A stretch of DNA of 64,000 nucleotides from Acidobacteriota bacterium (lineage in GTDB: Bacteria > Acidobacteriota > B3-B38 > Guanabaribacteriales > JAGGZT01): assembly GCA_021161905.1 (NCBI GenBank), contig JAGGZT010000004.1:73884-137883 (forward strand). The letters run 5' to 3'. This document shows, one piece after another, positions 1 to 64,000 of this stretch (position 1 is the first letter of the stretch; each line of letters starts with the position of its first letter). The notes beneath the pieces are model-generated. The model was not told where the DNA came from, made no database searches, and worked only from the letters and a program-made list of their open reading frames with translations. The translations under genes were made by a program, and so were the position numbers.

Positions 1-1281
1 AATCGGCCGGAGCGAGCTTCACCTTTCCTACCTCGATAAAATTGGGTATCCGATGCTCCTTGGAGAACACCTTCTGAAGCCGGTTTACCGCAGAGCAGAA
101 ATCGGAGCGCAAAACCCTCTCCCCAGTGGTAGTAATGCGAGCAGTTGGTCCCTCAAATATGGGGGTTAATTTTACCCTGTTGGGTATTTTCCCCTCCTTT
201 TCATAAGAGGCGAAGAAGTTAACCAGAACGGAAAACACCTCGCCGGGAGAAAGGGAATAGCCATCCATAACAACAAAAGAGATGTTATCCACCACGGAAC
301 GGGCAAGAAGAAGTACTGAAGAGGGGGGATAGGAGGCTTCAGGAGCAAGATCGCGATAGAGATGAAGGAGTTCACTGCCTGAAACCGATCTTACCCCGGG
401 AAGGGAAAGGAGAAATTTGGTATATTCATCGAGATGCCTAAAGCTTAGCTCTATCTCCTCTTTTGAACGGAGAGGCGGTTTCACCCATTTACCAGGTGGG
501 GTATTCTTCCCCTCCTTGAAGTTAAGCCTATCCCAATAGGTCTTGGTAACGAACTCCAGAGGATGAGAATAGGTGCTTATCACTCCGCCACCCCGTTTCC
601 TTAGAAGCGACCAAGCCCGTTTTGCCTTTTCTTCTGCCCTTTTTAAATCATCCTCAGTAGCAAGGGCATGGAGTTTTATCACCGTGCTCCTCATTCGGTA
701 GATATTGAGTACGCCTAAATACCAGAAGGGCTGATTATCTATCCCTATGTGATCCCCCTCATCGAGGTAAAGCTTTATCCCCCACTCCCTGAGGACAGGG
801 TAAACCTGCGGTGCCCAAGCGGAGCCAGGTTGTCCATAACAGATGGGGACTCGTCCAAATACCCTCCTTACCGCCAGCTCCCCCTTCTCCTCGCGCCGTT
901 TAAACTCAGCGACGCCTTCAGCAAACCCCTTTCCCTTCAGATACTCTCCTATAGTGGGATGTATCGAATGATTGTAGCTATGGAAGCCAACTTCATGGAA
1001 AGCGAGGGCGGAGATGACTTCGGACAACCCCTTTTTCTCTATCTCCTCAGCCTTCATCCCTACCACCTTAAATACCGCTTTCACCCCATTCTTCCTCATA
1101 ATCTCCGCAATCCTTATCGCTGCCTCGTTGCTGGGATTCCCCGAGATATAATCCTCATAATCGAACCAGAAAACGACATAAACCGGAGGAGTATCCTTAT
1201 CCTTTGCGGTAGCAGGTGCTGAAAGGAGCAACCCAGGCAAAATAATGACGATGGAAACGAAAATGACCAAATATTTACGCA
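1..1281 (-). CDS. Secreted protein, 3' end cut by the window edge; tentatively polysaccharide-deacetylase-like (CE4/NodB-like)
   Basis: Minus-strand ATG at 1281-1279 with an AAGGAGA ribosome-binding site just upstream. N-terminus MRKYLVIFVSIVIILPGLLLSAPATAKDKDTPP is a signal peptide. Downstream motifs FWFDYEDY and GFHSYNHSIHP resemble NodB motifs. The ORF runs to position 1 with no stop, so it is partial. The family call is weak. Confidence 0.45.
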
Positions 1282-1448
1282 TTGGAGGTCTCCTTTAAGA
1301 GAAGTGTTATAGGTAGAACCCTCTGGATTTCAAATATATCAGTCCTTTCTTCGAAAAGTCAACCAAGAAGCAATTAGGGTTGAAACTCTCCTTTGACTTC
1401 TGGTATAGTAAAAAGGTCTTTATATTTTTTACTTATAGGAGAGGAATA

Positions 1449-2615
1449 ATGAAATTAGCCAAGAGAATGAGCAGATTAGGTACTGAGACCGCCTTCGAAG
1501 TATTGGCGAAAGCCAAAGAACTCGAGGCACAGGGAAAAAGTATAATTCACCTCGAAATAGGTGAACCAGATTTCGACACTCCGAAAAACATCCGCAAGGC
1601 GGGTGTTGAGGCGATAGAGAAGGGGTGGACTCACTATACCCCAGCTGCTGGTATACCTGAACTGAGAAAGGCGATCGCCGAATACATAAGCAAGACGCGG
1701 GGGATCGAGATTGACCCTAAAGAAGTGGTCGCCGTTCCCGGTGGTAAATCAATAATCTTCTTCACCATCCTCGCTCTGGTGGATGAGGGGGACGAGGTCA
1801 TCTATCCCAATCCTGGCTATCCCATCTACGAATCGGTGATCAACTTCGTAGGAGCAAAGGCGGTTCCCATTCCCCTAAAGGAGGAGAAGGATTTCAGGCT
1901 CGATATCTCAGAACTCGCGGGGCTGATCACTGACAGGACGAAGCTCATCATCATAAACTCCCCTCAGAACCCAACTGGTGGAGTACTCACCGAAGACGAT
2001 CTCTCCCAGATAGCTGAGCTCGTGAAGAAACATGACATATATGTTCTTTCAGATGAGATCTATAGCGAGATCCTCTATGATGGGGAGAAGCATCATTCGA
2101 TATCCAAGGTGCCGGGGATGAAGGAACGGACGATCATCCTCGACAGTTTCTCCAAGACCTTTGCTATGACCGGTTGGCGTCTGGGCTATGGGGTAATGCC
2201 CGTCGAGCTTGCGGAACAGATCACCAAGTTGATGATAAATTCAAATTCCTGCAATGCCGGTTTCACCCAAAAGGCAGGGGTGGAAGCACTTACCGGTCCC
2301 TGGGATGATGTAAGGGGTATGGTGGCGGAATTTACCAGGAGGCGCGATGTCATAGTCGAGGGATTGAATAAGATACCCGGTATAAGCTGTCGCAAGCCGA
2401 AGGGTGCTTTCTATGTCTTCCCCAATATAACGGGAACGGGAAAGGACAGCAAGTTTTTGGAAAGCTATCTCTTGGAGGAAGCGGGGGTAGCGGTTCTCTC
2501 GGGGACCGCTTTCGGGAAATATGGCGAAGGTTATCTCCGGCTTTCCTATGCTAATTCCTTAGAGAATATCAAAGAAGCACTCTCTCGGATAGATAAAGCC
2601 ATCCGAGCACTTTAA
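1449..2615 (+). CDS. Class I/II pyridoxal-phosphate-dependent aminotransferase (aspartate/aromatic aminotransferase family)
   Basis: Start MKLAKRMSRLG at 1449 follows TAGGAGAGG. The track ORF starts at 1380, but that N-terminal stretch looks like non-coding read-through. Motifs NPTGGVL, SFSKTFAMTGWRLGY (PLP-lysine region) and YLRLSYANS are typical of AspAT-type enzymes. Confidence 0.85.
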   Translation: MKLAKRMSRLGTETAFEVLAKAKELEAQGKSIIHLEIGEPDFDTPKNIRKAGVEAIEKGWTHYTPAAGIPELRKAIAEYISKTRGIEIDPKEVVAVPGGKSIIFFTILALVDEGDEVIYPNPGYPIYESVINFVGAKAVPIPLKEEKDFRLDISELAGLITDRTKLIIINSPQNPTGGVLTEDDLSQIAELVKKHDIYVLSDEIYSEILYDGEKHHSISKVPGMKERTIILDSFSKTFAMTGWRLGYGVMPVELAEQITKLMINSNSCNAGFTQKAGVEALTGPWDDVRGMVAEFTRRRDVIVEGLNKIPGISCRKPKGAFYVFPNITGTGKDSKFLESYLLEEAGVAVLSGTAFGKYGEGYLRLSYANSLENIKEALSRIDKAIRAL

Positions 2616-2642
2616 CCGAATCTCATCTCAAGGAGGGAGAAG

Positions 2643-4655
2643 ATGCCAATAATCGATTCCAAAACAGGAAAGGTGGTAAAAAAACTATCTCCAGCTGAGC
2701 TCAAAGAGGCAGCCAATCTTATGCGCGCTTACACCTTGGTAGCGCTTGCCGCCGCTCGTTCGGGCCATTCCGGAGGAAGTCTTTCGGTTATGGACATTAT
2801 GGCTGCTCTCTATCTCAACAAGATGCGGATCGATCCCAAAAACCCCTATTGGGAAGATCGCGACAGACTCATCCTCTCTACGGGCCATAAGGCGCCAGCC
2901 ATCTATATGGCGATGGCGTTTGCCGGATATTTCGATCCGGAAGAGGTTATGACCCTAAGGAAGCTGGGGAGCCCCTTCCAGGGTCATCCCCATTGGAAGA
3001 AGCTTCCCGGAATGGAGGCTTCAACCGGCTCCCTGGGACAGGGGTTGAGCATTGCCATTGGTATCGCCCTGAGGGGTAAGTTGGATAATAAAGACTATCG
3101 GGTCTACTGCATTATGGGAGACGGCGAGCAACAGGAAGGGCAGATATGGGAAGCGATAATGGAGGCGGGACATTACAAGCTGGACAACCTAACCGCCATA
3201 GTGGACAAAAACCGGCTCCAGATAGATGGCTGGGTACGCGAAGTAATGGATATCGACCCCTTAGCGGACAAATATCGCTCCTTCGGCTGGGAGGTAATCG
3301 AGATCGATGGCCACAACATTGAGGAGATACTGGAGGCGCTGGATAAGGCAGAGGGGATAAAGGGTAAACCCACCGTGATCATCGCTCATACGATAAAGGG
3401 TAAAGGGGTCGACTTTATGGAAGACCGGGCGGGTTGGCATGGCAAAGCACCTACTGTAGAACAGATGAAGGAGGCACTCGCTCAACTCAAGGTGGATCTG
3501 CCGGTGGACAAACTCCTCGCCAAGGCTGAAGAATACCAGAAGAAGGTGGAGGAGAAACTCAACGCCAAGATGCCCAAGTTCAGCCGGAACTACTGGTGGA
3601 ACGAAGCGAACAATATGAAGGTGGATATGGAGCCCACCAGAATGGGCTTCGGCAAAGCGCTCGATGAAATCGGTGATGACGAACGGATCATTGCCCTCGG
3701 TTGTGATATTTCCGGTTCGATCAAGATAAGCGATTTTTACGCCAACCATCCGGAGAGGAAGAACCGTTTCCTCTCAATGGGGATCGCAGAACAGAGCGCT
3801 ACCGGAGTAGCTGCGGGGCTGGCTAAAGAAGGAAAAATCGCCGTATTCGGAACCTATGCCGTCTTTTCTGCGGGAAGGAACCTCGACCAGGTGCGTACGA
3901 CCGTTTGTTACGGCGATTTCAATGTGAAGATCGCTGGAGCCCACGGCGGGGTTTCCGTTGGTCCTGATGGGGCTACCCACCAGGCATTGGAGGACCTCTT
4001 CCAGATGACCGGCCTCCCAAATATGCGGGTAGTCGTCCCCTGTGATTCCATCGAGACGAAAAAGGCAACCAAATATATCATCCTCGATCTGGTGGGACCT
4101 GCATATGTCCGATTTGCCCGAGAGGCCACTCCGATAGTCACCACTGAAGAGACCCCCTTCGTCTTCGGTAAAGCAAATGTTATAAGGTTTCGAGAGGAGA
4201 AACCTCGATTCATCGATGCCTTCGAGACGAAGCTGGAATCGGAGTACACCTCAGAAAACGAAGACATAACCATCATCGCTTGCGGACCAATGGTACCCGA
4301 GGCGATGCGCGCTGCTTACATCCTGAAGAAGGAGCACGGGATAGAGACAAGGATAATAAACCTCCACACTCTGAAACCGATCGATGAAGAGGCGATTATC
4401 CGTGCTGCCCGTGATACCGGGGTCATCCTCACCGCTGAGGAACATCAAGTAGGAGGATTGGGAAACCGGGTGGCAGCGGTAGTGGTTCGTGCCCGGGAGC
4501 TCTATAAGAAGCCGATCTTGATGGATATGGTTGGAGTTGACGATCGCTTTGGCGAATCTGGCTATCCCTGGGAGCTAATAAAGGAATTTGGCCTCTCCGC
4601 TGAACACATCGCAGTAAAGGCAAAGGAGCTCTATGACATAAAGAAAAAGGGCTAA
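2643..4655 (+). CDS. tkt: Transketolase, full length (N-terminal TPP-binding and C-terminal halves fused)
   Basis: AAGGAGGGAG ribosome-binding site. Motifs SGHSGGSLSVMDIMAALY, STGHKAPAIY, GSPFQGHPHW, GSLGQGLSIAIG, IMGDGEQQEG and NRLQIDG follow the transketolase pattern. The C-terminal pyrimidine-binding and TKC-like region is present. Confidence 0.85.
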   Translation: MPIIDSKTGKVVKKLSPAELKEAANLMRAYTLVALAAARSGHSGGSLSVMDIMAALYLNKMRIDPKNPYWEDRDRLILSTGHKAPAIYMAMAFAGYFDPEEVMTLRKLGSPFQGHPHWKKLPGMEASTGSLGQGLSIAIGIALRGKLDNKDYRVYCIMGDGEQQEGQIWEAIMEAGHYKLDNLTAIVDKNRLQIDGWVREVMDIDPLADKYRSFGWEVIEIDGHNIEEILEALDKAEGIKGKPTVIIAHTIKGKGVDFMEDRAGWHGKAPTVEQMKEALAQLKVDLPVDKLLAKAEEYQKKVEEKLNAKMPKFSRNYWWNEANNMKVDMEPTRMGFGKALDEIGDDERIIALGCDISGSIKISDFYANHPERKNRFLSMGIAEQSATGVAAGLAKEGKIAVFGTYAVFSAGRNLDQVRTTVCYGDFNVKIAGAHGGVSVGPDGATHQALEDLFQMTGLPNMRVVVPCDSIETKKATKYIILDLVGPAYVRFAREATPIVTTEETPFVFGKANVIRFREEKPRFIDAFETKLESEYTSENEDITIIACGPMVPEAMRAAYILKKEHGIETRIINLHTLKPIDEEAIIRAARDTGVILTAEEHQVGGLGNRVAAVVVRARELYKKPILMDMVGVDDRFGESGYPWELIKEFGLSAEHIAVKAKELYDIKKKG

Positions 4656-4688
4656 TCGGTCCTAACAACCTTGCTTAGAGAAAATAAA

Positions 4689-4710
4689 AAGGGCGGGTTT
4701 TCCCGCCCTT
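4689..4710. terminator. Bidirectional rho-independent terminator between convergent tkt and the radical SAM gene
   Basis: Perfect hairpin AAGGGCGGG-TTTT-CCCGCCCTT flanked by an A-run on one side and a T-run on the other. Confidence 0.8.
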
Positions 4711-4730
4711 AATTTTCCCCCCAATAAACA

Positions 4731-6365
4731 CTACCTTTCCTGCCTCTTTCTCCACTCCTCGAGTGGGATGGCGAATTCCCGTTCTACTCGTTCTCGATTG
4801 GTAGGACCTGAGTTGTAGCTGCAGAAGGGGTATATCTTGCCGTCAAGTGTGGAGTAATGGATAACACAACGACGAACCCTCTCCGTCTGGTAATTGTAAG
4901 CGTCCATAAAGTGCATCCCAGCAACGAACATATAGCTTATCCTATCTTTCCCCCATTTACCGCTTCTTCCTATCTTTTTATCGATCAACCCGTAGAGAGA
5001 TTCGATAAAGTCGAAGTAGGAGAGACCAGGTGGAGCATACTTCTCCCGATAATATTTCTTAAAGTTATGGTAAAAGAGAAGTTTTGCAGGAAGTTTAAGC
5101 CAAGAATGTTCCAGCCTCTCCGCCCGTTCATAGAGCTCGGTAAGGAACCCCTCGACATCAACGAACCTGGTAACTGGATAAACATTACCATCTTTGTCAA
5201 TGTAGATAAATGTTCCCAATCCACAGTGAGGATGGCAGGTAACATTCACCATTTTAGTCCCGGTAAGTGCCTTTATGAATTTGGGAAAAGGAGAGACGCA
5301 ACTCACTGGATACCAGTCGTCCTTGGTAGAGATAAGACCTGTTTGCTCCTCAATACAGCGCGCCATATCGGGAAGGGTAAACCGCATTTTCATCCGCTCA
5401 GTAGCATCTATCCTCCCGGTGAAGGTAACCGGCTGGGCACTGATCCCGGAGATCACATCTCGGTTCTCGATGGCATAAAGGAGGATAGGACCAACCTGAT
5501 GATCGTTAATCGTATTTACTATGGTGGGAACAAGAACTACCTTCATCCCCGCTTTGCGGAAGTTATCCACCACCTTATCCTTGATGGCGAAAAGCTTTCT
5601 CCCCCGCGTTTTCTCATAAACTGTGTCATCCACCCCATCAAACTGGAGGTAAATGGTATGAAGGCCTGCTTCCTTGCACCGAAGGGTAAAATCAAAATCA
5701 GCGAACTTCAAACCATTGGAGGCCACCTGGATATGAGTATAACCCAACTCTCTTGCTGCGGCTATTATCTCCACAAACTGGGGGTGAAGCGTTGGCTCGC
5801 CCCCGGCGAACTGAACCGCAGTGGCGGGATCTGGCTTCTCCTCGCGAGGACGTCTAAGCATCTCCAACACCTGATCGAAGGTGGGCTCCACCACGAAACC
5901 AGCAGCATTAGCATTGGCAAAGCAGATGGGACAACTGAGATTACACCGATTAGTGAGATCGATGTTGATCAAACAGCTGGTACTGGTATGAAGATTACAA
6001 AGACCACAGGAATAAGGGCAACCTTTGGTATTCTCGGTAAGGGGATTTTCAAACCCTTCCCCATCCATAAAGTGCCACCGCTCTGCCTTAAGATACAGGT
6101 CCACATCCGACCAGTAGAGGTCCTTGAAGTATCCATGCTCGGGGCAGGTCTTCTCCATCATCACTCTACCGTTTTCTTCGAACATACGCGCCGGAATCAC
6201 CTTCAAGCATTCAGGGCATAGCGATTCCACCGTTTTTGGCAAACCACGGGTGATCGGTTTTATAGGGGCGCCGGTACGAGTCTGGCGTATCTCCCTTTTC
6301 TCCTCTACCGCTGTCCCACCATTCCTCAGCGTTTTCCTCAAGTTAGAAAGTATCCCCATCTTCAC
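4731..6365 (-). CDS. Radical SAM enzyme with N-terminal zinc ribbon and an extra Cys cluster (Tes/tetraether-lipid-synthase-like architecture)
   Basis: 544 aa. N-terminal CPECLKV...CPEHG zinc ribbon, then CPYSCGLC, then the radical SAM CxxxCxxC motif in NRCNLSCPICFAN. FAGGEPTLHP is the glycine-rich SAM-binding motif. A ~250 aa C-terminal domain follows with few cysteines, so this is not a SPASM-type enzyme. Confidence 0.7.
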   Translation of the reverse strand: MKMGILSNLRKTLRNGGTAVEEKREIRQTRTGAPIKPITRGLPKTVESLCPECLKVIPARMFEENGRVMMEKTCPEHGYFKDLYWSDVDLYLKAERWHFMDGEGFENPLTENTKGCPYSCGLCNLHTSTSCLINIDLTNRCNLSCPICFANANAAGFVVEPTFDQVLEMLRRPREEKPDPATAVQFAGGEPTLHPQFVEIIAAARELGYTHIQVASNGLKFADFDFTLRCKEAGLHTIYLQFDGVDDTVYEKTRGRKLFAIKDKVVDNFRKAGMKVVLVPTIVNTINDHQVGPILLYAIENRDVISGISAQPVTFTGRIDATERMKMRFTLPDMARCIEEQTGLISTKDDWYPVSCVSPFPKFIKALTGTKMVNVTCHPHCGLGTFIYIDKDGNVYPVTRFVDVEGFLTELYERAERLEHSWLKLPAKLLFYHNFKKYYREKYAPPGLSYFDFIESLYGLIDKKIGRSGKWGKDRISYMFVAGMHFMDAYNYQTERVRRCVIHYSTLDGKIYPFCSYNSGPTNRERVEREFAIPLEEWRKRQER

Positions 6366-6563
6366 ACCCCCTTGAAAATCTTTTTAGAATATGCTCTCTT
6401 CTTTTTTGAGAAAAAAACTCTTCCTCCTTCCAATTTAGAACTTATTATACCACAATAACCCAGGGGAAAGACAAAATTTAAAAATTTTTTCCTTTTTATC
6501 TCCGCTATAATCTGATATAATTATTGTGAAATCTGATAATTAGGTGGGAGAAGGGGGTTCCTT

Positions 6564-7052
6564 ATGAAGAAAATAGCAATAGGGGTGAGTATCTTATTGG
6601 TAGCTTCACTTGCTTATGGTGGCGGTTTTTTGAAAGGTGGGATAATCGTTCATCCCGATGTGGGGGGAATCTCCGAACGATGGCTCATCTCCACAGGAAG
6701 TGACTATTACATCGGAGATATGGTGGCTTTGGGACTTGAGATCCAAACCGCCTACCATAGTTCGAATAACATCAGCTCCGTACCCCTAAATGGGTTCATC
6801 AACCTGAAGGTAAGACCCAACCTTTCTGGGGTAAAGCCGGTGGTAGGAGTAGGATTTGGCCTGATGAGCAATCTCCTTTGGGGAGATAATGTTGACCTAA
6901 CCTTCTCCAAAAACACAGGGATGCATCTCATCGGAGGACTTGAATTCGGAATGAGTCATGGACCCGCTTTTACTGTAGAGCTACAGGCACTCCGTTCATT
7001 CGCTACCGGCGCGAGCTTTACCTATGTTATCTTGGGAGGCGTGAGGTTTTAA
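6564..7052 (+). CDS. Small outer-membrane beta-barrel protein (OmpW/OmpA-like 8-strand barrel family)
   Basis: GGTGGGAGAAGGGGG ribosome-binding site. Signal peptide MKKIAIGVSILLVASLAYGG. Alternating hydrophobic beta-strand pattern and a C-terminal aromatic residue (...ILGGVRF). Confidence 0.6.
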   Translation: MKKIAIGVSILLVASLAYGGGFLKGGIIVHPDVGGISERWLISTGSDYYIGDMVALGLEIQTAYHSSNNISSVPLNGFINLKVRPNLSGVKPVVGVGFGLMSNLLWGDNVDLTFSKNTGMHLIGGLEFGMSHGPAFTVELQALRSFATGASFTYVILGGVRF

Positions 7053-7057
7053 TAAAA

Positions 7058-7099
7058 GACCCCCCTTCTTACTCTGCCGAGCAAAAGAAGGGGGGGTCG
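7058..7099. terminator. Bidirectional rho-independent terminator between the OMP gene and apt
   Basis: GACCCCCCTTCTT ... AAGAAGGGGGGGTC inverted repeat with a 15-nt loop, flanked by T/A runs. Confidence 0.65.
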
Positions 7100-7103
7100 C
7101 TTA

Positions 7104-7619
7104 TTAAAATTCTATAAGTGAGAAAACATCGTAATCCCTAAGCTTATTCCTTCCCTTCAAGAAAGTGAGCTCAATAAGAAAAGCCACCCCTAAAACCTTA
7201 CCGCCCAGCTTCTCCACCAACTCACAGGCTGCTTTCGCCGTTCCCCCAGTGGCGATTAGGTCATCCACGATGAGAACATTCTGCCCCGATTTTATTGCAT
7301 CGCGATGGAGCTCGATGGAATCGGTGCCATATTCGAGCTCATAGGTGGCGGAAATCGTCTCTGCGGGGAGCTTCCCCGGTTTCCGTGCCGGAATGAAACC
7401 CACCCCCAGCTTATAAGCAACTGCAGCGGCGAAGATAAAACCTCGAGATTCAATCCCCAACACCAAATCGACCGGTTTCCCCTCAAAGGGCTCAGCCAGG
7501 CGGTCAACCGCTTCCCGAAATGCCTCTTTATCCTTCAAAAGAGTGGTGATATCTTTAAAAATAATACCTTTCTTGGGAAAATCTGGTATATCCCGAATCT
7601 TCTCGGCTAAATTTGTCAC
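7104..7619 (-). CDS. apt: Adenine phosphoribosyltransferase
   Basis: [19 protein letters not shown] and the PRPP-binding motif [16 protein letters not shown]; 171 aa. Confidence 0.9.
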
Positions 7620-7641
7620 TGGTTATCCTCCTTTGGGATGG

Positions 7642-7914
7642 TTAATATTTGACCATAAACGACTGATATGAACCCTTCGGCGTCTCCTCCTTTACCTCTA
7701 CGGAAACGACAATAGCCGCCGGAGGACCTTTGGAGAGCCGGTGATAAAACTCCTTGATCCTCTCCTTCTCCCCCTCGGCATAAACCTCTACTCGGCCATC
7801 AGGAAGATTACGAACCCAACCGGTAATGTCGAGCTCACTCGCCTGAGCAATGGCGAAGTAACGAAAACCAACCCCCTGCACCCTTCCCGAGATGAAAAAC
7901 CTTCGGGCAATCAT
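7642..7914 (-). CDS. acyP: Acylphosphatase
   Basis: 90 aa with GRVQGVGFRYF and GWVRNLPDGRVEV acylphosphatase signatures. Confidence 0.9.
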   Translation of the reverse strand: MIARRFFISGRVQGVGFRYFAIAQASELDITGWVRNLPDGRVEVYAEGEKERIKEFYHRLSKGPPAAIVVSVEVKEETPKGSYQSFMVKY

Positions 7915-7952
7915 AAAGAAGACCTTACTTAAGAAAAAGTTAAGAGCAACAA

Positions 7953-8030
<78 letters not shown>

Positions 8031-8081
8031 ACCACTCTGCTAAAAATATAAATTAAAACCCCTCCCCTGACAAGCCCCTTT

Positions 8082-8699
8082 TTATTTGAGCAAATGCTTA
8101 ACAAGGAGGAACCCGAGGACCAGAGCGACCACAAATATGATGGTAAGGAGGTTGAAATAGCGTTCAATGAACTCCTTTATTTTGGCGCCAAATTTATAGA
8201 TCAAACCTCCAACCAAGAAAAAACGGGCAGAACGACTAATTGTAGAGGCAACAAGAAACACCACAAAGTTTATCTTGAACGCTCCCGCCGCTATGGTGAA
8301 CACCTTGTACGGTATAGGGGTAAATCCGGCGATCCCCACTGCCCAGGCGTTATATGTCTCATAAAGATGCTTTATCCGATAGTACTCATTCATTACCCCA
8401 TAGAAGGTAAGTATCCGCTCGCCAACAAGGTTGAAAAGCTGAAGCCCGATATAGTAACCGAACATTCCACCGATCACTGATCCTACAGAACATATCGCGG
8501 CGTAGAAAAAAGACCGCTTGGGCTTGCTGATCGAAAGGGCGATGAGGAGAACATCAGGGGGAACAGGGAAAAAGGAGGATTCGGCAAAAGCGAGCCCGAA
8601 TAAAGCAGGGCTCCCATACGGGGTCTCTGCCCAATGAAGAACCCAATCGTACAACCTCCGGATGATATGAGGACGCTTCTCTGAACTGCTTTTACCCAT
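8082..8699 (-). CDS. DedA/YqaA-family (VTT domain) inner-membrane protein
   Basis: LFGLAFAESSFFPVPPDVLLIALS is a VTT/SNARE-associated signature. 205 aa with about 4-5 TM segments. Confidence 0.65.
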   Translation of the reverse strand: MGKSSSEKRPHIIRRLYDWVLHWAETPYGSPALFGLAFAESSFFPVPPDVLLIALSISKPKRSFFYAAICSVGSVIGGMFGYYIGLQLFNLVGERILTFYGVMNEYYRIKHLYETYNAWAVGIAGFTPIPYKVFTIAAGAFKINFVVFLVASTISRSARFFLVGGLIYKFGAKIKEFIERYFNLLTIIFVVALVLGFLLVKHLLK

Positions 8700-8702
8700 T
8701 AT

Positions 8703-9461
8703 TCATCCTTCAAGAAACGAGGCAAATTCCTTTTCCCAATCCTCTTTCAACTGGGGAAGTAGTTGGTAATCCGTCAAATCGAGCTTAAGGGGGGTGATTG
8801 AGATATAGCCTCTTTTCAAAGCGCCAATGTCAGTATCCTCCGGCTCTCCCTCGGGATAATGTTGGGGACCAATCCAGTAATAGAGCTTCCCTCGGGGGTC
8901 AACCCGCTCCAGAACCGATTCCCCTCCGCTTCTCCTTCCTTGTCGCGTGATTCTGACCCCTTTGATCTCGGAAGAGGGCACATTGACATTGAGAAATCTC
9001 CCTGGGGGAAGGGGGGATTTAATAAGTTTAGAGGATAAAACCTTGGCGAACAAAGCTGGCTTTTTGAAATCACCATCGGAATCCTCAAAAGAGATGGCAA
9101 AGGATGAAACACCGAGCAACGCCCCCTCCATAGCTCCTGCAACGGTGCCCGAATAGGTGATATCGTCAGCAAGGTTCACCCCTCTGTTTATCCCGGAGAC
9201 AACAAGGGCAGGCTTTGCTGGAAGCAATTTAAGCACCCCAAGGAGAACGCAGTCGGTAGGGGTGCCACATACCGCATATCTCTGAGGGGCGATCTTCTCC
9301 GCTCGGAGCGGTTGATTAAGGGTAATGGCATGGCTTACCGAGCTCACCTCTCGCTCAGGAGCCACCACCCATACCTCGCCTACCGCCTCAAGCTCCTCAG
9401 CCAACATCTTTATCCCGGATGAAAGGATACCGTCATCATTGGTCACCAATATGATCGCCAT
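8703..9461 (-). CDS. surE: 5'/3'-nucleotidase SurE
   Basis: N-terminus MAIILVTNDDGILSSGI and the GINRGVNL motif. Length and overall pattern match SurE. Confidence 0.9.
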   Translation of the reverse strand: MAIILVTNDDGILSSGIKMLAEELEAVGEVWVVAPEREVSSVSHAITLNQPLRAEKIAPQRYAVCGTPTDCVLLGVLKLLPAKPALVVSGINRGVNLADDITYSGTVAGAMEGALLGVSSFAISFEDSDGDFKKPALFAKVLSSKLIKSPLPPGRFLNVNVPSSEIKGVRITRQGRRSGGESVLERVDPRGKLYYWIGPQHYPEGEPEDTDIGALKRGYISITPLKLDLTDYQLLPQLKEDWEKEFASFLEG

Positions 9462-9488
9462 AATTCCCTCGTGAAAGATAACAAAAAA

Positions 9489-9567
9489 TGGTCGGGACGA
9501 GAGGATTTGAACCTCCGACCTCTGGACCCCCAGTCCAGCGCGCTAAACCAGCCTGCGCCACGTCCCG
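9489..9567 (-). tRNA. tRNA-Pro (anticodon GGG)
   Basis: Reverse-complement cloverleaf: acceptor CGGGACG/CGTCCCG, anticodon arm CTGGA-CTGGGGG-TCCAG (GGG), T-arm GGAGG-TTCAAAT-CCTCT, encoded CCA. The 3' half is nearly identical to the tRNA-Pro(CGG) at 7953-8030. Confidence 0.88.
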
Positions 9568-9574
9568 ACCCGAT

Positions 9575-9970
9575 TCATTTATTAACATCTCGCTCCAAGA
9601 TTGTCAAGAGATCGCTAAGCTCTTTTTTCACCCTCCTCAATATATCCCTTGCCTCATCCCCGCCAGAGGCAGAAATGGGGGGAGCTCCCTCCTTTCTCCT
9701 TCCAGCCAGCTCTTCAACGAGTTTCTTCCTCGCACCAGCGATGGTGTACCTCTCTTCGTAAAGGAGTTTCTTTATCTTAAGAACAATCTCGACATCACGG
9801 CGGGAATAAATCCGCTGTCCCGAAGAATTCTTCTCTGGGGAAAGGGGTTTAAACTCCGTCTCCCAATACCTAAGGACATAAGGGGGAACACCAACGATTT
9901 CCGCCACTTCTCCTATCTTAAAGTAGAGCTTTTCGCCCAACATCCTGTTCTTAAGCTTATCACTTGTCAT
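9575..9970 (-). CDS. MerR-family transcriptional regulator
   Basis: N-terminal HTH YFKIGEVAEIVGVPPYVLRYWETEF, the typical MerR recognition helix, followed by a coiled-coil C-terminus. Confidence 0.85.
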   Translation of the reverse strand: MTSDKLKNRMLGEKLYFKIGEVAEIVGVPPYVLRYWETEFKPLSPEKNSSGQRIYSRRDVEIVLKIKKLLYEERYTIAGARKKLVEELAGRRKEGAPPISASGGDEARDILRRVKKELSDLLTILERDVNK

Positions 9971-10268
9971 AACGGGTCATCCGGGTGGAGTTCAAATTGA
10001 GACGCTTCACAAAAAGCTGGGATGGCTTAAACACAACCGAGTAGTGTGAGGGAATCGACTGTCTTTCCCCTGTTTGTGGATTCACCACCTCCCTTTCGTT
10101 CTTCCTTCTTATAAAAAAAACCCCAAAACTGGATATCTTAACCTTCTCCCCCCGTTTCAACCTCATAGCGATTAGGGAGAAAATAAGGTCCACCAGATTA
10201 AGCGCCTCTTTTTTTAAAAGCCCCCCATGCCTGTGATATATCACCTCAGCCAAATCCTTCTTTGTCAT
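9960..10268 (-). CDS. HU/IHF-family DNA-binding protein (integration host factor-like)
   Basis: MTKKDLAEVIY...RLKRGEKVKISSFGVFFIRRKNEREVVNPQTGERQSIP matches the IHF/HU arm motif (GFGxF...R.aRNP.TGe). It overlaps the MerR gene by 11 nt. Confidence 0.85.
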   Translation of the reverse strand: MTKKDLAEVIYHRHGGLLKKEALNLVDLIFSLIAMRLKRGEKVKISSFGVFFIRRKNEREVVNPQTGERQSIPSHYSVVFKPSQLFVKRLNLNSTRMTRYDK

Positions 10269-12550
10269 CGGAACAACTCCACATCCCTCTCCTTAAGCAC
10301 CAGAGGAAGGGTTATCTCGTCACCTGACTTTAACAATATCACCTCGTCCCTCCTCCCCACCCCCTCCTTAACCGCGCTAAGCTGATAAGCTCCTGGAGAG
10401 ACCCCTTTTATAAGGTAATCTCCCTCCTCTGAGGAGAGGGTGGTAGCAACGAGCTTCCCCTCCCGATCGACCAGCTTCACGGTAGCCCCAGAAACAAAGG
10501 TGCCCCTGATAGTCAACACCTTTCCTCTTACTATACCACCTGCTGAACCAAATCTTTTAAAGGGAACCTCGATAAATTTATCCATCCCAGCAAAAACTTC
10601 CACCTCCCTCGTCTCCTCAGTATATCCATCCTTTAAAAAGGAAAGGGAGAATCCCCCTTCGGGAAGCTTCAGGAATTGGAATTTCCCCTCATTGTCGGTG
10701 AAGGTAGCGTCCTCATAGGAAAGGTCCCCTCTACCTTTCAGTATCACAATCACCTCGCCCACTCCTTCCTTGGTCTCATCGTCCAAAACCGCTCCTCGCA
10801 AAACCCCATAGCCGGGAGCGAGCTCGAGCTGTTTCGAAATAATTTTGGAAGCACCAGGAGTGAAGACCGCCCGCGAACGGAAAACCCGCTTATAGCCCTC
10901 TTTTGACGCCTGAAGTATATAATTTCTTCCCCGCTTCAAATCGGAAAACTCAAATTCTCCGTTAGCACCCGTCTTGGTGGTCCTCACTTCCTTGGTGCTC
11001 TCATCTATTAGTTCGATGGTGGCATCGGGAAGGGGGAATTGATTAGTGGTATCGTAAAGTTCCCCAACCACTTTAAATACCGGCTTCTCCAGGATGAGCT
11101 CCACCGAAACTTCCTCTCCCGGACTAATAGCCAGGATTTTCTTCGACTCGCTTCCCGAAAGATAGCCTGAGGCGCGAGCGGCTATAGTGTATGTCCCTGG
11201 GCGAACCTCATCGAAAGAAAAAGAGCCATCAGGAGTACTCCTTACCTCCTTTATCACATAACCCACACCATCGAGGATGTCAACTCGCACCTCGGGAAGA
11301 GGCTCACCAAAATCCGATAAAACCCTTCCTTTGACCTTACCCGGAGCCTTTATCTCAGTTTCAGCAGTAATATCCCCTCTCCCCTTTGAACCAGAAGACC
11401 TCGGCGAAAGCTTTACCGTAGGAGTTTCATCTCCTAAGAGGGCTTCTTCCTCTTCCGCTTCCTCTAAAGAAGTAGAATCGATAGGTTGAGGCACCGCTAA
11501 CGGCTTTCTCCTTGCGGAGTAAAACCTTAAGACCCAGTAAGTGGCAAGACCAGCAGCACCAGCCAACCCTATGATTAAGAGGATACCCATTAGCTTGCCA
11601 AATATCAGAGACTTAACCCTAAGCTCGAAGACAACTACCTTGAACCCCCCATTAAGCGCCTCCTCAGGTAGAGCTATCTTCCTTCCCGTCTCATCCCAAC
11701 AGGGAGAGCCCGGATTGGTATTGCTTACCTCCGATATCTCCCGCACAATGTTGCCCTCAGCATCCATAACATATAAACTCACTAACGCCCATTCCTTCTT
11801 GGCACAATAGGCTATAAGATTACCATCGGGAGAATAGGAGAAGGAGATAAGACCCGGGATCTTTCTCACCAGCCTGATGTCACTACCGTTAAAATTCATC
11901 TGGTAGATCCCAAGGTCGTTGTAAAGACCAGAGATAAAAGCTATTCTACCCAATCTCCTGGGACAACTCGGTGAGGAGGCATAGACTAAATCCGTAAGCT
12001 GGTTAAGCTCGCTTCCATCCCGGTTCACTATAAAAATCTGCCGATCCTTAACAAATACCAATCGCCTCCCTTCTGGGGTCCAGGCTGGCTCGGTTCCTCC
12101 TTTAGTGTTAGGAAGAGGAAACCTCTCTCCATCAGGCAGGGAAAAGATAACCAAATCGCTATCCTCATTTAAGAAACGAACGCAAACGATAAACTTACCA
12201 TCAGGCGAGAACCTGGGGAAGCTATATCTGACCGGAACCTCTACCTTTCTCCTTCTCCGGAAAAGGACCACCTTCTCCTCATTTGAGTTGGTAAGCCGGC
12301 GAAGGGTATCACCCTTCAGTTCATAGATGAATATATCCTTCCCATTATCAAAGGCGACCGACTTGCCATCGGGAGACCAATCGATATGGGCTATAAGGGA
12401 AATACCCTTGAGCTTCTTGGCGGGAATGAGGTCCATTTGCTCAGATGGCTTCAACCTTTCCAGATCCTTCTTGGAAAGCCCCTGAAACCCAAAGAGGAAA
12501 CACTCAAAGCCAAGAAAAAGGAAGAAGATTGCGAAAGTCTTACCTTTCAC
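10265..12550 (-). CDS. Membrane protein: signal peptide, TolB-like WD40/PD40 beta-propeller, a single TM helix, an acidic linker, and four tandem CarboxypepD_reg-like (transthyretin-fold) domains
   Basis: 761 aa. N-terminal signal sequence. PD40-like repeats (DWSPDGKSVAF, FSPDGKFIV, SYSPDGNLIAY). TM LMGILLIIGLAGAAGLATYWVLRFY. Then four ~85 aa repeats of type GRVLSDFGEPLPEVRVDIL...TPDGSFSFDEVRPGTYTIAARASGY. Overlaps the IHF-like gene by 4 nt. Confidence 0.7.
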   Translation of the reverse strand: MKGKTFAIFFLFLGFECFLFGFQGLSKKDLERLKPSEQMDLIPAKKLKGISLIAHIDWSPDGKSVAFDNGKDIFIYELKGDTLRRLTNSNEEKVVLFRRRRKVEVPVRYSFPRFSPDGKFIVCVRFLNEDSDLVIFSLPDGERFPLPNTKGGTEPAWTPEGRRLVFVKDRQIFIVNRDGSELNQLTDLVYASSPSCPRRLGRIAFISGLYNDLGIYQMNFNGSDIRLVRKIPGLISFSYSPDGNLIAYCAKKEWALVSLYVMDAEGNIVREISEVSNTNPGSPCWDETGRKIALPEEALNGGFKVVVFELRVKSLIFGKLMGILLIIGLAGAAGLATYWVLRFYSARRKPLAVPQPIDSTSLEEAEEEEALLGDETPTVKLSPRSSGSKGRGDITAETEIKAPGKVKGRVLSDFGEPLPEVRVDILDGVGYVIKEVRSTPDGSFSFDEVRPGTYTIAARASGYLSGSESKKILAISPGEEVSVELILEKPVFKVVGELYDTTNQFPLPDATIELIDESTKEVRTTKTGANGEFEFSDLKRGRNYILQASKEGYKRVFRSRAVFTPGASKIISKQLELAPGYGVLRGAVLDDETKEGVGEVIVILKGRGDLSYEDATFTDNEGKFQFLKLPEGGFSLSFLKDGYTEETREVEVFAGMDKFIEVPFKRFGSAGGIVRGKVLTIRGTFVSGATVKLVDREGKLVATTLSSEEGDYLIKGVSPGAYQLSAVKEGVGRRDEVILLKSGDEITLPLVLKERDVELFR

Positions 12551-12567
12551 CTTTATTTCTCAGGTTA

Positions 12568-13602
12568 TTATTTTTTTGTGATCTTTATCTCGAGGTTCAA
12601 TTTAAGGCGAACGAGTTCAACATCCTTATCAACGGTGATAGAAACGGGAAGGGAGATTTCCTTCTCTTCAATTTTGGCAGCTTTCGGCTTCTTCAGGGAC
12701 GGTGTCCCCCTCTTCTCAGTCTTATCAGCAACGATGGAGGAAGCCTTCCTTTCAGAAGAAACAAAATCACTCTCGGTGATTATCTCATCACCTATATCAA
12801 GATCTCCTGCCTGAATTTCGTAAAAATCCTCCACCTCATCGACCTTATTCGCGCTAACCTTTACTCTTTTTACACTCACCTCCTGAATAATCTCCGAAAG
12901 ATCTCCCTCCCTTTCCTCAAGTGTCTTCGGAGGAGTAGTAGCAATAGCCTCCGGTGGGGAGGTAGCCAACACCTCGTGCGACTCCTTAATTGCAGAAGTA
13001 TCTATCTCCTCCCCTCCGTACTCCTGCGATATCCTGGTGAGAACCAACCTCGCTACCTCTCTAAGAGATTCATAAACCCCCACCCCCCTTATCGCTATCC
13101 CCTCGAAATAAGGGGCACCGTATTTGTTCAACATCGTATTGATATCGGAGACAGGCATAATGTTCGGCAGGTCCCGTTTATTATACTGAACCACATGGGG
13201 AATGTCTCTGAGCCTCCTTCCCTGCTCCTTCAAGTTCTTCTCCAAATTGTCCCAGCTCTCCAGATTCGCCTCAAGCATCTCCTTCTGAGAATCGGCAACG
13301 AAAACCAATCCATCGACACCTTGAAGTACCAACTTCCTGGTGCTGTTATAAAAGACCTGCCCCGGAACGGTGTAAAGCTGGATTCTGATGTGCATCCCTT
13401 TTATTGTTCCAAGCTCGATGGGAAGGAAGTCAAAAAAGAGGGTCCTATCATCGGCAGTAGTCAGGGATATCATCTTCCCCTTGTTCCCCTGGGGAAGGCT
13501 GTTGTAGATGTACTGGAGATTGGTAGTCTTACCACTAAGGCCCGGTCCATAATAGACTATCTTAGCGGTTATCTCCTTGGTAGCATAATTGAAGAATACC
13601 AA
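12568..13602 (-). CDS. mglA: MglA-family Ras-like small GTPase with a ~150 aa acidic C-terminal extension
   Basis: The first ~195 aa align residue-by-residue with Myxococcus MglA: KIVYYGPGLSGKTTNLQYIY, TADDRTLFFDFLP, the MglA-specific LYTVPGQVFY G3 motif, and VQYNKRDLP (NKxD). The C-terminal extension (~150 aa, acidic then lysine-rich) has no recognisable domain. Confidence 0.85.
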   Translation of the reverse strand: MVFFNYATKEITAKIVYYGPGLSGKTTNLQYIYNSLPQGNKGKMISLTTADDRTLFFDFLPIELGTIKGMHIRIQLYTVPGQVFYNSTRKLVLQGVDGLVFVADSQKEMLEANLESWDNLEKNLKEQGRRLRDIPHVVQYNKRDLPNIMPVSDINTMLNKYGAPYFEGIAIRGVGVYESLREVARLVLTRISQEYGGEEIDTSAIKESHEVLATSPPEAIATTPPKTLEEREGDLSEIIQEVSVKRVKVSANKVDEVEDFYEIQAGDLDIGDEIITESDFVSSERKASSIVADKTEKRGTPSLKKPKAAKIEEKEISLPVSITVDKDVELVRLKLNLEIKITKK

Positions 13603-13682
13603 CTCTTTCTCTCCTCTTAAAACTACCGTATTTTTTAAAAGTTTACCACAAGAGAGGAGGAGGCGTCAATCAAATTAGCTTC

Positions 13683-14993
13683 CTACTCGCTCTTTCTAAG
13701 CTTTATCACCAGCGGCGTCCCGGTGAAATCAAACGCCTCGCGGAACCTGTTCTTCAGATAACGAAGATAATTCTTGGAGATCCGATCCGGATCGTTAACG
13801 AAGAGGACAAAAGTAGGCGGGCTAACCGAAACCTGGGTACCATAATAGATCTTAGGAAACCCCTTCCTGGACGCCGGAGGACGATATCGAGAAATAATCC
13901 CTCTTAAGAACTGATTCAAAACACCGGTGGGTATCCTTCTTCTCCTATTTTCTGCCACCTTCTCCGCTGCCTCAACCGCTCGGTAAACGCCCCTTCCCTC
14001 TTTCGCTGAAATGAAGAGGATGGGCGAATAGTCAATCGGTTTAAGCCTTTCCTTGATCCTCGCCCGATATGCCTCTTCCAGCCCCTTCCTTTTCGGAAGG
14101 AGATCCCACTTATTCATCGCTATCACCAGTCCCACTCCAGCACTATGAGTGAAATGAGCGATAGCGACATCTTGGCTGGTGATTCCTTCCTCAGCATCAA
14201 GAAGAAGAATAGCCACCTCCGCTCGCTCGAGACTCCCTCGTGCTTTAAGAACACTCACCACTTCGAAACGCTCCTTGATCCTGCTTTTTCTCCTTATCCC
14301 CGCCGTATCGATTATCCGATATCTCTTTCCCTTATAGGAGAAAACCAAATCAACCGCATCGCGTGTAGTTCCCGGCTTTTCATGAACGAGTACCTTCTCC
14401 TCTCCAATAAGTCGGTTGACCAAGGTTGACTTGCCCACATTGGGCCTTCCCACCACCACCAGCTTCGTCTCTTCCTCCGGTTCCTCCTCTTTCGAAACCG
14501 AGGGGATCAAAGAGACCACCCGATCGAGCAACCTCCCTATTCCCCGATTATGCTCCGCGGAGATAGGGATTACCTCGGAGAGTCCAAGTTCATAGAACTG
14601 GTACAGATTGACGAGATGTTTTTCTTCATCGATCTTGTTCACCACCAATATAAAGGGCTTATCGTAGCGACGAATAAGCTGGATCAACTCCTCATCCAGT
14701 GGGGAAACCCCGGTCTTGGCGTCAACCACAAAAAGGAGGACATCCGCCTCCTCTACAACTGAGAGTACCCGCTCCCGCACCTTCTCGAAAAGAGAATCAT
14801 CAGTGAAAAGATCAAGGCCTCCGGTATCGATGAGATTGAACCTCTTACCCTCCCACTCCACCTCCGAGATAAGACAATCCCGGGTGATACCCGGGGTGGG
14901 ATCTACAATAGCCCGCCTGCTCCGGGTAATCCGGTTAAATAGGGTTGATTTACCCACATTGGGCCTTCCCAGTATCACTACCTGCGGATACAT
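13683..14993 (-). CDS. der: Ribosome-associated GTPase Der (EngA), tandem GTPase domains plus KH-like C-terminus
   Basis: Two P-loops (GRPNVGKSTLFNR and GRPNVGKSTLVNR) and two DTxG/NKxD sets; 436 aa. Confidence 0.95.
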   Translation of the reverse strand: MYPQVVILGRPNVGKSTLFNRITRSRRAIVDPTPGITRDCLISEVEWEGKRFNLIDTGGLDLFTDDSLFEKVRERVLSVVEEADVLLFVVDAKTGVSPLDEELIQLIRRYDKPFILVVNKIDEEKHLVNLYQFYELGLSEVIPISAEHNRGIGRLLDRVVSLIPSVSKEEEPEEETKLVVVGRPNVGKSTLVNRLIGEEKVLVHEKPGTTRDAVDLVFSYKGKRYRIIDTAGIRRKSRIKERFEVVSVLKARGSLERAEVAILLLDAEEGITSQDVAIAHFTHSAGVGLVIAMNKWDLLPKRKGLEEAYRARIKERLKPIDYSPILFISAKEGRGVYRAVEAAEKVAENRRRRIPTGVLNQFLRGIISRYRPPASRKGFPKIYYGTQVSVSPPTFVLFVNDPDRISKNYLRYLKNRFREAFDFTGTPLVIKLRKSE

Positions 14994-15104
14994 CTTCCTC
15001 CTCGGAAATTGCCCCTACCTTATACCACATACCAGAAACGGATTCAAGGAAACCTCCTTGACCTCAAGGGAAAATGAGGATATCTTAAACCGAAGAGGAA
15101 AAAG

Positions 15105-16052
15105 ATGGAGGAAAAACCTTATTTCTATCACGAACTAACCGAAGAAGGGGAAAAAATACTCCTCAGAAAAAGGAGAAAAAAGATATGGTTGAACCTCCTT
15201 CTATTTCTTCTCACCTTGGGGACAACCCTCTTCGTGGGAATACTAAACTATCTCGCCTTCGAGGAGGTGGACTTAGGAAGGAGTGGGTTGATAGGAAACC
15301 TCCTCAGCCATCCAGAAGTTATCCTTAAAGGTCTTTATTTTGCGGGAACTATTATGGCGATTCTCCTCGCCCATGAATCGGGACACTACTTAGCCTGTCG
15401 TTATTACGGGATAGATGCCACCCTTCCCTACTTCATCCCCGCTCCTACTATCGTCGGGACCTTCGGCGCCTTTATAAAGATCCGATCCCCCATCGTAAAC
15501 AGACGAGCGCTTTTTGATATTGGGATAGCTGGTCCCCTGTCTGGCTTCCTCCTCGCCCTTCCTACCCTATACTATGGCCTTCGGCTCTCCCGAGTGATCC
15601 CCATAGCTGTTACCCATCAGGGACTGTACTTCGAGATCGGTGAACCATTGCTCTTCAAGATAATGGAACATCTATTCCTTCCCCCTATTCCTGACGGTTT
15701 CGACCTTCTACTCCATCCGATGGCTTTTGCCGGCTGGTTTGGGTGTTTGGTTACCGCTTACAATCTTTTTCCGGTGAGCCAGCTCGATGGAGGACATATC
15801 GCCTACTCCATCTTTCGCAAGGCTTATTCAAAGATATCCGGTCTCGTTTTCTTGGCTATTCTCAGTTTGGGGATAGTATATCGTTTTTACGGCTGGTTCT
15901 TTTGGGCGGTTCTCATCCTCATTCTCGGATTTCGCCATCCACCAACCCTGGATGACGATATAGAACTGGGAAGGAACAGATTAATCCTTGGCTTTATCGC
16001 CCTCGCCATCTTTGTCCTCACCTTTACCCCGGTGCCGATTAAACTTCGCTAA
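15105..16052 (+). CDS. Site-2 protease family (M50) membrane metalloprotease
   Basis: HESGHYLACRYYG (HExxH) sits in a TM helix. A second motif region FFWAVLILILGFRHPPTLDD follows. Multiple TM segments. Confidence 0.75.
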   Translation: MEEKPYFYHELTEEGEKILLRKRRKKIWLNLLLFLLTLGTTLFVGILNYLAFEEVDLGRSGLIGNLLSHPEVILKGLYFAGTIMAILLAHESGHYLACRYYGIDATLPYFIPAPTIVGTFGAFIKIRSPIVNRRALFDIGIAGPLSGFLLALPTLYYGLRLSRVIPIAVTHQGLYFEIGEPLLFKIMEHLFLPPIPDGFDLLLHPMAFAGWFGCLVTAYNLFPVSQLDGGHIAYSIFRKAYSKISGLVFLAILSLGIVYRFYGWFFWAVLILILGFRHPPTLDDDIELGRNRLILGFIALAIFVLTFTPVPIKLR

Positions 16053-17173
16053 TTCTTAAGGAGTTTTTTAGCAAACCAACCCTCGACCACCTCTATCGCC
16101 CCTTCAGGGCATACCTCCTGACAGCAAAAACAGCTGATGCATTTACGGTAATCAATGACTATCCTTCCCTCCTCCTCTCGTGCCGCCTTCGGGGGGCAAA
16201 CAGAGACACACTGACTGCAAAGCACACATTGTTCCTCGTTCACTACTGGTCGAGGAGAGAGGTTTTTTCTAAAAAGGCGGGTAAAAAGCGAAAGGAGCCC
16301 GCTTCTTACAGATGAGACCCGAGGCATCTTAAAGTCGGAGAGAAGGAAACCAGAAGGATCATCCCCTACAAGCTCCAAATCTTTTGGGTCAAATAGATGC
16401 CTCCTCTTGGCTTCAAATAGGTGAGGTAGAGTATCAGGGGAGACCCCTAAGAGAGAGGTGATGGCAAAATCTATTGCCAACGGATCCTTCCCCACCATCA
16501 CGAAGCCAAGTTTCCGGGGAGTTCCCCCACTTCCTGGACCATCCCCCTCTAAACCAACAACGCCATCAACAATAGTAAGCGCAGGCTTTATCGCCAAGTA
16601 GAGATCAAGTAGCATCAAGGCGAAAAAATGGGGGTTATTTCCTGCCCTCAGATGCCACTGCGCCTTCCTCCTACCCACTATACAGCCAAAGAGGTTCTTC
16701 ACCGCCAAAGTAAGACCCATCAGGTTGTGGGTCTTCACCTTGGGAAGGTTTATTATCACATCGGCTTCTACCACCTCCTTTGCTATTTCTATCCTCTTGA
16801 AGGTAGCGGAAGGGGGCGGAGTAATGGAAACCGATTGAGAAAAGGGAACAAGCTCCGCCCCCGTCTTATCCGCTACTTCGGTAATCCCTGCCACCTCGGC
16901 TACCTTCGCTAAATCGCTCAGCGCCGGACTGTCGCCTATCAAGGGCTCCCCTCCAGCTCGAATTACCATTCGCGCTACCGCTTCTACCACCGCAGGATGA
17001 GTGGTGATCGCCTTCTCCTTAGGATTTGGAGAAAGGAGGTTCGGTTTGAGAAGAACCCTGCTTCCTCGGGGGATGAATCGCTCGATCCCTCCAATCAAGG
17101 AAAGGGCTTTTTCTATCCCTTCCTCTACCTCTCCATAAGAGGAGACCCGAGAAAGTGCAACCTTCTCCTTCAT
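16049..17173 (-). CDS. DUF362 domain protein with C-terminal 2x[4Fe-4S] ferredoxin domain
   Basis: The N-terminal 300 aa match the DUF362 pattern (VLLKPNLLSP...). The C-terminus carries CVLCSQCVSVCPP and CISCFCCQEVCPEGA cluster motifs. Confidence 0.65.
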   Translation of the reverse strand: MKEKVALSRVSSYGEVEEGIEKALSLIGGIERFIPRGSRVLLKPNLLSPNPKEKAITTHPAVVEAVARMVIRAGGEPLIGDSPALSDLAKVAEVAGITEVADKTGAELVPFSQSVSITPPPSATFKRIEIAKEVVEADVIINLPKVKTHNLMGLTLAVKNLFGCIVGRRKAQWHLRAGNNPHFFALMLLDLYLAIKPALTIVDGVVGLEGDGPGSGGTPRKLGFVMVGKDPLAIDFAITSLLGVSPDTLPHLFEAKRRHLFDPKDLELVGDDPSGFLLSDFKMPRVSSVRSGLLSLFTRLFRKNLSPRPVVNEEQCVLCSQCVSVCPPKAAREEEGRIVIDYRKCISCFCCQEVCPEGAIEVVEGWFAKKLLKN

Positions 17174-18103
17174 CTACCTCTTAATGTTCTTCAAGTACTT
17201 GAGGTAATCGCTCTTGGTGGTGAGGATGATCATGGTCTTTCCCTTCAAGGTTTTCCGATAGCTCTCTAATGTCCTCAAGAATGAGTAGAACTCAGGATCC
17301 CGATTGTAGGCTTGGGCATATATCTTGGTCGCCTCGGCATCCGCTTTACCCATTATCTCCTGAGCTTTACGGTAAGCCTCAGAGGTAATCCGCTTCAGTT
17401 CCTTCTCCTTTTCACCCTGGATCTCCGCAACCTTCCCCTGCCCCTCAGAACGATACCGCTCGGCGATCCGCTTCCTTTCAGATATCATCCGCTCATACAC
17501 CTTCCGCCGTACATCCTCGATGTAGTTTATCCGCTTGATACGAACATCGACCAACTTAATCCCATACTGGGGCATAATCTGAGAGGCGTTCTTAAGTATA
17601 GTTTCGCAGATCTTCTCTCTTCCCTCGAAGATCTTAACCGCAACTTCTTCTCTTAGTTCTCCCTCCTCGGTGATTAAGGGGCGATTGCTATTCCTCACCA
17701 CCTCGATAAGGAGATGAGAGGTCACCGCATCCCGCACCGCGGCATCGATTATATCGTCGAGCCTCGCCTGAGCCCCATCCTCGTCCCCCACTGACTGGAG
17801 AAAGCGAAGGGGATCCACTATCTTCCACCTGGCGAAGGTATCGACCCAGATATACTTCTTATCCTTGGTCGGGATCTGATTAGCCTCCCCATCCCACTCG
17901 AGTAGCCTTTTCTCAAAGTAGTTCGCCCGCTGGATAAAGGGGATCTTGAAGTGGAGCCCCGGTTCGGTGATCGCCCCTCCTACTGGACGGCCAAATTGAG
18001 TGATCACTACTTGCTCCATCTCATTTACGGTGTAAATGGAGGAACTGAGAACAATCAGCCCCAAGAGGGCGAAAATGATCAACGCGATGTGACGCCCTTT
18101 CAT
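17174..18103 (-). CDS. hflC: SPFH/band-7 protein HflC
   Basis: N-terminal TM then SPFH domain (YTVNEMEQVVITQFGRP). Located downstream of hflK with a 4-nt overlap. Confidence 0.85.
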   Translation of the reverse strand: MKGRHIALIIFALLGLIVLSSSIYTVNEMEQVVITQFGRPVGGAITEPGLHFKIPFIQRANYFEKRLLEWDGEANQIPTKDKKYIWVDTFARWKIVDPLRFLQSVGDEDGAQARLDDIIDAAVRDAVTSHLLIEVVRNSNRPLITEEGELREEVAVKIFEGREKICETILKNASQIMPQYGIKLVDVRIKRINYIEDVRRKVYERMISERKRIAERYRSEGQGKVAEIQGEKEKELKRITSEAYRKAQEIMGKADAEATKIYAQAYNRDPEFYSFLRTLESYRKTLKGKTMIILTTKSDYLKYLKNIKR

Positions 18104-19083
18104 TTCTTCTCCTCCTTAAGGTTGAGGAAGGGAAGGAGCCCCTTCTGATCAACATCGATTATATACTTTCTCTGAATAGTGGGGAGAACATCGCGCATCA
18201 TCTCGATATAGAGCCTTCTCTTGGTAACATCCTTTGCTTTCTGGTACTCCTGCCATAAGGCAATAAACCGATTTGCATCACCCTTCGCTCGGTTGACTCG
18301 GTTTATGGCATACCCTTCTGCTGCGCGAATCGTCTTTTCGGCCTCACCCTTTGCCCTGGGGATCACCCTGTTGTACTCCGCCCAAGCTTGGTTTATCATC
18401 CGCTCCATCTCCTGCCTCGCCTCGTTCACCTCGTTAAACGCCGGTTTCACCGGATCCGGAGGATCTACCCCCTGGAGCTTCACGGTAACTATTTTCACTC
18501 CGACTTTGTACTTATCGAGGAGGCGCTGCATTATCCTTTCAACCTCATTGCCTATCTCCACCCTACCTACGGTCAAAACATCGCTTATACTCCTATCCCC
18601 CACCACCTGACGCATAGCAGCTTCGGATACATTCCTAATGGTATTTCTCACATTCCGCACATTGAAGAGATAGGCGCGGGCATCCTTCACCTTGTACTGG
18701 ACAATCCATTCCACCTCGGCAGCGTTCAGGTCACCGGTCAACATCAAGGACTCATCAAGGAATTTCTTCTCCGCATATCGCGTCTTAACACCGGGTGCCA
18801 AGGTGCGAAAACCAAACTCCTCCTTGAAGATGTGCTTCACCTTAACTCGGTATAACTTCTCGATAGAGAAAGGTAACTTGACATGAAGCCCAGGCTGAGT
18901 GGTGCGGACATACCTCCCAAAACGAAGAATGACCCCCACTTCATCTGGCCTAACCGCGTAAAGGGTGGAGAAAACGATGTAGAGCCCCAATATCACCCAA
19001 AAAATCCACAGCCACCCTTTCCGCCAAAAGGCGGAACCCAAGGGACGCCTCAGGTCCACCACATCCTTAAAGTTTTTATTCAT
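18100..19083 (-). CDS. hflK: SPFH/band-7 protein HflK
   Basis: TM segment then SPFH domain (VRPDEVGVILRFGRYV...). Coiled-coil C-terminus. Part of the hflK-hflC pair. Confidence 0.85.
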   Translation of the reverse strand: MNKNFKDVVDLRRPLGSAFWRKGWLWIFWVILGLYIVFSTLYAVRPDEVGVILRFGRYVRTTQPGLHVKLPFSIEKLYRVKVKHIFKEEFGFRTLAPGVKTRYAEKKFLDESLMLTGDLNAAEVEWIVQYKVKDARAYLFNVRNVRNTIRNVSEAAMRQVVGDRSISDVLTVGRVEIGNEVERIMQRLLDKYKVGVKIVTVKLQGVDPPDPVKPAFNEVNEARQEMERMINQAWAEYNRVIPRAKGEAEKTIRAAEGYAINRVNRAKGDANRFIALWQEYQKAKDVTKRRLYIEMMRDVLPTIQRKYIIDVDQKGLLPFLNLKEEKK

Positions 19084-19263
19084 TTACCCCTCCTTAGATA
19101 TTCCTTTATTTTTCAGAATGTTAGCAAACTGAACAAAGCCTTGTGCAATTTGCTTTTATCCTCCTTTCTTCCGAGAGATACATCTGAAATCCACTCGCTT
19201 TTCCACAAATTGTTCCACAATTTTTGTGGAAAGAATCTTCATTATAATTATGCAAAAGAAAGA

Positions 19264-19698
19264 TCATTTATTCGCCAAAACACGAACCCTTCCCTTAAAT
19301 TTGAAGAGCAAGTGATGGACGACAAGAAGAAAAATATAACCAAGAATAGTTCCAATAAAGTCGAATAAAATATCTCTAAGCTCAGGGGACCTTCCGGGCA
19401 CAAAAGATTGGTGAAATTCGTCGGAAATACCATAGACGAGGGATATACCGATCCCCCAAAGCCACTCGAGAGAAACTTTCCGTTGCATCAAGCCCTTCCT
19501 TACTGCTCTAACGATAAGAAACGAGAGCAAAGAATATTCCCCCATATGAAGAAGGTAATCGGGGAATATGGAGGGAATACCTGGTTGAGAAAGTGAAGAG
19601 AAGTAGAAGATCACTCCCATATATCCCAAAACCGGGAACCAGAAATATAAAAATGAGCTTATCTTCTTCACTATCACGGAAAGGGATACATTATCCAA
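19264..19698 (-). CDS. VanZ-like family membrane protein
   Basis: 144 aa, 4 TM, with the conserved GISDEFHQSFVPGRSPELRD motif (DE.HQ...GR). Confidence 0.75.
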   Translation of the reverse strand: MDNVSLSVIVKKISSFLYFWFPVLGYMGVIFYFSSLSQPGIPSIFPDYLLHMGEYSLLSFLIVRAVRKGLMQRKVSLEWLWGIGISLVYGISDEFHQSFVPGRSPELRDILFDFIGTILGYIFLLVVHHLLFKFKGRVRVLANK

Positions 19699-19849
19699 CC
19701 AACGGCCAAAGCGAAGGCGAGAAACGAAAGGAAAAAGATGATCCCAAACCTCAACCTCTCTTTCTTCTCATTCTTCATAATGAGAGAGAAAACGGTGGAG
19801 ACAACCCCGGCATAGACCACCATCAAAAGGAAATGACTCAACATCATCA
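19672..19849 (-). CDS. Weak call: possible 58-aa hydrophobic small membrane protein, translationally coupled to the upstream gene
   Basis: GTGATGATGATG start overlaps the TGA stop of the 19850-20242 gene (TGATG junction). Product MMMLSHFLLMVVYAGVVSTVFSLIMKNEKKERLRFGIIFFLSFLAFALAVGWIMYPFP predicts two TM helices. It is absent from the supplied track because it is under 60 aa. The call rests only on the coupling signal and on hydrophobicity. Confidence 0.3.
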
Positions 19850-20242
19850 TCACTCCTTCCTGCCAACGGCGATATCATAAGCATCGAGAATGAGGAGGAG
19901 ATTCAAAAGACCAGCCACGATAAGAAATGTAGTCCCATAATTAAAGGCAAAACTGGTTATGTCGGGAGAGGTAAGCCCTCCATACTTGGCAATGAAATAA
20001 GGAAGGCCAACACCGAGATCCCCCAAGGCAGCTAATAGGGAAAGGAAGGAACCCTCAGAGATAGAGTATAGTTTCCCCTTGAGAAATATACCGAGAAGGA
20101 ACATCCCGATGATGAGAAGGAAGAAGATTACCCCCCTCCTCCATCTCTTGAGAAAGAGGTGCCCTCCACCGGGAAAAAGCCAGGCGAAAAAACAAGCAAA
20201 TACCACCCTTCCTTTCCCCATAGCCATCTCCAAGCCTCCCAA
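19850..20242 (-). CDS. Small 4-TM integral membrane protein of unknown function
   Basis: 130 aa. WLFPGGGHLFLKRWRRG follows the first TM helix. Four predicted TM segments. Separated from the CsgG-like gene by 4 nt. Confidence 0.6.
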   Translation of the reverse strand: MGGLEMAMGKGRVVFACFFAWLFPGGGHLFLKRWRRGVIFFLLIIGMFLLGIFLKGKLYSISEGSFLSLLAALGDLGVGLPYFIAKYGGLTSPDITSFAFNYGTTFLIVAGLLNLLLILDAYDIAVGRKE

Positions 20243-20246
20243 ATTC

Positions 20247-21125
20247 CTACTGTTTTTTCTTCTTTATCGTATCTTTAGCCTGTGGGCTACCAGAAAGAAC
20301 CCTGCAAACAGCATACTTCTCCTTCACCTTCACCACTTCGATTTCTCCCACCTTTTCCTCCTCTGCACCAAGAGGAAGTCCCGTATCGGGGTCAATCAAC
20401 TCCTCCCCTTTCCGGAAGACCTCGAAGACATCGCCCACCTCGACCCCCCAATTGCTTCCGATATTGATATATAGATTGGCGCCACTGACCTTTATCACCT
20501 TCCCCTTCACGCTCAATTGGGATAGATTTCCCACTTTCTCCACGATCTTCGCCACTATCTTCTCAACTGCCGGATGCATCACCTCATTAGCAAGACCATA
20601 ATTATAACTCTGATAGAAACTGGCGCTTTTTACCCTTGCTCCTACCAATCTTTTCTTATTTGCAGCTTCGGCGGCAAGCTCGATCTCGCCGGTGGTCGTA
20701 TTGATTAGGCGAGCATTGAGCACCACCTTGCCCGTGGTTACTCCTACCCCAAACCCCCTGAAGCCACCACCGGTTCTGCTTATGGCGAACTCGGTAATGG
20801 AACCGGTAAGGATGTATTGCACTCCAAGGAGCCTTCCCACCTTCGCCGCTGTCTCCGGGGTAACCAAGCCAGAGGCGCCAAGGTTCTGCTCCTTAAGTAC
20901 CGTCTCCAACTTCTCCCGCTCGATAACCGAGAACTTACCTGTATCTAACAAATCGGTCACAAAAACATCAGCTGCCGCTTCGCCTAACCTATCTCCCCAC
21001 CAATACCAATGGCTCTTGTTTTCAAAATTCACCACCGCAATCCTCACCTTAGCCTTCCCCTGGGCAAAAAGGAGAGAAGAAATAATCAGGATAAGGATCA
21101 AAGGAATAATACTTCTCCTTAACAT
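20247..21125 (-). CDS. CsgG-family (curli secretion channel-like) periplasmic/outer-membrane protein with an extra C-terminal beta-rich domain
   Basis: Signal peptide (LLFAQGKAK, no lipobox Cys). CsgG-like core VRIAVVNFENKS...GDRLGEAAADVFVTDLLDTGKFSVIEREKLETVL...YILTGSITEF. About 90 extra C-terminal aa. Confidence 0.6.
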   Translation of the reverse strand: MLRRSIIPLILILIISSLLFAQGKAKVRIAVVNFENKSHWYWWGDRLGEAAADVFVTDLLDTGKFSVIEREKLETVLKEQNLGASGLVTPETAAKVGRLLGVQYILTGSITEFAISRTGGGFRGFGVGVTTGKVVLNARLINTTTGEIELAAEAANKKRLVGARVKSASFYQSYNYGLANEVMHPAVEKIVAKIVEKVGNLSQLSVKGKVIKVSGANLYINIGSNWGVEVGDVFEVFRKGEELIDPDTGLPLGAEEEKVGEIEVVKVKEKYAVCRVLSGSPQAKDTIKKKKQ

Positions 21126-21146
21126 TAACTGATCCTCCTATTCTAT

Positions 21147-22445
21147 TTAAACCGCCTTTTCTGCCTTCTTCAAACCCCTTAAAGAAAACCTTTTCAATCG
21201 ATGGAAAACAAAATCTGAAACTTCTGCCTCCACTATTATACGCCCTTTTGATACCTTAAGGGAAATTATTTTCCCCTCTGATCTAAGCCTCGCCAATGCC
21301 TCTCCTTCGGCAAGAGGGAAGGAAAACCTTACCACCTCCCGTGGTGGCAATATCACGAAGGAGATACGATCTAAAAGCTGAGCTATCCCTTCTCCAGTCA
21401 AAGCAGAAATAAAGATCGCCTCCTCGCCCCATCTACGCCTCAGGTTGAGCAGTTCCCTTTCGTCCAGTTTGTCTATCTTGTTCAATACCGTTATTATAGG
21501 CTTCTCTTCGGTTAGGATTTCGGAGAGTACCTGCTCTACTGTCCTCTTGTGTTTAAGATATTCCGGATTGGAGATATCAACTACATCCAATATAAGATCC
21601 GCCTGCGCCACCTCTTCCAGAGTGGCCTTAAAAGCGGCAACCAACTGATGGGGAAGCTTTCTGATAAAACCCACTGTATCGGCAAGGAGGAAAACATCTC
21701 TATTTGGAAGGACAACCCGCCTGATCAAGGGGTCTAAGGTCTCAAAAACTCGAGAGCTCACCGAAGCGGAGGCACGAGTGAGCCGATTGAAAAGGAGAGA
21801 CTTCCCCGCATTGGTGTAACCGACCAAGGCGACCAGAGGTATTCCTACCCGCTTCTTCCTCCTCTTCCTCTGTTCCTCTCTTCTCCGGGCGATCCTCTCT
21901 ATCTCCCGTCTTATCCGGGTTATCCTTCTCTCTATCTTCCGCCTATCTATCTCCAGCTTTGTCTCCCCAGGTCCTCTGGTGCCAATCCCAGCACCCAATT
22001 GGGAAAGGTACTGCCCTCTCCCCACCAAACGGGGGAGAAGATAGGTAAGCTGTGCCAACTCTACCTGAAGACGCCCTTCCTTCGTGTGGGCTCTTTTAGC
22101 GAATATATCAAGGATGAGACCAGTGCGATCGATTATCTTCAGGGAAGTAGCCCGCTCAATATTCCTCTGCTGCGCCGGAGTTAGTTCTCCATCAAAAACG
22201 ATTAAAGTTGCCTTTTTTTCCTCTGCCTCCCTTGCTAAATACTCTATCTTCCCCTTTCCCACTAAATACCGAGGATCTAGTCTCTTTCTATGCTGAAGAT
22301 AAGACCCAACCACCTCCGCCCCTGCTGCTCGAGCAAGATGGACAAGCTCACAAAGAGAATCTTCAGCCTCCCCCTTCTCTCGATAATCGAGATAAACACC
22401 TATTATTAATGTCCGTTCTCTCTCGTTAGTATCGGCCACCTTCAC
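21147..22445 (-). CDS. hflX: GTPase HflX
   Basis: HflX N-terminal domain ([18 protein letters not shown]) followed by a GTPase domain with P-loop [15 protein letters not shown]. Confidence 0.9.
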
Positions 22446-22459
22446 CTTATACGCCTAAA

Positions 22460-22741
22460 TTACTTATCGCGGGTATCACTCTCCCCCTTATTCCGCTCTT
22501 CAAGCAAAGGTTCAAGGTTTAGCTTATTGCGAAATGTCTTAGGCGAGCTCACCGTGGATATGGCATGTTTAAACACAATCTGCTCCTGCCCATTAGCTTC
22601 GATCACCAGAGCAAACTTGTCAAAACCTTTGATCCTGCCCTTGATCTTAAATCCGTTCATCAAATGAAGAACAACGGGAACCCGCTCCCGCCGAAGGCGA
22701 TTGAAGAACTCATCCTGAATGTTATTAGGAGAATCTGCCAT
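22460..22741 (-). CDS. hfq: RNA chaperone Hfq
   Basis: Sm1/Sm2 motifs: VPVVLHLMNGFKIKGRIKGFDKFALVI and IVFKHAISTV. Confidence 0.92.
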   Translation of the reverse strand: MADSPNNIQDEFFNRLRRERVPVVLHLMNGFKIKGRIKGFDKFALVIEANGQEQIVFKHAISTVSSPKTFRNKLNLEPLLEERNKGESDTRDK

Positions 22742-23687
22742 CTTCTCTCCCTTTCTCGGTTAAAAATTGCTTAACCAAAATCTCTATTTTAGGATAAACT
22801 TCCTCCTCCTTTGTTACCTCAAACCAATTTATCCCCTCCTCCTTTCTAAACCAGGTAAGTTGCCTTTTCGCATAATGACGCGTTTCCCTCTTTATCCTCT
22901 CTTTTGCCTCCTCAAGTGAGAGCTCTCCTTTGATATGAGCGACGACTTCACGATATCCTAAAGCATTAAAGGCGTGGGCATCCTCAGGAATACCTCTCTC
23001 GATTAGTCTCCTTACCTCATCTACCCAGCCGTTTTCGAACATCTTCTCCACTCGTTCCTCTATTCGCTGATAAAGTAGTTTTCGTGGTAGGATAAGCCCT
23101 ATCTTCAAATTGGGATATCGCTCCTCCCCAAAAGGAGCTCTCTTTATATGCTCCGACATCGCCATCCCCGTGGCAAAATAAACCTCCAATGCCCGAATTA
23201 TCCTCTGACTATCGTTAGGTCCTACCCGACTGTAGGTAGCCTCATCTACCCATCTTAACACTCGAGCGAGATAAGACAACCCCTTCTTCCTCTCAATATC
23301 CTTAAGCCGAGCTACCAGAGCTTGGTTTCGGGGAGGACTATTGAATAGACCACGAAGTAGCGCCCTTAAATAAAGTCCCGTCCCTCCTACTATTATCGGA
23401 AGACACCCTCGCTCCCATACCTCCGCTATCTTCCTCTCGGCAAGCCCAGCAAACCTCCCCGCCGAAAACCTCTCCTCAGGCGAGGCGATATCGATAAGAT
23501 GGTGAGGTATCCCCCTTTTTTCTTCCTCGCTCAACTTTCCTGTCCCCACATCCAACCCCCGGTAAACCTGCATCGAATCCGCACTTATCACCTCTCCCTT
23601 GAACTTCTTGGCGAGATGAACCCCCAATCTACTTTTCCCCACCGCGGTGGGACCCACGATTATCACCAACCTTGGTCTCATCCGCAC
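22725..23687 (-). CDS. miaA: tRNA dimethylallyltransferase MiaA
   Basis: P-loop IVGPTAVGKS, SADSMQVYRGLDVGT, HHLIDI. Forms the classic miaA-hfq-hflX order. Confidence 0.9.
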   Translation of the reverse strand: MRMRPRLVIIVGPTAVGKSRLGVHLAKKFKGEVISADSMQVYRGLDVGTGKLSEEEKRGIPHHLIDIASPEERFSAGRFAGLAERKIAEVWERGCLPIIVGGTGLYLRALLRGLFNSPPRNQALVARLKDIERKKGLSYLARVLRWVDEATYSRVGPNDSQRIIRALEVYFATGMAMSEHIKRAPFGEERYPNLKIGLILPRKLLYQRIEERVEKMFENGWVDEVRRLIERGIPEDAHAFNALGYREVVAHIKGELSLEEAKERIKRETRHYAKRQLTWFRKEEGINWFEVTKEEEVYPKIEILVKQFLTEKGREDGRFS

Positions 23688-23887
23688 GGAACTATCACCA
23701 TAGACGGAAAAACCTCGCTAACACGAAGAGAAGGACAAAAAAAGCGATAATGAGAAACCCCACCTGCTGAGACTTAGGAATCGAACCTCCCACTCTTTCA
23801 CCTTGCAAGAGATACCAAAGAACCTAATTAATTGTATGAAAAACACCGCCTGATATCAAGTTATTTCGAAGAATATATACTTCCCCA

Positions 23888-26140
23888 TCAATAAATCCTG
23901 CTTATCGAAACGCCGGTATAGTAGTGAGTCAAGATATCTCTATAGCTCGCCCCCCTAAGCGCCATACCAAATGCTCCTACCTGACAAAGTCCTACTCCAT
24001 GACCCCATCCCTTGCCTACGAAAGTGAACCTCTGGATCCTTCCTTGAGCATCGTAATTACGCTCAATCACGAATAATGTATCGCGCAAACCAAGGAGACT
24101 CCGTATAGAAAGACCAGAGAAAACCTTCTCACCCTTTTCCCCTATTACCCTCAGTCTAATAACCCTTCCTGATACACCGAACTTCTCCGGGACGAGATCG
24201 ACAACTTCCCCGAGATCGATATAACGGTGAACCCTCTCGGTAAGCTCTTCCCGACTGTAAGAAACCTCCCAGCTATGATAAGGAGAACGACGATCATCAG
24301 CAATCCCTTCTTTGCTTGGGACCACCTTAATAAAATCTATGCTCCCGTTATTATGATGGAACAGTAGTTCATCACCGACGAAAACCCGTAATCGGTTCAT
24401 CCGGATCGCTTTACCACCAACTGCGGAGAAAAGATAAAGCTTGGAGGATAAGGAATAGGAAACTTCCTCGCTCTTCAACTTGATAACCAGTTTCTCCCCT
24501 TCCTTCTTGAAGAAGGTTCCCTTATCGAGCCAGGGGTAGCCAAAACGAGAGAGAAGGTTGTAGATGAGCTTCAAAACCAACCCCCGGGAAGGAGGAGAAG
24601 AGAGATGGTAGTTCCCGTCGGGAAAAGGGTTGATCACCCCTTCTTTTACCAATAGAGCGACTTTCTTCAAACTCTCTATAGAAAAAGGAATCTTCCGGGC
24701 GTCAGGTATGAGATAAGAGACATCCTTCTCTTCTATCATCAGCTGGGCACGACGACGCCAACCCAGCCCATCAACCAAAAAGGAGAGGACATCGAGCAAA
24801 GAGGGATAATCGGGGATGCTTACTTCTCCTCCCTTTTTCCCTATTATCCGGAGAGCCCTTGAGAAGAAATCCTCCACCTCTTTTCCATCAATTGGCTGAG
24901 AAAGATAGGCAGATGAGAGCTTCTCCCCTGAGATCACCCCAGTAAGGAACAAGAGGACAACCTTCTCCGTTATCTCCTCTCCATCTTCGGAATGGATCGA
25001 GGGGGGGGAGATACCTCCTTCGATCAACTCCTCCCCGTCCATCTCAGGATAACACTCTACTCCCCGAAGATAGGGCTCCTTTTCACCAGGAAAGATGTTC
25101 TCCACATTCTCGGTATGCCCACCGCAAGTGGAGGTATATAAGGCATTTATTGGTTCTCCTTCGTAAGTAATTACCTCGCCCATAGTCGCAAGAACGGCTT
25201 TAGTGGTAAGTTCCCGCTCCGCAGATAACCCGCGATAAACCTGACAGCTTGGGGTGGAGCAGATATCAAAGCCCAATGAGGCGAATTTACCGAGATTCCT
25301 CACCGCATAGGTCCTCGCCGCCACCGCTTGGGCTTTGAGGGCTTCGAGCTCCGGGAAGACATCGGGACTCATCTCACAAGGAACCACCCCCTTTAGATAA
25401 TCCTCGAGCCAGAGCTCATTCACCGCCAATAAACCGCCGCTCGGGGAAATATAGACCTCCACCACTCCTCGATAGGGATGACCATTTACCTTCAAGGGAT
25501 GGGAAAAATCGCGGGGTACAAAAAGAAGCTTCTTCCTAACTCGCTTTACTTCACCCTGAGGGAAGAGGGTAAGGAGGAGTTCACTCGCTCGAGAGGGGTA
25601 CTCGTTCGAAACGATGAAAGCCCCGTAAAAACCAAGCCGGGAGAGTTCAGAAAGGAGCTTAGTTGCTTCCTTACGATCCTTAAACCTCCCCACCCTCACC
25701 TGATAAACCGCTTTTTTTTCATCATAGTTAAGGGAAACAGGAAGAGAGATATCTTCCCTTAACCTCTCCACTATTCTCCTTCCATTCTCTTTCTTCGAGA
25801 AAGAGCCAACTTGGATCTGATATATTCTTCTTCCCCCTTCACCAAGAAGTTTCACCTCCGCTTCTCGAAAGAGGGCTTTTCCCAAAAGAAAATCACCCTC
25901 ATCTTTATCCACCAAATAGAACATCCCCTCAGATGAAATATCAACCTCCCTCGCCCCTTGGGAGAGGGAAACCCGGATCGTTGGCTCACGAAGAGATTTA
26001 CCAAAAAGGCGATAGATTACGAGGTTGGTCTTCCCCTTAGGAGGAGGATAAGGCGTTGGAGGTCCTTTACAGGCAAAAAGGATGGAAAATAGAAAAAAGA
26101 TTAAAAGGAGCTTGGAAACGAGGTGGAATCTATCTTTCAT
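23888..26140 (-). CDS. SpoIID/LytB-domain cell-wall protein with a SPOR peptidoglycan-binding domain
   Basis: Signal peptide. SPOR-like repeat (YQIQVGSFSKKENGRRIVERL...YQVRVGRFKDRKEATKLLSEL). SpoIID/LytB core (LKAQAVAARTYAV...DICSTPSCQVYRG...YTSTCGGHTEN). Confidence 0.75.
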   Translation of the reverse strand: MKDRFHLVSKLLLIFFLFSILFACKGPPTPYPPPKGKTNLVIYRLFGKSLREPTIRVSLSQGAREVDISSEGMFYLVDKDEGDFLLGKALFREAEVKLLGEGGRRIYQIQVGSFSKKENGRRIVERLREDISLPVSLNYDEKKAVYQVRVGRFKDRKEATKLLSELSRLGFYGAFIVSNEYPSRASELLLTLFPQGEVKRVRKKLLFVPRDFSHPLKVNGHPYRGVVEVYISPSGGLLAVNELWLEDYLKGVVPCEMSPDVFPELEALKAQAVAARTYAVRNLGKFASLGFDICSTPSCQVYRGLSAERELTTKAVLATMGEVITYEGEPINALYTSTCGGHTENVENIFPGEKEPYLRGVECYPEMDGEELIEGGISPPSIHSEDGEEITEKVVLLFLTGVISGEKLSSAYLSQPIDGKEVEDFFSRALRIIGKKGGEVSIPDYPSLLDVLSFLVDGLGWRRRAQLMIEEKDVSYLIPDARKIPFSIESLKKVALLVKEGVINPFPDGNYHLSSPPSRGLVLKLIYNLLSRFGYPWLDKGTFFKKEGEKLVIKLKSEEVSYSLSSKLYLFSAVGGKAIRMNRLRVFVGDELLFHHNNGSIDFIKVVPSKEGIADDRRSPYHSWEVSYSREELTERVHRYIDLGEVVDLVPEKFGVSGRVIRLRVIGEKGEKVFSGLSIRSLLGLRDTLFVIERNYDAQGRIQRFTFVGKGWGHGVGLCQVGAFGMALRGASYRDILTHYYTGVSISRIY

Positions 26141-26144
26141 ATAT

Positions 26145-26546
26145 TTATTTTATCTCTTCGGTAGCGATAGTAAGTCCCCGCGCTCCTGAACGGCGGGCGA
26201 AATCCATAATCTCCACAATAAATCCGTACTCCACCTTTCTATCCGCTCTGATTATAACCTGCTTGGTCTCACTTTGGGCAAGGGCTTTTTTAAGTAAAGA
26301 TTCGAGATTGGAGACCGCCACTTCACGTCCCTGAAAGAACACTCGCTTATTTCGGCTTACGGTAATTATCAACTCCTTCATCCGCTCTTGGGTAGCGCTT
26401 TTTGCCTTGGGGAGCTCGAGCTTCAAACCAGGTCTTTCCACAAAGGTGGTGGTCACCATAAAAAAGATGAGGAGAAGAAAAACAACATCGATCAAAGGAT
26501 GAATATCGATCTTTATCTCTCGAGGCTTCTTCTTCCTGAATTCCAT
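26145..26546 (-). CDS. exbD: ExbD/TolR biopolymer transport protein
   Basis: Starts MEFRKKK. An internal Met was chosen over the track start, which adds 12 aa. TM segment DVVFLLLIFFMVTTTF and ExbD periplasmic domain. Confidence 0.8.
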   Translation of the reverse strand: MEFRKKKPREIKIDIHPLIDVVFLLLIFFMVTTTFVERPGLKLELPKAKSATQERMKELIITVSRNKRVFFQGREVAVSNLESLLKKALAQSETKQVIIRADRKVEYGFIVEIMDFARRSGARGLTIATEEIK

Positions 26547-26556
26547 ACCCCCTCCT

Positions 26557-27207
26557 CTACTCGCTTCCCGCAGCTTTCTCAAACTCCTTCTTCCTCAGCT
26601 TAACACTCATCATTATCTTTAAAAAGCCCATTGAATGCTTTTCTATCTCTCGGATTATGCGCTCTGCCCTGTCAAGAAAGAAGTTATACATCACCAAGGT
26701 GGGGATAGCGATGGACAGCCCGGTAACGGTAGTAATAAGCGCCTCGGCTATGCCTGCGGAAAGAGCTCCTGCTTGCCCTACCCCGGTCACCGAGATGATG
26801 CGGAAGGTCTTTATCATCCCGGTAACCGTTCCCAAAAGCCCTAAAAGCGGAGAAATAGAAGCTATAGTGCCCAATGTACCAAGATATTTTTCCAGCTTTG
26901 CTGCCTCATGACGCCCAACATCGGCAACCGCCTCTCTGATCTCCTCCCGGGGGAGATCCCTGTTCTCAAGGGCAGTGAGAATTATGTTGCTCAATGCCCC
27001 TGGTTTTCTCCTCAAAAATTCCTCTGCCTTTTCAAAAAGCCCCTCACTTAGAAAAGCCCTTATAGTCCGTAGGTCATCTTCATTTATTATCTTTTTGGTT
27101 CTCAGGTTTATGAGTTTCTCAATTATTATGGCGAGGGAAAGCAGAGAACAAAAAATGAGCGGAATCATTACCGGACCACCGCTCTTCAACCACTCGACAA
27201 CTGTCAT
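26557..27207 (-). CDS. exbB: MotA/TolQ/ExbB proton-channel protein
   Basis: Three TM helices. Conserved LGLLGTVTGMIKTF and GIAEALITTVTGLSIAIP motifs. Confidence 0.85.
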   Translation of the reverse strand: MTVVEWLKSGGPVMIPLIFCSLLSLAIIIEKLINLRTKKIINEDDLRTIRAFLSEGLFEKAEEFLRRKPGALSNIILTALENRDLPREEIREAVADVGRHEAAKLEKYLGTLGTIASISPLLGLLGTVTGMIKTFRIISVTGVGQAGALSAGIAEALITTVTGLSIAIPTLVMYNFFLDRAERIIREIEKHSMGFLKIMMSVKLRKKEFEKAAGSE

Positions 27208-27221
27208 TTAATCCTCCTTTC

Positions 27222-28175
27222 TCATCTATCAGGGGGTCTCATATTATAGTAAAAAGCGAAGGTAACTCCAACCGAATCTTTTGGATATTCCTTGGGAAGG
27301 GCAGGGAGAGGATTGGAAAGCTGAATAGCGTTCAAAGCAGCAGCATCAAAAGGATCAATTCCAGAAGAATGTACAAGATGAAGCCCCACTACCCGACCAT
27401 CCTTGGTGATACGAAATCGAAGTACCGTCACCCCTCTTAAACCAAGTTCCCTTGCTGCATAAGGGATAAACCAATTGCTTTTCACTATCCTGTAGAGTAT
27501 CGCCGCATAGGGACCGAAATCGAAATCCTGGGTGTCAAATGAAATGGCACTATTCGTCTTAAGTGAGGAACGGCGGTTATCAAAGACCTCCGTTTCTATA
27601 TACTTATCCAGGTTATTCAAACTCTCCTTGAGGGAGCGAGAGGAGGGAACACCCATCTTAACCTTAGGCTTGGTGGGGGAAGGAGAAATAGAACTCCCTT
27701 TCTCCAAGGGAACCGTTCCTTTTAAATCGCTTGCCTTCAAACCCTTCCCCCTTTCCACCTGTTTTGTGGGTAATTCTGGTTTAGGAACCCCCTTCGAAAA
27801 GCTCTGAGTTCCACCCCGTCTCAATACAAAATCAGGACTATTCCCTTTTAAATAGGGCTTCTTCTCGGCAGAAAGATCAGGCTTCGGTGGAGCAGGACCT
27901 CCCGCCAACCTGTTTTTGTCGGAAAAATACGGGGTATTAGGGCGAACTTTCGCCTCTCGGTCATTGGGAACATCAACGAAGGTGAACTTGATCGGCTCTC
28001 TCTCTGCCTTGGTCTTAGACGGTGATTTCGCTGCGATCCTTATTGGACGGAGAAATTTAAACGGGCGATAGTAGAGGGTTGCGAAGAGGATAAGATGGAG
28101 AAGAAGAGCAAGTAGAAACGCCTCTCGAAATGAAAAGGGCCTCTCTAATTTAAAAGATATCTTTCTCGCTGCCAA
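27222..28175 (-). CDS. TonB-family protein (N-terminal TM anchor, Pro/Lys-rich spacer, TonB C-terminal domain)
   Basis: TM helix, then a proline-rich region (PKPDLSAEKKPYLK..., PKPELPTKQ), then a TonB_C-like end (YRIVKSNWFIPYAARELGLRGVTVLRFRITKDGRV). Confidence 0.7.
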   Translation of the reverse strand: MAARKISFKLERPFSFREAFLLALLLHLILFATLYYRPFKFLRPIRIAAKSPSKTKAEREPIKFTFVDVPNDREAKVRPNTPYFSDKNRLAGGPAPPKPDLSAEKKPYLKGNSPDFVLRRGGTQSFSKGVPKPELPTKQVERGKGLKASDLKGTVPLEKGSSISPSPTKPKVKMGVPSSRSLKESLNNLDKYIETEVFDNRRSSLKTNSAISFDTQDFDFGPYAAILYRIVKSNWFIPYAARELGLRGVTVLRFRITKDGRVVGLHLVHSSGIDPFDAAALNAIQLSNPLPALPKEYPKDSVGVTFAFYYNMRPPDR

Positions 28176-28274
28176 TCATACCCCCTAATTACTTTGACGC
28201 CCTTTATCATCCATTTATTTAAATTATACTTCCTTTGTAAATGGGGATACAACCTAAACTGAAAAAACGACGGG

Positions 28275-29084
28275 TTAAATCCTCCTATTCCACTCAGGGC
28301 TTATATACTTTTCTCGAAGAAGACCTGCCTCTTCCGCTTCCTTTTCAGTAAGTTCCTCTCTAATGAGATCCGCATTGAAAGCCTCGGAAAAACCAGCGGA
28401 AAGCGCCTCAATAAGCTCATCAGGCGACACATCTCTCCCCGCTGCTTCATTAACCGAGGTGAGGGAATAACCCGAGGGAAGAGAGGAATGGCCTGTAGCA
28501 CCGAGAAGCTTCGGTATGTCTATATCCAGAGGGATTGAGCCATGCTGAAGAAAAGCACCCCGCCCCCTCTTCTGAGCCGAACCAACTATCTTGTTCCCTG
28601 AAACAGCTAATTCGTAACGCGAGGGAGAAAAGAAACAAGGATTGGTCCCGATTCTCCCTCTCCTTCCCGGAGAAGCCTTATGGGGGGTAATCAATTCCGC
28701 CTCTATCCCCAACTTGGTGAAACCTTTAGCCAAGGCAAGGGAGATCAAACGATAGGTCTCAAGCACCGAATCTCCAAGCTGAGGATCATCGGTTCTCCCC
28801 ACCACCGAATAAGTCACCTCGATATCGTGAAGAACCGCCCTTCCTCCGGTGGGTCGACGAACGATGTTGATCCCATTCTCTCGACAATAATTCTCATCAA
28901 CTGCCGAGGAGTATCGTTGATTATACCCGAAAGATAAAGTCGGAATCTCCCAGCGGTAAAACCGGATGGAAGGAAACAAGCCCTCCCTCCTCTCGCAAGA
29001 GAGAAGGAGGGCTTCATCGATCCCCATATTAAGATAACTATCGAGGGCGTCATCCACAATGAGCCGAAACTTGGAGCGAGTCAT
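28275..29084 (-). CDS. Lipoate-protein ligase / octanoyltransferase family (BPL_LplA_LipB catalytic domain)
   Basis: Start placed at the internal MTRSKF (rc ATG 29084-29082). The first 49 codons of the longer track ORF look like non-coding read-through. Motifs RRPTGGRAVLHD and the lysine motif GNKIVGSAQKRGRGAFLQHGS. Confidence 0.7.
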   Translation of the reverse strand: MTRSKFRLIVDDALDSYLNMGIDEALLLSCERREGLFPSIRFYRWEIPTLSFGYNQRYSSAVDENYCRENGINIVRRPTGGRAVLHDIEVTYSVVGRTDDPQLGDSVLETYRLISLALAKGFTKLGIEAELITPHKASPGRRGRIGTNPCFFSPSRYELAVSGNKIVGSAQKRGRGAFLQHGSIPLDIDIPKLLGATGHSSLPSGYSLTSVNEAAGRDVSPDELIEALSAGFSEAFNADLIREELTEKEAEEAGLLREKYISPEWNRRI

Positions 29085-29103
29085 CGGGTGATGGCTGTAT
29101 CTT

Positions 29104-29610
29104 TTATTTCTTAGTTTCCTTAGAAGATGGAGAACTACTTTCAGGAGACAGCTTAAAGGAAGAAGAAGCTGCCTTAGGAGGCAGAGTTTCCTCGACCTTA
29201 CCCATATCCACCTTTCCTCTGAAGAAGGCACCTTCAGAGATCATCACCTTGGGGGATTTAATATCCCCCTCTACCGAACCAGAAGAAAGTATCTCCACTC
29301 GAGACTTAGCGGTTATATTCCCTACCACCTTTCCCTCAACCTTCACTTGATTAGCGAACAGCTCTGCCTTTACAAACGCGTTCTTCCCTATGGTAAGGTT
29401 TTTCTCTATATTTATCTTTCCGTCAAAGTTACCTTCTATCCTCACATCCTCGGAGCCGGAGAGGTCGCCCACCACCTTTATCATCTTGCCTATAACCGTG
29501 GTAACCCCAAATCCTGTTTCATCGGACATCGTTTCGCTCCTTCCTGTTGTGAGGGGATTGGTAGCTCCGGATGAAAACCCCTCTTTCTTTTTCTTATCAA
29601 AGATTCCCAC
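29104..29610 (-). CDS. Bactofilin (DUF583) cytoskeletal protein
   Basis: Beta-helical bactofilin repeat pattern (VVGDLSGSEDVRIEGNFDGKI...VKVEGKVVGNITA...VEILSSGSVEGDI) with a disordered Ser/Pro-rich C-terminal tail. Confidence 0.85.
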   Translation of the reverse strand: MGIFDKKKKEGFSSGATNPLTTGRSETMSDETGFGVTTVIGKMIKVVGDLSGSEDVRIEGNFDGKINIEKNLTIGKNAFVKAELFANQVKVEGKVVGNITAKSRVEILSSGSVEGDIKSPKVMISEGAFFRGKVDMGKVEETLPPKAASSSFKLSPESSSPSSKETKK

Positions 29611-29661
29611 TTTAACTCCCCCTTGAATTTAGGAAAACCAACCTACTCCATTACAAAAAAA

Positions 29662-29737
29662 TGGAGCGGGCAACGGGTCTCGAACCCGCGACCTCAAGCT
29701 TGGGAAGCTTGCGCTCTACCAACTGAGCTATACCCGC
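29662..29737 (-). tRNA. tRNA-Gly (anticodon CCC)
   Basis: Reverse complement GCGGGTATAGCTCAGTTGGTAGAGCGCAAGCTTCCCAAGCTTGAGGTCGCGGGTTCGAGACCCGTTGCCCGCTCCA. Anticodon loop TTCCCAA. 76 nt with encoded CCA. Confidence 0.9.
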
Positions 29738-29852
29738 TCCTTGCCACCCGATTAAAATGATAATTCCCTCTTCTTCCCTTGTCAATACCATTTTAGAAGA
29801 CATCTCCTCCCTTTCTTGCGGATTCAGAACGATGTTAGTAGAATAAGAGACG

Positions 29853-30722
29853 ATGAAAAAGAACAGCCTTGTTGACGAGATAAAGGCTCGAAGCCTATCG
29901 CTGAAATTACCCCAAGGTGAGGAGTGGGGGGTTATCCCCTTGAGTGAAGAAAAGAAGATCAGTACCGCTTTCTCGGTCCCTCTAAGGGAGGTTGAACTGA
30001 CCGCCCTCGAGATGAACATCATCCCCAAAAGATACCTAAGAAACATTGGAACTATCGGTATTGATGGTCAGAAGAAACTCCTTTCCTCTCTGGTAGCGGT
30101 GGTCGGTGCTGGAGGGCTCGGTGGTTTCATCATCGAACTACTCGCCCGGGCAGGGGTGGGAAGGATCACCGTAATCGACGGAGACCTGTTTGAGGAGAAC
30201 AACCTCAATCGCCAGCTCCTTGCGATCGAAAAAAACATCGGCAAAGAAAAGGTTCAATCAGCCAAAGAGAGGATAGCTACCATCAATTCGGCGGTCGAGG
30301 TGGAAGCGATCTTCGGTTTTCTCACCGAGGAGAAAGGAAGGGAGATCCTCTCCTCAGCCACCGTTATCTGCGATGCTTTAGACAACATTTCCTCCCGACG
30401 CATCTTGGGGAGGCTTTCCCGCCGTCTCGGCGTTCCCCTCGTTCACGGAGCAGTGGCAGGGTTTATCGGAGAGGTCACCACCATCTTCCCCGAGGATCCT
30501 GGGATCGAGCTCATCTACGGTGAAGAAGACATAGATAGAGGAGAGGAAGAGCTGGTGGGGAATCTGCCAGCAACGGTAGCCGCTGTTGCCTCCTTCCAGG
30601 TGCAAGAGGTGATAAAGATCATTACGGGAAGGGGAAAGCCTCTTCGGAAAAAGCTCCTCATAATAGACACGGAGAGCGGGACATTCGAAACGGTGGATCT
30701 GGTAAAGGGAGATAGGAGATGA
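29853..30722 (+). CDS. ThiF/MoeB/HesA-family E1-like adenylyltransferase
   Basis: Nucleotide-binding motif VAVVGAGGLGGFIIELLARAGVGRITVIDGDLFEENNLNRQ. A ~70 aa N-terminal extension. No C-terminal rhodanese domain. Confidence 0.8.
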   Translation: MKKNSLVDEIKARSLSLKLPQGEEWGVIPLSEEKKISTAFSVPLREVELTALEMNIIPKRYLRNIGTIGIDGQKKLLSSLVAVVGAGGLGGFIIELLARAGVGRITVIDGDLFEENNLNRQLLAIEKNIGKEKVQSAKERIATINSAVEVEAIFGFLTEEKGREILSSATVICDALDNISSRRILGRLSRRLGVPLVHGAVAGFIGEVTTIFPEDPGIELIYGEEDIDRGEEELVGNLPATVAAVASFQVQEVIKIITGRGKPLRKKLLIIDTESGTFETVDLVKGDRR

Positions 30723-30949
30723 GAGTAAAGGTAAAAGGGGTAGGCGCAGTCAAAAAGTATATTGAGGGAAGAAAGACCCCTTATGTGAACCTTCCTCCTG
30801 AGGCAAGTATATTGGACTTAATAAAAAAACTAAACCTGAACCCACAACTGGTGGCGATGGTCACAGTAAACGGAAGGGTGGTGGGAAAGGATTATAAGCC
30901 AAAGGAAGGCGATGAGGTCTTCCTGATGAACATATTCTCGGGAGGATAA
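30719..30949 (+). CDS. MoaD/ThiS-family ubiquitin-like sulfur-carrier protein with C-terminal Gly-Gly
   Basis: 76 aa ending ...FLMNIFSGG. Start overlaps the stop of the ThiF-like gene (ATGA). Confidence 0.75.
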   Translation: MRVKVKGVGAVKKYIEGRKTPYVNLPPEASILDLIKKLNLNPQLVAMVTVNGRVVGKDYKPKEGDEVFLMNIFSGG

Positions 30950-30983
30950 AAGCTTTTCCTCGGATTTAGCCCAACTACGATAA

Positions 30984-31015
30984 AACGCCCCGAGGGCGAA
31001 AGCCCTCGGGGCGTT
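30984..31015. terminator. Bidirectional rho-independent terminator between the moaD-like gene and the AOR gene
   Basis: Perfect 14-bp stem AACGCCCCGAGGGC-GAAA-GCCCTCGGGGCGTT with a GNRA-type tetraloop. Confidence 0.8.
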
Positions 31016-31034
31016 AATCCGTTCACCTCGAACC

Positions 31035-32885
31035 CTACAGCCTACCCGCCTTTTTCAGCTCCTCGATGGCGAAATCGAGCCCCAACTCGGAGAGCTTTGC
31101 TTCAGTGGGTATCCCGTTCTTATCCCAGCCGCGGAGTTTATAATAATCGTCGAGAAGAGCCTCAACCATCTCTTTGGTCAACTTGGCTCCCTTGGTGGGA
31201 CCATCGGGTATCGGATCCTCGATGAATCTCGCCGGAGGATAATCCCAGCTCCTCCCGAAGTCAGGATACTCCCGCACCCAGAAGCAGCGGGTAAGGTTCC
31301 ACACCCGCTCCGAGGTCTTGAGGTAGCCCTCAAGGTCGTAGTCGAAACCGGTGATGGCGTTTATGAGTGGAGGATAGGTCTCAAGCGGAAGATTCACCTC
31401 CACCCATTGGAGACGGCAGGCACCGAGCATATCAAAGAGGGGGCGGATGTGCTGCAATTCGATAACCTTAGCTGCCTTACCTTCAACCTTATCCCTTCCC
31501 ACCTCGATGTCATAGGTTATCGCCCAGGCACGATTATGATGGGCACCGATATCGGTGGTCATATAGGCAAGAGCCATCGCTGGCGCATGGTGGAACTCAT
31601 AACCCGACACCTCAAGCCCCTTCACCTGGATAGCGAACTTCTCACTTCCACCACCGAACTCCTTCGCCGCCTCCCTCACCCCTTTAGCGAGAATGGCGCC
31701 GATACCCTCCTTCTTCGCTATCTTCTCGATCAGGGCGTAAACTCCCTCTGGATCGCCAAAGGAAAGTTTGATCCCATCGGTATCCTTCTCGGTGATTATC
31801 CCTCGCTCAAAGCACTCGATGGCAAAGGCGCAGATATTCCCTGCTGAGATGCTGTCCAGACCAAGCTCATCAACCAAGTAGTTAGCATAAGCCACATCCT
31901 TTATATTGGTGAAACCGACATTTCCCCCGATGAGGGCGATCGTCTCGTACTCCGGTCCCTCCACATAAAATTCCTTACCCTTATAAGTAAAATGAGAATA
32001 CTTACCACAGGGAGAAGGACAGCTATGACAACCCTTATCTATCTTCACTATCTCCTCCCGCATAACGGGACCAGAGAGGTTTTTATACTCAGCAAGCCAA
32101 CCACTTGAGAAGTTCCGCACCGGGAACGCCCCGATCTCGTTCACCCACTCCACCACACCGGGGGTGCCGTATTTAATCCAGGTCTCGGTGGCAGGGGATT
32201 CCGCTATAATACGGAACATCTCCTTCGCCTGGCGGACATACCCTTCGAAATCGTGAACCGGAACACCCTTTGTCCCCTTCACCGCGATCGCCTTCACCTT
32301 CTTCGAGCCCATCACCGCACCAACACCGGTTCTTCCTGCCTGACGTCCGAAATCATGGGAGATACAGGAGATGGGAATAAGGTTCTCACCGGCAGGTCCG
32401 ATCACCGCTATCTGATAGTCCTCCCCTAAATCGTCCTTCAGCATCTTCTCCGCGGTGATCGCCCCTTTACCCCAATACTTGCTTCCATCTATCAGCTCAA
32501 CCTCATCATCGGTTATGACCACAACGGTCGGCTTATCCGCCACCCCCTCGAGGATCACCATATCGTAACCGGCGAACTTCATCTCCGCAGAGAGATGTCC
32601 GCCCACATTGGAATCGCCATAACTCCCGGTAGCAGGCGATTTGGCAGCAAAGGTGGTCTTACCACCGCCGGGGGCAAACATCCCGGAGAGGATCCCTGAG
32701 ACCATAAGGAGTTTATTCTCCGGACCAAGGGGATCTGCCCCCTTAGGCACCTCCCGGAAGAGATAGTAAGCAGCAAAACCCCTCCCCCCAAGATAACTCC
32801 TCGCCACCTCAGGGTCAGTAGGGGTTTTTTCTATCTTACCCGTGGTGAGGTTTATCCTTAAAATAGTCCCACCGTATCCGTTCAT
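31035..32885 (-). CDS. aor: Aldehyde:ferredoxin oxidoreductase family (tungsten/molybdenum-pterin, 4Fe-4S)
   Basis: Start at MNGYGG, with AGGAGGAGAAAG immediately upstream. The longer track ORF adds MRRRK. AOR_N motifs (GGTILRINLTTGKI, YLGGRGFA) and C-terminal AOR domain with Cys ligands. Confidence 0.9.
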   Translation of the reverse strand: MNGYGGTILRINLTTGKIEKTPTDPEVARSYLGGRGFAAYYLFREVPKGADPLGPENKLLMVSGILSGMFAPGGGKTTFAAKSPATGSYGDSNVGGHLSAEMKFAGYDMVILEGVADKPTVVVITDDEVELIDGSKYWGKGAITAEKMLKDDLGEDYQIAVIGPAGENLIPISCISHDFGRQAGRTGVGAVMGSKKVKAIAVKGTKGVPVHDFEGYVRQAKEMFRIIAESPATETWIKYGTPGVVEWVNEIGAFPVRNFSSGWLAEYKNLSGPVMREEIVKIDKGCHSCPSPCGKYSHFTYKGKEFYVEGPEYETIALIGGNVGFTNIKDVAYANYLVDELGLDSISAGNICAFAIECFERGIITEKDTDGIKLSFGDPEGVYALIEKIAKKEGIGAILAKGVREAAKEFGGGSEKFAIQVKGLEVSGYEFHHAPAMALAYMTTDIGAHHNRAWAITYDIEVGRDKVEGKAAKVIELQHIRPLFDMLGACRLQWVEVNLPLETYPPLINAITGFDYDLEGYLKTSERVWNLTRCFWVREYPDFGRSWDYPPARFIEDPIPDGPTKGAKLTKEMVEALLDDYYKLRGWDKNGIPTEAKLSELGLDFAIEELKKAGRL

Positions 32886-32896
32886 CTTTCTCCTCC

Positions 32897-33289
32897 TCAT
32901 TTTCTTTCGGTTAACGCCTTAGTGGGGCAGATGGCAACGCACTCGCCGCAGTAGTCGCACTTGAACATATACTCATACTCCTGATGGGGAACGATCACTC
33001 CCGTAGGACAGGCATCGGCACAAGCCCAGCAGAGGATGCATTTTTCCGGATCGACCTTATAGATTCCATTATCGTTGTAGATGGCATCGACAGGGCAGGC
33101 TTCAGCGCACTTCCCGCACTGGATGCAGATGGCTATCTTGTACTTTCCCGGAGCAGGGAATTCACCCTTCACCCAGATCGCCGACTTCTTGGGATTCGTC
33201 TCCTTAAAATGAAATATGGAACAAACCGTCTGACAGAGGAGACACCCACAACAGCGCTCCTCATCGACCTTTATACTTTTTATAGGCAT
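32897..33289 (-). CDS. Ferredoxin with multiple [4Fe-4S] motifs (likely electron partner of AOR)
   Basis: 130 aa with four Cys clusters: CCGCLLCQTVC, CIQCGKCAEACP, CILCWACADACP, CDYCGECVAICP. Confidence 0.85.
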   Translation of the reverse strand: MPIKSIKVDEERCCGCLLCQTVCSIFHFKETNPKKSAIWVKGEFPAPGKYKIAICIQCGKCAEACPVDAIYNDNGIYKVDPEKCILCWACADACPTGVIVPHQEYEYMFKCDYCGECVAICPTKALTERK

Positions 33290-33315
33290 ATTAGAACACC
33301 TCCCACAAACTTTAC

Positions 33316-35436
33316 TTATTTGATCACTGCCTTCCTGACACCAATATTATAGGAGGAATCCTCCACCTTAACCACTATTATATGCTCCCCTGGAGCAAGG
33401 GAGGGAAGCCGAAGTTTGAACGACTCCTTTCTGGAATCAAGCATACCATCCACCGAGGATAATCTTTCCCATTTCCCCGCGTCGATGGAATACCAAGCGT
33501 CCTTGATGAAGCTCAACTCATCGGAGGCGGAAAAGGACACCACTGCCCGCCCCTTTCCCCTGATCACCTGAAGCACAGACAACTTGGGTGGGGTATTATC
33601 GACCACGAAGAAATCGGATATCTTCTCCGTAGAAAGGGGGTGAGCCGGATTCGTCACCACATCTGAAACTACCACCTTTAGCTGGTATCTTCCATCGGGA
33701 ACCGATTCCGTATCCCAAGAATAAAAAGGCCGGGAAAGATCCTTTATTAGGGGCATCCAATTTCTCTCTCCTTCACCTCGAACGAAAAGACTGTAGCGAA
33801 GCTCATCACCATTCGGATCCACTCCCTTGAAGAGGAAGGTGAGCATCCCCTTGCGATATAGCATCTTTCCTAAATCCTCCCCAGCTGATGGCTTCCTCCC
33901 AAGTTTCAACGGTTTTTCCAGATGGGATTGGTATCCCGGAGGAAGAAGAGCGAGGAGCTCATTGGTGTACTGGGCTTCCCGCTTGAAATAGATACCCGGT
34001 GGATAAACCACTATCTTGTTTACTTTCGGGGGAAGGTTCTGGGGGAGATAGAAGAGGGACACCGAATGCAACCTCGGGGTGAGCTTTGGGTTTTCACTAA
34101 CCAGCTCCGCCCGAAACTGGATGAACCGGGCGGGCGGACTTTTCACCTCTGAACCTTCTGGATTCAAATAGGGCGGAGACCAGGGGCTCCAGGTAGCGTC
34201 CGGTTTCTCTGAATTTCCACTCCTGGTAAAGAGCCTGATATAGGTACCGGTCGGAGTCCTCCCGGAAAAGGATATCCTGCCGAAGCGGGAGATGGTTTTC
34301 GTATCCTTGACAGGGGAAAGATAGATCCCCTTAGCCCGGAACTTGGGCTCAAGCTTCAATAGTTCAGAGGAATTGCTCGTACCTATAAAAAGGGTGTTCC
34401 CCGTCGGAGCGAGCGCGGTTATATCCTTCTGGGAAACCTTCATTATAAGAGAGCTCTTCCCCTCCTCATCAATGAGAAGAAGAGTCCCTTTACTCCCCGT
34501 TCCTACAAAAACCCCCCTCCCCTTTATATAGGCGAGGGAAAATACCCGCTCCTTCTTGAGCTTCAACACCTCCTCCACCTTTTTCCCATCTGGTGAGATG
34601 CGGTAAACAACCGAGGCAAACTCGTCCTTCACCTCCTGCTTTGTTCCCTTCTCCTCTCCTTCGCTGGAACTCGGGGAAGCCTTTTTCCCTCCCTTTACCG
34701 CGGCAGCATATATCATCCCTTTATCATCGACGGCGAAAGCCTTCACCTCATAAAACGGGGTATCCCACAGAACCGAGGCTTTATTCTTCCCCTCCACCTT
34801 CAGTACCAGCCCGCTACCCGCAGTACCAGCAAGGAGAAAGCCGGCAGGATGCCAGAAGAGAGCGGTGATGTGGTCCTCCTTGGTCTCATAATGGAGATCG
34901 CCTTTACCCGCAGGGTCTACCTTGAAAATGCTACCGCTATCACCGGTTCCCGCATATAGGTTTCCCGCTGGATCAAAGGCAAGAGACCAGATATACCGCT
35001 TCCTCGGATTGAAGAAGGAAACAGCACTTCCCGAAGGGCTCACCCGATATATCTTCCCCCTGGGGGAGGAAGCGACGAAAAGGCTTCCCGATTTAGAAAA
35101 AGCGAGAGCATAGATCTCCATCTCAGGAGCCTTGAAGAAAAGGGAGCCCTTGCCCTGGGGAGAGACCCGAAATACCTTCCCTTCGCTACCCGTCCCCAAA
35201 TAAAGCTCGCCACCAGCGCCTACAGCAAGCGCCCAGATACGAGGGGCATCCGGCTTGAACAAAGAGGAAGAAAGGGGGGCGATAACTATCTCCCCCTCAC
35301 CGGTTATCGAGCTCGTCTTCGGCTCGCCAGAGAGAAAGCCCTTTCCCTTCACCTGCCACACCTTGACCGTGGAAGAAAGAAGAAAAGGGACAATCAGAAA
35401 TAAGAAAAAAGCAAGCGATAAGATTCTCCGTCTCAT
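33316..35436 (-). CDS. Secreted beta-propeller repeat protein (Reg_prop / NHL-like ~40-aa repeats) with a C-terminal Ig-like region
   Basis: Signal peptide. At least 7 repeats of type G.LY.GT...G.IY.V.P.G. C-terminal beta-sandwich-like region. Confidence 0.55.
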   Translation of the reverse strand: MRRRILSLAFFLFLIVPFLLSSTVKVWQVKGKGFLSGEPKTSSITGEGEIVIAPLSSSLFKPDAPRIWALAVGAGGELYLGTGSEGKVFRVSPQGKGSLFFKAPEMEIYALAFSKSGSLFVASSPRGKIYRVSPSGSAVSFFNPRKRYIWSLAFDPAGNLYAGTGDSGSIFKVDPAGKGDLHYETKEDHITALFWHPAGFLLAGTAGSGLVLKVEGKNKASVLWDTPFYEVKAFAVDDKGMIYAAAVKGGKKASPSSSEGEEKGTKQEVKDEFASVVYRISPDGKKVEEVLKLKKERVFSLAYIKGRGVFVGTGSKGTLLLIDEEGKSSLIMKVSQKDITALAPTGNTLFIGTSNSSELLKLEPKFRAKGIYLSPVKDTKTISRFGRISFSGRTPTGTYIRLFTRSGNSEKPDATWSPWSPPYLNPEGSEVKSPPARFIQFRAELVSENPKLTPRLHSVSLFYLPQNLPPKVNKIVVYPPGIYFKREAQYTNELLALLPPGYQSHLEKPLKLGRKPSAGEDLGKMLYRKGMLTFLFKGVDPNGDELRYSLFVRGEGERNWMPLIKDLSRPFYSWDTESVPDGRYQLKVVVSDVVTNPAHPLSTEKISDFFVVDNTPPKLSVLQVIRGKGRAVVSFSASDELSFIKDAWYSIDAGKWERLSSVDGMLDSRKESFKLRLPSLAPGEHIIVVKVEDSSYNIGVRKAVIK

Positions 35437-35454
35437 ATCCCCTCCCTTGACACT

Positions 35455-37251
35455 CTACTCCGTTATTCTAAGGGTCAATTCCCTTTTTCCTATGATCTTA
35501 TATTCTGTCTTCAACCTCTCCTCGTCGAGGAAGACAGCATCGATCTTCTTGAACCCGCCTTCCCCACCGGCATCACCCATCACCGCGAGGATCGATGGGG
35601 GAAGAGCAGGTAGATACTTGCCCTTAAGCAAACCGCTCTCCCCCTTGCGGGAAAAGAGGGCGTAGACGATGTTATTCCGCCGCATATTGCTAAGCAAGCG
35701 GATCAGGTCCTCGACACTCCGCGGCTTTATACCTCCCTTCAACTTCTCCCGCTCGAAGGCAGAGACAGAGGAAGCATCGCCCACCACTATCTTGACCTTG
35801 CCCGGGCTCATCTTCAGGGGAACCCTCAGATGAAACCTTCTCACCACAGGCTTCCCCCTCCTCGGCTTCAACCTCACCGACAGGGTTAACGGCTCACCCG
35901 GTTTTGCCCTCGCCTTATCGAGCCAGGCATCGATGAGGCTCGCCTCCCTAAGCTCATCGGAGTAATCGATGGTGAGCCTTATCCCCCTTATATCTACCTT
36001 TCTGAACTCGTTGTTATAGAGATAATGGACTATAGCTCCAACGATGGTGCTCGCCTCCTCAGATGCCGAAGTTCCGGAAAAAAGGTTATCTATCCTCACC
36101 GAAGGAAGGTCGCCAAGCTCGATCCTCCCCGATAGATGGATACTCATATCACCGGATCCCTTCTCCACCGATTGGATGATGTTCGCCAGGGTAAGCTGGA
36201 CCAAGAAGGGAGCGAAGACCGAATGAAGGGCAACATTGTAATGGAAAACCTCCTCTCCCTTCTTTGAACGGAGTTTGACCTCAATGGGGAGAAGGAGAGG
36301 TTTCCTTCCGAGTATGCCCAAAGTACCGGCGCTCCTATCCTGAACCACTGCTCCCACCTCTTTAGTAGGCACAGCAAGCTTGGAGGATTCAGCGAGGGAA
36401 GGAAGAATGGTAACCACTTTTGCCTTGGTGAGAGGAAGCGAGGTAGCTCCAAGGAGGAAAAATGGATGTCCGAAGGCGAGTACCCTATCACCTCGACGAT
36501 AGGTGAGGGTACCGGTAGCGGTAAGGTTTACATCCCCGGACACGAGCTGGACGCCAATCGCAGAGCCAGGGGCAAGCTCACTCCCATCATCTTCCCCGCT
36601 CAGCCCGCCTCCGAACTGAGTGGCAATAAAACCGTATTTTGCAAATACCGATTGATATCGACGGATAAGTGCTGGCGAGAACCCAGAGAAAACAAGGGGT
36701 GTCTCGATCGGCTTGAAACTTAACCCCGAAGCAAGCTCTCCCTTCAAGGGGAGGAAATTAAAGGAAGGAAGAACCGTCTTCTTCTCAGGCTTAAGAGGCA
36801 AGGGGAGCGGTTTCACAAAGCCTAAAAAATCACTTTGAAGAAATCCACCCTTTATTTCCTCTTTATCCTTCTCATCTATCTTCAACATATATTCTATGGG
36901 GGTGATCCCCACTATCGGTTCCTTAATAAAGGTTCCAATGCGGAGGGAAACGGCACCCACCAATTTCCCATCTATATAAACCGGGGACCCGCTCATCCCA
37001 GCCATAACCCCCGCAGCCTTCACCTTATCTCCGGAAAGGCGAGCTAAGATGAGGTCCATCTTGGGTCCAAGAGCATTTCTCAACACACCGAGGATCTCCA
37101 CATTGAACTCCTCTATCTTCTCTCCCTGAAAGACGGTTTTCCCTACCCCTTTCATCCCCACCTTTACCTGAGATAGGGGGAGGATTGGCTCCTCCGCGTA
37201 AGAGAGAAGGGAAATGGCAACAGCTAAGAAAAAAAGCGTTATCTTCCTCAT
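35455..37251 (-). CDS. Secreted peptidase S55 (SpoIVB-like) domain protein
   Basis: Signal peptide. GVMAGMSGSPVYIDGKLVGAVS resembles the SpoIVB catalytic-Ser region (GMSGSP). The C-terminal ~250 aa are unassigned. Family call from motif memory only. Confidence 0.45.
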   Translation of the reverse strand: MRKITLFFLAVAISLLSYAEEPILPLSQVKVGMKGVGKTVFQGEKIEEFNVEILGVLRNALGPKMDLILARLSGDKVKAAGVMAGMSGSPVYIDGKLVGAVSLRIGTFIKEPIVGITPIEYMLKIDEKDKEEIKGGFLQSDFLGFVKPLPLPLKPEKKTVLPSFNFLPLKGELASGLSFKPIETPLVFSGFSPALIRRYQSVFAKYGFIATQFGGGLSGEDDGSELAPGSAIGVQLVSGDVNLTATGTLTYRRGDRVLAFGHPFFLLGATSLPLTKAKVVTILPSLAESSKLAVPTKEVGAVVQDRSAGTLGILGRKPLLLPIEVKLRSKKGEEVFHYNVALHSVFAPFLVQLTLANIIQSVEKGSGDMSIHLSGRIELGDLPSVRIDNLFSGTSASEEASTIVGAIVHYLYNNEFRKVDIRGIRLTIDYSDELREASLIDAWLDKARAKPGEPLTLSVRLKPRRGKPVVRRFHLRVPLKMSPGKVKIVVGDASSVSAFEREKLKGGIKPRSVEDLIRLLSNMRRNNIVYALFSRKGESGLLKGKYLPALPPSILAVMGDAGGEGGFKKIDAVFLDEERLKTEYKIIGKRELTLRITE

Positions 37252-37272
37252 CGCTCTCCTCTGATGATATGT

Positions 37273-39246
37273 TCACATCCTCTTAGGCACCGAAATCCCC
37301 ATAAGGGAAAGGGTACGGATAAGCTGTTCCTTAAAGATAAAAACAAGCACCGCCCGCTCTAAGCGTCTTTCTTCGTCCTTTTCGTTTATAACCGGGTACT
37401 TATGATAATAGCTGTTGAACTCTTGCGCCAGATTGAAGGCATATTTGGCGAGCTGTGAGGGCTCAAGCGAGGAAACGGAAAGAGAAACTACCTCAGGCAG
37501 GCGGGCGATATCGAGGATGATGCGCCAGCTTTCTTTCCCTTCCTCCTTCTCTTCGAGTGATCTGAAGGATAAAGAGCTAATCGCCGATCTTAAATCATCC
37601 TCCTTAACCCCGAACCTCTCCTCAAGCTTCCTCAAAATGTTCTTCGCCCTAACCGCAGCGTACTGGATGTAGGGACCGGATTCCCCCTCGAAGTTGAGTG
37701 CCTCATCAAAATCAAAGGAGATAACCCTATTCCTCCCATACTTGATCATAAAATAACGGAGCGCCCCCACCGCTATATCCCGCGCTGTCTCAGCCAATTC
37801 ATCAGGGGAAAGTTCCGGATTCCGGGAACGAACCTCAAGCCTTGCCTTTTCCTCCAGCTTATCGATCAAATCGTCCGCCTTAACGCCAAGCCCCTTCCTC
37901 CCCGACATCTCGATATAGGGCTTTTCCTCCTCTTCAGGCGAGATGGGAAGTCCCAGCTCGCGGGCACAGGAAGGGGTGAGTGCCACCATCTCATAGGAGA
38001 AGTGGATTAGCCCCTCCGCCTCCTTCTTATAACCTGCTGATCTCAACCCCTCCTTTACCACCATCTGGGGATATGATTGACGGACATCGATCACATTGTA
38101 GACCCGCTCTCCCTTGCCAAAGGAGGGATGTCTTTCTTCACCATCCTGAGATGATGACCTAAAGACCACCTTACCATCGGGATAGGTATAGAACTTGCGA
38201 TAGAAGAAATCCCGTCCAAGGAGACCGAACTTCCACATATGATAGGCAATATCCTTCCCCACATAGGTCACCGTACCGTTCGAACGGACGAGGACCTTCT
38301 CCTTATCCTCGAGGTGGGCGAACTCATCGCTTCCGCTCAGATCCATTACGAAGCAGCCCTTATTCTTTCCTGAGGTGGCGAGATAAACCGCACCTCTTTC
38401 TTTTAATAGCTCAAACGCCTGCTCCCAGAATTTGAGACGGATAATATCCCCCTCCCAGGGCAGAAGATCGTAGTGAATGTTTATCCGTTCCATTGTTTTA
38501 AGGTGAGCGAGGACGATCCTTTTGGCGATGTAGCTCGCCATCTCAGCTATCTCCCCCTCCCCCTCCTCTATCTCCTTAAGCACCTCTGCTCTCCTTTCCG
38601 CCTCCTCTTTATTTTCCGCTAAATAGCTCGTTACCTTAGAATAAAGGTCCCAGCAGTAATAGTCGAACCTTTCCGAAATCTTCTCTACCTCCTCTAAGGA
38701 TTTCCCTTCCAGATACTTGAAGCCGAAAACGACATCCGCCACCTGAACCCCGGTATCGTCGATGTAATTTTGAACCTCAACCTCCTCACCAAGGAAGCGG
38801 AGCAGGCGGGCAAGGGTATCACCGAGGCAGGCGTTCCTCAAATGGCCTATATGAGCTGCCTTGTTTGGATTGATGCTCGAATGCTCTACGATAACCTTTA
38901 CCCCCAGCTTCCCCTTCCTCTTCTCGCCGAGCGAGGAGATGAGCTTCCTCAAAAAATCAGCTCGATCCAAGAAGAAGTTGATATAACCGGAACCGGCTAC
39001 CTCCACCTTCGATATACCGGAGATCGAGGAAAAGAAGGAGAGGAGCTCCTCGGCGATCTTCCGGGGAGGTTTTTTAAGGCTCTTTGCCAAAGAGAAGGCA
39101 ATCGGGGTGGCGAGATCGCCCATCTCAATGGAGGGTGGATGCTCGAGGATGACCGAAGGTGGTTCAATACCGTATCGATCTAAAATAGCGGACCGAATAG
39201 CATCCTTTATTATCTCATTTATACCAAGCATATCATCCTCGCTCAA
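37273..39246 (-). CDS. argS: Arginine--tRNA ligase
   Basis: Arg_tRNA_synt_N features (ISKVEVAGSGYINFFL). Class I HIGH motif in SSINPNKAAHIGHLRNACLGDTLARLL. DALR anticodon-binding C-terminus ending in M. Confidence 0.8.
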   Translation of the reverse strand: MSEDDMLGINEIIKDAIRSAILDRYGIEPPSVILEHPPSIEMGDLATPIAFSLAKSLKKPPRKIAEELLSFFSSISGISKVEVAGSGYINFFLDRADFLRKLISSLGEKRKGKLGVKVIVEHSSINPNKAAHIGHLRNACLGDTLARLLRFLGEEVEVQNYIDDTGVQVADVVFGFKYLEGKSLEEVEKISERFDYYCWDLYSKVTSYLAENKEEAERRAEVLKEIEEGEGEIAEMASYIAKRIVLAHLKTMERINIHYDLLPWEGDIIRLKFWEQAFELLKERGAVYLATSGKNKGCFVMDLSGSDEFAHLEDKEKVLVRSNGTVTYVGKDIAYHMWKFGLLGRDFFYRKFYTYPDGKVVFRSSSQDGEERHPSFGKGERVYNVIDVRQSYPQMVVKEGLRSAGYKKEAEGLIHFSYEMVALTPSCARELGLPISPEEEEKPYIEMSGRKGLGVKADDLIDKLEEKARLEVRSRNPELSPDELAETARDIAVGALRYFMIKYGRNRVISFDFDEALNFEGESGPYIQYAAVRAKNILRKLEERFGVKEDDLRSAISSLSFRSLEEKEEGKESWRIILDIARLPEVVSLSVSSLEPSQLAKYAFNLAQEFNSYYHKYPVINEKDEERRLERAVLVFIFKEQLIRTLSLMGISVPKRM

Positions 39247-39284
39247 AAGGGGCTACTGATTATACTACCTTTGGCAAAAGATGG

Positions 39285-39950
39285 TCAATCTCCGCCCTTT
39301 CTAAAATAGCATCGCTTCAACCCCTCAAGGAGAACAAACCTGCCAAGAGGAATAACAGAACACTCAAAGCTCTCTATAAACGCTTTATTCTCACAGAGCC
39401 CCCCGGAAAGATAGAGCTTTCTCGGACGGTTAACCAGAAGAAAACAGTTATGGGCTATCCCCTTAAGAAAGCCGGAAAACGCCTCCTCGTAAGGCACCCC
39501 TCCCGCTATCAGGTCGAACATCTTGGTCATCCCAAGGACACCGCAGGTCACCGGAATCCTCTTCGCCTCCCGGGGCACCTTATCAAGGGAGATGTGAAAA
39601 TAATTGGTGAGAAGCTCGATTATCTGCCCAGTGAAGGCACCGCATTCGGTATTCCAGTCCATCTCGACTATCTTCCCCCCCTCAACCCGTACATACTTTA
39701 CATCCCTCGCCCCACAGTCGAGAAGGGTGAAATCTGGCTCATCGATGAGGGCAAGCCCTCCCTCCGCTAAAGCAACCAGCTCGTTCACCCGCCTGGGATA
39801 AGAGGAGACATTATATCCAGTGGCAAGCTCGACCTCAAAATCATCCCTCAACTCCTTGAACCGACGGGTAGGGATGATCTGATAACCTCCCTCATCGAGG
39901 AAGTAGACCTTGGTGTAAGCGGTGCCGCCGTCTAAAAGGATCCTTTTCAT
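39285..39950 (-). CDS. ASKHA-fold ATPase, BadF/BadG/BcrA/BcrD or HgdC 'CoA-enzyme activase'-like (short form)
   Basis: 221 aa. N-terminal phosphate-1 motif ILLDGGTAYTKVYFL. Cysteine pair (LLDCGARD ... NTECGAFTGQ) like the [4Fe-4S]-bridging cysteines of activases. Confidence 0.45.
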   Translation of the reverse strand: MKRILLDGGTAYTKVYFLDEGGYQIIPTRRFKELRDDFEVELATGYNVSSYPRRVNELVALAEGGLALIDEPDFTLLDCGARDVKYVRVEGGKIVEMDWNTECGAFTGQIIELLTNYFHISLDKVPREAKRIPVTCGVLGMTKMFDLIAGGVPYEEAFSGFLKGIAHNCFLLVNRPRKLYLSGGLCENKAFIESFECSVIPLGRFVLLEGLKRCYFRKGGD

Positions 39951-40693
39951 CTCACATTAAATTTGATAAACGCCTCTATCTTCGCCACCGTAGCCTTGGT
40001 AAGTCGTTCATCGACCTCGACGAAGAGCCCCTGATATCTCCGAGCGAAGTTATAGGCAAGCGCCGTTTTCTGACAGAAACTGTGGGCGAAGAAGACAGTA
40101 GGGACATCAGGATCTACCGAAAGCTCAAGTGAAAGGTCCGCCGGGGTCTTGTTCTCCATACATCGGGTCCAACCGTAGATATGGGTCCCCTCAGGGAAGA
40201 GATCAAGGATATCAAAATCATAAGGGGGAACCCCCCAGAAACCGCAACGGGGCTTAGTCCTTCGAAGCTTGAGCCCTGGTGGAAGCGGTTTTATCACCGT
40301 ATCTACGATCAGCTCCATCTTCCTCCGCAAGGGGAGATCGCTTACCGAGATGGGAAAGCCCGCTCCCCTCATATTGGTGTTCCTCTCCGCCAAAACCGGA
40401 ATACCAGCAAGCTCAAACTCACTTGCCAAGTAGCGCATACCATCGCATTTTCCCTCCCCTACATCGGCAAGCACCAAAGAAAGTTTGCCACTTCTCGATA
40501 GGTGAAAGGCGTTCTCCGCCACCCGCCTGAGGATGGGACAATAGATCCGAGGGAGGATCCGCTCATCACGGGAAGCACCGGGAAGAGGGTTATCGAGATC
40601 GATGATGGTATACCCATCTTTGAGATAAGCCTCGATCGTCTCCCATCTCGGAACACCGGCGATACCGACTACCTTCTCTCCCATCTCATTCAT
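39947..40693 (-). CDS. Cysteine-rich hypothetical protein, no family recognised
   Basis: 248 aa. Conserved-looking Cys at IYCPIL, GEGKCDG, PRCGFWG, WTRCME, FCQK. Overlaps the ASKHA gene by 4 nt (coupled). Its own start lies 8 nt inside queC. Confidence 0.5.
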
Positions 40694-41375
40694 CCAATGG
40701 ATAGGGGTGCTGGTAAGGGATGGGATCGGGAACCCCTGCCTCCCTGAAGGCGCGACGCCTTAGAACACAGCTATCGCAAATACCACAGGCGATCTCGTTC
40801 TCCTTATAGCAGGACCAACTGAGCTCAAAGGGGGCGGAAAGCTCCACGCCCTTAAGCACTATCTCCTTCTTGCTCATCCCAATTAATGGTGTTAGGATCT
40901 CGATCTTCGTTTCCGGCTTTGTCCCAAGCTCTATCACCCTGTTAAAGGCGTGGAAGAACTCCCTCCGACAATCGGGATAGCCTGAGCTATCGACCTCTAC
41001 CGCGCCGATGAAGACTTTACTTGCTCCGATCGCCTCGGCAAAGGAGACACCGACCGAAAGGAGGTTGGCATTTCTGAAAGGAACATAGGAAGGAGGAATG
41101 TCCTTCCTCTTCAGGTCCGCCTTCCCCACCTCTATTCTGGGATCGGTTAGGCTCGAGCCGCCGATATCCTTGAAGTGATCGAGCCTGACCACCAACCTCC
41201 GGGAAACCTTGTAGAAATCCGCTATATCCTCAAAGGCTTTCCGCTCCCTCGCCTCAGTCCTCTGTCCGTAGGAGGCATGGAGAAAGGCAAGCTCATACTC
41301 CCTCGCTGCAATGGCAGCGGTGACCAGGCTGTCCATCCCACCACTTACAAGAACAACCGCTAACTCCCGTTTCAT
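40686..41375 (-). CDS. queC: 7-cyano-7-deazaguanine synthase QueC
   Basis: PP-loop VLVSGGMDS and the C-terminal zinc motif [14 protein letters not shown]. Confidence 0.9.
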
Positions 41376-41378
41376 ACC

Positions 41379-42017
41379 TTAAACCCCCCTTTCCGTTTGG
41401 GGCCAAATCAACTTATGAAGTTGAAGTTGAAGCCGGGCGTTCAAGCCATCTCGCACCATCAGCTCCGCAAGCCTCTCCGGCGGAAATAGCCTGTGGGCGG
41501 GAGAAAAAAGGACATTTCCCCTCTCAAAAAGTCGGTAGCGGGAGCAAACCTCCTTTGCCCAATTATAGTCCTCCTCCGAGGTGAGGACGAATTTCACCTC
41601 ATCCTTTTCCTTCAACTTCTCTATATTATCCCACAACATCCTATCAGCCATACCGGATCCAGGACATTTGATATCCATAACAATAACTACCCTCTCGTCC
41701 ACCTTCCCTATATCAAGGCTTCCATTGGTCTCGAGGAGGACGATAAAACCGGAGGAGAGAAATTGGTCGATCAAAGGATAAACCTCGGGAGAAAGAAGCG
41801 GTTCCCCACCGGTTATGGTAATAAGTCTTATCCCATAATCCTTAACCCTCTTCACCACCGAAGCGAGGGAAAGCTCCTCCCCTTCATAATATGCATAACG
41901 GGTATCGCAATAACTGCAACGGAGATTACATCCGGTAAGCCGGATAAAAACCGAGGGATACCCAGCGAAAGAGGATTCCCCCTGAATACTGGCGAATATC
42001 TCGTTTACCTTCATCAC
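41379..42017 (-). CDS. queE: 7-carboxy-7-deazaguanine synthase QueE (radical SAM)
   Basis: EIFASIQGESSFAGYPSVFIRLTGCNLRCSYCDT carries the QueE-type CxxxCxxC with the preceding QGEG-like motif; 212 aa. Confidence 0.9.
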   Translation of the reverse strand: MMKVNEIFASIQGESSFAGYPSVFIRLTGCNLRCSYCDTRYAYYEGEELSLASVVKRVKDYGIRLITITGGEPLLSPEVYPLIDQFLSSGFIVLLETNGSLDIGKVDERVVIVMDIKCPGSGMADRMLWDNIEKLKEKDEVKFVLTSEEDYNWAKEVCSRYRLFERGNVLFSPAHRLFPPERLAELMVRDGLNARLQLQLHKLIWPQTERGV

Positions 42018-42021
42018 TCCC

Positions 42022-42936
42022 TCAAAACAGGCTCGGTTGAGCCGGTCCTTCCTTAGAGATGTCGAGAAGCCGGGGAAAGGAGGAAAGAAGGGGCTCAGGA
42101 ACCCTCACCTTCTCCCCAAAGAGGAGGCTTTTTATCTCAAGAGCGTTCGCCACTGCCTGCCCCCGGTAGTGATTGTTGGTGATAACTATCGTTTTTTCCG
42201 CCCTCTTTGCCATCTTCACGATCCGCTTAAGCCAGGGATAAAGCTCCTCTCGGCTATAAAAATAGTTGTACCGCTCATCCCTCTCCGCATCATCCCGAAA
42301 CCAGTCATCGTAATTCTGGCCATGGAGCCGAACATAAGCCACCTGCGCGGTCACCTCAGAAGTGGGAGAAAGGGAATGGGCGAATACCGGTTGGTCAATA
42401 TTGCAGAAAGAAACACCCTTCTCCCTTAATAGGGTGTACGAACCTGGATGATCCCAAGAAGAATGCCTTACCTCCACTGTCAAGGGGTACTCCCGGAACC
42501 GATGTATAAGGGAGAGAAGGTACTCCCTATTTTCCTCGGTATTCTTGAATGACCAAGGGAACTGGATCAAGATGGCATCAAGCCTCTCTCCTTCAGCGAG
42601 GGGAGAGATTCCCCGTTTGAATTCCTCCTCTTGCTCCTTAGTGGCAAGTTCTCGCTCATGGGTAAAACCGCGAAAAAGCTTCACCGTAAAGCTAAAGTCC
42701 TCCTTCCCCCTTACTCGGCTAACCCAATCTCGAGCCATCTCCGCGGGTATCATCCGATAAAAGGTTACATTCACCTCAACCACATCGAGATAGTCCGCAA
42801 GGTAGGCAAGTGGATCAAACCCTCGCCCCTTCTTCTTCGGAAAGACTACCCCTTCCCAATCGGGATAGGACCAGCCAGCGGTGCCGATCTTCACCCTCCC
42901 CTTGAGGGATGGCTCAATTATCCCTTCTTTTCCCAT
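42022..42936 (-). CDS. DUF72 (UPF0759/YecE-like) family protein
   Basis: KIGTAGWSYPDWEGVVFP is the DUF72 signature; 304 aa. Confidence 0.8.
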   Translation of the reverse strand: MGKEGIIEPSLKGRVKIGTAGWSYPDWEGVVFPKKKGRGFDPLAYLADYLDVVEVNVTFYRMIPAEMARDWVSRVRGKEDFSFTVKLFRGFTHERELATKEQEEEFKRGISPLAEGERLDAILIQFPWSFKNTEENREYLLSLIHRFREYPLTVEVRHSSWDHPGSYTLLREKGVSFCNIDQPVFAHSLSPTSEVTAQVAYVRLHGQNYDDWFRDDAERDERYNYFYSREELYPWLKRIVKMAKRAEKTIVITNNHYRGQAVANALEIKSLLFGEKVRVPEPLLSSFPRLLDISKEGPAQPSLF

Positions 42937-44362
42937 TCAGAAACTCCTTTAAAAAAGTGGGGATCGAAATATTCTCCTCGGAATCAAGCCCCCTGTTTAA
43001 AAGATTAGCATATTTTCTCAGCTTAGAGCAAACCTCAAGGGAAAACTCATCCCCACCGGTTGGTACTATCGTATTGTTGTGAAGAAGGGGATCGGCATCA
43101 TCCGCAATAAGCCCGAGTGCGACCGCCTTTTCCCAATCGGCTGTTCCCGGTATCGGAGAGTACGAGGCAAGCCTCACCTTAGCCCCAAGCGAGTTCACAT
43201 AAACGATGCTCTCCACCACCTCGCGAAGTCTCTGCCCTGGAAGCCCCATCATCAGATAAACCTCTATCCCCTCCCGAGCAAAACCGGCATCGGAGAGGAA
43301 CCTCAACGCTCGCTCAAAATCCTCATTCGCCACCTTCCCCCCGATCGCCTTCTGCCTCTTCGGGTCCGCCGTCTCCAAGCTTAATCGTACAGTGATGAAG
43401 CCCGCCTCCTTCATCAGGAAAGCAAGCTCAGAGGTCATCATCCTTGGGGAAAGCCCGTTTGGGGTGTGAAGCTTCAGGTTCAACCTTCGATCGATAATCC
43501 CCTTGAGGATCACCTCTATATGCCTCTTTGAATTAACGAGAAGGGCATCGTCGTAAAACACGAGATGCTGTATCCTATATCGCTCTTTATAATACTCGAT
43601 CTCCTCGATAACCCGAGAAGGATCTCGCTGGCGGAAAGGGGAGAAAAGAAGCCTCGAGGCGCAAAAACTGCAGGAAAGGGGGCAGCCCCGAGAGGTCAAT
43701 ATGGGAAGAAAAGGACCAACGCACACCCCATCGTAATCGGGATAGGGGAGGGAATCAAGCTCAGCTGAGATCGAAAAATCCCTTTCTCGCCCCAAGAGCT
43801 CATCAACCAACCTAAGCGCAGGAACCTCCCCAGGACCCCTTATGATGAAATCGGCACCGGTCACCTCCTTGGCATGATGAGGTAAAAGGGTGGCATAAAC
43901 GCCCCCGAGCACCACTGGAACATCGGGGAACCTCTTCTTCACCATCTTTATCGCCTGAACCACTCCCGGATACCAGTAGGTCATCATCGAGGTAATAAGA
44001 ACGGCGGAAGGTCTTCCTACCTTATCGAGCTCTGCCTCGAATATATCGAGTGGAAGCCCATAACGAGCATACCTTCTCGGCACATTGGAGAGCAACCTTG
44101 GCTTTTCCACCTCTTCTCGGTGGAACTTACCCCTTCCATCGTCTTTACCCTGCGGCTTGCTTTTTTCCTCCCGAGCGAGTAGCTCAGGGTGGAGGCGGTC
44201 GAGGCAGTCGATTATCTTCGTTTCATAGCCGAACTTTCTAAGAAAAGAGGAAAGATAAAGAAGCCCCACCGGCTTCACCCAGAGATCGTAGGCGGCGAAG
44301 TCGTAGATCCACGGGTTAATGAGAAGGATCTTTTTTCCCGACAAACCATCCTCCTTTATCAA
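42914..44362 (-). CDS. B12-binding-domain radical SAM enzyme (class B rSAM)
   Basis: N-terminal Rossmann-like B12-binding region (KKILLINPW...YLSSFLRKFGYETKIID). Radical SAM TSRGCPLSCSFCAS. 482 aa. Overlaps the DUF72 gene by 23 nt. Confidence 0.8.
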   Translation of the reverse strand: MIKEDGLSGKKILLINPWIYDFAAYDLWVKPVGLLYLSSFLRKFGYETKIIDCLDRLHPELLAREEKSKPQGKDDGRGKFHREEVEKPRLLSNVPRRYARYGLPLDIFEAELDKVGRPSAVLITSMMTYWYPGVVQAIKMVKKRFPDVPVVLGGVYATLLPHHAKEVTGADFIIRGPGEVPALRLVDELLGRERDFSISAELDSLPYPDYDGVCVGPFLPILTSRGCPLSCSFCASRLLFSPFRQRDPSRVIEEIEYYKERYRIQHLVFYDDALLVNSKRHIEVILKGIIDRRLNLKLHTPNGLSPRMMTSELAFLMKEAGFITVRLSLETADPKRQKAIGGKVANEDFERALRFLSDAGFAREGIEVYLMMGLPGQRLREVVESIVYVNSLGAKVRLASYSPIPGTADWEKAVALGLIADDADPLLHNNTIVPTGGDEFSLEVCSKLRKYANLLNRGLDSEENISIPTFLKEFLNGKRRDN

Positions 44363-44438
44363 TTCTCTCCTTAGTGGATTATAGCTCTCAAAGAAAAATT
44401 AAGCCAACCCAATACCCTCCGGTATAATCAAGAGCCGA

Positions 44439-44466
44439 TTGACGAGAGAGAAGGGTTATGATAATT
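44439..44466 (+). promoter_or_regulatory. Near-consensus sigma70-type promoter for the 44487 gene
   Basis: TTGACG, a 16-nt spacer, then ATAATT. AAGGAGGG ribosome-binding site 6 nt before the ATG at 44487. Confidence 0.55.
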
Positions 44467-44486
44467 TTTAACTAAGGAGGGCAAAA

Positions 44487-45008
44487 ATGAGAAAGACCAA
44501 TAGGATTATTGTTTTGCTCGTCATTGCGGGGGCAATTTTAACAGCGAGCGCCTTTTCACAAGAAAAGGTAAAACCGGTTAACTTCCGGAAACTCATCCCC
44601 TTCTTAGGAGATATCCCTGGGTTTAAACCTGAGGGCAAAGCAGAGGGACAAACGGTCACCATGGGAAATATAAGCTACACGATGGTTCAAAGGGAATACG
44701 CGTCGGATGGGAAAAGGCTCACTGTGATAATTTTCCATGGAGGCTCCTTCGCCCCACCATACCTTATGTTTCAGCAGATGGCGAACATTCAAGTGGACAG
44801 CTCTGATGAATTCATCAAGTCAATAAAGATAAATGGCTTCAAGGCAGTGGAACATTATACCTACGGGAACAAGAGGGGTAAGGTGATGATATTACTGAAA
44901 AAACATCTCCTGGTGATGGTGGAAGAGGAGAAAGCGGAAAACATCGAAGAGACAGTGAAAATAGCCTCCTCACTACCGCTCAAGAAGATCGCCAATGCGG
45001 TCAAATAA
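44487..45008 (+). CDS. Secreted hypothetical protein
   Basis: Signal peptide MRKTNRIIVLLVIAGAILTASAFSQE. No recognisable domain. AT-richer than its flanks. Overlaps the nuclease gene by 14 nt. Confidence 0.6.
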   Translation: MRKTNRIIVLLVIAGAILTASAFSQEKVKPVNFRKLIPFLGDIPGFKPEGKAEGQTVTMGNISYTMVQREYASDGKRLTVIIFHGGSFAPPYLMFQQMANIQVDSSDEFIKSIKINGFKAVEHYTYGNKRGKVMILLKKHLLVMVEEEKAENIEETVKIASSLPLKKIANAVK

Positions 45009-45480
45009 TCTTGAGGAGAAGAAGCTGGGAAAGGGTTATTTAATATTTATCCTCCTATTTTTTCTTTTCACCCCCACTCCCAAAGAAGGGCGTTATCGGG
45101 TACTGAAGGTCTATGATGGAGATAGCATTCTCCTCCGTTTCCCAGACGGGAGTGTGGAGAAGGTTCGCTATATAGGGATAGATGCTCCGGAGCGATTTCA
45201 ACCCTACCATTCGGTAGCGAGGAAGAAAAATTGGGAACTTCTCCGAAAGGGGGAGATAAGGCTTGAGTTCGATGTGAAAAAACGGGATAGATACGGAAGG
45301 ATACTTGCCTATGTATATGCGGGGAAGATTATGATAAACGCCGAGATGCTGAGACTTGGACTCGCCCGGGTCTATTACGACAAGGAGAATACCCGCTATC
45401 TTGAGCTCTTCAAAAAACTGGAGGAGGAGGCAAGGAAAAAACATTTAGGTATCTGGAAGAAGAGGAGGTATCGCTGGTGA
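44995..45480 (+). CDS. Thermonuclease (staphylococcal-nuclease/SNase-like) with N-terminal signal/anchor
   Basis: SNase motifs VLKVYDGDSILLRF, VRYIGIDAPE and DRYGRILAYVY. Confidence 0.8.
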   Translation: MRSNNLEEKKLGKGYLIFILLFFLFTPTPKEGRYRVLKVYDGDSILLRFPDGSVEKVRYIGIDAPERFQPYHSVARKKNWELLRKGEIRLEFDVKKRDRYGRILAYVYAGKIMINAEMLRLGLARVYYDKENTRYLELFKKLEEEARKKHLGIWKKRRYRW

Positions 45481-45570
45481 AACGCTTTATCTTAATAAGC
45501 CTTCTTCTCCTCATCGGAGGGATACTAATATCTGTTTTTATCCTCGTTCCATACACCAAGCACGAGAAGG

Positions 45571-45834
45571 ATGATAACGGTCTATTTAGTGCGAAAAAGC
45601 CTCTCCAAAGCGGATCTTAGATCCCTTATCCCAGATGAGGAGATGAGAGCGAAGTTTAAAAGAAGCCTTTTAAGGTTCGTTAAGGAAGGAAGTAGAAGAA
45701 ACATACCGGAAGAGAAAATCAAAGAACTGAACGAACTTACCAGAGAACTAAGCAAAGATGGAGTTTTGGAAAGGGAAGAAGTGGAACTGCTCATCAAAAA
45801 GATGAATGAAATACTCACCTGTAGAGAAAAGTAG
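45571..45834 (+). CDS. Weak call: small basic/acidic hypothetical protein
   Basis: 87-aa ORF on the same strand as neighbours with coding-like composition. No motif. An alternative 46-aa TM peptide ORF starting GTG at 45478, coupled to the nuclease stop, is also possible. Confidence 0.3.
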   Translation: MITVYLVRKSLSKADLRSLIPDEEMRAKFKRSLLRFVKEGSRRNIPEEKIKELNELTRELSKDGVLEREEVELLIKKMNEILTCREK

Positions 45835-45860
45835 CGGAGATCTCCTTCAAGGATTTATAC

Positions 45861-45889
45861 TTGATTCCATATTGAAGGGCTAGTATAAT
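45861..45889 (+). promoter_or_regulatory. Consensus-like sigma70 promoter upstream of the kinase gene
   Basis: TTGATT, a 17-nt spacer, then TATAAT, about 70 nt upstream of the ATG at 45959. GAGGGGGAC ribosome-binding site. Confidence 0.55.
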
Positions 45890-45958
45890 AAAATCACTTT
45901 ATATATCCGATAAAAGATTAGAGGTTATAGTGAGTGTCAAATACTGTAGAGGGGGACG

Positions 45959-48673
45959 ATGAAGGAAGAAAGGATAGTTTGTCCTCATTGTAAAACAGAG
46001 AATGTAGCCGACGCCAAATTCTGCAAGGAATGTGGTCTTCCCTTAAAGGGCGAAATAGATGAAGAAGCAGAAACCCTCCCCATAGGTAAGACCGAAAGAA
46101 AAAGGGCGAGGAAGAAAAAAGAGGAAGCAATCACAACAGAAGGGCTTGAATTAGGGAAGAGATATAAGATAATCCGGAAGATCGGCGAAGGAGGGATGGG
46201 TGCGGTCTATGAGGCGGAGGACAACATCCTCAATGTCAGGGTGGCACTAAAGGTGCTCCTCCCCCAACTTACCTCTGATGAAGAGGTCCGTGAGCGATTC
46301 AAGAGAGAGCTCTTGGTTACCCGAAACCTCTCTCATAAAAACATCGTCCGGGTATTCGACATCGGCGAGGGAACGCTTGGCGATGCTCCGGTACTTTACA
46401 TATCGATGGAACTTCTCAGAGGGACGACCCTTAAGCGGAAGATAGAGGATGAGGGAGCGCTCGAAATGAACCAGGCGATAAACATCATCAAACAGCTCTG
46501 TTCCGCTTTGGAAGAAGCTCATAAATCAGGGGTGGTGCATCGGGATGTAAAGCCTCAGAACATCTTCCTCGACGAGCGGAATCAGGTGAAGCTGGTGGAC
46601 TTCGGCATCGCTCGGGTTGGGGGAACAAAGCACCTCACCGCCACTGGATATACCTATGGTACCCCCGATTATATGGCACCAGAACAGGCGGACCCAAAAC
46701 AGGAGGTGGATTACAGAGCTGATCTCTACTCTTTGGGAGTGGTGATATACGAGATGTTTACCGGAGAACTCCCATTTAAGGGGGAGACCCCGCTAAAGGT
46801 GATTATGCAACACTTGAAAGAACCGCCACCTCCTCCCCGCTCGGTAAAGCCAGATCTCCCCATCTGGATAGAACGGATCATCTTAAAAGCAATGGAGAAA
46901 GAAAAGGAGAAACGGTATCAGAGCGCAATGGAGATAGTGAAGGACTTCCTTATCCAAAGGTTTCTCGAGGAGAGTAGAGAGAAAAGGTATAGAAGCGAGG
47001 CAGAGATAATCGAAGACTTGAGAAGCACCATAGTTGCTGAAGAAAAACCGGAGACAAAAGAAGAAAAAGAGAATGTAAAAAGACTGGAAAGAATGATGGA
47101 ACGGGAGCTCCGGGAGGAAGCGAAGTTCAAGGAGCTCATCCGGAGGGAGGAAAGAAAGGCAGCCTCCCTCCGTATTATGGTGTTCACCATCGCCCTCTTC
47201 GTTGCCCTTTCTGGGTTGGTACTTTATTACTTTATGGCGATAAGGGGGAAGAAGTCTCTCCCTCAGCCGGCTAAGATGGAGGCGGTCGCTTATTTTAAGC
47301 AACATGGGGTGATGCCCCTCTACTACGATGAGAACATTCCGGTCTCGGAGAAGGTGAGAAAGCTCAGAAAGAAGGCTGAGTTGGCAATAAAAGAGGGGAA
47401 GATTGTTGAGCCAGATAATGATTGTGCCCTTCGCTATCTAAACGATATCCTCTTCTACGAACCAACCGACCAATACGCCCAGGCCACAAAGGAAAAGCTT
47501 GCTGCCCACCTTCTGGTTCAGGGGGATGAGGCGCTGGCACAGGGGGAGAAGGAAAAAGCAAAAAAGAGTTATCTCTCCTATCTGGAGATATTCCCCAAAA
47601 ATAAAGAGGTTAAAAGTAGGCTGGCTTTACTTAATCCATCTCCAACCGAGGAAAAGCCTGAAAAAGCAACCTCTTCCCAACCATCTCTTTCCCCTTCCTC
47701 ACCGAAAAGCATCGAGGAACTCTTCACCGAGCTCGAAACCATTTTCAATAAAAGGGACTACTTCACCTCCCGAAGATTGGTAGAGGAGATACTCGCCAAG
47801 GACCCAGAAAATCCCATCGCTCTTGACTATTTAAAGAAGATAAACCAAGCGGAGGAGCGGTTGGTGAGGCTACGAGCGGAAGCCAAGAACCTTCTCGAAA
47901 GTGGTATCTACTATCAGGCGGAGAAAAAGGCTACCGAGATCCTAAAGGAGAACCCCGAAGATAACGAAGCAAGGCAGATACTTTCGGAAGCAAGAAGAAG
48001 GAGGGCAAGGATCCCCAAGGATATGGTACTGATACCCGCCTCCTCCTTCCTTATGGGTTCTCCCAGCCCTAGCGCTGGAGAAAAACCGATGAGGAAGGTC
48101 TATCTAAAATCTTTCCTCATAGACAAATATGAGGTTACCAACCAAAAGTACTTCCGGTTCATCTCAGCAACCGGGCACCGAATCCCCTTCGTTTACGCCA
48201 ATTGGGCACAACCTTACAACTGGCGAGGAGGACACTTCCCTGAAGGGAAAGAGAATTATCCGGTAGTACTGGTGAGCTATGCCGATGCCTTGGCATACGC
48301 CAACTGGGCGGGGAAAAGACTTCCTACTGAGGCAGAATGGGAAAAGGCGGCTCGCTATCTTGATGGACGGAATTATCCTTGGGGAAATATCTTCAAACCC
48401 GGCTATGCCAATTCAGCAGAGATGGGGATCAACGTTCCAGTAAGAGTAGGTAGTTTTCCTCAAGGGGTGAGCTTTTACGGTGTATTCGATATGGCGGGAA
48501 ATGTCTGGGAGTGGACCAGCGATTGGTTCTCCAATGGCCACTCATTCCGGGTGATAAAGGGAGGGTCCTTCCTCGAAGGTAAGGCAAAACTATTAACCTA
48601 TGCCCGGGAAGGAGAACGACCGAGCGCCATGCGGATAGATGTTGGATTTCGTTGTGTGAGGGATGTCAGGTAG
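45959..48673 (+). CDS. Ser/Thr protein kinase with N-terminal zinc ribbon, TM helix, TPR-like region and C-terminal FGE-sulfatase (SUMF1) domain
   Basis: Zinc ribbon CPHCKTEN...CKECG. Hanks kinase motifs (GEGGMGAVYEA, VALKVL, HRDVKPQNIFL, DFGIAR, GTPDYMAPE). TM LRIMVFTIALFVALSGLVLYYF. FGE domain (MVLIPASSFLMGS..., YRLPTEAEWEKAAR, WEWTSDWF). Confidence 0.85.
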   Translation: MKEERIVCPHCKTENVADAKFCKECGLPLKGEIDEEAETLPIGKTERKRARKKKEEAITTEGLELGKRYKIIRKIGEGGMGAVYEAEDNILNVRVALKVLLPQLTSDEEVRERFKRELLVTRNLSHKNIVRVFDIGEGTLGDAPVLYISMELLRGTTLKRKIEDEGALEMNQAINIIKQLCSALEEAHKSGVVHRDVKPQNIFLDERNQVKLVDFGIARVGGTKHLTATGYTYGTPDYMAPEQADPKQEVDYRADLYSLGVVIYEMFTGELPFKGETPLKVIMQHLKEPPPPPRSVKPDLPIWIERIILKAMEKEKEKRYQSAMEIVKDFLIQRFLEESREKRYRSEAEIIEDLRSTIVAEEKPETKEEKENVKRLERMMERELREEAKFKELIRREERKAASLRIMVFTIALFVALSGLVLYYFMAIRGKKSLPQPAKMEAVAYFKQHGVMPLYYDENIPVSEKVRKLRKKAELAIKEGKIVEPDNDCALRYLNDILFYEPTDQYAQATKEKLAAHLLVQGDEALAQGEKEKAKKSYLSYLEIFPKNKEVKSRLALLNPSPTEEKPEKATSSQPSLSPSSPKSIEELFTELETIFNKRDYFTSRRLVEEILAKDPENPIALDYLKKINQAEERLVRLRAEAKNLLESGIYYQAEKKATEILKENPEDNEARQILSEARRRRARIPKDMVLIPASSFLMGSPSPSAGEKPMRKVYLKSFLIDKYEVTNQKYFRFISATGHRIPFVYANWAQPYNWRGGHFPEGKENYPVVLVSYADALAYANWAGKRLPTEAEWEKAARYLDGRNYPWGNIFKPGYANSAEMGINVPVRVGSFPQGVSFYGVFDMAGNVWEWTSDWFSNGHSFRVIKGGSFLEGKAKLLTYAREGERPSAMRIDVGFRCVRDVR

Positions 48674-50585
48674 GGGTATTCTTGGTCACCGGGGTTCCAC
48701 AATAAGGGCAGACCACCCACTCTATATGGAGGGCTTTCCCACAATTTTCACACACATTTCCTAACGGTTCCCCACAGAAGGGGCAGGCTTCAAAGGAGGC
48801 ACTCACCGACCGCTTACAATTAGGACAGATGGTAACCAGGTCCTCTTTCTTTCCGACAACTCGGAATATTTCCTCGATAGTGGTTACTCCCTTCTTCACC
48901 TTTTCGATACCATCCTCAGTTAAGGTAACGAACCCTTCAGATAGAGCCACCTCCCTAATAGCGTGATCCGATGCCCCCGCATGGATTAGATCCCTTATCC
49001 TGGGAGAAATGGTGAGCATCTCGGCAATAGCGGTTCTCCCAAAATATCCGGTATTATTGCAAAACTCACACCCTTTCCCTCGATAGAACTTGAAATCGAT
49101 ATTCTTCTTATCCAGATTGAAGTTCTGCAGTATCTTCCTCGGCGGACGATATTCCGTTTTGCAATGGGGACAAACCTTCCGCACCAATCGCTGGGCAACC
49201 ACCCCGATCAAGGAGGAGGCGAGGAGAAAGGGGGGGACCCCTAAATTTATCATCCGCGAGATGGCGGAAACCGCATCATTGGTATGAAGGGTGCTGAATA
49301 CCAAGTGCCCGGTCAATGAAGCCTGAACAGCGATCTCCGCTGTTTCAGGGTCACGAATCTCCCCCACCATAATGATATTCGGGTCCTGTCGCAGGATGGA
49401 TCGAAGCACATAAGCAAAGGTAAGCCCTACCTTCTCGTTTATCTGAACCTGGTTAACCCCAGTGAGGTCATACTCAATGGGGTCCTCAACGGTGATGATA
49501 TTAACCGTTTCCGATTTGAGCTCATTTAGGCAGGCATAGAGGGTGGATGACTTTCCGGAACCGGTAGGACCAGTAACCAAAATCATCCCTTCCGCCCGCT
49601 CGATGAAGCTCCTCAATTTCTCCTCATTATAATCGGAGAAACCAAGGTTCTCCAGGTTGAGCATAGCCTCGCTCTGGTCAAGGATCCGAATGACCACCTT
49701 TTCGCCGTAATGGGTGGGAAGAGTAGATACTCGGAGATCAACCTCCTTCCTCCCCACCTTAGCCCTCACCTTTCCATCTTGGGGGAGCCTTTTTTCCGTT
49801 ATATTCATATTGGCTAATATCTTCACTCGCTGCACCAGGATCGCCTGGGACCACTTGGGGAGCTTGATCACATCCTGAAGAAAACCATCTATCCTGTGTC
49901 TTATCTGAACCGCCTCTCGTTGGGGTTCAATATGAATATCGCTCGCCCGCTTGTGGATGGCATCCTTTATTATGAGATCAACCATCTTGACAAACGGGGC
50001 TTGCTCCTCACGGATAGTCTCCTCTTCCTCTTCCTCCTTCTCCTCTTCGATCACCTCAATCCCAGCGCTATCAAGCATAATATCACCGGCGAAATCCTTT
50101 ATTGAATCTTCTATATGGTAAAATTTCTTTATTCCTTCGATAATCTCACTTGGGGTGGAGACCACTGGTTTTACCTCATAACCAGTGATGAACCTTATGT
50201 CATCGATGGCATTTAGATCGAGAGGATCAGCCATCGCCAAGGTAAGGGTCTTGTTCTCCACCTTTATCGGAAGACAGGTATACTTCTTGGCAAACTTCTC
50301 CGGCAAGAGCTCCACCGCCTCTGGCTCCACCGGGGTATTGTGAATATCAACTACCGGGATCTTCAACTGAAGGGCTAAGATGACCGCAATATCCTCCTCC
50401 GTCACAAACTTAAGATCGATTAACGCCTGGCCCAATCTCTTCTTGGTCTTTTGTTGGAGCTCCAAGCCAGTATTGAGCTGATCCACAGTGATAAGACCAG
50501 CTTCGAGAAGGAGATCACCCAACTTCTTCTTCGAGGTGATTACCTTCTTATCTCTCTCTTCTCGATCTATTTCTTCGTTAGCCAT
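48666..50585 (-). CDS. Type II secretion / type IV pilus assembly ATPase (GspE/PilB family) with a C-terminal triple zinc-ribbon extension
   Basis: T2SE_Nter/MSH-like N-terminus. Walker A VTGPTGSGKSST. Internal CPHC...C tetracysteine. About 60 extra C-terminal aa: CPNCKRS...CPFCGEPLGNVCENCGK...CPYCGT. Confidence 0.85.
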   Translation of the reverse strand: MANEEIDREERDKKVITSKKKLGDLLLEAGLITVDQLNTGLELQQKTKKRLGQALIDLKFVTEEDIAVILALQLKIPVVDIHNTPVEPEAVELLPEKFAKKYTCLPIKVENKTLTLAMADPLDLNAIDDIRFITGYEVKPVVSTPSEIIEGIKKFYHIEDSIKDFAGDIMLDSAGIEVIEEEKEEEEEETIREEQAPFVKMVDLIIKDAIHKRASDIHIEPQREAVQIRHRIDGFLQDVIKLPKWSQAILVQRVKILANMNITEKRLPQDGKVRAKVGRKEVDLRVSTLPTHYGEKVVIRILDQSEAMLNLENLGFSDYNEEKLRSFIERAEGMILVTGPTGSGKSSTLYACLNELKSETVNIITVEDPIEYDLTGVNQVQINEKVGLTFAYVLRSILRQDPNIIMVGEIRDPETAEIAVQASLTGHLVFSTLHTNDAVSAISRMINLGVPPFLLASSLIGVVAQRLVRKVCPHCKTEYRPPRKILQNFNLDKKNIDFKFYRGKGCEFCNNTGYFGRTAIAEMLTISPRIRDLIHAGASDHAIREVALSEGFVTLTEDGIEKVKKGVTTIEEIFRVVGKKEDLVTICPNCKRSVSASFEACPFCGEPLGNVCENCGKALHIEWVVCPYCGTPVTKNTPT

Positions 50586-50590
50586 TTTCC

Positions 50591-51034
50591 CTATTGATTC
50601 TTGTATAAACCATCCTGAAGGAAGATCCCATTGGAAAAAACAATGTCATCGATCGTGTTCGGTTTCCCATCTATTCCATCGGAGAAAATATAGTAGTTAA
50701 CTCCATCAAAGGAAAAATAACGAAGAGGCTTTCCAAAAGCATCCCTTATCGGCACCACCCTTAAATAATTCCCTTTCTCCAGCGCTTTCTTCAACTCCTC
50801 CATTCTATCGGTAATAGGGAAGAGACTCTGATCCGATTGGTAGAGAAGAAGAGCTTTAGCCAAATAGGATATGCTCGCCTCCGTCGTTCCTTCCCGTGCT
50901 TTATCCAACGCCTCTCGATAAAGCGGGATGGTTATTATAGCTAAGATGGAAATAATCGCCACACTGACCAATACCTCAATTAGGGTTGCTCCCCGCTCCC
51001 TTAATCGATGCTCGTTTTTCCTCATCTCTATCAT
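50591..51034 (-). CDS. Type IV pilin / pseudopilin-like protein (prepilin-type N-terminus)
   Basis: Leader MIEMRKNEHRLRERG, then ATLIEVLVSVAIISILAIITIP. The G-x-TLIE methylation motif and hydrophobic helix are present, but the residue after Gly is A instead of F/M. Confidence 0.7.
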   Translation of the reverse strand: MIEMRKNEHRLRERGATLIEVLVSVAIISILAIITIPLYREALDKAREGTTEASISYLAKALLLYQSDQSLFPITDRMEELKKALEKGNYLRVVPIRDAFGKPLRYFSFDGVNYYIFSDGIDGKPNTIDDIVFSNGIFLQDGLYKNQ

Positions 51035-51044
51035 CCACTCAGAA

Positions 51045-51662
51045 TCATTTCCCCACTGTGGAAAGTGTATCTATTATCCTCCCTGTCTTAGCAACTACGA
51101 TCTTAGCTCTTCTCCCTCCAAAACTTCCCGTCCAGCTTAGAAGATAACCCAATTCCCTGTCTTTTTTATAGCTTAACTCCTTACTTAATAAGAAAGAAAG
51201 CTTGAATTCAGGCAGATACTGGGGAATAAGCTCAGAGAGCTTATTGGGGTATTCTCCATTATTAAGCCGGCTGTAATTCTTGAGAGCCATATTTATAAAA
51301 TCAATATTTGTATTGATATATTGGCGATAATTCTCATTTAAACTTCTCTTTCTCTCAAGGTAAAGACGACTATAGAAAACACCCTCCGCCACCGCCAAAC
51401 CAAGCATAATGAACATCGCTATCCTTAACCGGGAAACTGTCTTCTTCTTTCCCTTCAGATAAAGTTCTCGTTCTCTTCTAAGCTTCTCTATCTTCTTCTC
51501 TTCCTTCTCAAAATTGACCAGCGACTCCTCAATGGCGCATCTAAAACAATAATACCGCCCCTTTACCTTCTTCATAACACAATCTTCACATAGAGGCTCT
51601 CCACATTTAAAGCAATGAGCAATTATCTCCTTCCCATGAATCGAACACTTAGCCATCTTCAC
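51045..51662 (-). CDS. B-box/zinc-ribbon N-terminal domain membrane protein of unknown function
   Basis: CSIHGKEIIAHCFKCGEPLCEDC...YYCFRCA zinc-binding module, coiled-coil, one TM (IAMFIMLGLAVAEGVFY), periplasmic C-terminus. Confidence 0.55.
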   Translation of the reverse strand: MKMAKCSIHGKEIIAHCFKCGEPLCEDCVMKKVKGRYYCFRCAIEESLVNFEKEEKKIEKLRRERELYLKGKKKTVSRLRIAMFIMLGLAVAEGVFYSRLYLERKRSLNENYRQYINTNIDFINMALKNYSRLNNGEYPNKLSELIPQYLPEFKLSFLLSKELSYKKDRELGYLLSWTGSFGGRRAKIVVAKTGRIIDTLSTVGK

Positions 51663-51815
51663 TCATCCACTACAGAAAATCCCCCTCTTTCCAAATACTT
51701 AAGCTTTTTCTTTTCTAATATCATAAGATAACTGAAATGTCAACCGGAAATCTAAAAAGGCCTTTCCCTTCAATAAAGGGCATTTTTCTCATTTCTATGC
51801 TATAATAACTTATCC

Positions 51816-52538
51816 TTGAGGGAGGGGTTTTATTTTAAAGAGATCGAGAGGAAAATGAAGCTCTATAAGATAGCCAATGCCTTGACCTTGAGTAGGATCT
51901 TAATCCTCCCTCTGTTTCTCATTTTCCTTATGAATTCCTCTCTCAATTCTCACTATCGCTTGATCTCTTACCTCCTGTTCATCTACTTCTTCCTAAGCGA
52001 TCTGGTGGATGGCTATCTGGTGAGAAAGGGCGGGGAGAGGAATTATGTAGGACAGTTCATCGACCCTCTGGCAGACAAGGTCTTTCTCGGGGTGAGCTAT
52101 ATTGTGCTCACTACCCATTGGGGGCGTCCTCCGGGCATAATCGTCCTCATCATCGCTGGAAGGTATATAATACTTGGCTTCCTATGGTTCACCGCTTTCT
52201 TCGTATCGGAGAGAAGCTTCTTCGAGTTCCTTCGGATGGAAAATGTACTTACTACCCCTACTCTATTGGGGAAAGCAACCACCTGGGGCGAGGTCATCCT
52301 CTTGGGAAGTATAGTATTCAATCTCCCCTCTTTCATCAGGGTCCCCTTCTATTTCCTCGTTCCCACCTTCTCCATCATTACCGGGGGGAATTACCTCTAT
52401 CTCGCCTTAGATCGAATAAAAAACTATCAATCCGCCAGCACCGAAGAGGAGCGAGAAGCCCTCAAACGGATGAACGATTTTCTAAGACGATGGGGAATAT
52501 TTAAGGAGAAGACGGGATCCTCTCCTCTAAGGGAATAA
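51816..52538 (+). CDS. CDP-alcohol phosphatidyltransferase family protein
   Basis: DLVDGYLVRKGG...GQFIDPLADKV matches D-G-x2-A-R-x8-G-x3-D-x3-D. Start may be the internal MKLYKIANAL at 51855. Confidence 0.75.
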   Translation: MREGFYFKEIERKMKLYKIANALTLSRILILPLFLIFLMNSSLNSHYRLISYLLFIYFFLSDLVDGYLVRKGGERNYVGQFIDPLADKVFLGVSYIVLTTHWGRPPGIIVLIIAGRYIILGFLWFTAFFVSERSFFEFLRMENVLTTPTLLGKATTWGEVILLGSIVFNLPSFIRVPFYFLVPTFSIITGGNYLYLALDRIKNYQSASTEEEREALKRMNDFLRRWGIFKEKTGSSPLRE

Positions 52539-52563
52539 ATCATCTCTCTGAGAAACCTTTTTC

Positions 52564-54801
52564 TCATTTGCGCCAGAGATAAGAGAATTTAAAGAAGAAC
52601 CGACGTGCAAGCTCGGCGAAACCGGTTCCAGGGTAATCCGGGCTGTTTTCGTATCTCCCTCCATATCCTATAAAAAACACCGTACCCGGCACATAAGTGT
52701 AGCTCAAGAGAAGATCGGTGGTCACTCGGTTATAGTAAGTGTTATATTCAATGATGCCCCGGAGGAAAAGTTTCTTGGTGAACTGGTAAACCGTTTTCGA
52801 TCGCCAGATATTTACATCGTAAACCGTCTCCCCACCTATGGAACGATAGAAGGTATATCTGGTGAATCTAAGCTCCTCTTGGATTAGTGGTGAGGGGCGA
52901 AAATTGAGCGACCCACTTATTCGTCTCGAATGCCCGAGATAGGGGTTCTCCTCATCGTAGTTTATCCCCATCCCCGCTGAATAGGAAAAAAATCCAGTGA
53001 GATATGTGGTAGGCTGGGAGGAAACGATTATCGAATAAAGGGAACCCTCAAAATCGATGCCAGCATACCGCTCCATTCGGTAGATATAACGGAGGGAGAG
53101 AGCTGTCTGCCTGCTTAGCTCAAAACTTAACCCCAACCGTTTGTTCTCCTCAACATCGATCCCGCTATGATCATAATAGCGATCCACATAGATCTCAGGC
53201 CTCACCGTGAGCAGCCAAGGACGATTGGGATAAAATTTATAATGCAAATAACCAGCTAACTGCCTGATATCCGTGCGCCTGATGAAACCCGCTTCAGCGT
53301 TAAAGTTGGGGTAGATATCGAGGTAATCGAACTCGGTATAGAGATGCCGTCCGCTCCGAGCAAAGGCGAAGGTGAACGCTGGATCGGAGGAATCCTCTCC
53401 ATCAAGGTTTCGGCTATGACTACCAAGTTCCTGAAAGAAAAGGAGATACTTCTTACCTAAGAAAAGTTTGCCATCGACTCCGAACACCCGGTTATGGGAA
53501 CCGGCGAACTCGCGATCGGTCAGGATCGCTCCTATCTCGGAATTCCTTAATATATCCCGTTTTATCCTGATTATGTTAAATAGAGCCTTCTCCCCCAGGT
53601 ATTCGTTCTCCTCCCCACTCACTTTCTCCCCAGGTCCCTCATCAAGAGCGCTGATAAAACCGATGGTAGTCTTACCTATCTTCCCGGTGAGTTTCGCTCC
53701 ATATAATGGATCGAGTATCCTCCTCGTATAAACCACCTCGATCGGGGTGGTAAAGATATCCTTCCCTTCGAGAAAGAAGGGTCTTTTCTCCTCAAAATAA
53801 AGAGCATAGCGGAGATTAACATCCACTTGGCCCGCATCCGCCTCCACCTGGCTAAAATCCGGGTTAAGGGTAAGATCGAGGGTCAGGTTGGAGCTGATTC
53901 CATACTTCACCCCAATACCAAAATCAGGCTTAACCTTGCCATTTATAAACCTCCCCTCATCCTCATTGAAGTTTCCTGCCTGAGAGGTGGTGATGAAGGG
54001 AAGAAATTCCAGGGTCCGTTTGTAACCCACCCCAGAAAAGCCGACGAGTTCTCCTAATTGATCGAGAATGCTCGCCCTATTGATGGAGATAGGAGGCCAA
54101 CTCGCTTGCTCGCTTTTCCGCTGGATGGTTCGGGCGACGGCAAAACCGATGTTCTTGAACTTGGGAGGGAAACGAAGGCTTCTAAACGGTATAGCCACCT
54201 CTACTGTATAACCTTTTTCATCCACCTTCCCATCCGAGTAAAACACGGTATCAAAGCTCATATCATCGTTGCCCTCGGCTTTAATCAAACCATCGCCCTG
54301 AATACCGTAAGGGTTTATCAAAAAGATATAACCTCTTCTCTTGGCATTAAAGGTGTCAAGAACAATCACCACAAAGTCGTCGGTGAAGATCTTATCCCGG
54401 GGGCAGTAATGGGCGGTTATCTTATCAGGACTGGTATCAAAACAGCGGAAGGCGAAATACAGATTATCGGAATCATAGGCGACATAGGCGACTGTCCTCT
54501 CCGAAGCGGGAACACCATCAACCGGCTTGAACTTATAGAATCCGGTTACTTTAGCTGCCTTTGCCCAGGCCGGATCATCAAGCACCCCATCGATCTTTGG
54601 GGGCTCTTTGATCCTGGGAACAACTACAATTTTCGATAACTCATTATTAGATCCTCCACCTAAAAGAGAAGAAGAAATTAAAAAGGAAAATAGAATAGCC
54701 AAAAAGAAAATATTGCTCACGGATCTTTCGTTAAACATTTGCCATATCTCTCCTTTCTCCATTAAATCCATCTTACACCACATAGATAAACGAATCCCCA
54801 T
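52564..54801 (-). CDS. Large outer-membrane protein with N-terminal CBM9-like/DOMON-like domain (DUF5916-type)
   Basis: Signal sequence. KIDGVLDDPAWAKAAKVTGFYKFKPVDG...DSDNLYFAFRCFD resembles CBM family 9-like modules. A long beta-rich body ends ...FFFKFSYLWRK, an OMP-like C-terminus. Confidence 0.5.
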   Translation of the reverse strand: MGIRLSMWCKMDLMEKGEIWQMFNERSVSNIFFLAILFSFLISSSLLGGGSNNELSKIVVVPRIKEPPKIDGVLDDPAWAKAAKVTGFYKFKPVDGVPASERTVAYVAYDSDNLYFAFRCFDTSPDKITAHYCPRDKIFTDDFVVIVLDTFNAKRRGYIFLINPYGIQGDGLIKAEGNDDMSFDTVFYSDGKVDEKGYTVEVAIPFRSLRFPPKFKNIGFAVARTIQRKSEQASWPPISINRASILDQLGELVGFSGVGYKRTLEFLPFITTSQAGNFNEDEGRFINGKVKPDFGIGVKYGISSNLTLDLTLNPDFSQVEADAGQVDVNLRYALYFEEKRPFFLEGKDIFTTPIEVVYTRRILDPLYGAKLTGKIGKTTIGFISALDEGPGEKVSGEENEYLGEKALFNIIRIKRDILRNSEIGAILTDREFAGSHNRVFGVDGKLFLGKKYLLFFQELGSHSRNLDGEDSSDPAFTFAFARSGRHLYTEFDYLDIYPNFNAEAGFIRRTDIRQLAGYLHYKFYPNRPWLLTVRPEIYVDRYYDHSGIDVEENKRLGLSFELSRQTALSLRYIYRMERYAGIDFEGSLYSIIVSSQPTTYLTGFFSYSAGMGINYDEENPYLGHSRRISGSLNFRPSPLIQEELRFTRYTFYRSIGGETVYDVNIWRSKTVYQFTKKLFLRGIIEYNTYYNRVTTDLLLSYTYVPGTVFFIGYGGRYENSPDYPGTGFAELARRFFFKFSYLWRK

Positions 54802-54916
54802 CCAATAAGGTTTACTTTAATAGTACAAAGGGGGATTTGAGATAGGGTGAAAGGATATGAAAATAAACTACTTTTTCTCGAAGGAGCTCCGAATGAAAAG
54901 CGGAGGTTTCCTCATC

Positions 54917-56227
54917 TTAAGCAATAACTACCTTACCTTCCCTCCCTTGGGTATTTCTGGTGGCATTTCTTGTATCTACGATCAGGGAGGAATTATCCAC
55001 TACGAACTGATAATCTACCTTGCTATGATCGGTAACAATGAGAACGCAATCTGCCGTAGAAAGCAGCTCGGCAGTGAGGGGAACACTCGCCAGATCGAGC
55101 TTCACCTTCCTCATCTTAGGGATCTTGGGGACAAAGGGATCGTGATAACTCACCTTAGCACCTCTTTCAAGGAGAAGGCTTATTATCTTGACCGCTGGCG
55201 ATTCCCTAACATCGCCCACATCCCGCTTATAGGCAACCCCAAGTACGAGAATGTGAGCCCCTTTTAAAGCCTTCCCCCGATCGTTTAAGGCATCTATCAC
55301 CCGGGAAACTACGAAATAGGGCATCTCAGTATTTATCTCACCAGAAAGCTCGATAAACCTAGTGGGGAAATCGTACTCTCGAGATTTCCAGGCAAGGTAG
55401 AAGGGATCGATGGGGATACAATGCCCTCCCAGTCCTGGACCAGGATAAAAGGGATGGAATCCAAAAGGCTTAGTCGCTGCCGCCTCGATTACCTCCCAGA
55501 TATCTATACCCATTCTGATGGCGAGCATCTTGAGCTCGTTTACCAAAGCGATGTTTACACTACGATAGATATTTTCAAGCAATTTTGTCATCTCAGCAAC
55601 ACGGGGGGAGGAAACAGGTAGCACTCGTTCAAAAGCAAGAGAATAAAGCCGTTCTACCATCCTTCTGCAAGAGGGGGTAATGCCACTTACCACCTTAGGG
55701 ATACGCCACATCGGATAGCGCTTGTTTCCTGGATCCTCGCGTTCTGGGGAATATCCGAGATAGAAATCCTCTCCTACCTTCATCCCAGTCCTCTCCAGAA
55801 TAGGAAGAAGGACCTCCTCGGTAGTTCCAGGATAGGAGGTTGACTCCAACACCACCAATTGCCCCTTTCGAAGATATCTCGATATCTCTTTGGTGGTGTT
55901 GATCACGAAGGAAAGATCCGGCTCCCTCCCCTCCCCGAGGGGGGTAGGCACGCATATCAGGATGGCATCCGGACGGGAAAGGCGGGAGAAGTCAGCAGTG
56001 GCAGAAAAAATACCTTCCTCAACATAGCGGGAGAGGTCGCGGGAAGAGAGAGTAGTAAGATAACTTTCACCCTGTGAGATGCTTGCTATCTTCTCCTTGT
56101 CTATATCAAAGCCAAGCACCCGCACCCCTACCCTGAGGAAGCTAACCGCCAAGGGAAGACCAACATAACCAAGACCGATGACACCGATAACTACCGTTCT
56201 TCCTTCGATCTTCTCTTCAAGCTCCAT
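54917..56227 (-). CDS. Nucleotide-sugar dehydrogenase (UDP-glucose/GDP-mannose dehydrogenase family; WecC/WbpA-like)
   Basis: N-terminal Rossmann VIGLGYVGLP. Catalytic Cys region GGHCIPIDP. UDPG_MGDP_dh C-terminal domain. Confidence 0.85.
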   Translation of the reverse strand: MELEEKIEGRTVVIGVIGLGYVGLPLAVSFLRVGVRVLGFDIDKEKIASISQGESYLTTLSSRDLSRYVEEGIFSATADFSRLSRPDAILICVPTPLGEGREPDLSFVINTTKEISRYLRKGQLVVLESTSYPGTTEEVLLPILERTGMKVGEDFYLGYSPEREDPGNKRYPMWRIPKVVSGITPSCRRMVERLYSLAFERVLPVSSPRVAEMTKLLENIYRSVNIALVNELKMLAIRMGIDIWEVIEAAATKPFGFHPFYPGPGLGGHCIPIDPFYLAWKSREYDFPTRFIELSGEINTEMPYFVVSRVIDALNDRGKALKGAHILVLGVAYKRDVGDVRESPAVKIISLLLERGAKVSYHDPFVPKIPKMRKVKLDLASVPLTAELLSTADCVLIVTDHSKVDYQFVVDNSSLIVDTRNATRNTQGREGKVVIA

Positions 56228-56353
56228 CTTCCTCCCCCTCTATCTTATTTTTAAATAACATAGCACCTCCCTCCTCATCTGTAAAGTGAAGAGGTTCTTT
56301 AGGGAAACGGTAATTTACTCAATAAGTCTGTATGGAAAAGGGGAAAGAGGTGG

Positions 56354-57487
56354 TTAAGAATCAGGCTCCTCCTTTTTGATCCTCAACCCTTGGATCCCTC
56401 TTAACACAAGGTAGCCACCAAAGAGGATAAGCGCAATAGGGACGATGAAGTCGGCAAACTCAGGGAATTTCCCGGCAAGAAGTATTAGAAAGGAAAAGAC
56501 GAGGAAGAAAAAGCCGGTTATCCGTGCCCAGCGGAATGTCCTCCTCTCAGCCGGAACAAGGGAAATAAGAAAGAAGGAAACCGAGAGCCCAACAAAGAAG
56601 ACAAAAGCCTCAACTACCGATGGCCACCAAGAGTAAAAGGCATCTAATGGATAGAGGGATAGAGTGGCAAATAGTCCAAAGAGAAATACCCCCCACCAAT
56701 TCCTCCTATCCAAGAGATACAGGGAGAGGAAGGCAAAAGCCAGCCCTGAAAGGAAAATGGTTCCAGCAATGGGGGTAGGAACTGGGGAGGTAGCCACTAT
56801 CGTCACCACCCCAAGGACAAGAAGCATAAAACCGAGGAAATAAAGGGAAAGGGATCTCCTCCTCTTAAAAAGGGCGAGAAAGAGCAATCCTATCCCAAAA
56901 AGGAACCCCCCTCCGGCAAGTCCTCCGGCACTATATATCCTCAAAATTGAGCTGAAACTCACGATGCCGAGTAGGATCAGGAACCAAGCGGGATAAAGAG
57001 CCCACCTTTCCTTCCTGAACAGAAGGAGGAAAAGAAAGAGGGCACCTGAACCGATAAGGAATACTCCACCGGTTACGCCATCCCGATGAAAGAAGGTATC
57101 CGTCAACACCGTTCCGCTCAACACCAACAAAAACCAGCTGGGATATATCGCCCAGTCTTTTCTCTCTTTTAGAAAGAACGCCGGCAGAAAGGAGAAAGCA
57201 AAACCAGCAAGGACGAGTGCCCCGAGAAACTCGTCCTTCATTATCTCAAAGTAACCAAGTAAGCCAATCGCCCCTAAAGTGAGAACTATGCCCCCCGGAA
57301 TAAACCATCTCCAGGATTCTTCCTCCTTAAAGGAATGAAGAATAAAGGTAAACCCTATAGCGAGAAGACCAACCGAAAAGACGAGCTCGACTTCAACAGG
57401 GAGAAAGCCAAAGGTGTCAAGAAGAAACAATCCACCAAGGGCGATCAGAAAAATACCCACTAATAAGCGGAATATCCTTTTACCCAT
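56354..57487 (-). CDS. Polytopic membrane protein with internal tandem repeats
   Basis: 377 aa with at least 10 TM segments. A motif recurs four times: EESWRWFIPGGIVL, ERKDWAIYPSWFLL, KERWALYPAWFLIL, DRRNWWGVFLFGLF. Confidence 0.55.
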   Translation of the reverse strand: MGKRIFRLLVGIFLIALGGLFLLDTFGFLPVEVELVFSVGLLAIGFTFILHSFKEEESWRWFIPGGIVLTLGAIGLLGYFEIMKDEFLGALVLAGFAFSFLPAFFLKERKDWAIYPSWFLLVLSGTVLTDTFFHRDGVTGGVFLIGSGALFLFLLLFRKERWALYPAWFLILLGIVSFSSILRIYSAGGLAGGGFLFGIGLLFLALFKRRRSLSLYFLGFMLLVLGVVTIVATSPVPTPIAGTIFLSGLAFAFLSLYLLDRRNWWGVFLFGLFATLSLYPLDAFYSWWPSVVEAFVFFVGLSVSFFLISLVPAERRTFRWARITGFFFLVFSFLILLAGKFPEFADFIVPIALILFGGYLVLRGIQGLRIKKEEPDS

Positions 57488-57615
57488 CTTTTTTACTCCT
57501 GATTTATAAAACGGGGTTAAGGGGGAAAAAGTTCCTCCCTTCTATCTACCTTCCCCCTCTTCTAAAAGAAGCTTCTCTCCCTCTCCTCTCTTATGATAAA
57601 ATAAAACTGGGGCAA

Positions 57616-59340
57616 ATGGAAAGGCACGATAAAGAAGATACTGCTTTTAGTAGCAAGAGGGAGGAAATAGATAATAAGAAGATAGCAAGCGCGAAGGAAG
57701 TAATATCCCAGCTGATCAAAACAATTAAGGCATTTCGTCTTTACCCTCGAAACAATCCCATATTTATCCAATTTATCTCGGGGTTAAAGAATAACTTATC
57801 CGCCTACTTTGACAAATACAACGCCCTTACTCTCACTATAAAACCGAACGAACTTCTGGTGGACGGGGAAAGGGTATATTTCAAAAAGAAAAGAGAGGAA
57901 AGTCTCTCCTTCTTTTTCTATCGAGATGGCTTGAGAAAATTATCCTTTATCCCTCCTTTGGATGAAAGAGAGCTCATTGGTTTTCTTGAAGTGATAAAGG
58001 AAACGCAGCTCCACGAAAATCCACTCGATGACTTAGTAACCCGCCTCTGGGAGAGAAATTTTTCCCAAATCGCCTATGAGGTGGCAGAAGAACAAATCCC
58101 TACCGAGGAAGGGATCGAACTCCTTCTTGAAGAAGCATGGAATACCTCAAAAGAATACAGTGGAGGAGAGGTGCCAGAGGATGAAGGAAGAGCTGAAGCC
58201 CAGAAGCAGAAGAGTCTTGACTTCCTCGTTGAGGAACTGAAGAAAACGAAGGACAGCGAAGAAAAAGAAGATACGCTGACCCGACTCCCCCTTACTGAAG
58301 AGGAAATAGTCTATATACAAGAAGAACTCGCTAAGAGTAAAACAGAGGAGATACTAACCCGGGTGGTTGACTCCCTGCTTTACATAATCAAGACGGAAGG
58401 AGAAGATCAGCCAGAAGTCTGGGCGCTCCTTGGGGAGACCTTGACTGGATTCTTCAATAAAGGGGAGATAGCCCAAGCAACAAGTCTTCTTGAGAGATTG
58501 AATGAGGTCAAAGAAGATATCGGAGAAGAACGGTTTTCGGCGGCATTAAAGAGGATGTTTAAAAAAGATACTCTAACCAAGTTAGCCACCTACTTAAACC
58601 AACAAGGGGAAAAGGATGAAAACCTTATGTATTACTTCTTCTCCCTACTGGTGAAACCGGCTCTTCCCCAGCTAATAGAGCTACTTGGAGAACTCGAAGA
58701 GAGAAAGGACCGTTCTCTCCTCTGTCAGGTAATTGCTGATCAAGCTAAGGACCAAATCGAGGTAATCGCCTCGAAACTGATGGACAAAAGATGGTATTTA
58801 GTGCGGAACTTGGTGTTCATCCTGGGCAAGATGGGAGACCAAAGGGCATTAAAGCATCTAAGAGGGGTAGCTCATCATCCGGACTCAAGAGTAAGGCTCG
58901 AAGTTGTTCGCACCCTGGCACAGTTAGGAGGGGGAGGAGCCTACGAAGCAATCAGCCTGTTCCTCTATGATCGCGATCCAAAAATCCGCTCTCTCGCTGC
59001 CCTCACCTTGGCGGAAGGGAAATATCCCAAAGGAGGGGAGATCCTTTTCGACATCGTAAGGGATAAGGAGTTTAGGAAAAGAGAATTGGACGAGAAGATA
59101 ACTTTCTTCAAAGCATTGGGAAAAGTGGCTCCCCGGAGAGCCATCTCTTACTTGGAGAAACTACTCTTCAAACGCTCCTTCTTCAGGAAGAAACTAACAA
59201 ATGAGATGCGTTTAGGAGCCGCTTACGCCCTTTTTGAGATAGGGACGGAGGAAGCGAAGAAGATCCTGAAACGGGGGAGAGAAAGTAGAAGGGAAGAGGT
59301 AAAGAGGGCGGTCTTAACCGCGGGAAAAGGTAAGAGATAA
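57616..59340 (+). CDS. HEAT/PBS-lyase-repeat protein with an N-terminal domain paralogous to the downstream HD-GYP protein
   Basis: C-terminal HEAT-like repeats (RWYLVRNLVFILGKMGDQRALKHL, DSRVRLEVVRTLAQLG, DPKIRSLAALTLAEG). Acidic middle region. Confidence 0.6.
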   Translation: MERHDKEDTAFSSKREEIDNKKIASAKEVISQLIKTIKAFRLYPRNNPIFIQFISGLKNNLSAYFDKYNALTLTIKPNELLVDGERVYFKKKREESLSFFFYRDGLRKLSFIPPLDERELIGFLEVIKETQLHENPLDDLVTRLWERNFSQIAYEVAEEQIPTEEGIELLLEEAWNTSKEYSGGEVPEDEGRAEAQKQKSLDFLVEELKKTKDSEEKEDTLTRLPLTEEEIVYIQEELAKSKTEEILTRVVDSLLYIIKTEGEDQPEVWALLGETLTGFFNKGEIAQATSLLERLNEVKEDIGEERFSAALKRMFKKDTLTKLATYLNQQGEKDENLMYYFFSLLVKPALPQLIELLGELEERKDRSLLCQVIADQAKDQIEVIASKLMDKRWYLVRNLVFILGKMGDQRALKHLRGVAHHPDSRVRLEVVRTLAQLGGGGAYEAISLFLYDRDPKIRSLAALTLAEGKYPKGGEILFDIVRDKEFRKRELDEKITFFKALGKVAPRRAISYLEKLLFKRSFFRKKLTNEMRLGAAYALFEIGTEEAKKILKRGRESRREEVKRAVLTAGKGKR

Positions 59341-59342
59341 AG

Positions 59343-60836
59343 ATGGAGGAGAAGAGAAAAACCGTTCGGCTTCAGATAAGGAGGGTGATATCTGAGGACT
59401 CCGATATCCCCCTATCCTCGGCTATTACCCTCAAACTGCACCGCCTAAGTAGCCGCTTTGTAACCAGTCTTTATGTGGTCATAAAGATGTTGCAGATACA
59501 CCGGATAAACAACCAAGCGGTGATAACCGCTCTTGACCGGTTGATGGAAGCCGCAAAAGCACTCTTTGAGCTCGACCCAGAGATAAACCTTCAGATCTAC
59601 GATGATTTTATCTTCGTAAACAACCTCCGGCTTAAGCTTGAGATCGAGGGTTATCTCAGTTTCCGTTACATCATCGAAGAATTCACCACTAGGGGGATAG
59701 GAAGGCTCACCATCACCGAAGGAGTGGAAAGGGAGGAGTTTATCCAATTTGCCCTTGCCTTTAATGAGCTTGAGCGAGGAGAAAAGGCTTTTGACATCCT
59801 CAAAACATCTCTTAATGAAAAAGGGGTAAAACACCTTGATGTCGGGAAACTCATCCCTCCTACTGAGAGGAGAAGGGGATCAACCGATCTCAAAGAGGTA
59901 AAGGAAGCATCCAAAAACGCCTTTTTCCGAGCCATTCAGTTAGTGAAAAACGCTGCCTTAGGAGGAAAGGAGGAGAAAAAACTCAGCTTGAAAAAGGGAA
60001 AAAGGCTTGTTCAATCACTTATCGATCTGGTGCTTGAAGATGAATATTTCCTCATCGGACTTACCTCCATCAAGAATTATGACGACTACACCTTCAACCA
60101 CTCGGTAAATGTTTGCATCCTTTCCCTCGCTTTAGCAAGCCACCTCGGCTTATCCCGAACTGAACTCTGTAACCTTGGAGTAGCCGCTCTGTTCCACGAT
60201 ATGGGCAAGCTCCTTCTTCCCAAAGAGATCTTATTCAAACCGGGGAAGTTGACCGAGGAGGAATGGCGACTGATCAAGAAACACCCCATCTTGGGGGTAA
60301 AAGCACTACTTAAAAACGGTATCTATGGAGAATTTGGATTTACCTCCATCATCGTCGCCTTTGAACACCATCTGAGATTGGACTATTCGGGTTATCCTGA
60401 GCTTCCTACTCCGAGGAAACCCAGCTTCTTAACCCGAATAGTGAGCATTGCCGACGCTTACGACGCAATGACTACCTCTCGCTGTTATCAAAAAGCCCTT
60501 CTGCCGGAAGAAGCTCTGAAGAAGATATATGATACCAGCCCCAAACTTTACGACCGGGCATTGGTCAAAGTATTCATCAATATGCTCGGCATATATCCTC
60601 CGGGTAGCTTCGTGCTTTTGGATACAGGAGAAAGTGGGGTGGTCTATAGACCAAATCCAACCAAGCTGGATAGACCCCGGGTCAAACTGGTGTTCGATGC
60701 CAAGAAAAACCCCCTCCCTGGGCAACCGGTGGACCTCACCGAAGAAGACCCAAGGAAGGGTTATAAACGGAGTATCGCCTCTTCCCTCAACCCCTATCAC
60801 TATGGGGTGAATGTGGGGAAACTCCTTTCCGAATAA
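59343..60836 (+). CDS. HD-GYP domain protein (c-di-GMP phosphodiesterase family)
   Basis: HD motif HSVNVCILSLALASHLG...FHDMGKLLLP and the HD-GYP signature HHLRLDYSGYPE. Starts 3 nt after the stop of the upstream gene. Confidence 0.8.
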   Translation: MEEKRKTVRLQIRRVISEDSDIPLSSAITLKLHRLSSRFVTSLYVVIKMLQIHRINNQAVITALDRLMEAAKALFELDPEINLQIYDDFIFVNNLRLKLEIEGYLSFRYIIEEFTTRGIGRLTITEGVEREEFIQFALAFNELERGEKAFDILKTSLNEKGVKHLDVGKLIPPTERRRGSTDLKEVKEASKNAFFRAIQLVKNAALGGKEEKKLSLKKGKRLVQSLIDLVLEDEYFLIGLTSIKNYDDYTFNHSVNVCILSLALASHLGLSRTELCNLGVAALFHDMGKLLLPKEILFKPGKLTEEEWRLIKKHPILGVKALLKNGIYGEFGFTSIIVAFEHHLRLDYSGYPELPTPRKPSFLTRIVSIADAYDAMTTSRCYQKALLPEEALKKIYDTSPKLYDRALVKVFINMLGIYPPGSFVLLDTGESGVVYRPNPTKLDRPRVKLVFDAKKNPLPGQPVDLTEEDPRKGYKRSIASSLNPYHYGVNVGKLLSE

Positions 60837-61880
60837 CTACTTCGTCTCTATATCTATGTCACCGCTGGTCGAAGAGATACGCAGGGTAGCACCTCCTTTT
60901 CCTACCGTTCCAACGAGTTTTCTCTTCCCCTTCTTAAAGCTTACCTTGAGCATAGGGACTGAACAGCGTATAGAACCGCTCATAGTATGAGCATCAAGAT
61001 CAAAGGAGGAATCCTTAGAAAGGATAAGACTTATATCACCTGAGGTGGTGCTAAAGATATAGGTACCACCATCGGTCAACCGCCCTTCGAAGGCAACCTC
61101 GCCGCTGGTAGTTCCCACCTTAACCTTACGGCAATCGCTCACACCGAAAAGCTTTACCTCTCCACTCACCGTCCCCGCTGAGATATTACCGGACACCTTT
61201 CTCCCGGTAATATCACCGCTCACCGATTTCAATCGAAGATCACCCATGGTATCGAACGCCTCGATATCACCGCTCACCGTAGAGGCATCGACCTCTTTCA
61301 CTCCGCGAAGCTCGATATCACCGCTCACCGATTCAGCATCGACACTTCCCCCCTTCTCTACGACGATGTCTCCACTGACCGATTCCAGTATAAGCTCTCC
61401 CATAACAGCGGTGATATCCATATCCCCGCTAACCGTATGGATGTCAAGTGAGCCATTTCTGGGGACAAAGAGCTTGTAATCCACCCACACCCGAAGGGAA
61501 CGGTGGAAGAACCCCCTAAATTTTGGGTAGGAGGTACTTATCCGAATGAGGTCTTTACGCGCATTGATCTTTATCTTGACCCTGTCGGCATTCTCCTTGG
61601 CTCTCGCTTTGGTAGCCGCTTTGGAATACTTGATGGCGATGATCCTTACTTCGTTTTTGTCCCAAGAGGTGACCTCGATATCACCAGACACATTCCTGAG
61701 GATCGCCTTTCCCTTTGGGCTTAGGGGATAGGTTTTATCCAGCTTTTCCTGATAATCAGCCTTTACTATCCCTCCCCCCACCTTATCCTTTGCTGTAAGG
61801 GAGTATCCGAGAAGAGGAAATACGAGAAAGAGAAGGAGAGATACCCCTCCCGCCAATTTAGCCAATCGATTTACCTTCAT
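60837..61880 (-). CDS. DUF4097-family beta-helical 'putative adhesin' protein
   Basis: Start chosen at MKVNRLAKLAGG, with AAGGAGG 5 nt upstream. N-terminal TM/signal. At least 9 repeats of the VSGDI(E/T/S) unit. Confidence 0.65.
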   Translation of the reverse strand: MKVNRLAKLAGGVSLLLFLVFPLLGYSLTAKDKVGGGIVKADYQEKLDKTYPLSPKGKAILRNVSGDIEVTSWDKNEVRIIAIKYSKAATKARAKENADRVKIKINARKDLIRISTSYPKFRGFFHRSLRVWVDYKLFVPRNGSLDIHTVSGDMDITAVMGELILESVSGDIVVEKGGSVDAESVSGDIELRGVKEVDASTVSGDIEAFDTMGDLRLKSVSGDITGRKVSGNISAGTVSGEVKLFGVSDCRKVKVGTTSGEVAFEGRLTDGGTYIFSTTSGDISLILSKDSSFDLDAHTMSGSIRCSVPMLKVSFKKGKRKLVGTVGKGGATLRISSTSGDIDIETK

Positions 61881-61911
61881 ATCCGCCTCCTTGATTAAGC
61901 TGGTTTTATGG

Positions 61912-62535
61912 TTAACGCATTTTCTCAAATATTATTCCCTCCAAAAGGGTTACCTTCTTCCGATAGATATCGAGGAGGCACCTCCTCAATTCAGGATTAT
62001 CCGGGTGTTTGGCTATTGCCTTTTGGCAAGTGTCGATCGCCTGGTCGATGATCGCCAAGTTTTTCTCTATCACCCTCCGTAGTTCCGGATCAAGGCTGCT
62101 TTTCTCCTTTTTGAATTCTCCTGTAAGTAATTCGAGCGCCTTTTCGTAGTGATATTCTGCCTCTATAAAATGAGCAATAGCAATATCAGAAGGAGTTAAA
62201 GGAGGACTACTCCCCCCCCGAAGAATGAAGAATAGAGAAAGGAAACCACCAATAAGAAGAAGCAAGAAGAAGACAGTCGCTGTTAAGAGCCTCGGCGAGG
62301 CAAAGGAGATCGAAAAAGGTCTACCCCTTCCCAGAAGTTCAACTAAGGATGGAGAAAATGGGCGAACGCCCTCTTTCAATCTCTTTGCTTCTGCCTTAAG
62401 AAGCCTTAAATCGGTTAATAGATCGCGGCACTTAGGACAAAGCTTAAGATGTTCTCCAAGTTCTTCCCTTCTACTCTCCTGCAGTTCTCCATCTATCAAC
62501 TGCAGGATGTATCTTTCCGCCCTCTTACAATCCAT
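61912..62535 (-). CDS. Zinc-finger anti-sigma factor (ZAS-like) with a single TM
   Basis: N-terminal C...H.....CPKC motif (MDCKRAERYILQLIDGEL...HLKLCPKCRDLL). TM ATVFFLLLLIGGFLSLFFI. Lies immediately downstream of the ECF sigma gene with a 3-nt gap. Confidence 0.65.
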   Translation of the reverse strand: MDCKRAERYILQLIDGELQESRREELGEHLKLCPKCRDLLTDLRLLKAEAKRLKEGVRPFSPSLVELLGRGRPFSISFASPRLLTATVFFLLLLIGGFLSLFFILRGGSSPPLTPSDIAIAHFIEAEYHYEKALELLTGEFKKEKSSLDPELRRVIEKNLAIIDQAIDTCQKAIAKHPDNPELRRCLLDIYRKKVTLLEGIIFEKMR

Positions 62536-62538
62536 CGC

Positions 62539-63075
62539 TTAACTCCTCCCTCTCAGGAGGTCTAAAAATGGAGAAAGCTTCTTCCTTAATCTCAACCTCG
62601 CCCGAAAGAGCTGAGATTTCACCGTACCGGAGGAACATCCCCTTATCTCGGCAATCTCCTCATGGGTGAAACCCTCAATATCGTGTAGGACGAACATCGC
62701 CCTTTGCCCAGCAGGAAGCGATAACAAAGATTCCTCAAGCTTTCTCCTGAATTCAACCTTGCTGGCGAAATCCAACCCCTTACCTCTTCCTTCCTTTATC
62801 ATAAACAACTTCTTCAATTGCCTTACCCTCCTCCACCTCAGATGGGAGATCGTCTTATTGACTGTTATCCGATAGATCCAGGAGAATATCTCACTTTCAT
62901 TCCGAAAACCATCAACCTTCTTAAGGAGGGTGAGAAATACCTCTTGAACTATATCCTCAGCTGCCGCTTCCTCCCCTATCATCCGAAGGGCGATTCGGAA
63001 AACCTTATCCTTATGCTGGCGGTATAACTCTTCCACTCTCTCCGAAAGCGAACCTTTGCCTCGTTCAGCCATCAA
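62539..63075 (-). CDS. ECF-type RNA polymerase sigma-70 factor
   Basis: Region 2 (DIVQEVFLTLLKKVDGF...FSWIYRITVNKTISHLR) and region 4 HTH (HEEIAEIRGCSSGTVKSQLFRARLRLRK). Confidence 0.85.
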   Translation of the reverse strand: MMAERGKGSLSERVEELYRQHKDKVFRIALRMIGEEAAAEDIVQEVFLTLLKKVDGFRNESEIFSWIYRITVNKTISHLRWRRVRQLKKLFMIKEGRGKGLDFASKVEFRRKLEESLLSLPAGQRAMFVLHDIEGFTHEEIAEIRGCSSGTVKSQLFRARLRLRKKLSPFLDLLRGRS

Positions 63076-63125
63076 CTCTCAACTCTTCCTTTCGTTGGAC
63101 GAATAAAAGAGGAATATAGTTGTCA

Positions 63126-63157
63126 ATAAAAAAACAGCTTTCTCCGGGAGAGAAAGC
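63126..63157 (-). terminator. Rho-independent terminator of the 63181-63996 gene
   Basis: On the minus strand: GCTTTCTC-TCCCG-GAGAAAGC hairpin, followed by TGTTTTTTTATT. Confidence 0.8.
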
Positions 63158-63180
63158 CGAGAAAATAGCACGCCTCTATC

Positions 63181-63996
63181 CTACTTTATCCACTTAACCC
63201 GAATACCCCCTAAGCCAATCTCTACTTCACCTTTAAGCCGGTACTTAGCGGTAGCTAAATTATCGCTTACATACCTTCCTGAGCTTACCCGGGAGAAACC
63301 AGCGGAGGATAACTTCTTCGCTCCAAACCCAGAGGCATCGAGTTCAACACCCAATTCTCGAGGAAAAATGAGGTGAATTCCCCCTATCCCTCCGGCAATA
63401 GAGGCGAAAATGTCCCTCTGCCACTTACCGGAAAAATCGAGGGTAATACTCCCAACCCCTCCATTTACCTCCAACCGGCGACAGTTGGCGTTTCCGAGCT
63501 TTTTCACATTAATGCTTCCTACTCCCGCCTCAAGCTGAAATATATCCATAACATCTGGGTTGGGAGTGCCAAAGTAAACATCTGTGTCGCCTGCCCCAAT
63601 CGAAAGGGAGAAATCAGAAAGGCGAAGTTTAGAAAGGTTCATCCGAGCCTTACCAGCTCCAAAGGAACTCTCTAAAGAAATAGGCACAGAAGGGGGGAGT
63701 CTTACCACTGTCCTCACTCTTTTCCGCCCCCCAAAAAAGGACCCTTTTCTCTGTTTTACCTTGATTTTCAAAAAACCCTCATCGCCCCTCTTCACATAAG
63801 AGATGCGCACCTTATATCGGGATGTATAATCCACCCTGGCATAGAATGCCTCGTCCTCCTTGCCAGAGGAGAGAATAATCTGCCCCTCAGCGACAGAAAG
63901 CTCAACCCGGATAACTTTCTCCCCAGATAGCTTCTGGCTTTTTATCGCAGTTTCAGCCCTAAGGAGAGATGAACAAACGAATATTAAAGAAACCAT
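63181..63996 (-). CDS. Secreted DUF2807/DUF4097-like beta-helical (LiaF C-terminal / head-GIN-like) protein
   Basis: Signal peptide MVSLIFVCSSLLRAETA. Repeated G-rich beta-helix rungs (SIGAGDTDVYF, EAGVGSINVK, NGGVGSITLDF, IAGGIGGIHLIF). Confidence 0.55.
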   Translation of the reverse strand: MVSLIFVCSSLLRAETAIKSQKLSGEKVIRVELSVAEGQIILSSGKEDEAFYARVDYTSRYKVRISYVKRGDEGFLKIKVKQRKGSFFGGRKRVRTVVRLPPSVPISLESSFGAGKARMNLSKLRLSDFSLSIGAGDTDVYFGTPNPDVMDIFQLEAGVGSINVKKLGNANCRRLEVNGGVGSITLDFSGKWQRDIFASIAGGIGGIHLIFPRELGVELDASGFGAKKLSSAGFSRVSSGRYVSDNLATAKYRLKGEVEIGLGGIRVKWIK

Positions 63997-64000
63997 TACC

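Follow-up and report, generated by a model that had tools for sequence, protein, structure and literature searches.

One minus-strand gene in the window (here, the whole 64,000-nucleotide stretch of an Acidobacteriota contig that was analysed) encodes an intact radical SAM protein that almost certainly belongs to the family of the tetraether lipid synthase Tes (the Tes/GDGT-MAS family), and it falls within a clade of that family composed of bacterial sequences. Its four-cofactor architecture, with a rubredoxin-like iron and N-terminal auxiliary, SAM-cleaving and C-terminal auxiliary clusters, equals that of the solved archaeal enzyme. The gene is probably a functional member of the bacterial clade, joining the glycerolipids of its host into membrane-spanning lipids. 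By analogy with the archaeal enzyme, tail-to-tail lipid coupling is very probably the chemistry involved; for a non-isoprenoid substrate, the chances appear about even.

The gene, its start codon and its transcription

As originally predicted, a single intact ORF of 544 aa, counted from the GTG at 6365, occupies positions 4731–6365; it lies on the minus strand, a detail that the prediction did not give. From the sequence, the likely start codon is instead the ATG at 6359, which gives a protein of 542 aa, because the Shine-Dalgarno-like AGGGGG is separated from this ATG by 7 nt and from the GTG by only 1 nt (Table 1). The ATG start is further supported by database records, in which the 542-aa form is present, whereas no exact match to the 544-aa form was found; the 542-aa product was also called by gene callers in four other assemblies. 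The NCBI record of the protein begins at L42 (503 aa), with loss of the conserved N-terminal motif described below, and the public annotation, which reads only "radical SAM protein", is thus both uninformative and N-terminally truncated. The GC content, GC3 and codon usage of the gene are typical of the window, indicating a native composition. All residue numbers refer to the 542-aa form.

The gene is monocistronic, since its upstream neighbor, a small outer-membrane-like ORF (6564–7052, plus strand), is transcribed divergently and its downstream neighbor, tkt (2643–4655, plus strand), convergently, and these orientations bear out what had been proposed for its organization. It had also been suggested that terminators and promoters flank the gene. 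The terminator was retained, as the hairpin at 4689–4710 is strong, with a 9-bp stem, 7 GC pairs and a T-run. The promoter was down-weighted, because the consensus promoter scan returned no minus-strand promoter upstream of the gene and its total number of matches did not exceed the shuffled expectation; what was seen by eye is an extended −10 element, TGGTATAAT, at 6452–6444 of the minus strand.

Table 1. Features of the Tes-family locus, in window positions
Feature	Position	Strand	Details
Bidirectional intrinsic terminator	4689..4710	both	AAGGGCGGG-AAAA-CCCGCCCTT, T/A runs on either side; common to tkt
Tes/GDGT-MAS-family radical SAM gene	4731..6359	minus	542 aa, ATG 6359; stop codon 4731-4733
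Putative C-terminal auxiliary-cluster and lipid-pocket domain	4821..5225	minus	C379, C498, C513, Met482, Tyr502
Radical SAM core	5481..5957	minus	Pfam PF04055, E 2.4e-22, residues 137-295
N-terminal auxiliary [4Fe-4S] site	5988..6020	minus	C114-P-Y-S-C118-G-L-C121-N-L-H124 (CPYSCGLC)
Rubredoxin-like/zinc-ribbon domain	6108..6239	minus	Pfam PF23545, residues 43-86, E 1.8e-22
Bacterial-clade N-terminal extension	6240..6293	minus	residues ~23-40, IRQTRTGAPIKPITRGLP
Shine-Dalgarno-like AGGGGG	6367..6372	minus	7 nt upstream of ATG 6359; read from sequence
Possible promoter	6444..6474	minus	TTGTCT, 19-nt spacer, TGG-TATAAT (extended -10); by eye, weak evidence

Assignment to the Tes family

In the profile comparison, the best match by a wide margin was the NCBIfam equivalog for the tetraether lipid synthase Tes (NF045702), with 579.7 bits over a cutoff of 450 and with residues 46–534 of the protein aligned to positions 2–485 of the 486 in the profile. 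The alignment with MJ0619 of Methanocaldococcus jannaschii (PDB 7TOL, 7TOM) is collinear and full-length, with an E value of 1.5e-147 and 46% global identity against 7TOL_A. An AlphaFold model of the protein (pLDDT 80, pTM 0.85), compared by Foldseek, matched 7TOL over 501 aligned columns (E 7.5e-55, TMq 0.81, TMt 0.89). Over 7TOL and 7TOM together, TMq was 0.81–0.82 and TMt 0.89, while MoaA, the next fold, gave a TM of 0.35; as modelled, the protein would have the four-domain fold of MJ0619.

The different family that came next was the radical SAM (seleno)protein TrsS (NF045646), which resembles the window protein in its N-terminal zinc ribbon, in its auxiliary cluster and in its radical SAM core. 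Together with its score of 347.3 bits, two labels could be taken to favor an origin in another radical SAM subfamily, such as a SPASM/twitch maturase, MoaA, HemW, a tRNA modifier, TrsS itself or the pterin methyltransferase "HMPTM": JGI names some homologues "7,8-dihydro-6-hydroxymethylpterin dimethyltransferase", and Pfam PF23545 is called Zn_ribbon_HMPTM. HMPTM was the earlier name proposed for MJ0619. The TrsS match, however, lies below the cutoff of 490 and covers residues 45–357 only, leaving the C-terminal domain unmatched. The MoaA and SPASM maturase models reached at most 63 bits against cutoffs of 230–650, those of the SPASM maturases at most 52 bits (cutoffs 300–650) and over the radical SAM core only, and no SPASM or twitch family was found in Pfam at E <= 0.1. 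Sequence and fold, to the extent that they can test it, refute an origin in another subfamily, which we consider very improbable.

The original prediction had named the protein a homologue of Tes or of membrane-spanning lipid synthases. The first part holds; the second, if understood as the Mss family, does not. Mss from Thermotoga maritima and Thermoanaerobacter ethanolicus is likewise reported to be a radical SAM enzyme, one by which the tails of two lipids are coupled (PMC13159169; PMC13459092). It is presented as the only confirmed bacterial tail-coupling enzyme and as a different family, which its discoverers describe as only remotely related to Tes, BLAST searches with either one failing to recover the other (PMC13159169). 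It is by this literature description that the window protein, a Tes-family member, is set apart from Mss.

Conservation of the metal ligands

The N-terminal zinc ribbon, the CPYSCGLC cluster motif and the CNLSCPIC radical SAM motif first noticed in the sequence are all present, as judged by PF23545, PF04055 and the alignment with MJ0619. The rubredoxin-like site has the form CX2C-X20-CX2H, and its residues C48, C51, C72 and H75 align with C9, C12, C33 and H36 of MJ0619 and are invariant in 27 homologues (alignment A1). Also invariant in this alignment are the residues of the N-terminal auxiliary site, C114, C118, C121 and H124, which align with C73, C77, C80 and H83. In the radical SAM core, the CX3CX2C motif is C139-N-L-S-C143-P-I-C146 (bases 5922–5945), aligned with C98/C102/C105; the SAM-binding GGE (G186, G187, E188) is invariant; and Q309 and R316, likewise invariant, correspond to Q268 and R275 of the MJ0619 SAM loop, the roles of which have been described (PMC9433317).

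The C-terminal domain had been thought to be free of SPASM cysteines. No SPASM domain was indeed detected, but the domain is not devoid of cysteine ligands, as it contains an auxiliary-cluster site. C379, C498 and C513 align with C338, C455 and C470 of MJ0619, and Met482 with the labile Met439, all four being invariant in A1. We infer that C379, C498 and C513 are the cysteine ligands of the third, C-terminal [4Fe-4S] cluster, because they are the only C-terminal cysteines conserved with MJ0619. For the archaeal enzyme, the named ligand of this cluster is the labile Met439, and the cluster is the proposed site of the S–C intermediate (PMC9433317). Tyr502 aligns with Tyr459 of MJ0619. The alignment to 7TOL shows conservation of the 14 residues that bind the metals of the four cofactors, and of the labile Met; across the 27 homologues the ligands, Met482 and Tyr502 are invariant or nearly so. 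The window protein thus agrees with MJ0619 in the ligands of the rubredoxin-like iron and of its three [4Fe-4S] clusters, and also in the labile Met, in the conserved Tyr, and in the Gln and Arg of the SAM loop.

Bacterial-clade membership, N-terminal extension and diagnostic residues

The proposed resemblance to bacterial homologues of Tes was upheld by a neighbor-joining tree (Kimura distances, 100 bootstraps, 79 sequences, 506 columns), in which the window protein groups within a set of 35 bacterial sequences that is separated from 41 archaeal ones with bootstraps of 100/100. Its own position is deep and outside the Terriglobia/Bryobacterales group (bootstrap 100), with bootstraps of 41–48, and the branching order inside the bacterial clade is provisional in a neighbor-joining tree of 100 replicates. 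With held-out profiles, the window protein obtained 796 bits from the bacterial-clade HMM and 703 from the archaeal-clade HMM, while for MJ0619 the order was reversed (601 and 740 bits, respectively). The protein is therefore not an archaeal Tes sensu stricto: it is of the bacterial clade, scores higher with the bacterial HMM and has a bacterial host. The Tes homologues of Terriglobia and Bryobacterales have the same clade, architecture and N-terminal extension and are 50–56% identical to it among the matches listed; beyond its own species cluster, identity to the nearest database relative drops to 58%. Acidobacterial Tes homologues have also been reported in Ca. Solibacter usitatus and Ca. 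Koribacter versatilis.

Compared with MJ0619, the window protein has ~40 extra N-terminal residues, which contain a motif restricted to bacteria. This motif, QPxTTYxGxPIxP, precedes KGLPK in most of the bacterial sequences and in none of the archaeal ones; in the window protein the extension reads IRQTRTGAPIKPITRGLPK. Its T27, G30 and P32 show little or no variation in A1, and its pLDDT in the AlphaFold model is only 58–78. The window protein also has the bacterial state at five of six diagnostic residues (I306, S307, G382, A480, and Y510), three of which (G382, A480, and Y510) lie 2–3 residues from the C-terminal cluster ligands, and small clade-specific indels separate the bacterial from the archaeal sequences. 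In the parts of the literature that were available, no description of the bacterial-specific N-terminal motif or of these diagnostic residues was found.

A clade with such features may have kept the Tes scaffold and its radical chemistry while acquiring another hydrophobic substrate or another transformation, for example cross-linking or macrocyclization within one lipid, or the modification of a non-membrane metabolite. The depth and 100% support of the clade split are in agreement with this, as are the bacteria-only conservation of the extension, the indels, and the substitutions beside the SAM loop (S307 instead of N) and beside the C-terminal ligands. So too are the match of the related TrsS to the N-terminal two-thirds of the protein and the reportedly poor correlation between Tes homologues and iso-diabolic acid in cultured acidobacteria, in which only three of the 14 producers of this acid are said to have a homologue (PMC13159169). 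On the other hand, 74 columns of the alignment carry the same residue in both clades with at least 90% conservation, among them all the ligands and the labile Met, and the full-length fold appears to be kept in the model, including the putative lipid-pocket domain. Moreover, archaeal Tes is itself described as already yielding both macrocyclic and tetraether products (PMC8941075; PMC9433317). Overall, a new function for the bacterial clade seems unlikely to us, and the coupling of membrane lipids is preferred.

Host and genomic context

As had been proposed, the host is a bacterium. The genes around the Tes-family gene are of bacterial type (Der, HU, an ECF sigma factor, TonB/ExbB, CsgG, SpoIID/SPOR, and MiaA), the MAG is labeled Acidobacteriota at NCBI, and every named match of the host ArgS is to Acidobacteriota, with 52–59% identity to named classes of the phylum. 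The window also encodes a tungsten AFOR, a DUF362-ferredoxin protein and three radical SAM genes, from which an anaerobic host is plausible. In this the host would differ from the cultured producers of brGDGTs, which are aerobes or microaerophiles.

Mis-binning is known in the Tes family, since a contig labeled Bacteroides salyersiae carries a Tes that is nested, among the matches listed, within Methanomethylophilaceae, and an archaeal gene could likewise have been placed here on a chimeric or mis-binned contig. The gene studied, however, is internal to its contig, with bacterial genes on both sides, and the same gene order was found in three further independent assemblies (ENA, Logan) from different samples. 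Its composition and codon usage match those of the window, and its product is of the bacterial clade. An artifact of assembly or binning is refuted by the composition, the gene order elsewhere and the clade-HMM scores, and its probability is close to nil.

The sister assemblies extend the locus by ~7.4 kb beyond the left edge of the window and add only genes for an M24 peptidase, a formate/nitrite transporter and RND/MacB efflux. No lipid genes were found in this lineage within ~10 kb on either side of the gene, nor were lipid-gene neighbors found at 29 other bacterial loci; the gene stands alone. When the neighborhoods of 30 bacterial loci (including this one) and 23 archaeal loci were compared, no neighbor was common to more than three of the bacterial loci, so guilt by association is uninformative. 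A B12-binding radical SAM gene at 42914–44362 was considered as a lipid methylase partner and rejected, as its NCBIfam matches are far below the cutoffs and it lies 37 kb away.

Proposed reaction and substrate

The mechanism and ligands of archaeal Tes have been reported (PMC9433317), and if the bacterial enzyme works in the same way, it would cleave SAM into 5'-deoxyadenosyl radicals, and such a radical would abstract a hydrogen atom from the methyl group at the end of one chain. The activated carbon would then be parked on a sulfur of the C-terminal cluster, a second SAM would activate the second chain, and a Csp3–Csp3 bond would join the two tails. The substrates would most likely be glycerolipids of the host itself, with iso-branched chain ends and either ester or ether linkages, because the host is an acidobacterium, the neighboring genes are of bacterial type and the sequence in view contains no genes for archaeal lipids; the products would be membrane-spanning lipids of the iso-diabolic-acid or brGDGT type. 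Binding of an ester-linked phosphatidic acid in the Tes pocket has been described (PMC9433317). Thus, in contrast to MJ0619, the window protein probably does not act on an isoprenoid diether, and this bacterium may synthesize membrane-spanning lipids.

The protein has 46–53% identity to archaeal Tes among the matches listed, with Tyr502 and every ligand included, and passes the Tes equivalog cutoff; it could therefore act on isoprenoid diethers of the archaeal type that the bacterium would itself produce, with isoprenoid GDGT or macrocyclic archaeol as the product. Mixed membranes of this kind have been proposed for some bacteria of the FCB group, which, judging from the title of one paper, may be capable of archaeal ether-lipid synthesis. 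Nevertheless, none of the genes for G1P dehydrogenase, GGGPS, DGGGPS or geranylgeranyl reductase was found in the 64-kb window or in the ~7.4 kb of sister sequence, and the protein groups apart from archaeal Tes, in a bacterial clade marked by diagnostic residues beside the C-terminal cluster. Furthermore, isoprenoid GDGT synthesis had, according to one report, been shown in no bacterium (PMC8941075), and GDGT production is described as strongly deleterious in E. coli (PMC12042123). We therefore regard an isoprenoid substrate of this origin as decidedly improbable.

The coupling of the host's own glycerolipids is also the role that has been discussed for related proteins. Acidobacterial Tes homologues have been hypothesized as makers of brGDGTs (PMC8941075; PMC10087280), the same role as proposed here, and bacterial Tes homologues, the acidobacterial ones included, have been candidate brGDGT synthases since 2022; more recent accounts describe them as experimentally unconfirmed (PMC11868695; PMC13459092). 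Weighing against this role are the scarcity of Tes homologues among known iso-diabolic acid producers, the membership of the confirmed coupling enzyme Mss in another family (PMC13159169), and the uninformative neighborhood of the gene. That a deep-branching, probably anaerobic acidobacterium makes iso-diabolic or brGDGT-type lipids with a stand-alone enzyme of the Tes clade, and not with Mss, is a tentative proposal, which we hold as possible.

Significance

Widely used proxies for palaeotemperature and pH are based on brGDGTs. Two candidates have been put forward for the enzyme that joins their chains, Mss and the bacterial homologues of Tes; experimental support exists for Mss only. The gene described here is one of hundreds to thousands of bacterial Tes homologues already catalogued, and with so many homologues, an uncultured host and an uninformative genomic context, it makes the question no more testable than do the homologues of the cultured Solibacter usitatus. 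It is, however, a clean and intact example of the bacterial Tes clade from a deep-branching, apparently anaerobic acidobacterium, and so could be used as a test sequence for heterologous expression. If the proposed Tes-clade route is true, it would point to an anaerobic acidobacterial source of brGDGTs in anoxic settings, and the bacterial Tes clade would be a second, independent route to the monolayer lipids of bacteria. In that case, S307, G382, A480 and Y510, together with the N-terminal extension, would be candidates for the features that tune the enzyme to non-isoprenoid chains.

Gene model and family assignment

The candidate membrane-spanning lipid synthase gene (tes) was found as an open reading frame at exactly 4731..6365, on the minus strand, which the original prediction had not named. 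Its proposed length of 544 aa holds for a start at GTG 6365, but ATG 6359 is the more likely start, giving 542 aa (the numbering used here). This ATG is preceded at a distance of 7 nt by an AGGGGG Shine-Dalgarno sequence that is just 1 nt from the GTG, and the gene calls in four other assemblies likewise give 542 aa. At NCBI the protein (MCD6450870.1, 503 aa, annotated as "radical SAM protein") begins at L42 and lacks an N-terminal segment conserved among homologues, including the bacterial N-terminal motif described below.

SLCPEC...KTCPEHG, GCPYSCGLCNLH, and CNLSCPIC are all present, and Pfam placed the N-terminal zinc ribbon at residues 43-86 (PF23545, E 1.8e-22) and the Radical_SAM domain at residues 137-295 (E 2.4e-22). 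Profile comparison was unambiguous for Tes: the NCBIfam equivalog NF045702, "tetraether lipid synthase Tes", scored 579.7 bits over residues 46-534 (cutoff 450), while the other radical SAM families fell below their cutoffs. TrsS, a related selenoprotein family, reached 347 bits (cutoff 490) and matched the N-terminal two-thirds only; the MoaA, viperin, PqqE, SkfB, and SPASM maturase models gave at most 63 bits, in the radical-SAM core only. The sole strong PDB match was the GDGT-MAS/Tes of Methanocaldococcus jannaschii, MJ0619 (7TOL/7TOM, E 1.5e-147), with residues 42-541 aligned to chain residues 21-514 and a global identity of 46%. With an alignment of 27 sequences as input, AlphaFold gave a model (pLDDT 80, pTM 0.85) that superposed on 7TOL over 501 columns (TMq 0.81, TMt 0.89); the next fold was MoaA, at 0.35.

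According to the crystallographic work on MJ0619, the enzyme holds four cofactors: a rubredoxin-like Fe (C9X2C12X20C33X2H36), a [4Fe-4S]N cluster (C73, C77, C80, and a His), a CX3CX2C radical-SAM cluster, and a [4Fe-4S]C cluster with a labile Met439; Tyr459 is described there as conserved (PMC9433317). The rubredoxin-like site (C48/C51/C72/H75), the [4Fe-4S]N site (C114/C118/C121/H124), and the radical-SAM cysteines (C139/C143/C146) are identical to the aligned MJ0619 residues, as are the candidate [4Fe-4S]C ligands C379/C498/C513 and Met482, and Tyr502 aligns with Tyr459. All these residues are invariant or almost so across 27 homologues. The C-terminal domain had been described as lacking SPASM cysteines, and no SPASM or twitch family was found in the protein by Pfam at E <= 0.1. 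This description is correct about SPASM yet misses the third cluster of the domain, the proposed site of the S-C intermediate (PMC9433317). With the equivalog score above cutoff, the match to 7TOL in sequence and fold, and all cofactor residues aligned, the gene is a genuine member of the Tes family, in its bacterial clade.

Phylogeny and features of the bacterial clade

Relatives of the protein were detected in at least 599 genomes by a genome scan, and 614 clusters (50% identity) came out of an exhaustive HMMER search at E <= 1e-30. A neighbor-joining tree (79 sequences, 506 columns, 100 bootstraps) was divided with 100% support into a bacterial half, in which the window protein and a contig from a "Woesearchaeota" MAG fall with 35 bacterial sequences, and an archaeal half of 41 archaeal sequences and one contig labelled Bacteroides. 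Within the bacterial half, the protein is deep-branching, outside the well-supported Terriglobia/Bryobacterales group, with only 41-48% support for its exact position. Against clade profiles built without the sequences under test, it scored 796 bits on the bacterial versus 703 on the archaeal one, and MJ0619 scored 601 versus 740.

Two contigs stood apart from their labels. The Tes match at 10001-11518 of CAVGUW010000016.1 (L055, from a Bacteroides salyersiae bin) is nested within Methanomethylophilaceae and scored 796 bits on the archaeal versus 647 on the bacterial profile; the contig probably comes from a gut archaeon and was mis-binned. The match at 2035-3564 of the 3.9-kb "Woesearchaeota" contig (L033) groups with Latescibacterota within the bacterial clade (bootstrap 90; 743 bits bacterial versus 639 archaeal), from either mis-binning or bacteria-to-archaea transfer.

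Most bacterial Tes sequences have an N-terminal extension with the consensus QPxTTYxGxPIxP ahead of KGLPK, which is absent from the archaeal Tes sequences; the window protein has IRQTRTGAPIKPITRGLPK. Six positions of the 79-homologue alignment distinguish the bacterial and archaeal clades cleanly, and at five of these the window protein has the bacterial state (residues 306-307, 382, 480, and 510). Four of the six are at most three residues from a residue of the SAM loop or a ligand of the C-terminal cluster: S307 is two residues ahead of the SAM-loop Gln, and G382, A480, and Y510 are each 2-3 residues off a cluster ligand. These residues are plausible candidate handles for a different substrate. 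Clade-specific indels of 1-2 residues occur at residues 98, about 220, about 271, and 461-462.

Genomic context and host

Because it is convergent with the transketolase gene tkt on one side and divergent from a 162-aa ORF on the other, tes is monocistronic, as proposed. Of the flanking terminators and promoters in the original prediction, a strong terminator hairpin was found, but the promoter evidence is weak: an extended -10, TGGTATAAT, is readable by eye at 6452-6444 upstream of tes, and a consensus promoter scan found none on the minus strand there, its total matches being no more than in shuffled sequence.

Features of the window
Feature	Coordinates	Strand	Evidence or remarks
157-aa ORF	749-1222	+	
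tkt, transketolase	2643-4655		convergent with tes
Strong bidirectional hairpin terminator	4689-4710		common to tes and tkt
tes, Tes-family radical SAM gene	4731..6359 (GTG form to 6365)	-	ORF, Pfam, NCBIfam
162-aa ORF, divergent from tes	6564-7052	+	signal peptide (MKKIAIGVSILLVASLAYG), C-terminal Phe, end ...GGVRF
DUF362 protein with ferredoxin-like C-terminus	16049-17173	-	
Tungsten-type aldehyde:ferredoxin oxidoreductase	31035-32900	-	
706-aa ORF	33316-35436	-	
598-aa ORF	35455-37251	-	
B12-binding radical SAM protein, 482 aa	42914-44362	-	NCBIfam matches all far below cutoffs
904-aa kinase fusion	45959-48673	+	
PgsA-like CDP-alcohol phosphatidyltransferase	51816-52538	+	TIGR00560 79.6 bits, below cutoff 109

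The 162-aa ORF, rich in beta-strand-type sequence and with no Pfam or NCBIfam match, looks like a small outer-membrane protein of the beta-barrel type. It adjoins tes in sister assemblies too but is missing from that place in the other bacterial Tes loci, and no neighbor family was common to more than three of 30 such loci. No lipid genes were found within about 10 kb either side of tes. The only phospholipid head-group gene of the 64-kb window (PgsA-like) and the B12-binding radical SAM gene are 37-46 kb from tes and score under family cutoffs. The latter could in principle encode a lipid methylase, but it is 37 kb away. Its best NCBIfam models are the Sden_1168 P-methyltransferase (100 bits, cutoff 575) and TIGR04072, "lipid biosynthesis B12-binding/radical SAM" (81 bits, cutoff 360).

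Elsewhere in the window, the 904-aa fusion joins a Ser/Thr protein kinase domain to a C-terminal FGE-sulfatase/SUMF1-like domain. The large adjacent 706- and 598-aa ORFs have no Pfam match at E <= 1e-8, the former being kept in sister assemblies as a hypothetical protein. In place of the 157-aa ORF, which is thus probably a spurious one, sister assemblies have a 504-aa gene called on the opposite strand that would extend past the window's left end.

The bacterial host was upheld: the MAG is labelled Acidobacteria/Acidobacteriota at NCBI, and the window genes are bacterial throughout (Der/EngA, SurE, Apt, HU, a TolB-like protein, ExbB, TonB, CsgG, SpoIID/SPOR, MiaA, HflX, ArgS, QueC, QueE, and an ECF sigma factor with its anti-sigma factor). 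The named relatives of ArgS all belong to Acidobacteriota (Aminicenantia, Polarisedimenticolia, Terriglobia), with identities of only 52-59%; this points to a deep lineage inside this phylum or close to it. An anaerobic host fits, though is not proven by, the tungsten oxidoreductase, the DUF362-ferredoxin protein, and three radical-SAM genes. The GC (0.486), GC3 (0.545), and codon-usage distance (0.155) of tes are each within one standard deviation of 39 window genes, and the order apt, small OMP-like ORF, tes, tkt, aminotransferase is repeated in three further assemblies from other samples; a chimeric contig or recent transfer of tes is therefore ruled out.

Proposed reaction and implications

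By homology with the archaeal enzyme (PMC9433317; PMC13459092), SAM would be cleaved by the radical-SAM cluster, and the 5'-dA radical would take H from the terminal methyl of a lipid chain in the hydrophobic channel. Met482 would dissociate, and the carbon radical would then be captured on a [4Fe-4S]C sulfide; a second chain, activated by a second SAM, would attack the cluster-bound carbon, forming the C-C bond. An iso-branched fatty chain end is reported to be structurally identical to a phytanyl one (PMC8941075), and archaeal Tes to bind ester-linked phosphatidic acid also (PMC9433317); an acidobacterium's own iso-branched glycerolipid may therefore be the most economical substrate, and would give iso-diabolic or brGDGT-type lipids.

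The Tes discovery paper listed 456 homologues from bacterial genomes, of which the best were those of acidobacteria, and proposed them as brGDGT synthases (PMC8941075). Tes homologues are reported in S. usitatus, a brGDGT maker (PMC10087280), and in 17 of 97 Acidobacteriota among Black Sea MAGs, in a study stating that the activity of bacterial homologues "has not been experimentally confirmed" (PMC11868695); a 2026 review lists them as bioinformatic only (PMC13459092). The confirmed bacterial enzyme, Mss, is described as belonging to a different family remotely related to Tes, and Tes homologues as present in only 3 of 14 iso-diabolic-acid-making acidobacteria (PMC13159169). The window protein, unlike Mss, is of the Tes family, and the Tes call was right. 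What bacterial Tes homologues produce is made no more testable by this gene than by homologues from cultured bacteria; its contribution is one more acidobacterial Tes example, deep-branching and from a likely anaerobe, along with a correction of the start codon and annotation and some features specific to the clade.

Follow-up and report, generated by a model that had tools for sequence, protein, structure and literature searches.

A tightly spaced acidobacterial gene string with a long MglA-like GTPase: probably a mosaic of old synteny and one recent insertion

Described systems

The group 1 polarity GTPase MglA, known from M. xanthus and T. thermophilus, is a protein of about 195 aa, and in the MglA loci of our sample the canonical ones mostly have an MglB (Roadblock) gene nearby. 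The M. xanthus MglA paralog SofG carries extensions beyond its G domain and acts together with bactofilins. It is not stimulated by MglB and has no known cognate GAP, according to a study whose classification of MglA proteins left out those longer than 240 aa (PMC4316618). In Caulobacter, the MerR-family gene that flanks ihfA has been identified as zapT (CCNA_01434; Ozaki et al., mBio 2020, 2021; PMC7188993, PMC7858052), and there the ihfA-zapT operon type links the terminus to the Z-ring (PMC7188993). In Acidobacteriota, PD40 propellers are found in one-pass membrane proteins of the types wHTH-TM-PD40 and Ser/Thr kinase-TM-PD40, in which a cytoplasmic signalling domain precedes the TM segment and the propeller follows it, and CarboxypepD_reg domains are found in giant repeat proteins.

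Here we describe a four-gene cluster of an acidobacterial contig that brings relatives of these systems together. The reading that we favour, with a probability of about 0.6, is that this tightly spaced and probably co-transcribed string is an evolutionary mosaic of old synteny and one recent insertion, and not a dedicated machine.

Organization of the locus

The window is the whole 64-kb stretch of DNA analysed, and the cluster occupies positions 9575-13602 of its minus strand. Annotation was based on an ORF list, ARAGORN for tRNAs, Pfam and NCBIfam.

13683-14993, minus: der (engA), ribosome-biogenesis GTPase, upstream neighbour (NCBIfam TIGR03594, E 3.9e-161)
13640-13669, minus: promoter-like site in the der-mglA gap (consensus match only; such sites occur at chance level)
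12568-13602, minus: long MglA-like GTPase, 344 aa, TTG start (Pfam Arf/Ras)
10265-12550, minus: 761-aa membrane protein, GTG start (PD40 and four CarboxypepD_reg; Pfam/NCBIfam)
9960-10268, minus: IHF-alpha-like HU/IHF family protein, 102 aa (Pfam Bac_DNA_binding, E 4.4e-25)
9575-9970, minus: small MerR-family protein, 131 aa (Pfam MerR_1, E 2.9e-20)
9489-9567, minus: tRNA-Pro(GGG) (ARAGORN)
8703-9461, minus: surE, downstream member of the string (Pfam SurE, E 8.2e-59)
7953-8030, minus: second tRNA-Pro, (CGG), within the same conserved synteny (tRNA scan)

The GTPase and 761-aa genes are separated by 17 nt (12551-12567), the 761-aa and IHF-like genes overlap by 4 nt (10265-10268) and the IHF-like and MerR genes by 11 nt (9960-9970), while tRNA-Pro(GGG) begins 7 nt after the MerR stop codon. 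These spacings and all coordinates had been given correctly by the first-pass annotation, as the ORF list and ARAGORN confirm. Judged from the spacing, the four genes are probably co-transcribed. It could be argued that they are independently transcribed neighbours that share no regulation and were packed by genome compaction, since a promoter-like TTGACG-18-TAAACT, with TG ahead of the -10, lies upstream of mglA in the 80-nt der-mglA gap and other such sites lie inside genes. However, promoter-like matches in the region number 7 against 6.8+/-2.6 by chance, terminator-like matches (15 against 10.5+/-3.4) are also at chance level and fall within coding sequence, the two overlaps and the 17-nt gap leave no room for an intergenic promoter or terminator, and distant relatives are equally tightly spaced; independent transcription is therefore very improbable.

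The long MglA-like GTPase

13018-13602, minus: MglA-type GTPase domain, residues 1-195 (E 1.4e-73 against M. xanthus MglA 5ymx)
12685-13017, minus: acidic, variable, disordered linker, residues 196-306 (net charge -12; AF2 pLDDT <50)
12568-12684, minus: conserved C-terminal motif, residues 307-344 and stop (EKEIsLPvsItv...vRLKLnLEIKI)

Residues 1-195, modelled with AF2 pLDDT mostly of 80-95, align end to end with MglA structures and keep the P-loop (GPGLSGKT), the intrinsic Arg finger R53, the G3 motif T78xxGQ82 and the G4 motif NKRD (141-144), all invariant in 85 homologs; the N-terminus MVFFNY is common to all homologs. By sequence, the G domain is truly of MglA type, and since every catalytic element of MglA is kept, the protein would be a working GTP switch. 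In contrast to canonical MglA, it extends to 344 aa through the disordered acidic linker and the C-terminal motif, and it groups separately, with other long MglAs that lack MglB; the long proteins form one clade in a crude NJ tree. The linker differs among homologs in length and sequence (total lengths 300-739 aa), and an HMM of the motif matches the extreme C-terminus of almost every one of the 120 best homologs. No match to this motif of about 35 aa was found in Pfam or NCBIfam; its AF2 pLDDT is 57-73 and no regular secondary structure is assigned to it. The clade is large and has this disordered acidic tether and terminal motif in place of an adjacent MglB GAP; the motif may serve as a tethered partner-binding or self-regulating peptide.

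No Roadblock/MglB gene was found in the 64-kb window or adjoining any der-linked long MglA. An adjacent MglB gene was present at 31 sampled MglA loci, mostly with canonical 194-195-aa MglA genes, lying upstream of the short MglAs and downstream of four long ones. Gliding genes are likewise missing from the 64 kb, and the link to the Agl/Glt gliding machineries that had been drawn for this cluster finds no support. SofG is likewise an MglA-family GTPase, and one that MglB does not stimulate. The G domain of the long MglA, however, resembles MglA itself far more closely, and the protein is extended only at its C-terminus, where it closes with a motif unreported for SofG. A bactofilin gene lies within the window, 16 kb from the cluster.

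The 761-aa membrane protein

12473-12550, minus: N-terminal hydrophobic signal peptide or signal anchor, residues 1-26 (hydropathy)
11615-12454, minus: TolB-type PD40 beta-propeller, residues 33-312 (Pfam PD40; AF2 pLDDT about 90)
11513-11608, minus: single transmembrane helix, residues 315-346 (hydropathy peak 310-342)
11357-11512, minus: acidic disordered linker, residues 347-398 (AF2 pLDDT 33-47; net charge -4)
10265-11341, minus: four tandem CarboxypepD_reg (transthyretin-like) beta-sandwiches, residues 404-761 (PF13620, E 1.2e-46, four stretches)

The AF2 model has a mean pLDDT of 79. Kyte-Doolittle hydropathy exceeds 1.6 over residues 3-26, in an N-terminal segment of pLDDT 35; the transmembrane region is modelled as helices 315-330 and 333-346, followed by RRK. 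The four CarboxypepD_reg units (pLDDT about 85-90) all align with one another, and the Foldseek hits of this part are tandem Ig-like domains of pilins and adhesins. The predicted product is a single-pass membrane protein whose TolB-type propeller would be exported and whose four beta-sandwiches come after the helix. The propeller superposes on that of TolB (Foldseek rmsd 3.0-3.8 A over ~240 columns), but the identity is 17-18%, the NCBIfam TolB model scores 76.6 bits against a cutoff of 343, the TolB N-terminal domain is absent, a membrane anchor and four fused CarboxypepD_reg units are present, and the gene lies outside any tolQRA-pal cluster; an identification as TolB was rejected. The acidobacterial PD40 and CarboxypepD_reg proteins account for the partial matches in database searches. 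Unlike the wHTH and kinase proteins, the 761-aa protein has its propeller first, behind the signal-like segment, and its beta-sandwiches after the helix, an order found in one protein cluster only.

Among 5.8 billion proteins, full-length homologs number only two, of 99% and 66% identity. An exhaustive phmmer search of 1.84 billion representatives returned a sole full-length relative (P0002, 66% identical and syntenic), the remaining matches covering only residues ~400-750 or ~55-310. Both the 99% and the 66% relatives have the gene and the four-gene order. In L004-L008 the gene is absent and the long MglA leads directly, across mglA-ihfA gaps of about 10-16 nt, into IHF, MerR and tRNA-Pro; GTPase domains there are 67-70% identical to that of the window in L007 and L008, which have the same der...surE synteny, and 49-52% identical in L004-L006. 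GC content is uniform, about 0.48. From these comparisons, the 761-aa gene is a recent lineage-restricted insertion.

The first-pass annotation had suggested that the cluster may be a polarity or envelope-spanning module specific to this lineage. On such a view, MglA-GTP would dock on a cytoplasmic portion of the 761-aa protein, with IHF and MerR as regulators or co-regulated genes. The arrangement is indeed tightly packed and lineage-specific, and a literature search found no paper describing MglA beside such a membrane protein. With 17 nt before it and a 4-nt overlap after it, the gene lies inside the transcription unit, where by its position it would be co-expressed with its neighbours; the 66% relative (L001) has retained the pair; and the predicted topology, with a signal-like segment, one transmembrane helix and RRK after it, would give one large cytoplasmic part that could meet a cytoplasmic GTPase. 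However, PD40 and CarboxypepD_reg are both typically extracytoplasmic, which makes a cytoplasmic docking surface uncertain, and synteny with L001 extends for more than 8 kb on each side, so that conservation of the pair there is uninformative for the pair specifically. Moreover, the pair is confined to one 50%-identity cluster, all other relatives of the long MglA being devoid of the 761-aa gene; this failure to co-occur in related genomes is the result that the proposal itself had named as telling against it. The ExbB/ExbD/TonB-like genes of the window lie 14 kb away, unlinked to the cluster. No conservation binds the protein to MglA, and because its gene is a recent lineage-only insertion a conserved "MglA-TolB-like" machine is unsupported; a dedicated module of this kind is thus improbable. 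Insertions into an operon often bring in genes of related function, so the protein may still have a lineage-specific role with MglA.

The IHF-MerR pair and the conserved gene string

The 102-aa protein scores 82 bits with the NCBIfam IHF-alpha model (cutoff 111), against 50 for IHF-beta and 31 for HU, and genes for its orthologs precede the MerR gene in L001, L002, L004-L008 and L088-L093. The 131-aa protein consists of an HTH, a helix in the middle and a Leu-rich helix at the C-terminus; 15 orthologs conserve the first and the last of these, the latter with the pattern L..v+.eL..iLt.L. Compared by description, ZapT has the same layout in about 130-140 aa, and its gene is likewise directly downstream of, and co-oriented with, an IHF-alpha-like one. 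By gene context and architecture, the pair fits the published ihfA-zapT operon type, with the differences that it occurs in Acidobacteriota and not in Proteobacteria, that tRNA-Pro(GGG) always follows and that der or the long MglA precedes. It would comprise a nucleoid-bending protein and a small MerR-fold DNA binder whose Leu-rich helix would dock a partner, which in Caulobacter is ZauP/ZapA at the Z-ring. What had been taken for two regulators linked to MglA is therefore the known ihfA-MerR (zapT-type) arrangement (PMC7188993), found without MglA in six contigs.

In those six Acidobacteriota contigs (L088-L093), all reached through MerR homologs, the order is priA, M50(-), HU(-), der, IHF, MerR and surE, with no match to MglA; in L093 an unannotated 299-aa ORF stands in place of surE. 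tRNA-Pro(GGG) always immediately follows MerR (window, L001, L002, L004-L007, L033, L059, L085 and, among MglA-less contigs, the three scanned for tRNAs, L088-L090). Next comes surE in L001, L002, L007 and L088-L092, and tRNA-Pro(CGG) follows surE also in L001, L002, L088 and L089. In nine contigs (L001, L002, L003, L007, L008, L010, L033, L059, L085), the gene immediately preceding the long MglA is der.

These data bear on another reading, that the conserved unit is the long MglA with the IHF-like and ZapT-like proteins, the 761-aa gene being a passenger, and that an MglB-independent switch feeds a polar or mid-cell cue to a nucleoid/divisome linker. The order mglA-long, IHF, MerR, tRNA-Pro, with gaps of 10-16 nt, is held across a monophyletic MglA subclade (window, L001, L002, L004-L008), and L004-L006 keep it though both flanks have changed; mglA-long, MerR and tRNA-Pro stand together in L033, L059 and L085; the adjacency spans lineages whose Der proteins are only 40-53% identical; the Der tree, a crude NJ tree, is compatible with ancestral adjacency and suggests a single loss behind the MglA-less state; and ZapT-type proteins act at the divisome (PMC7188993, PMC7858052). 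Against it, IHF-MerR-tRNA-Pro is intact in the six MglA-less contigs, and MerR orthologs are equally similar to that of the window (48-55% identity) with or without MglA at the locus, the HTH and the Leu-rich helix being common to both sets. Around many of the long MglA genes that encode this C-terminal motif there is no MerR, IHF or der gene, and in the P0139 subclade the gene is monocistronic and its surroundings are unrelated, so that in other lineages the long MglA is independent of these neighbours. The adjacency could also be inherited housekeeping synteny, and such a unit is considered unlikely. The sample, of about 20 informative contigs mostly without taxonomy, is small, and all trees are crude NJ trees.

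Concluding remarks

The mosaic that we favour would have three layers: an old Acidobacteriota housekeeping string of der, ihfA-like, small MerR, tRNA-Pro(GGG), surE and tRNA-Pro(CGG); a long MglA-family GTPase seated between der and ihfA; and the 761-aa gene, recently inserted into the 10-17-nt mglA-ihfA gap in one lineage. The adjacency kept despite changed flanks and Der divergence, together with the single loss, could reflect selection for co-expression and a real functional link that the term mosaic underplays, and the long MglA may be linked to the nucleoid/divisome pair. If MglA, IHF and the ZapT-like protein do form a unit, chromosome-terminus or division-site placement would be coupled to the GTPase cycle.

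Gene organization

The probable operon consists of four minus-strand ORFs, bounded by der on its upstream side and by a tRNA gene on its downstream side.

Genes of the operon (from ORF calls) and their flanking features
9489-9567, tRNA-Pro(GGG), beginning 7 nt past the MerR stop codon
9575-9970, minus strand, MerR protein, 131 aa
9960-10268, minus strand, HU/IHF protein, 102 aa
10265-12550, minus strand, propeller/sandwich membrane protein, 761 aa
12568-13602, minus strand, long MglA-like GTPase, 344 aa
13683-14993, der, upstream of the operon across an 80-nt gap

Along the operon the genes are separated by a 17-nt gap, a 4-nt overlap and then, between the IHF-like and MerR genes, an 11-nt overlap; these spacings, the four ORFs and the tRNA-Pro(GGG) 7 nt downstream lie exactly where the first-pass annotation had placed them, and its domain calls agree with Pfam and NCBIfam. 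The GTPase, which is annotated only as a hypothetical protein in the NCBI MAG that matches the window exactly (MCD6450878-80), is read from a TTG start with an AGGAG-like ribosome-binding site, and its N-terminus, MVFFNY, is common to all homologs. Downstream of the operon follow surE, a VTT-domain gene, tRNA-Pro(CGG), an acylphosphatase gene and apt. As the promoters and terminators predicted by a scan of the region occur at chance level, the scan says nothing about transcript structure; judged from spacing alone, the four genes are probably co-transcribed.

The 761-aa membrane protein

Predicted architecture of the 761-aa protein
Residues 3-26, N-terminal signal-like hydrophobic segment (hydropathy)
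Residues 33-312, PD40 beta-propeller (Pfam, AF2)
Residues 315-346, single TM helix (hydropathy, AF2)
Residues 347-398, acidic disordered linker (AF2)
Residues 404-752, four CarboxypepD_reg beta-sandwiches (Pfam, AF2)

This protein had been described as a TolB-propeller/CarboxypepD_reg membrane protein, a description of which the propeller, the sandwiches and the TM helix stand and the TolB identity does not. In the AF2 model (mean pLDDT 79) the propeller superposes on TolB propellers with an rmsd of 3.0-3.8 Å over about 240 columns, at 17-18% identity, and with the NCBIfam TolB equivalog the protein reaches 76.6 bits, where the cutoff is 343.15. TolB is composed of an N-terminal alpha/beta domain and a soluble periplasmic six-bladed propeller, whereas the 761-aa protein lacks the N-terminal domain; its propeller begins at about residue 33, after the signal-like segment, and is followed by the TM helix, making the protein, unlike TolB, membrane-anchored. 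Moreover, TolB sits in a tolQ-tolR-tolA-tolB-pal cluster, while the neighbours of the 761-aa gene are mglA-like and ihfA-like genes. A role as TolB or in the Tol-Pal system was rejected, the likeness to TolB being confined to the propeller fold. Because just one TM helix is predicted, one half of the protein must, on this model, be cytoplasmic. Both halves are made of domain types that are normally extracytoplasmic, which makes the topology a puzzle.

A word-indexed search of 5.8 billion proteins returned one 99% copy and one 66% relative only, and when 1.84 billion cluster representatives were searched exhaustively with phmmer, the same 66% relative was the only full-length match, the other 65,000 matches covering either the propeller or the sandwiches; among these representatives the domain order occurs in one 50%-identity cluster only. 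The metagenomic locus that encodes the 66% relative (L001) is syntenic with the window from der through apt, and since the synteny runs over this whole stretch, its keeping of the MglA-761 pair says nothing specific about the pair. In L007 and L008, the loci whose G domains are 67-70% identical to that of the window, the order is M50(-), der, mglA-long, IHF, MerR, tRNA-Pro(GGG), surE, and in L004-L006 (49-52% identical) it is mglA-long, IHF, MerR, tRNA-Pro(GGG) between unrelated flanks; none of the five carries the 761-aa gene, and in all of them the IHF gene starts about 10-16 nt past the GTPase stop codon. Because the gene is missing from the GTPase's next relatives, which have the IHF gene in this close position, the 761-aa gene is, on comparison of gene orders, a lineage-restricted insertion into a short mglA-IHF gap. 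By the refuting condition set out with it, non-occurrence of the gene pair in relatives, the proposed MglA/TolB-like trans-envelope module counts as refuted. No signal of horizontal transfer was found in the composition of the gene, GC being flat at about 0.48, nor does the window contain a paralog. That the 761-aa protein nevertheless has a lineage-specific role with MglA is unlikely, adjacency being what speaks for it.

The IHF-MerR pair

Against the NCBIfam models the 102-aa protein scores 82 bits for IHF-alpha, 50 for IHF-beta and 31 for HU; as IHF-alpha is the best-scoring family and its cutoff of 111 bits is not reached, the protein is called only IHF-alpha-like, that is, by sequence score it is an HU/IHF-family member most resembling IHF-alpha. 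The 131-aa protein has a MerR-family HTH (Pfam MerR_1, E 2.9e-20), and its nearest solved structures, GlnR, TnrA and CarH, match at the level of the HTH only.

The pair is found in L001, L002 (the 99% copy), L004-L008 and L088-L093, the last being six loci with long contigs reached through MerR homologs. All six have the order priA, M50(-), HU(-), der, IHF, MerR, followed by surE (in L093 by an unannotated 299-aa ORF instead), and an MglA gene is absent from every one of them; tRNA-Pro(GGG) follows the MerR gene in each of the three that were scanned for tRNAs (L088-L090). NCBI assigns two close MerR homologs, P0275 (the query for L090) and P0290, to Vicinamibacteria. Whether or not their loci include MglA, the MerR orthologs resemble the window MerR to the same degree (48-55% identity), and they have in common the HTH and a Leu-rich C-terminal helix.

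A MerR-family gene directly 3' of ihfA in an operon is known as zapT [PMC7188993, PMC7858052]. ZapT of Caulobacter, a protein of about 141 residues, binds ZauP through a Leu-rich C-terminal domain and tethers the replication terminus to the Z-ring, and in alpha-, beta- and gamma-proteobacteria ZapT homologs have been defined, for working purposes, by a MerR gene that flanks ihfA [PMC7188993, PMC7858052]. The window MerR gene falls under this definition, overlapping the IHF-alpha-like gene by 11 nt; at 131 aa, compared with about 140 aa for ZapT, and with a conserved Leu-rich C-terminal helix, the protein is ZapT-like by context and, as far as length and this helix go, by architecture. No ZapA/ZapB-type Pfam match was obtained among the window ORFs scanned. 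In proteobacteria, too, a tRNA-Pro commonly trails ihfA-merR. From gene order, the ihfA-zapT type operon, whose descriptions have so far come from proteobacteria, appears to be conserved in Acidobacteriota together with tRNA-Pro(GGG).

The two tRNA-Pro genes, tRNA-Pro(GGG) after the MerR gene (9489-9567) and tRNA-Pro(CGG) after surE and the VTT-domain gene (7953-8030), keep their positions in L001, L002, L088 and L089, even at a Der identity of only about 43% between Acidobacteriota contigs; in every locus scanned, a tRNA-Pro(GGG) comes after the MerR gene at a distance of about 10-90 nt. In L088-L093 and L007 a further HU-family gene, oriented divergently to der, lies between der and the M50 peptidase gene. 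As the corresponding interval of the window is only a 111-nt gap (14994-15104), this HU gene is missing in the window's lineage.

The long MglA-like GTPase

The MglA-like identity claimed for the GTPase is borne out for residues 1-195, which align end to end with the MglA structures of M. xanthus and T. thermophilus (E 1e-73 to 5e-70; best match 5ymx, E 1.4e-73). As expected of a Ras-like G domain, the P-loop GPGLSGKT (GxxxxGK[ST] type) and NKRD (NKxD type) are invariant in 85 homologs; so are R53 (the intrinsic arginine finger), T78 and Q82 (T78xxGQ82), which align with the M. xanthus MglA residues, and the replacement of Asp by Thr in the G3 motif (TxxGQ), with the catalytic Gln kept, is that of MglA group 1. 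That group is characterised, however, by single-domain proteins of about 195 aa coupled to an MglB (Roadblock/LC7) gene no more than about four genes away, whereas the window GTPase has 344 aa, including a 150-aa C-terminal extension, and no such neighbour.

The extension starts with an acidic, variable linker predicted by AF2 to be disordered (pLDDT below 50) and ends in a conserved motif of about 35 residues, EKEItVPieL...RLKLxLxIK (residues 307-344; 12568-12684), that no Pfam or NCBIfam model matches. The AF2 model of the long MglA, built with 85 homologs, has a folded G domain and gives the motif a pLDDT of 57-73 without secondary structure. A motif HMM placed it at the extreme C-terminus in nearly all of the 120 best homologs (300-490 aa), and by eye it was recognised in L033, L059 and L085 as well, where the protein has 544-739 aa; motif-bearing C-termini include those of the homologs P0122-P0240 and of L004-L008 and L016-L020. 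Almost all long MglAs without MglB end in this motif; they span 300-739 aa, with linkers of very variable length. By eye, the motif has no similarity to the MglB C-termini of cluster C4, and an MglB-like nature was rejected.

No MglB-like ORF was detected in the 64-kb window by MglB HMM or tblastn, nor does any sampled locus have MglB beside a der-linked long MglA. Among 80 sampled metagenomic MglA loci, 31, mostly canonical short ones, have an adjoining Roadblock/LC7 (MglB) gene, placed directly upstream of canonical 194-195-aa mglA genes and downstream of four long ones (L029, L048, L063 and L074). The latter (294-422 aa) cluster with canonical MglB-coupled MglAs outside the window's clade, and some have, by eye, a PATAN/DUF4388-like neighbour. 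The remaining long MglAs have no adjoining MglB gene and form a single clade in an NJ tree. The literature yielded no description of this clade, which escaped the published MglA classification because proteins of more than 240 aa were left out [PMC4316618]. This abundant, unclassified clade, whose long MglAs have a tether and C-terminal peptide and lack a neighbouring mglB, is the most interesting residue of the locus.

Other genes of the window

A link to Agl/Glt-type gliding was not borne out: AglQRS/Glt-type envelope genes are absent beside the operon and from every related locus, and the other 60 kb of the window offers no motility tie for it. TonB/ExbB/ExbD-like genes, a bactofilin gene and genes for a PilB-like ATPase and a pseudopilin do occur in the window, 14-37 kb from the operon. 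The first set, 14 kb away, comprises a TonB_C-domain protein (27222-28175), ExbB/TolQ (26557-27207) and ExbD/TolR (26145-26582), followed by a 750-aa protein with SPOR and SpoIID domains (23888-26140), with no adjacent tolB or pal. The bactofilin gene (29104-29610), 16 kb away, adjoins tRNA-Gly(CCC) (29662-29737); bactofilins are partners of the MglA paralog SofG in Myxococcus. A 904-aa fusion of a zinc ribbon, a Ser/Thr kinase domain and a C-terminal FGE-sulfatase (formylglycine-generating-enzyme-like) domain (45959-48673) is encoded near the PilB/GspE-like ATPase, which has an MshEN domain and a C-terminal double zinc ribbon (48666-50585), the pseudopilin with its N-methylation motif (50591-51034) and a B-box zinc-finger protein (51045-51662). 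Elsewhere lie the classic minus-strand string miaA (22725-23687), hfq (22460-22741) and hflX (21147-22445), a CsgG-like lipoprotein with an FlgT_C-like tail (20247-21125) beside a DUF6677 protein (19850-20242) and, in a row, an ECF sigma factor (62539-63075), a zf-HC2 anti-sigma factor (61912-62535) and a DUF4097 'toastrack' protein (60837-61928).

Origin and meaning of the arrangement

The der gene lies directly upstream of a long MglA in the window, L001, L002, L003 (an Acidobacteriota MAG), L007, L008, L010, L033, L059 and L085. In an NJ tree of Der, crude and from a small sample, the six loci without MglA group as a single clade inside the MglA-bearing ones; because of this nesting, the ancestral order in this part of the phylum was probably der, mglA-long, (IHF), MerR, with a single loss, as far as a tree of this kind and sample size can tell. 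The alternative of an MglA insertion confined to some of the lineages is weakened, one loss being the better fit to the Der tree.

The locus is best regarded, with a probability of roughly 0.6, as a mosaic that is probably co-transcribed. Its layers would be an old housekeeping synteny (der, the ihfA-zapT-like pair, tRNA-Pro and surE), an orphan long MglA long resident at this position, and the 761-aa gene as one recent insertion. That the long MglA is functionally tied to the nucleoid/divisome pair of IHF-like and ZapT-like proteins is unlikely: their adjacency speaks for it and nothing beyond, and strict coupling is at odds with the many long MglAs that bear the same C-terminal motif and have no der, IHF or MerR nearby, and with the subclade of P0139, whose members are monocistronic in an unrelated neighbourhood. 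Less probable still is a bolder reading, in which the conserved peptide of about 35 residues at the end of the disordered tether would replace MglB-type regulation or recruit a partner in a large, undescribed clade of MglB-independent MglAs carried by Acidobacteriota, the ancestral operon with the IHF-like and ZapT-like proteins would be a GTPase-controlled link from cell polarity to the positioning of the chromosome or the division site, and the 761-aa propeller/beta-sandwich protein would have been recruited in this lineage as an extra envelope-anchored partner.

The arrangement is, as had been claimed, undescribed as far as the literature on MglA in Acidobacteria and on ihfA, MerR and tRNA-Pro goes. 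If it is indeed a mosaic, the locus is a caution: genes packed tightly in one genome do not by that define a machine, and comparing them once with relatives is enough to dissolve the MglA-TolB-like module that had been proposed. The ihfA-zapT type operon in Acidobacteriota and the long MglA clade are two by-products of modest value; the long MglAs are a tractable entry point to the question of how the MglA switch is regulated without MglB.

What the first reader, a model, noticed from the sequence alone, without database searches (positions are those of the whole stretch)
12568..13602. MglA-family GTPase with a long C-terminal extension and no adjacent MglB
The first ~195 aa are an unmistakable MglA: P-loop GPGLSGKTT, the MglA-specific TVPGQ G3 motif in place of DxxGQ, and NKRD. 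In Myxococcus and most described systems mglA is preceded by mglB, the Roadblock/LC7 GAP. Here the upstream gene is der and there is no Roadblock-sized ORF anywhere in the operon. The GTPase instead carries ~150 extra C-terminal residues (acidic, then Lys-rich, low complexity). It is the first gene of a four-gene operon. This resembles SofG-type extended MglA paralogues. The extension might replace MglB function or act as a localisation or partner-binding tail.
Basis: partly seen in the sequence, partly recalled or inferred. Interest (0 to 1): 0.55.

Follow-up and report, generated by a model that had tools for sequence, protein, structure and literature searches.

The report
Long-tailed orphan MglA GTPase subfamily
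The gene encodes a genuine MglA-type molecular-switch GTPase from a large, apparently undescribed subfamily, mostly in Acidobacteriota, that never sits next to its usual partner MglB and carries a floppy acidic linker ending in a conserved 30-residue beta-hairpin, probably a tether or assembly handle.

Summary
The ORF at 12568-13602 (-) encodes 344 aa. Residues 1-195 align end to end with solved MglA structures (E 1e-73). G21, R53, T54, T78-V-P-G-Q82 and N141-K-R-D144 are all intact. No MglB or Roadblock gene was found in the 64-kb window.

The tail is neither a frameshift product nor plain low complexity. It is a fast-evolving acidic linker (aa 196-313) followed by a conserved C-terminal motif (aa 314-344). 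That motif is present in 110 of the 120 best database hits and is predicted to form a long amphipathic beta-hairpin.

In 80 genome loci from one-genome-per-species sampling, plus 7 other loci and the window:
- 0 of 36 long forms have MglB nearby.
- 44 of 47 short MglAs have MglB adjacent.

Long and short G domains separate in a tree. Related variants end in a transmembrane helix (Planctomycetota) or a coiled coil (Rokubacteria). This favours a flexible tether with a terminal anchoring or assembly module over a built-in MglB substitute.

The 2014 census of prokaryotic small GTPases excluded proteins over 240 aa, and I found no description of this class. Verdict: a new variant of a known kind, of moderate interest. 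The function of the tail is inferred, not shown.

The parts
12568..13602 (-). Long-form mglA gene (344 aa plus stop). It is identical to NCBI MCD6450879.1, annotated 'hypothetical protein [Acidobacteria bacterium]'.
13018..13602 (-). MglA G domain, aa 1-195.
   Evidence: Gap-free alignment to residues 1-195 of 5ymx, E 1.4e-73. Identity to close relatives is 88%, 71% and 69%.
13525..13548 (-). P-loop G19-P-G21-L-S-G-K-T26. G21 is retained.
   Evidence: G21 in 157 of 157 long forms
13441..13446 (-). R53, at the position of MglA's intrinsic arginine finger, and T54.
   Evidence: Invariant in 157 long and 47 short forms. The role of the arginine is from PMC4316618.
13357..13371 (-). G3 motif T78-V-P-G-Q82 (no Asp; catalytic Gln).
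13171..13182 (-). G4 motif N141-K-R-D144.
12664..13017 (-). Variable acidic linker, aa 196-313. It is probably disordered and becomes Lys-rich near its end.
   Evidence: Net charge is -10 over aa 196-310. Identity drops to 48%, 24% and 20% in the same relatives. Family linker length is 68-248 aa. AF2 pLDDT is 31-49.
12796..12831 (-). Mid-linker acidic/aromatic island E258-DFYEIQAGDLD269.
   Evidence: It aligns with ESWMNELEAGDLE and EEWINELQAGDLE in P0003, P0004 and P0008. It is conserved only in the window's own sub-clade.
12571..12663 (-). Conserved C-terminal motif, aa 314-344 (KEISLPVSITVDKDVELVRLKLNLEIKITKK). It is predicted to be an amphipathic beta-hairpin. P319 is invariant.
   Evidence: The motif sits 27-42 aa (27-32 in all but one) from the C-terminus in 110 of 120 hits. 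P319 is invariant. AF2 of aa 308-344 gives strands at aa 310-324 and 327-341, pLDDT 79. It is the best-scoring part of the full-length model.
13611..13616 (-). Shine-Dalgarno-like GAGGAG, 8 nt before the TTG start.
13640..13669 (-). Promoter-like site TTGACG-18-TAAACT in the der-mglA gap. This is a weak consensus match only.
   Evidence: 9 of 12 positions; the number of sites found equals the shuffle expectation
13683..14993 (-). der/engA. It lies directly upstream in 8 long-mglA loci, counting the window (and probably in L016, where the called ORF overlaps der).
10265..12550 (-). 761-aa membrane protein: N-terminal hydrophobic segment, PD40/TolB-like propeller, internal hydrophobic (probably membrane-spanning) segment, then 4 CarboxypepD_reg domains. 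It starts 18 nt after mglA. It is present only here and in the 72%-identical relative.
9960..10268 (-). IHF/HU-family DNA-binding protein. It lies immediately after long mglA in L002 and L007.
9575..9970 (-). MerR-family regulator, which follows the IHF gene in the same loci.

Best explanation
The gene encodes a functional MglA-type GTP/GDP switch from a distinct 'long' subfamily found mainly in Acidobacteriota. The G domain keeps the whole MglA catalytic apparatus, so it should bind and hydrolyse GTP as MglA does. The 149-residue extension is a flexible, acidic, fast-evolving tether. It ends in a conserved 30-residue amphipathic beta-hairpin with one fully aliphatic face. I infer that the hairpin is the working end of the tail. 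It buries its hydrophobic face either by self-association or by strand addition to a partner or scaffold. This would fix where the switch sits, or how many copies come together, much as the hypervariable region and C-terminal anchor do in eukaryotic Ras and Rab. Any GAP or GEF would act in trans from elsewhere in the genome, or the protein would cycle slowly by itself. Shown here: family membership, intact catalytic motifs, the three-part architecture and its conservation, the systematic absence of adjacent MglB, and the hairpin prediction. Inferred: disorder of the linker, what the hairpin binds, and the cellular process controlled.
For: G domain: the match to solved MglAs covers residues 1-195 at E 1e-73. 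G19, G21, R53, T54, T78, P80, G81, Q82 and NKRD are invariant in all 157 long forms, and V79 in 156. Architecture: 110 of the 120 best hits (300-430 aa) carry the KE[IV]x[VIL]P...[RK]LxLK motif close to the C-terminus (27-32 aa in all but one), and the other 10 are mostly truncated fragments. Identity runs G domain > hairpin > linker: 88/65/48% to P0002 and 71/42/24% to P0003. Hairpin: AF2 on aa 308-344 with 35 sequences predicts two 15-residue strands at pLDDT 79. Hydrophobic residues alternate in both strands (and the sequence itself). A profile of the tail searched against 1.84 billion proteins gave 73 hits. The 21 I read were fragments of long MglAs or the terminal strand pair of repeat units in giant proteins. 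Orphan status: 0 of 36 long loci have MglB, against 44 of 47 short loci. Separate clade: the NJ tree splits long from short with one exception, and nine residues are diagnostic. Analogy for a tether plus terminal module: Planctomycetota MglAs have a Pro/Ala-rich linker and a C-terminal transmembrane helix, and a Rokubacteria long form ends in a heptad-like coiled-coil segment.
Against: No experiment or contact map supports any particular binding mode. The full-length AF2 model was poor (mean pLDDT 51, G domain included), and the tool gives no coordinates or PAE. Only one of the five tail-only models reached pLDDT 79; the others scored 61-69. No gene neighbour is conserved across the whole subfamily to suggest a partner. 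The rest of the source genome could not be searched, so a trans-acting MglB or RomR/RomX is assumed, not shown.
Confidence: 0.55

Rival explanations
1. Cis-regulatory tail. The acidic linker, the hairpin or both fold back on the G domain. The acidic segment could occupy the allosteric pocket that binds the D/E-rich C-terminal helix of MglB (and, as proposed, of RomR). The hairpin could add to the beta2 edge strand like a Ras-binding domain. Either would give built-in autoinhibition or exchange-factor-like control and make an adjacent MglB unnecessary.
For: The MglA allosteric pocket is formed by helix alpha5 (K181, K185), strand beta2 and the beta2-beta3 loop (L64, I67), and it accepts acidic helices (PMC6785124). 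The window protein has L64, I67, R181 and R185. The tail leaves helix alpha5 directly and carries a net charge of -14 over its first 80 residues, with an acidic/aromatic island at aa 258-269. MglB is absent from all 36 long loci. In the full-length AF2 model the hairpin scored higher than the rest of the protein.
Against: The basic pocket residues are less conserved in long forms than in short ones. Position 185 is K or R in 68 of 157 long forms against 44 of 47 short forms. Position 192 has no K or R among its four commonest residues in long forms (146 of 157 sequences), against 42 of 47 K/R in short forms. The acidic islands are not conserved between sub-clades. G21 and the switch regions stay MglA-like, as expected for a protein still served by a GAP in trans. 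No contact evidence is available.
Confidence: 0.2
2. A housekeeping role coupled to ribosome or nucleoid functions rather than polarity or motility. This is suggested by the recurrent gene order HU(-), der, long mglA, then IHF and MerR.
For: der lies directly upstream in 8 long loci counting the window, probably also in L016, and the carriers named by taxon include two Polarisedimenticolia MAGs. An HU gene often lies divergent before der. IHF and MerR follow immediately in the window, L001, L002 and L007. No terminator-like site lies between der and mglA.
Against: The linkage is absent in Thermoanaerobaculia and Holophagae long loci. It may therefore simply be inherited gene order. A promoter-like site lies in the gap. 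Nothing known about MglA points to ribosome or nucleoid roles.
Confidence: 0.1
3. Artefact: an ordinary short mglA fused to downstream sequence by a frameshift or lost stop codon, with a meaningless tail.
For: None beyond the unusual length and the biased composition of the linker.
Against: The same architecture and C-terminal motif occur in 110 of 120 independent homologues from many assemblies and in 35 further loci from NCBI, JGI, ENA and Logan assemblies. Six other members at 90% identity or more include five of the same 344-aa length. The hairpin is better conserved than the linker.
Confidence: 0.02

Closest known systems
Canonical MglA (Group 1 of Wuichet & Sogaard-Andersen 2014; M. xanthus and T. 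thermophilus; PDB 5ymx, 6izw, 3t12)
   Same: The G domain aligns over its full length at about 59% median identity. It has the same N-terminal strand region, P-loop with G21, R53, T54, TVPGQ and NKRD. The allosteric-pocket residues L64 and I67 are kept, and positions 181 and 185 are basic.
   Different: There are 149 extra C-terminal residues (linker plus conserved hairpin). There is no adjacent mglB, whereas 44 of 47 short MglAs in related genomes have one. It forms a separate clade with diagnostic residues F4, T12, A13, L36, M70, Q75, N86, T88 and V92.
SofG, the orphan MglA paralogue of M. xanthus
   Same: It is an MglA-family GTPase that is not coupled to MglB, is longer than MglA, and keeps the arginine at the finger position (PMC4316618).
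   Different: SofG is reported as 239 aa, so its extension is much shorter. I could not retrieve its sequence, so relatedness of the G domains and of the extensions was not tested. No bactofilin gene was noticed next to any long mglA.
Bdellovibrio bacteriovorus MglA (orphan, no MglB in the genome)
   Same: It is an MglA that works without an adjacent MglB (PMC3983030).
   Different: The Bdellovibrio protein is short and has S21 in place of G21. The long forms all keep G21 (157 of 157) and carry the tail.
Eukaryotic Ras/Rab/Rho hypervariable region plus C-terminal membrane anchor (functional analogy only)
   Same: The layout is the same: a G domain, then a variable disordered stretch, then a short conserved C-terminal targeting element.
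   Different: There is no homology of the tails and no lipidation motif. Here the terminal element is a beta-hairpin. The analogy rests on my general knowledge, plus the transmembrane-anchored Planctomycetota variants seen.
Terminal strand pair of the repeat units in giant repeat proteins (pattern ...TITIPVTVTDDKGATDTENLIIKITG...)
   Same: The strand-turn-strand sequence pattern is the same. These proteins were the only non-MglA hits of the tail profile among the 21 hits I read.
   Different: Their scores come from summing 3-12 repeats, and each match covers only part of a larger repeat unit. I take this as support for a hairpin conformation, not for homology.

Membership tests
MglA family (Group 1-type) small GTPase | Ras-like G domain that aligns over its full length with characterised MglA | tested here: met
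   Residues 1-195 align to 1-195 of 5ymx at E 1.4e-73, against E >= 1e-7 for Arf and Rab. Pfam and NCBIfam have no MglA-specific model; they gave only weak Arf, Ras and small_GTP hits.
MglA family (Group 1-type) small GTPase | G3 motif lacking the conserved Asp (TxxGQ) and carrying the catalytic Gln | tested here: met
   T78-V-P-G-Q82 is present. T78, P80, G81 and Q82 are invariant in 157 long forms, and V79 in 156.
MglA family (Group 1-type) small GTPase | Intrinsic arginine finger in switch I (R53) | tested here: met
   R53-T54 are present and invariant. The definition is from PMC4316618.
MglA family (Group 1-type) small GTPase | Canonical G1 (GxxxxGKT) and G4 ([NT]KxD) motifs | tested here: met
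   GPGLSGKT at aa 19-26 and NKRD at aa 141-144.
MglA family (Group 1-type) small GTPase | Single-domain protein of 150-240 aa (the size criterion of the 2014 census) | tested here: not met
   The protein is 344 aa. The census kept only proteins of 150-240 aa (PMC4316618).
Coupled MglA/MglB module | mglB (Roadblock/LC7) encoded within four genes of mglA | tested here: not met
   There is no MglB hit in the 64-kb window, and none in the DNA held around any of the 36 long loci (up to 10 kb each side, less on short contigs).
Coupled MglA/MglB module | An MglB or other Roadblock GAP somewhere in the same genome | not testable with these tools
SofG-type MglA paralogue | Sequence relatedness of the G domain and extension to SofG | not tested
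   The SofG sequence was not obtainable here. Only its length (239 aa) and orphan status are known, from PMC4316618.
SofG-type MglA paralogue | Functional link to the bactofilin cytoskeleton and type IV pilus ATPases | not testable with these tools
   No bactofilin gene was seen in the loci examined. A PilB-like ATPase lies 35 kb away in the window, which is not informative.
Long-form MglA subfamily (defined here) | N-terminus MV[LF]FNY[AS]T[KR]E[IL]TAK plus the diagnostic residues F4, T12, A13, L36, M70, Q75, N86, T88, V92 | tested here: met
   All nine residues are present in the window protein.
Long-form MglA subfamily (defined here) | Variable linker followed by the C-terminal KE[IV]x[VIL]P...[RK]LxLK hairpin motif at the very C-terminus | tested here: met
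   The motif spans aa 314-344 and P319 is invariant.

The most novel reading that the evidence does not exclude
The long-form MglAs would be self-contained polarity or assembly switches. The tail would do in cis what MglB and RomR/RomX do in trans. The acidic linker would occupy the allosteric alpha5/beta2-beta3 pocket to tune nucleotide exchange. The hairpin would bind the beta2 edge strand according to nucleotide state, giving GTP-dependent head-to-tail self-assembly or release from autoinhibition. That would be a new regulatory logic for a prokaryotic Ras-like GTPase, widespread in Acidobacteriota.
Probability: 0.12. Interest if true: 0.8.

Novelty: new variant of a known kind. Interest (0 to 1): 0.5.

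Why it matters
MglA is the model for Ras-like spatial switches in bacteria. Nearly all mechanistic knowledge comes from short MglAs paired with the GAP MglB. This work identifies a large sister group in one of the most abundant soil and sediment phyla. The group has dropped the genomic pairing with MglB and acquired a conserved tether-and-hairpin tail. Related lineages show a membrane anchor or a coiled coil in the same position. If the tail sets localisation or oligomeric state, bacterial small GTPases would have arrived independently at the 'hypervariable region plus C-terminal anchor' design of eukaryotic Ras and Rab. The class also fell outside the size window of the reference census, so it is a concrete gap in that census. 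It can be tested, because cultured Geothrix species carry a member.

Tried and rejected
1. Full-length AF2 with a 71-sequence alignment gave mean pLDDT 51, with even the G domain unconvincing. The tool returns no coordinates or PAE, so tail docking could not be judged. I did not run a fold search on that model.
2. The tail-only profile search was meant to find the hairpin in other protein contexts. Of 73 hits I read 21. All were fragments of long MglAs or giant repeat proteins, so no new context emerged.
3. De novo clustering of neighbours in the 36 long loci found no partner gene conserved across the subfamily. I saw only lineage-specific blocks: der/HU, divergent amidohydrolases in Thermoanaerobaculia, and a divergent FHA protein in Holophagae.
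4. The 761-aa TolB/CarboxypepD_reg protein just downstream was considered as a partner. I rejected it as a general partner because it occurs only in the window and its 72%-identical relative.
5. Co-occurrence of long and short mglA/mglB in one genome could not be tested. No assembly appears twice among the 80 loci, but only the best 80 of 597 matches were kept.
6. Four literature searches found no description of long MglAs. The library does not cover most subscription journals.
7. The frameshift or mis-joined ORF idea is rejected.
8. A secretion or sorting signal was considered from memory only and not pursued. The tail has no PEP-CTERM-like hydrophobic helix.

Full report
**Observation**

The ORF at 12568-13602 on the minus strand encodes 344 aa. 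It starts at TTG, 8 nt after GAGGAG.

Against all PDB chains, residues 1-195 align without gaps to residues 1-195 of M. xanthus MglA (5ymx, E 1.4e-73) and to T. thermophilus MglA (3t12, E 5.5e-70). Arf and Rab proteins follow at E >= 1e-7. Pfam and NCBIfam give only weak Arf, Ras and small_GTP hits. They returned no MglA-specific hit, so the PDB comparison is the real membership test.

The exact protein is in NCBI as MCD6450879.1, 'hypothetical protein [Acidobacteria bacterium]', from a MAG contig of 162,648 bp.

**The tail is real and has structure**

The 120 best matches among 5.8 billion proteins are almost all 300-430 aa long. In 110 of them a motif of the form KE[IV]x[VIL]P[ILV]x[ILV]...[RK]LxLK lies 27-42 residues from the C-terminus, and 27-32 in all but one. 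The other ten are mostly truncated fragments.

The region between the G domain and the motif varies from 68 to 248 residues and barely aligns between sub-clades. Identity between the window protein and its relatives, by region:

| Relative | G domain | Linker | Motif |
|---|---|---|---|
| P0002 | 88% | 48% | 65% |
| P0003 | 71% | 24% | 42% |

This is the signature of a domain, a disordered linker and a functional terminal element. It rules out a frameshift.

In the window protein the linker has a net charge of -14 over aa 196-275 and +4 over aa 276-310.

AF2 on aa 308-344 with 35 diverse tails predicts one long hairpin. The strands are aa 310-324 and 327-341, with pLDDT 79 for the best model and 61-69 for the other four. 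Aliphatic residues alternate in both strands, so one face is entirely hydrophobic (and the sequence itself). P319 is invariant.

A profile of the tail searched against 1.84 billion representative proteins gave 73 hits. The 21 I read were either fragments of long MglAs or giant repeat proteins whose repeat units end in a similar strand-turn-strand. This supports the hairpin conformation. It also shows that the module was not detected in any other protein context.

**A separate, orphan subfamily**

A scan of one genome per species returned 80 loci. Seven more loci came from homologues' contigs. I called the ORFs in all of them and built an MglB HMM from 37 genes lying just upstream of short mglA genes.

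| MglA form | Loci | MglB within the DNA held |
|---|---|---|
| Short (192-208 aa) | 47 | 44 (adjacent) |
| Long (window included) | 36 | 0 |

The window itself has no MglB hit at E <= 10 with filters off. There is no Robl_LC7 domain in the 26 window proteins scanned with Pfam.

Long forms occur in Thermoanaerobaculia, Holophagae (including cultured Geothrix), Polarisedimenticolia and Vicinamibacteria. There is also one Rokubacteria MAG and one 'Proteobacteria' MAG.

In a neighbour-joining tree of G domains, long and short forms fall on opposite sides of one split, with a single exception, L052. Nine positions are diagnostic: F4, T12, A13, L36, M70, Q75, N86, T88 and V92.

The catalytic residues G21, R53, T54 and Q82, and the NKRD motif, are invariant in all 157 long forms. 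This differs from MglB-less Bdellovibrio, whose MglA has S21 (PMC3983030).

**Genomic context**

On the same strand, in order:
- der ends 80 nt upstream of mglA.
- A 761-aa TolB-like/CarboxypepD_reg membrane protein starts 18 nt after mglA.
- An IHF/HU gene follows with a 4-nt overlap.
- A MerR gene follows with an 11-nt overlap.
- tRNA-Pro and surE come next.

'First gene of a four-gene operon' is plausible but not established. The der-mglA gap has no terminator-like site and only a 9/12 promoter-like match.

der lies directly upstream in 8 long loci counting the window, and probably in a ninth, L016, where the called ORF overlaps der. IHF and MerR follow directly in four loci. The 761-aa gene is present only here and in the 72%-identical relative. 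Other lineages have different neighbours. No partner gene is conserved across the subfamily.

**How it probably works**

The G domain should be a working MglA-type switch. For the tail I favour a flexible tether ending in an anchoring or assembly module (confidence 0.55). Three observations support this:
- The hairpin has a face that must be buried.
- The linker tolerates almost any sequence and length.
- Related proteins carry other terminal modules in the same place.

On the last point, Planctomycetota MglAs have a Pro/Ala-rich linker and a C-terminal transmembrane helix, with mglB downstream. The Rokubacteria long form ends in a heptad-like coiled-coil segment.

The main rival is a cis-regulatory tail (confidence 0.2). 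In M. xanthus the acidic C-terminal helix of MglB binds an allosteric pocket on MglA and promotes nucleotide exchange. The pocket is formed by helix alpha5 (K181, K185) and the beta2-beta3 loop (L64, I67). A Glu-rich helix of RomR is proposed to bind there too (PMC6785124). The window protein keeps L64, I67, R181 and R185, and its acidic linker starts right after alpha5.

Against this rival, the basic alpha5 residues are less conserved in long forms than in short ones. At position 185, K or R occurs in 68 of 157 long forms against 44 of 47 short forms. The acidic islands also differ between sub-clades. I have no contact evidence either way. The full-length AF2 model was poor (pLDDT 51) and no PAE is available.

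A housekeeping role tied to der and IHF is possible (confidence 0.1). An artefact is excluded (confidence 0.02).

**Comparison with what is known, and novelty**

The protein meets every sequence criterion for a Group 1-type MglA. It fails two contextual criteria: coupling to MglB and the 150-240 aa size limit.

That size limit was the inclusion criterion of the reference census of prokaryotic small GTPases (PMC4316618), so long forms were left out of it. Four full-text searches found no description of them. Public annotations read 'hypothetical protein', 'GTPase domain-containing protein' or 'SRP receptor subunit beta'.

SofG is reported as 239 aa, and I could not compare it directly. The 'SofG-type' label therefore remains untested.

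I rate this a new variant of a known kind, with interest 0.5. It is a clear and widespread architectural class with a testable, conserved terminal element, but its function rests on inference.

Noticed in passing
L034:396-1760, L049:6611-7681, L082:9869-11017 (Planctomycetota MAGs): These MglA homologues start MVQINF... and carry a long Pro/Ala-rich linker and a C-terminal hydrophobic transmembrane-like helix. Each has an mglB gene immediately downstream (E 1e-33 to 1e-37 against my MglB HMM). They look like tail-anchored MglAs.
   Followed up: partly
L050:9854-11236 (Candidatus Rokuibacteriota MAG): This long-form MglA has the MVLFNYATKEITAK N-terminus, but its tail ends in a heptad-like, probably coiled-coil segment (LEERVDRLADDMRRLQEENRELRESLERIF) instead of the hairpin motif.
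   Followed up: no
L052:10001-11038 ('Proteobacteria bacterium' MAG): In this 345-aa MglA the G domain groups with the short, canonical clade, yet the tail ends in the hairpin motif (NEIELPLKIMAGGKEKAIKIRLKIEVGEE). It may be an intermediate form or a case of tail transfer.
   Followed up: no
L010, L022, L027, L028, L030, about 60-150 nt upstream of long mglA on the opposite strand (Holophagae, including Geothrix): A protein of about 333 aa whose N-terminus looks like an FHA domain (by eye; not scanned) is transcribed divergently from long mglA in all five Holophagae loci.
   Followed up: no
window 10265-12550 (-): This 761-aa protein has an N-terminal hydrophobic segment, a PD40/TolB-like propeller, an internal hydrophobic (probably membrane-spanning) segment and four CarboxypepD_reg domains. 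If the internal segment spans the membrane, the Ig-like repeats would be cytoplasmic, which would be unusual. The gene is inserted between mglA and ihf only here and in L001.
   Followed up: partly
window 48666-51662 (-): This cluster encodes a PilB/GspE-type ATPase with an MshEN domain and C-terminal double zinc ribbons, a prepilin-type (N_methyl/T2SSG) protein, and a 205-aa B-box zinc-finger protein. It shows that type IV pilus or T2SS-like machinery is present in the organism.
   Followed up: no
window 45959-48673 (+): This 904-aa protein combines an N-terminal zinc ribbon, a Ser/Thr protein kinase domain and a C-terminal FGE-sulfatase (formylglycine-generating enzyme-like) domain.
   Followed up: no
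window 12445-13620 (+): A 391-aa open frame lies antisense to mglA. It is a shadow ORF and not a gene, but ORF callers that rank by length would prefer it.
   Followed up: yes
window 9489-9567 (-): tRNA-Pro (GGG) sits between the MerR gene and surE on the same strand as the mglA cluster.
   Followed up: no
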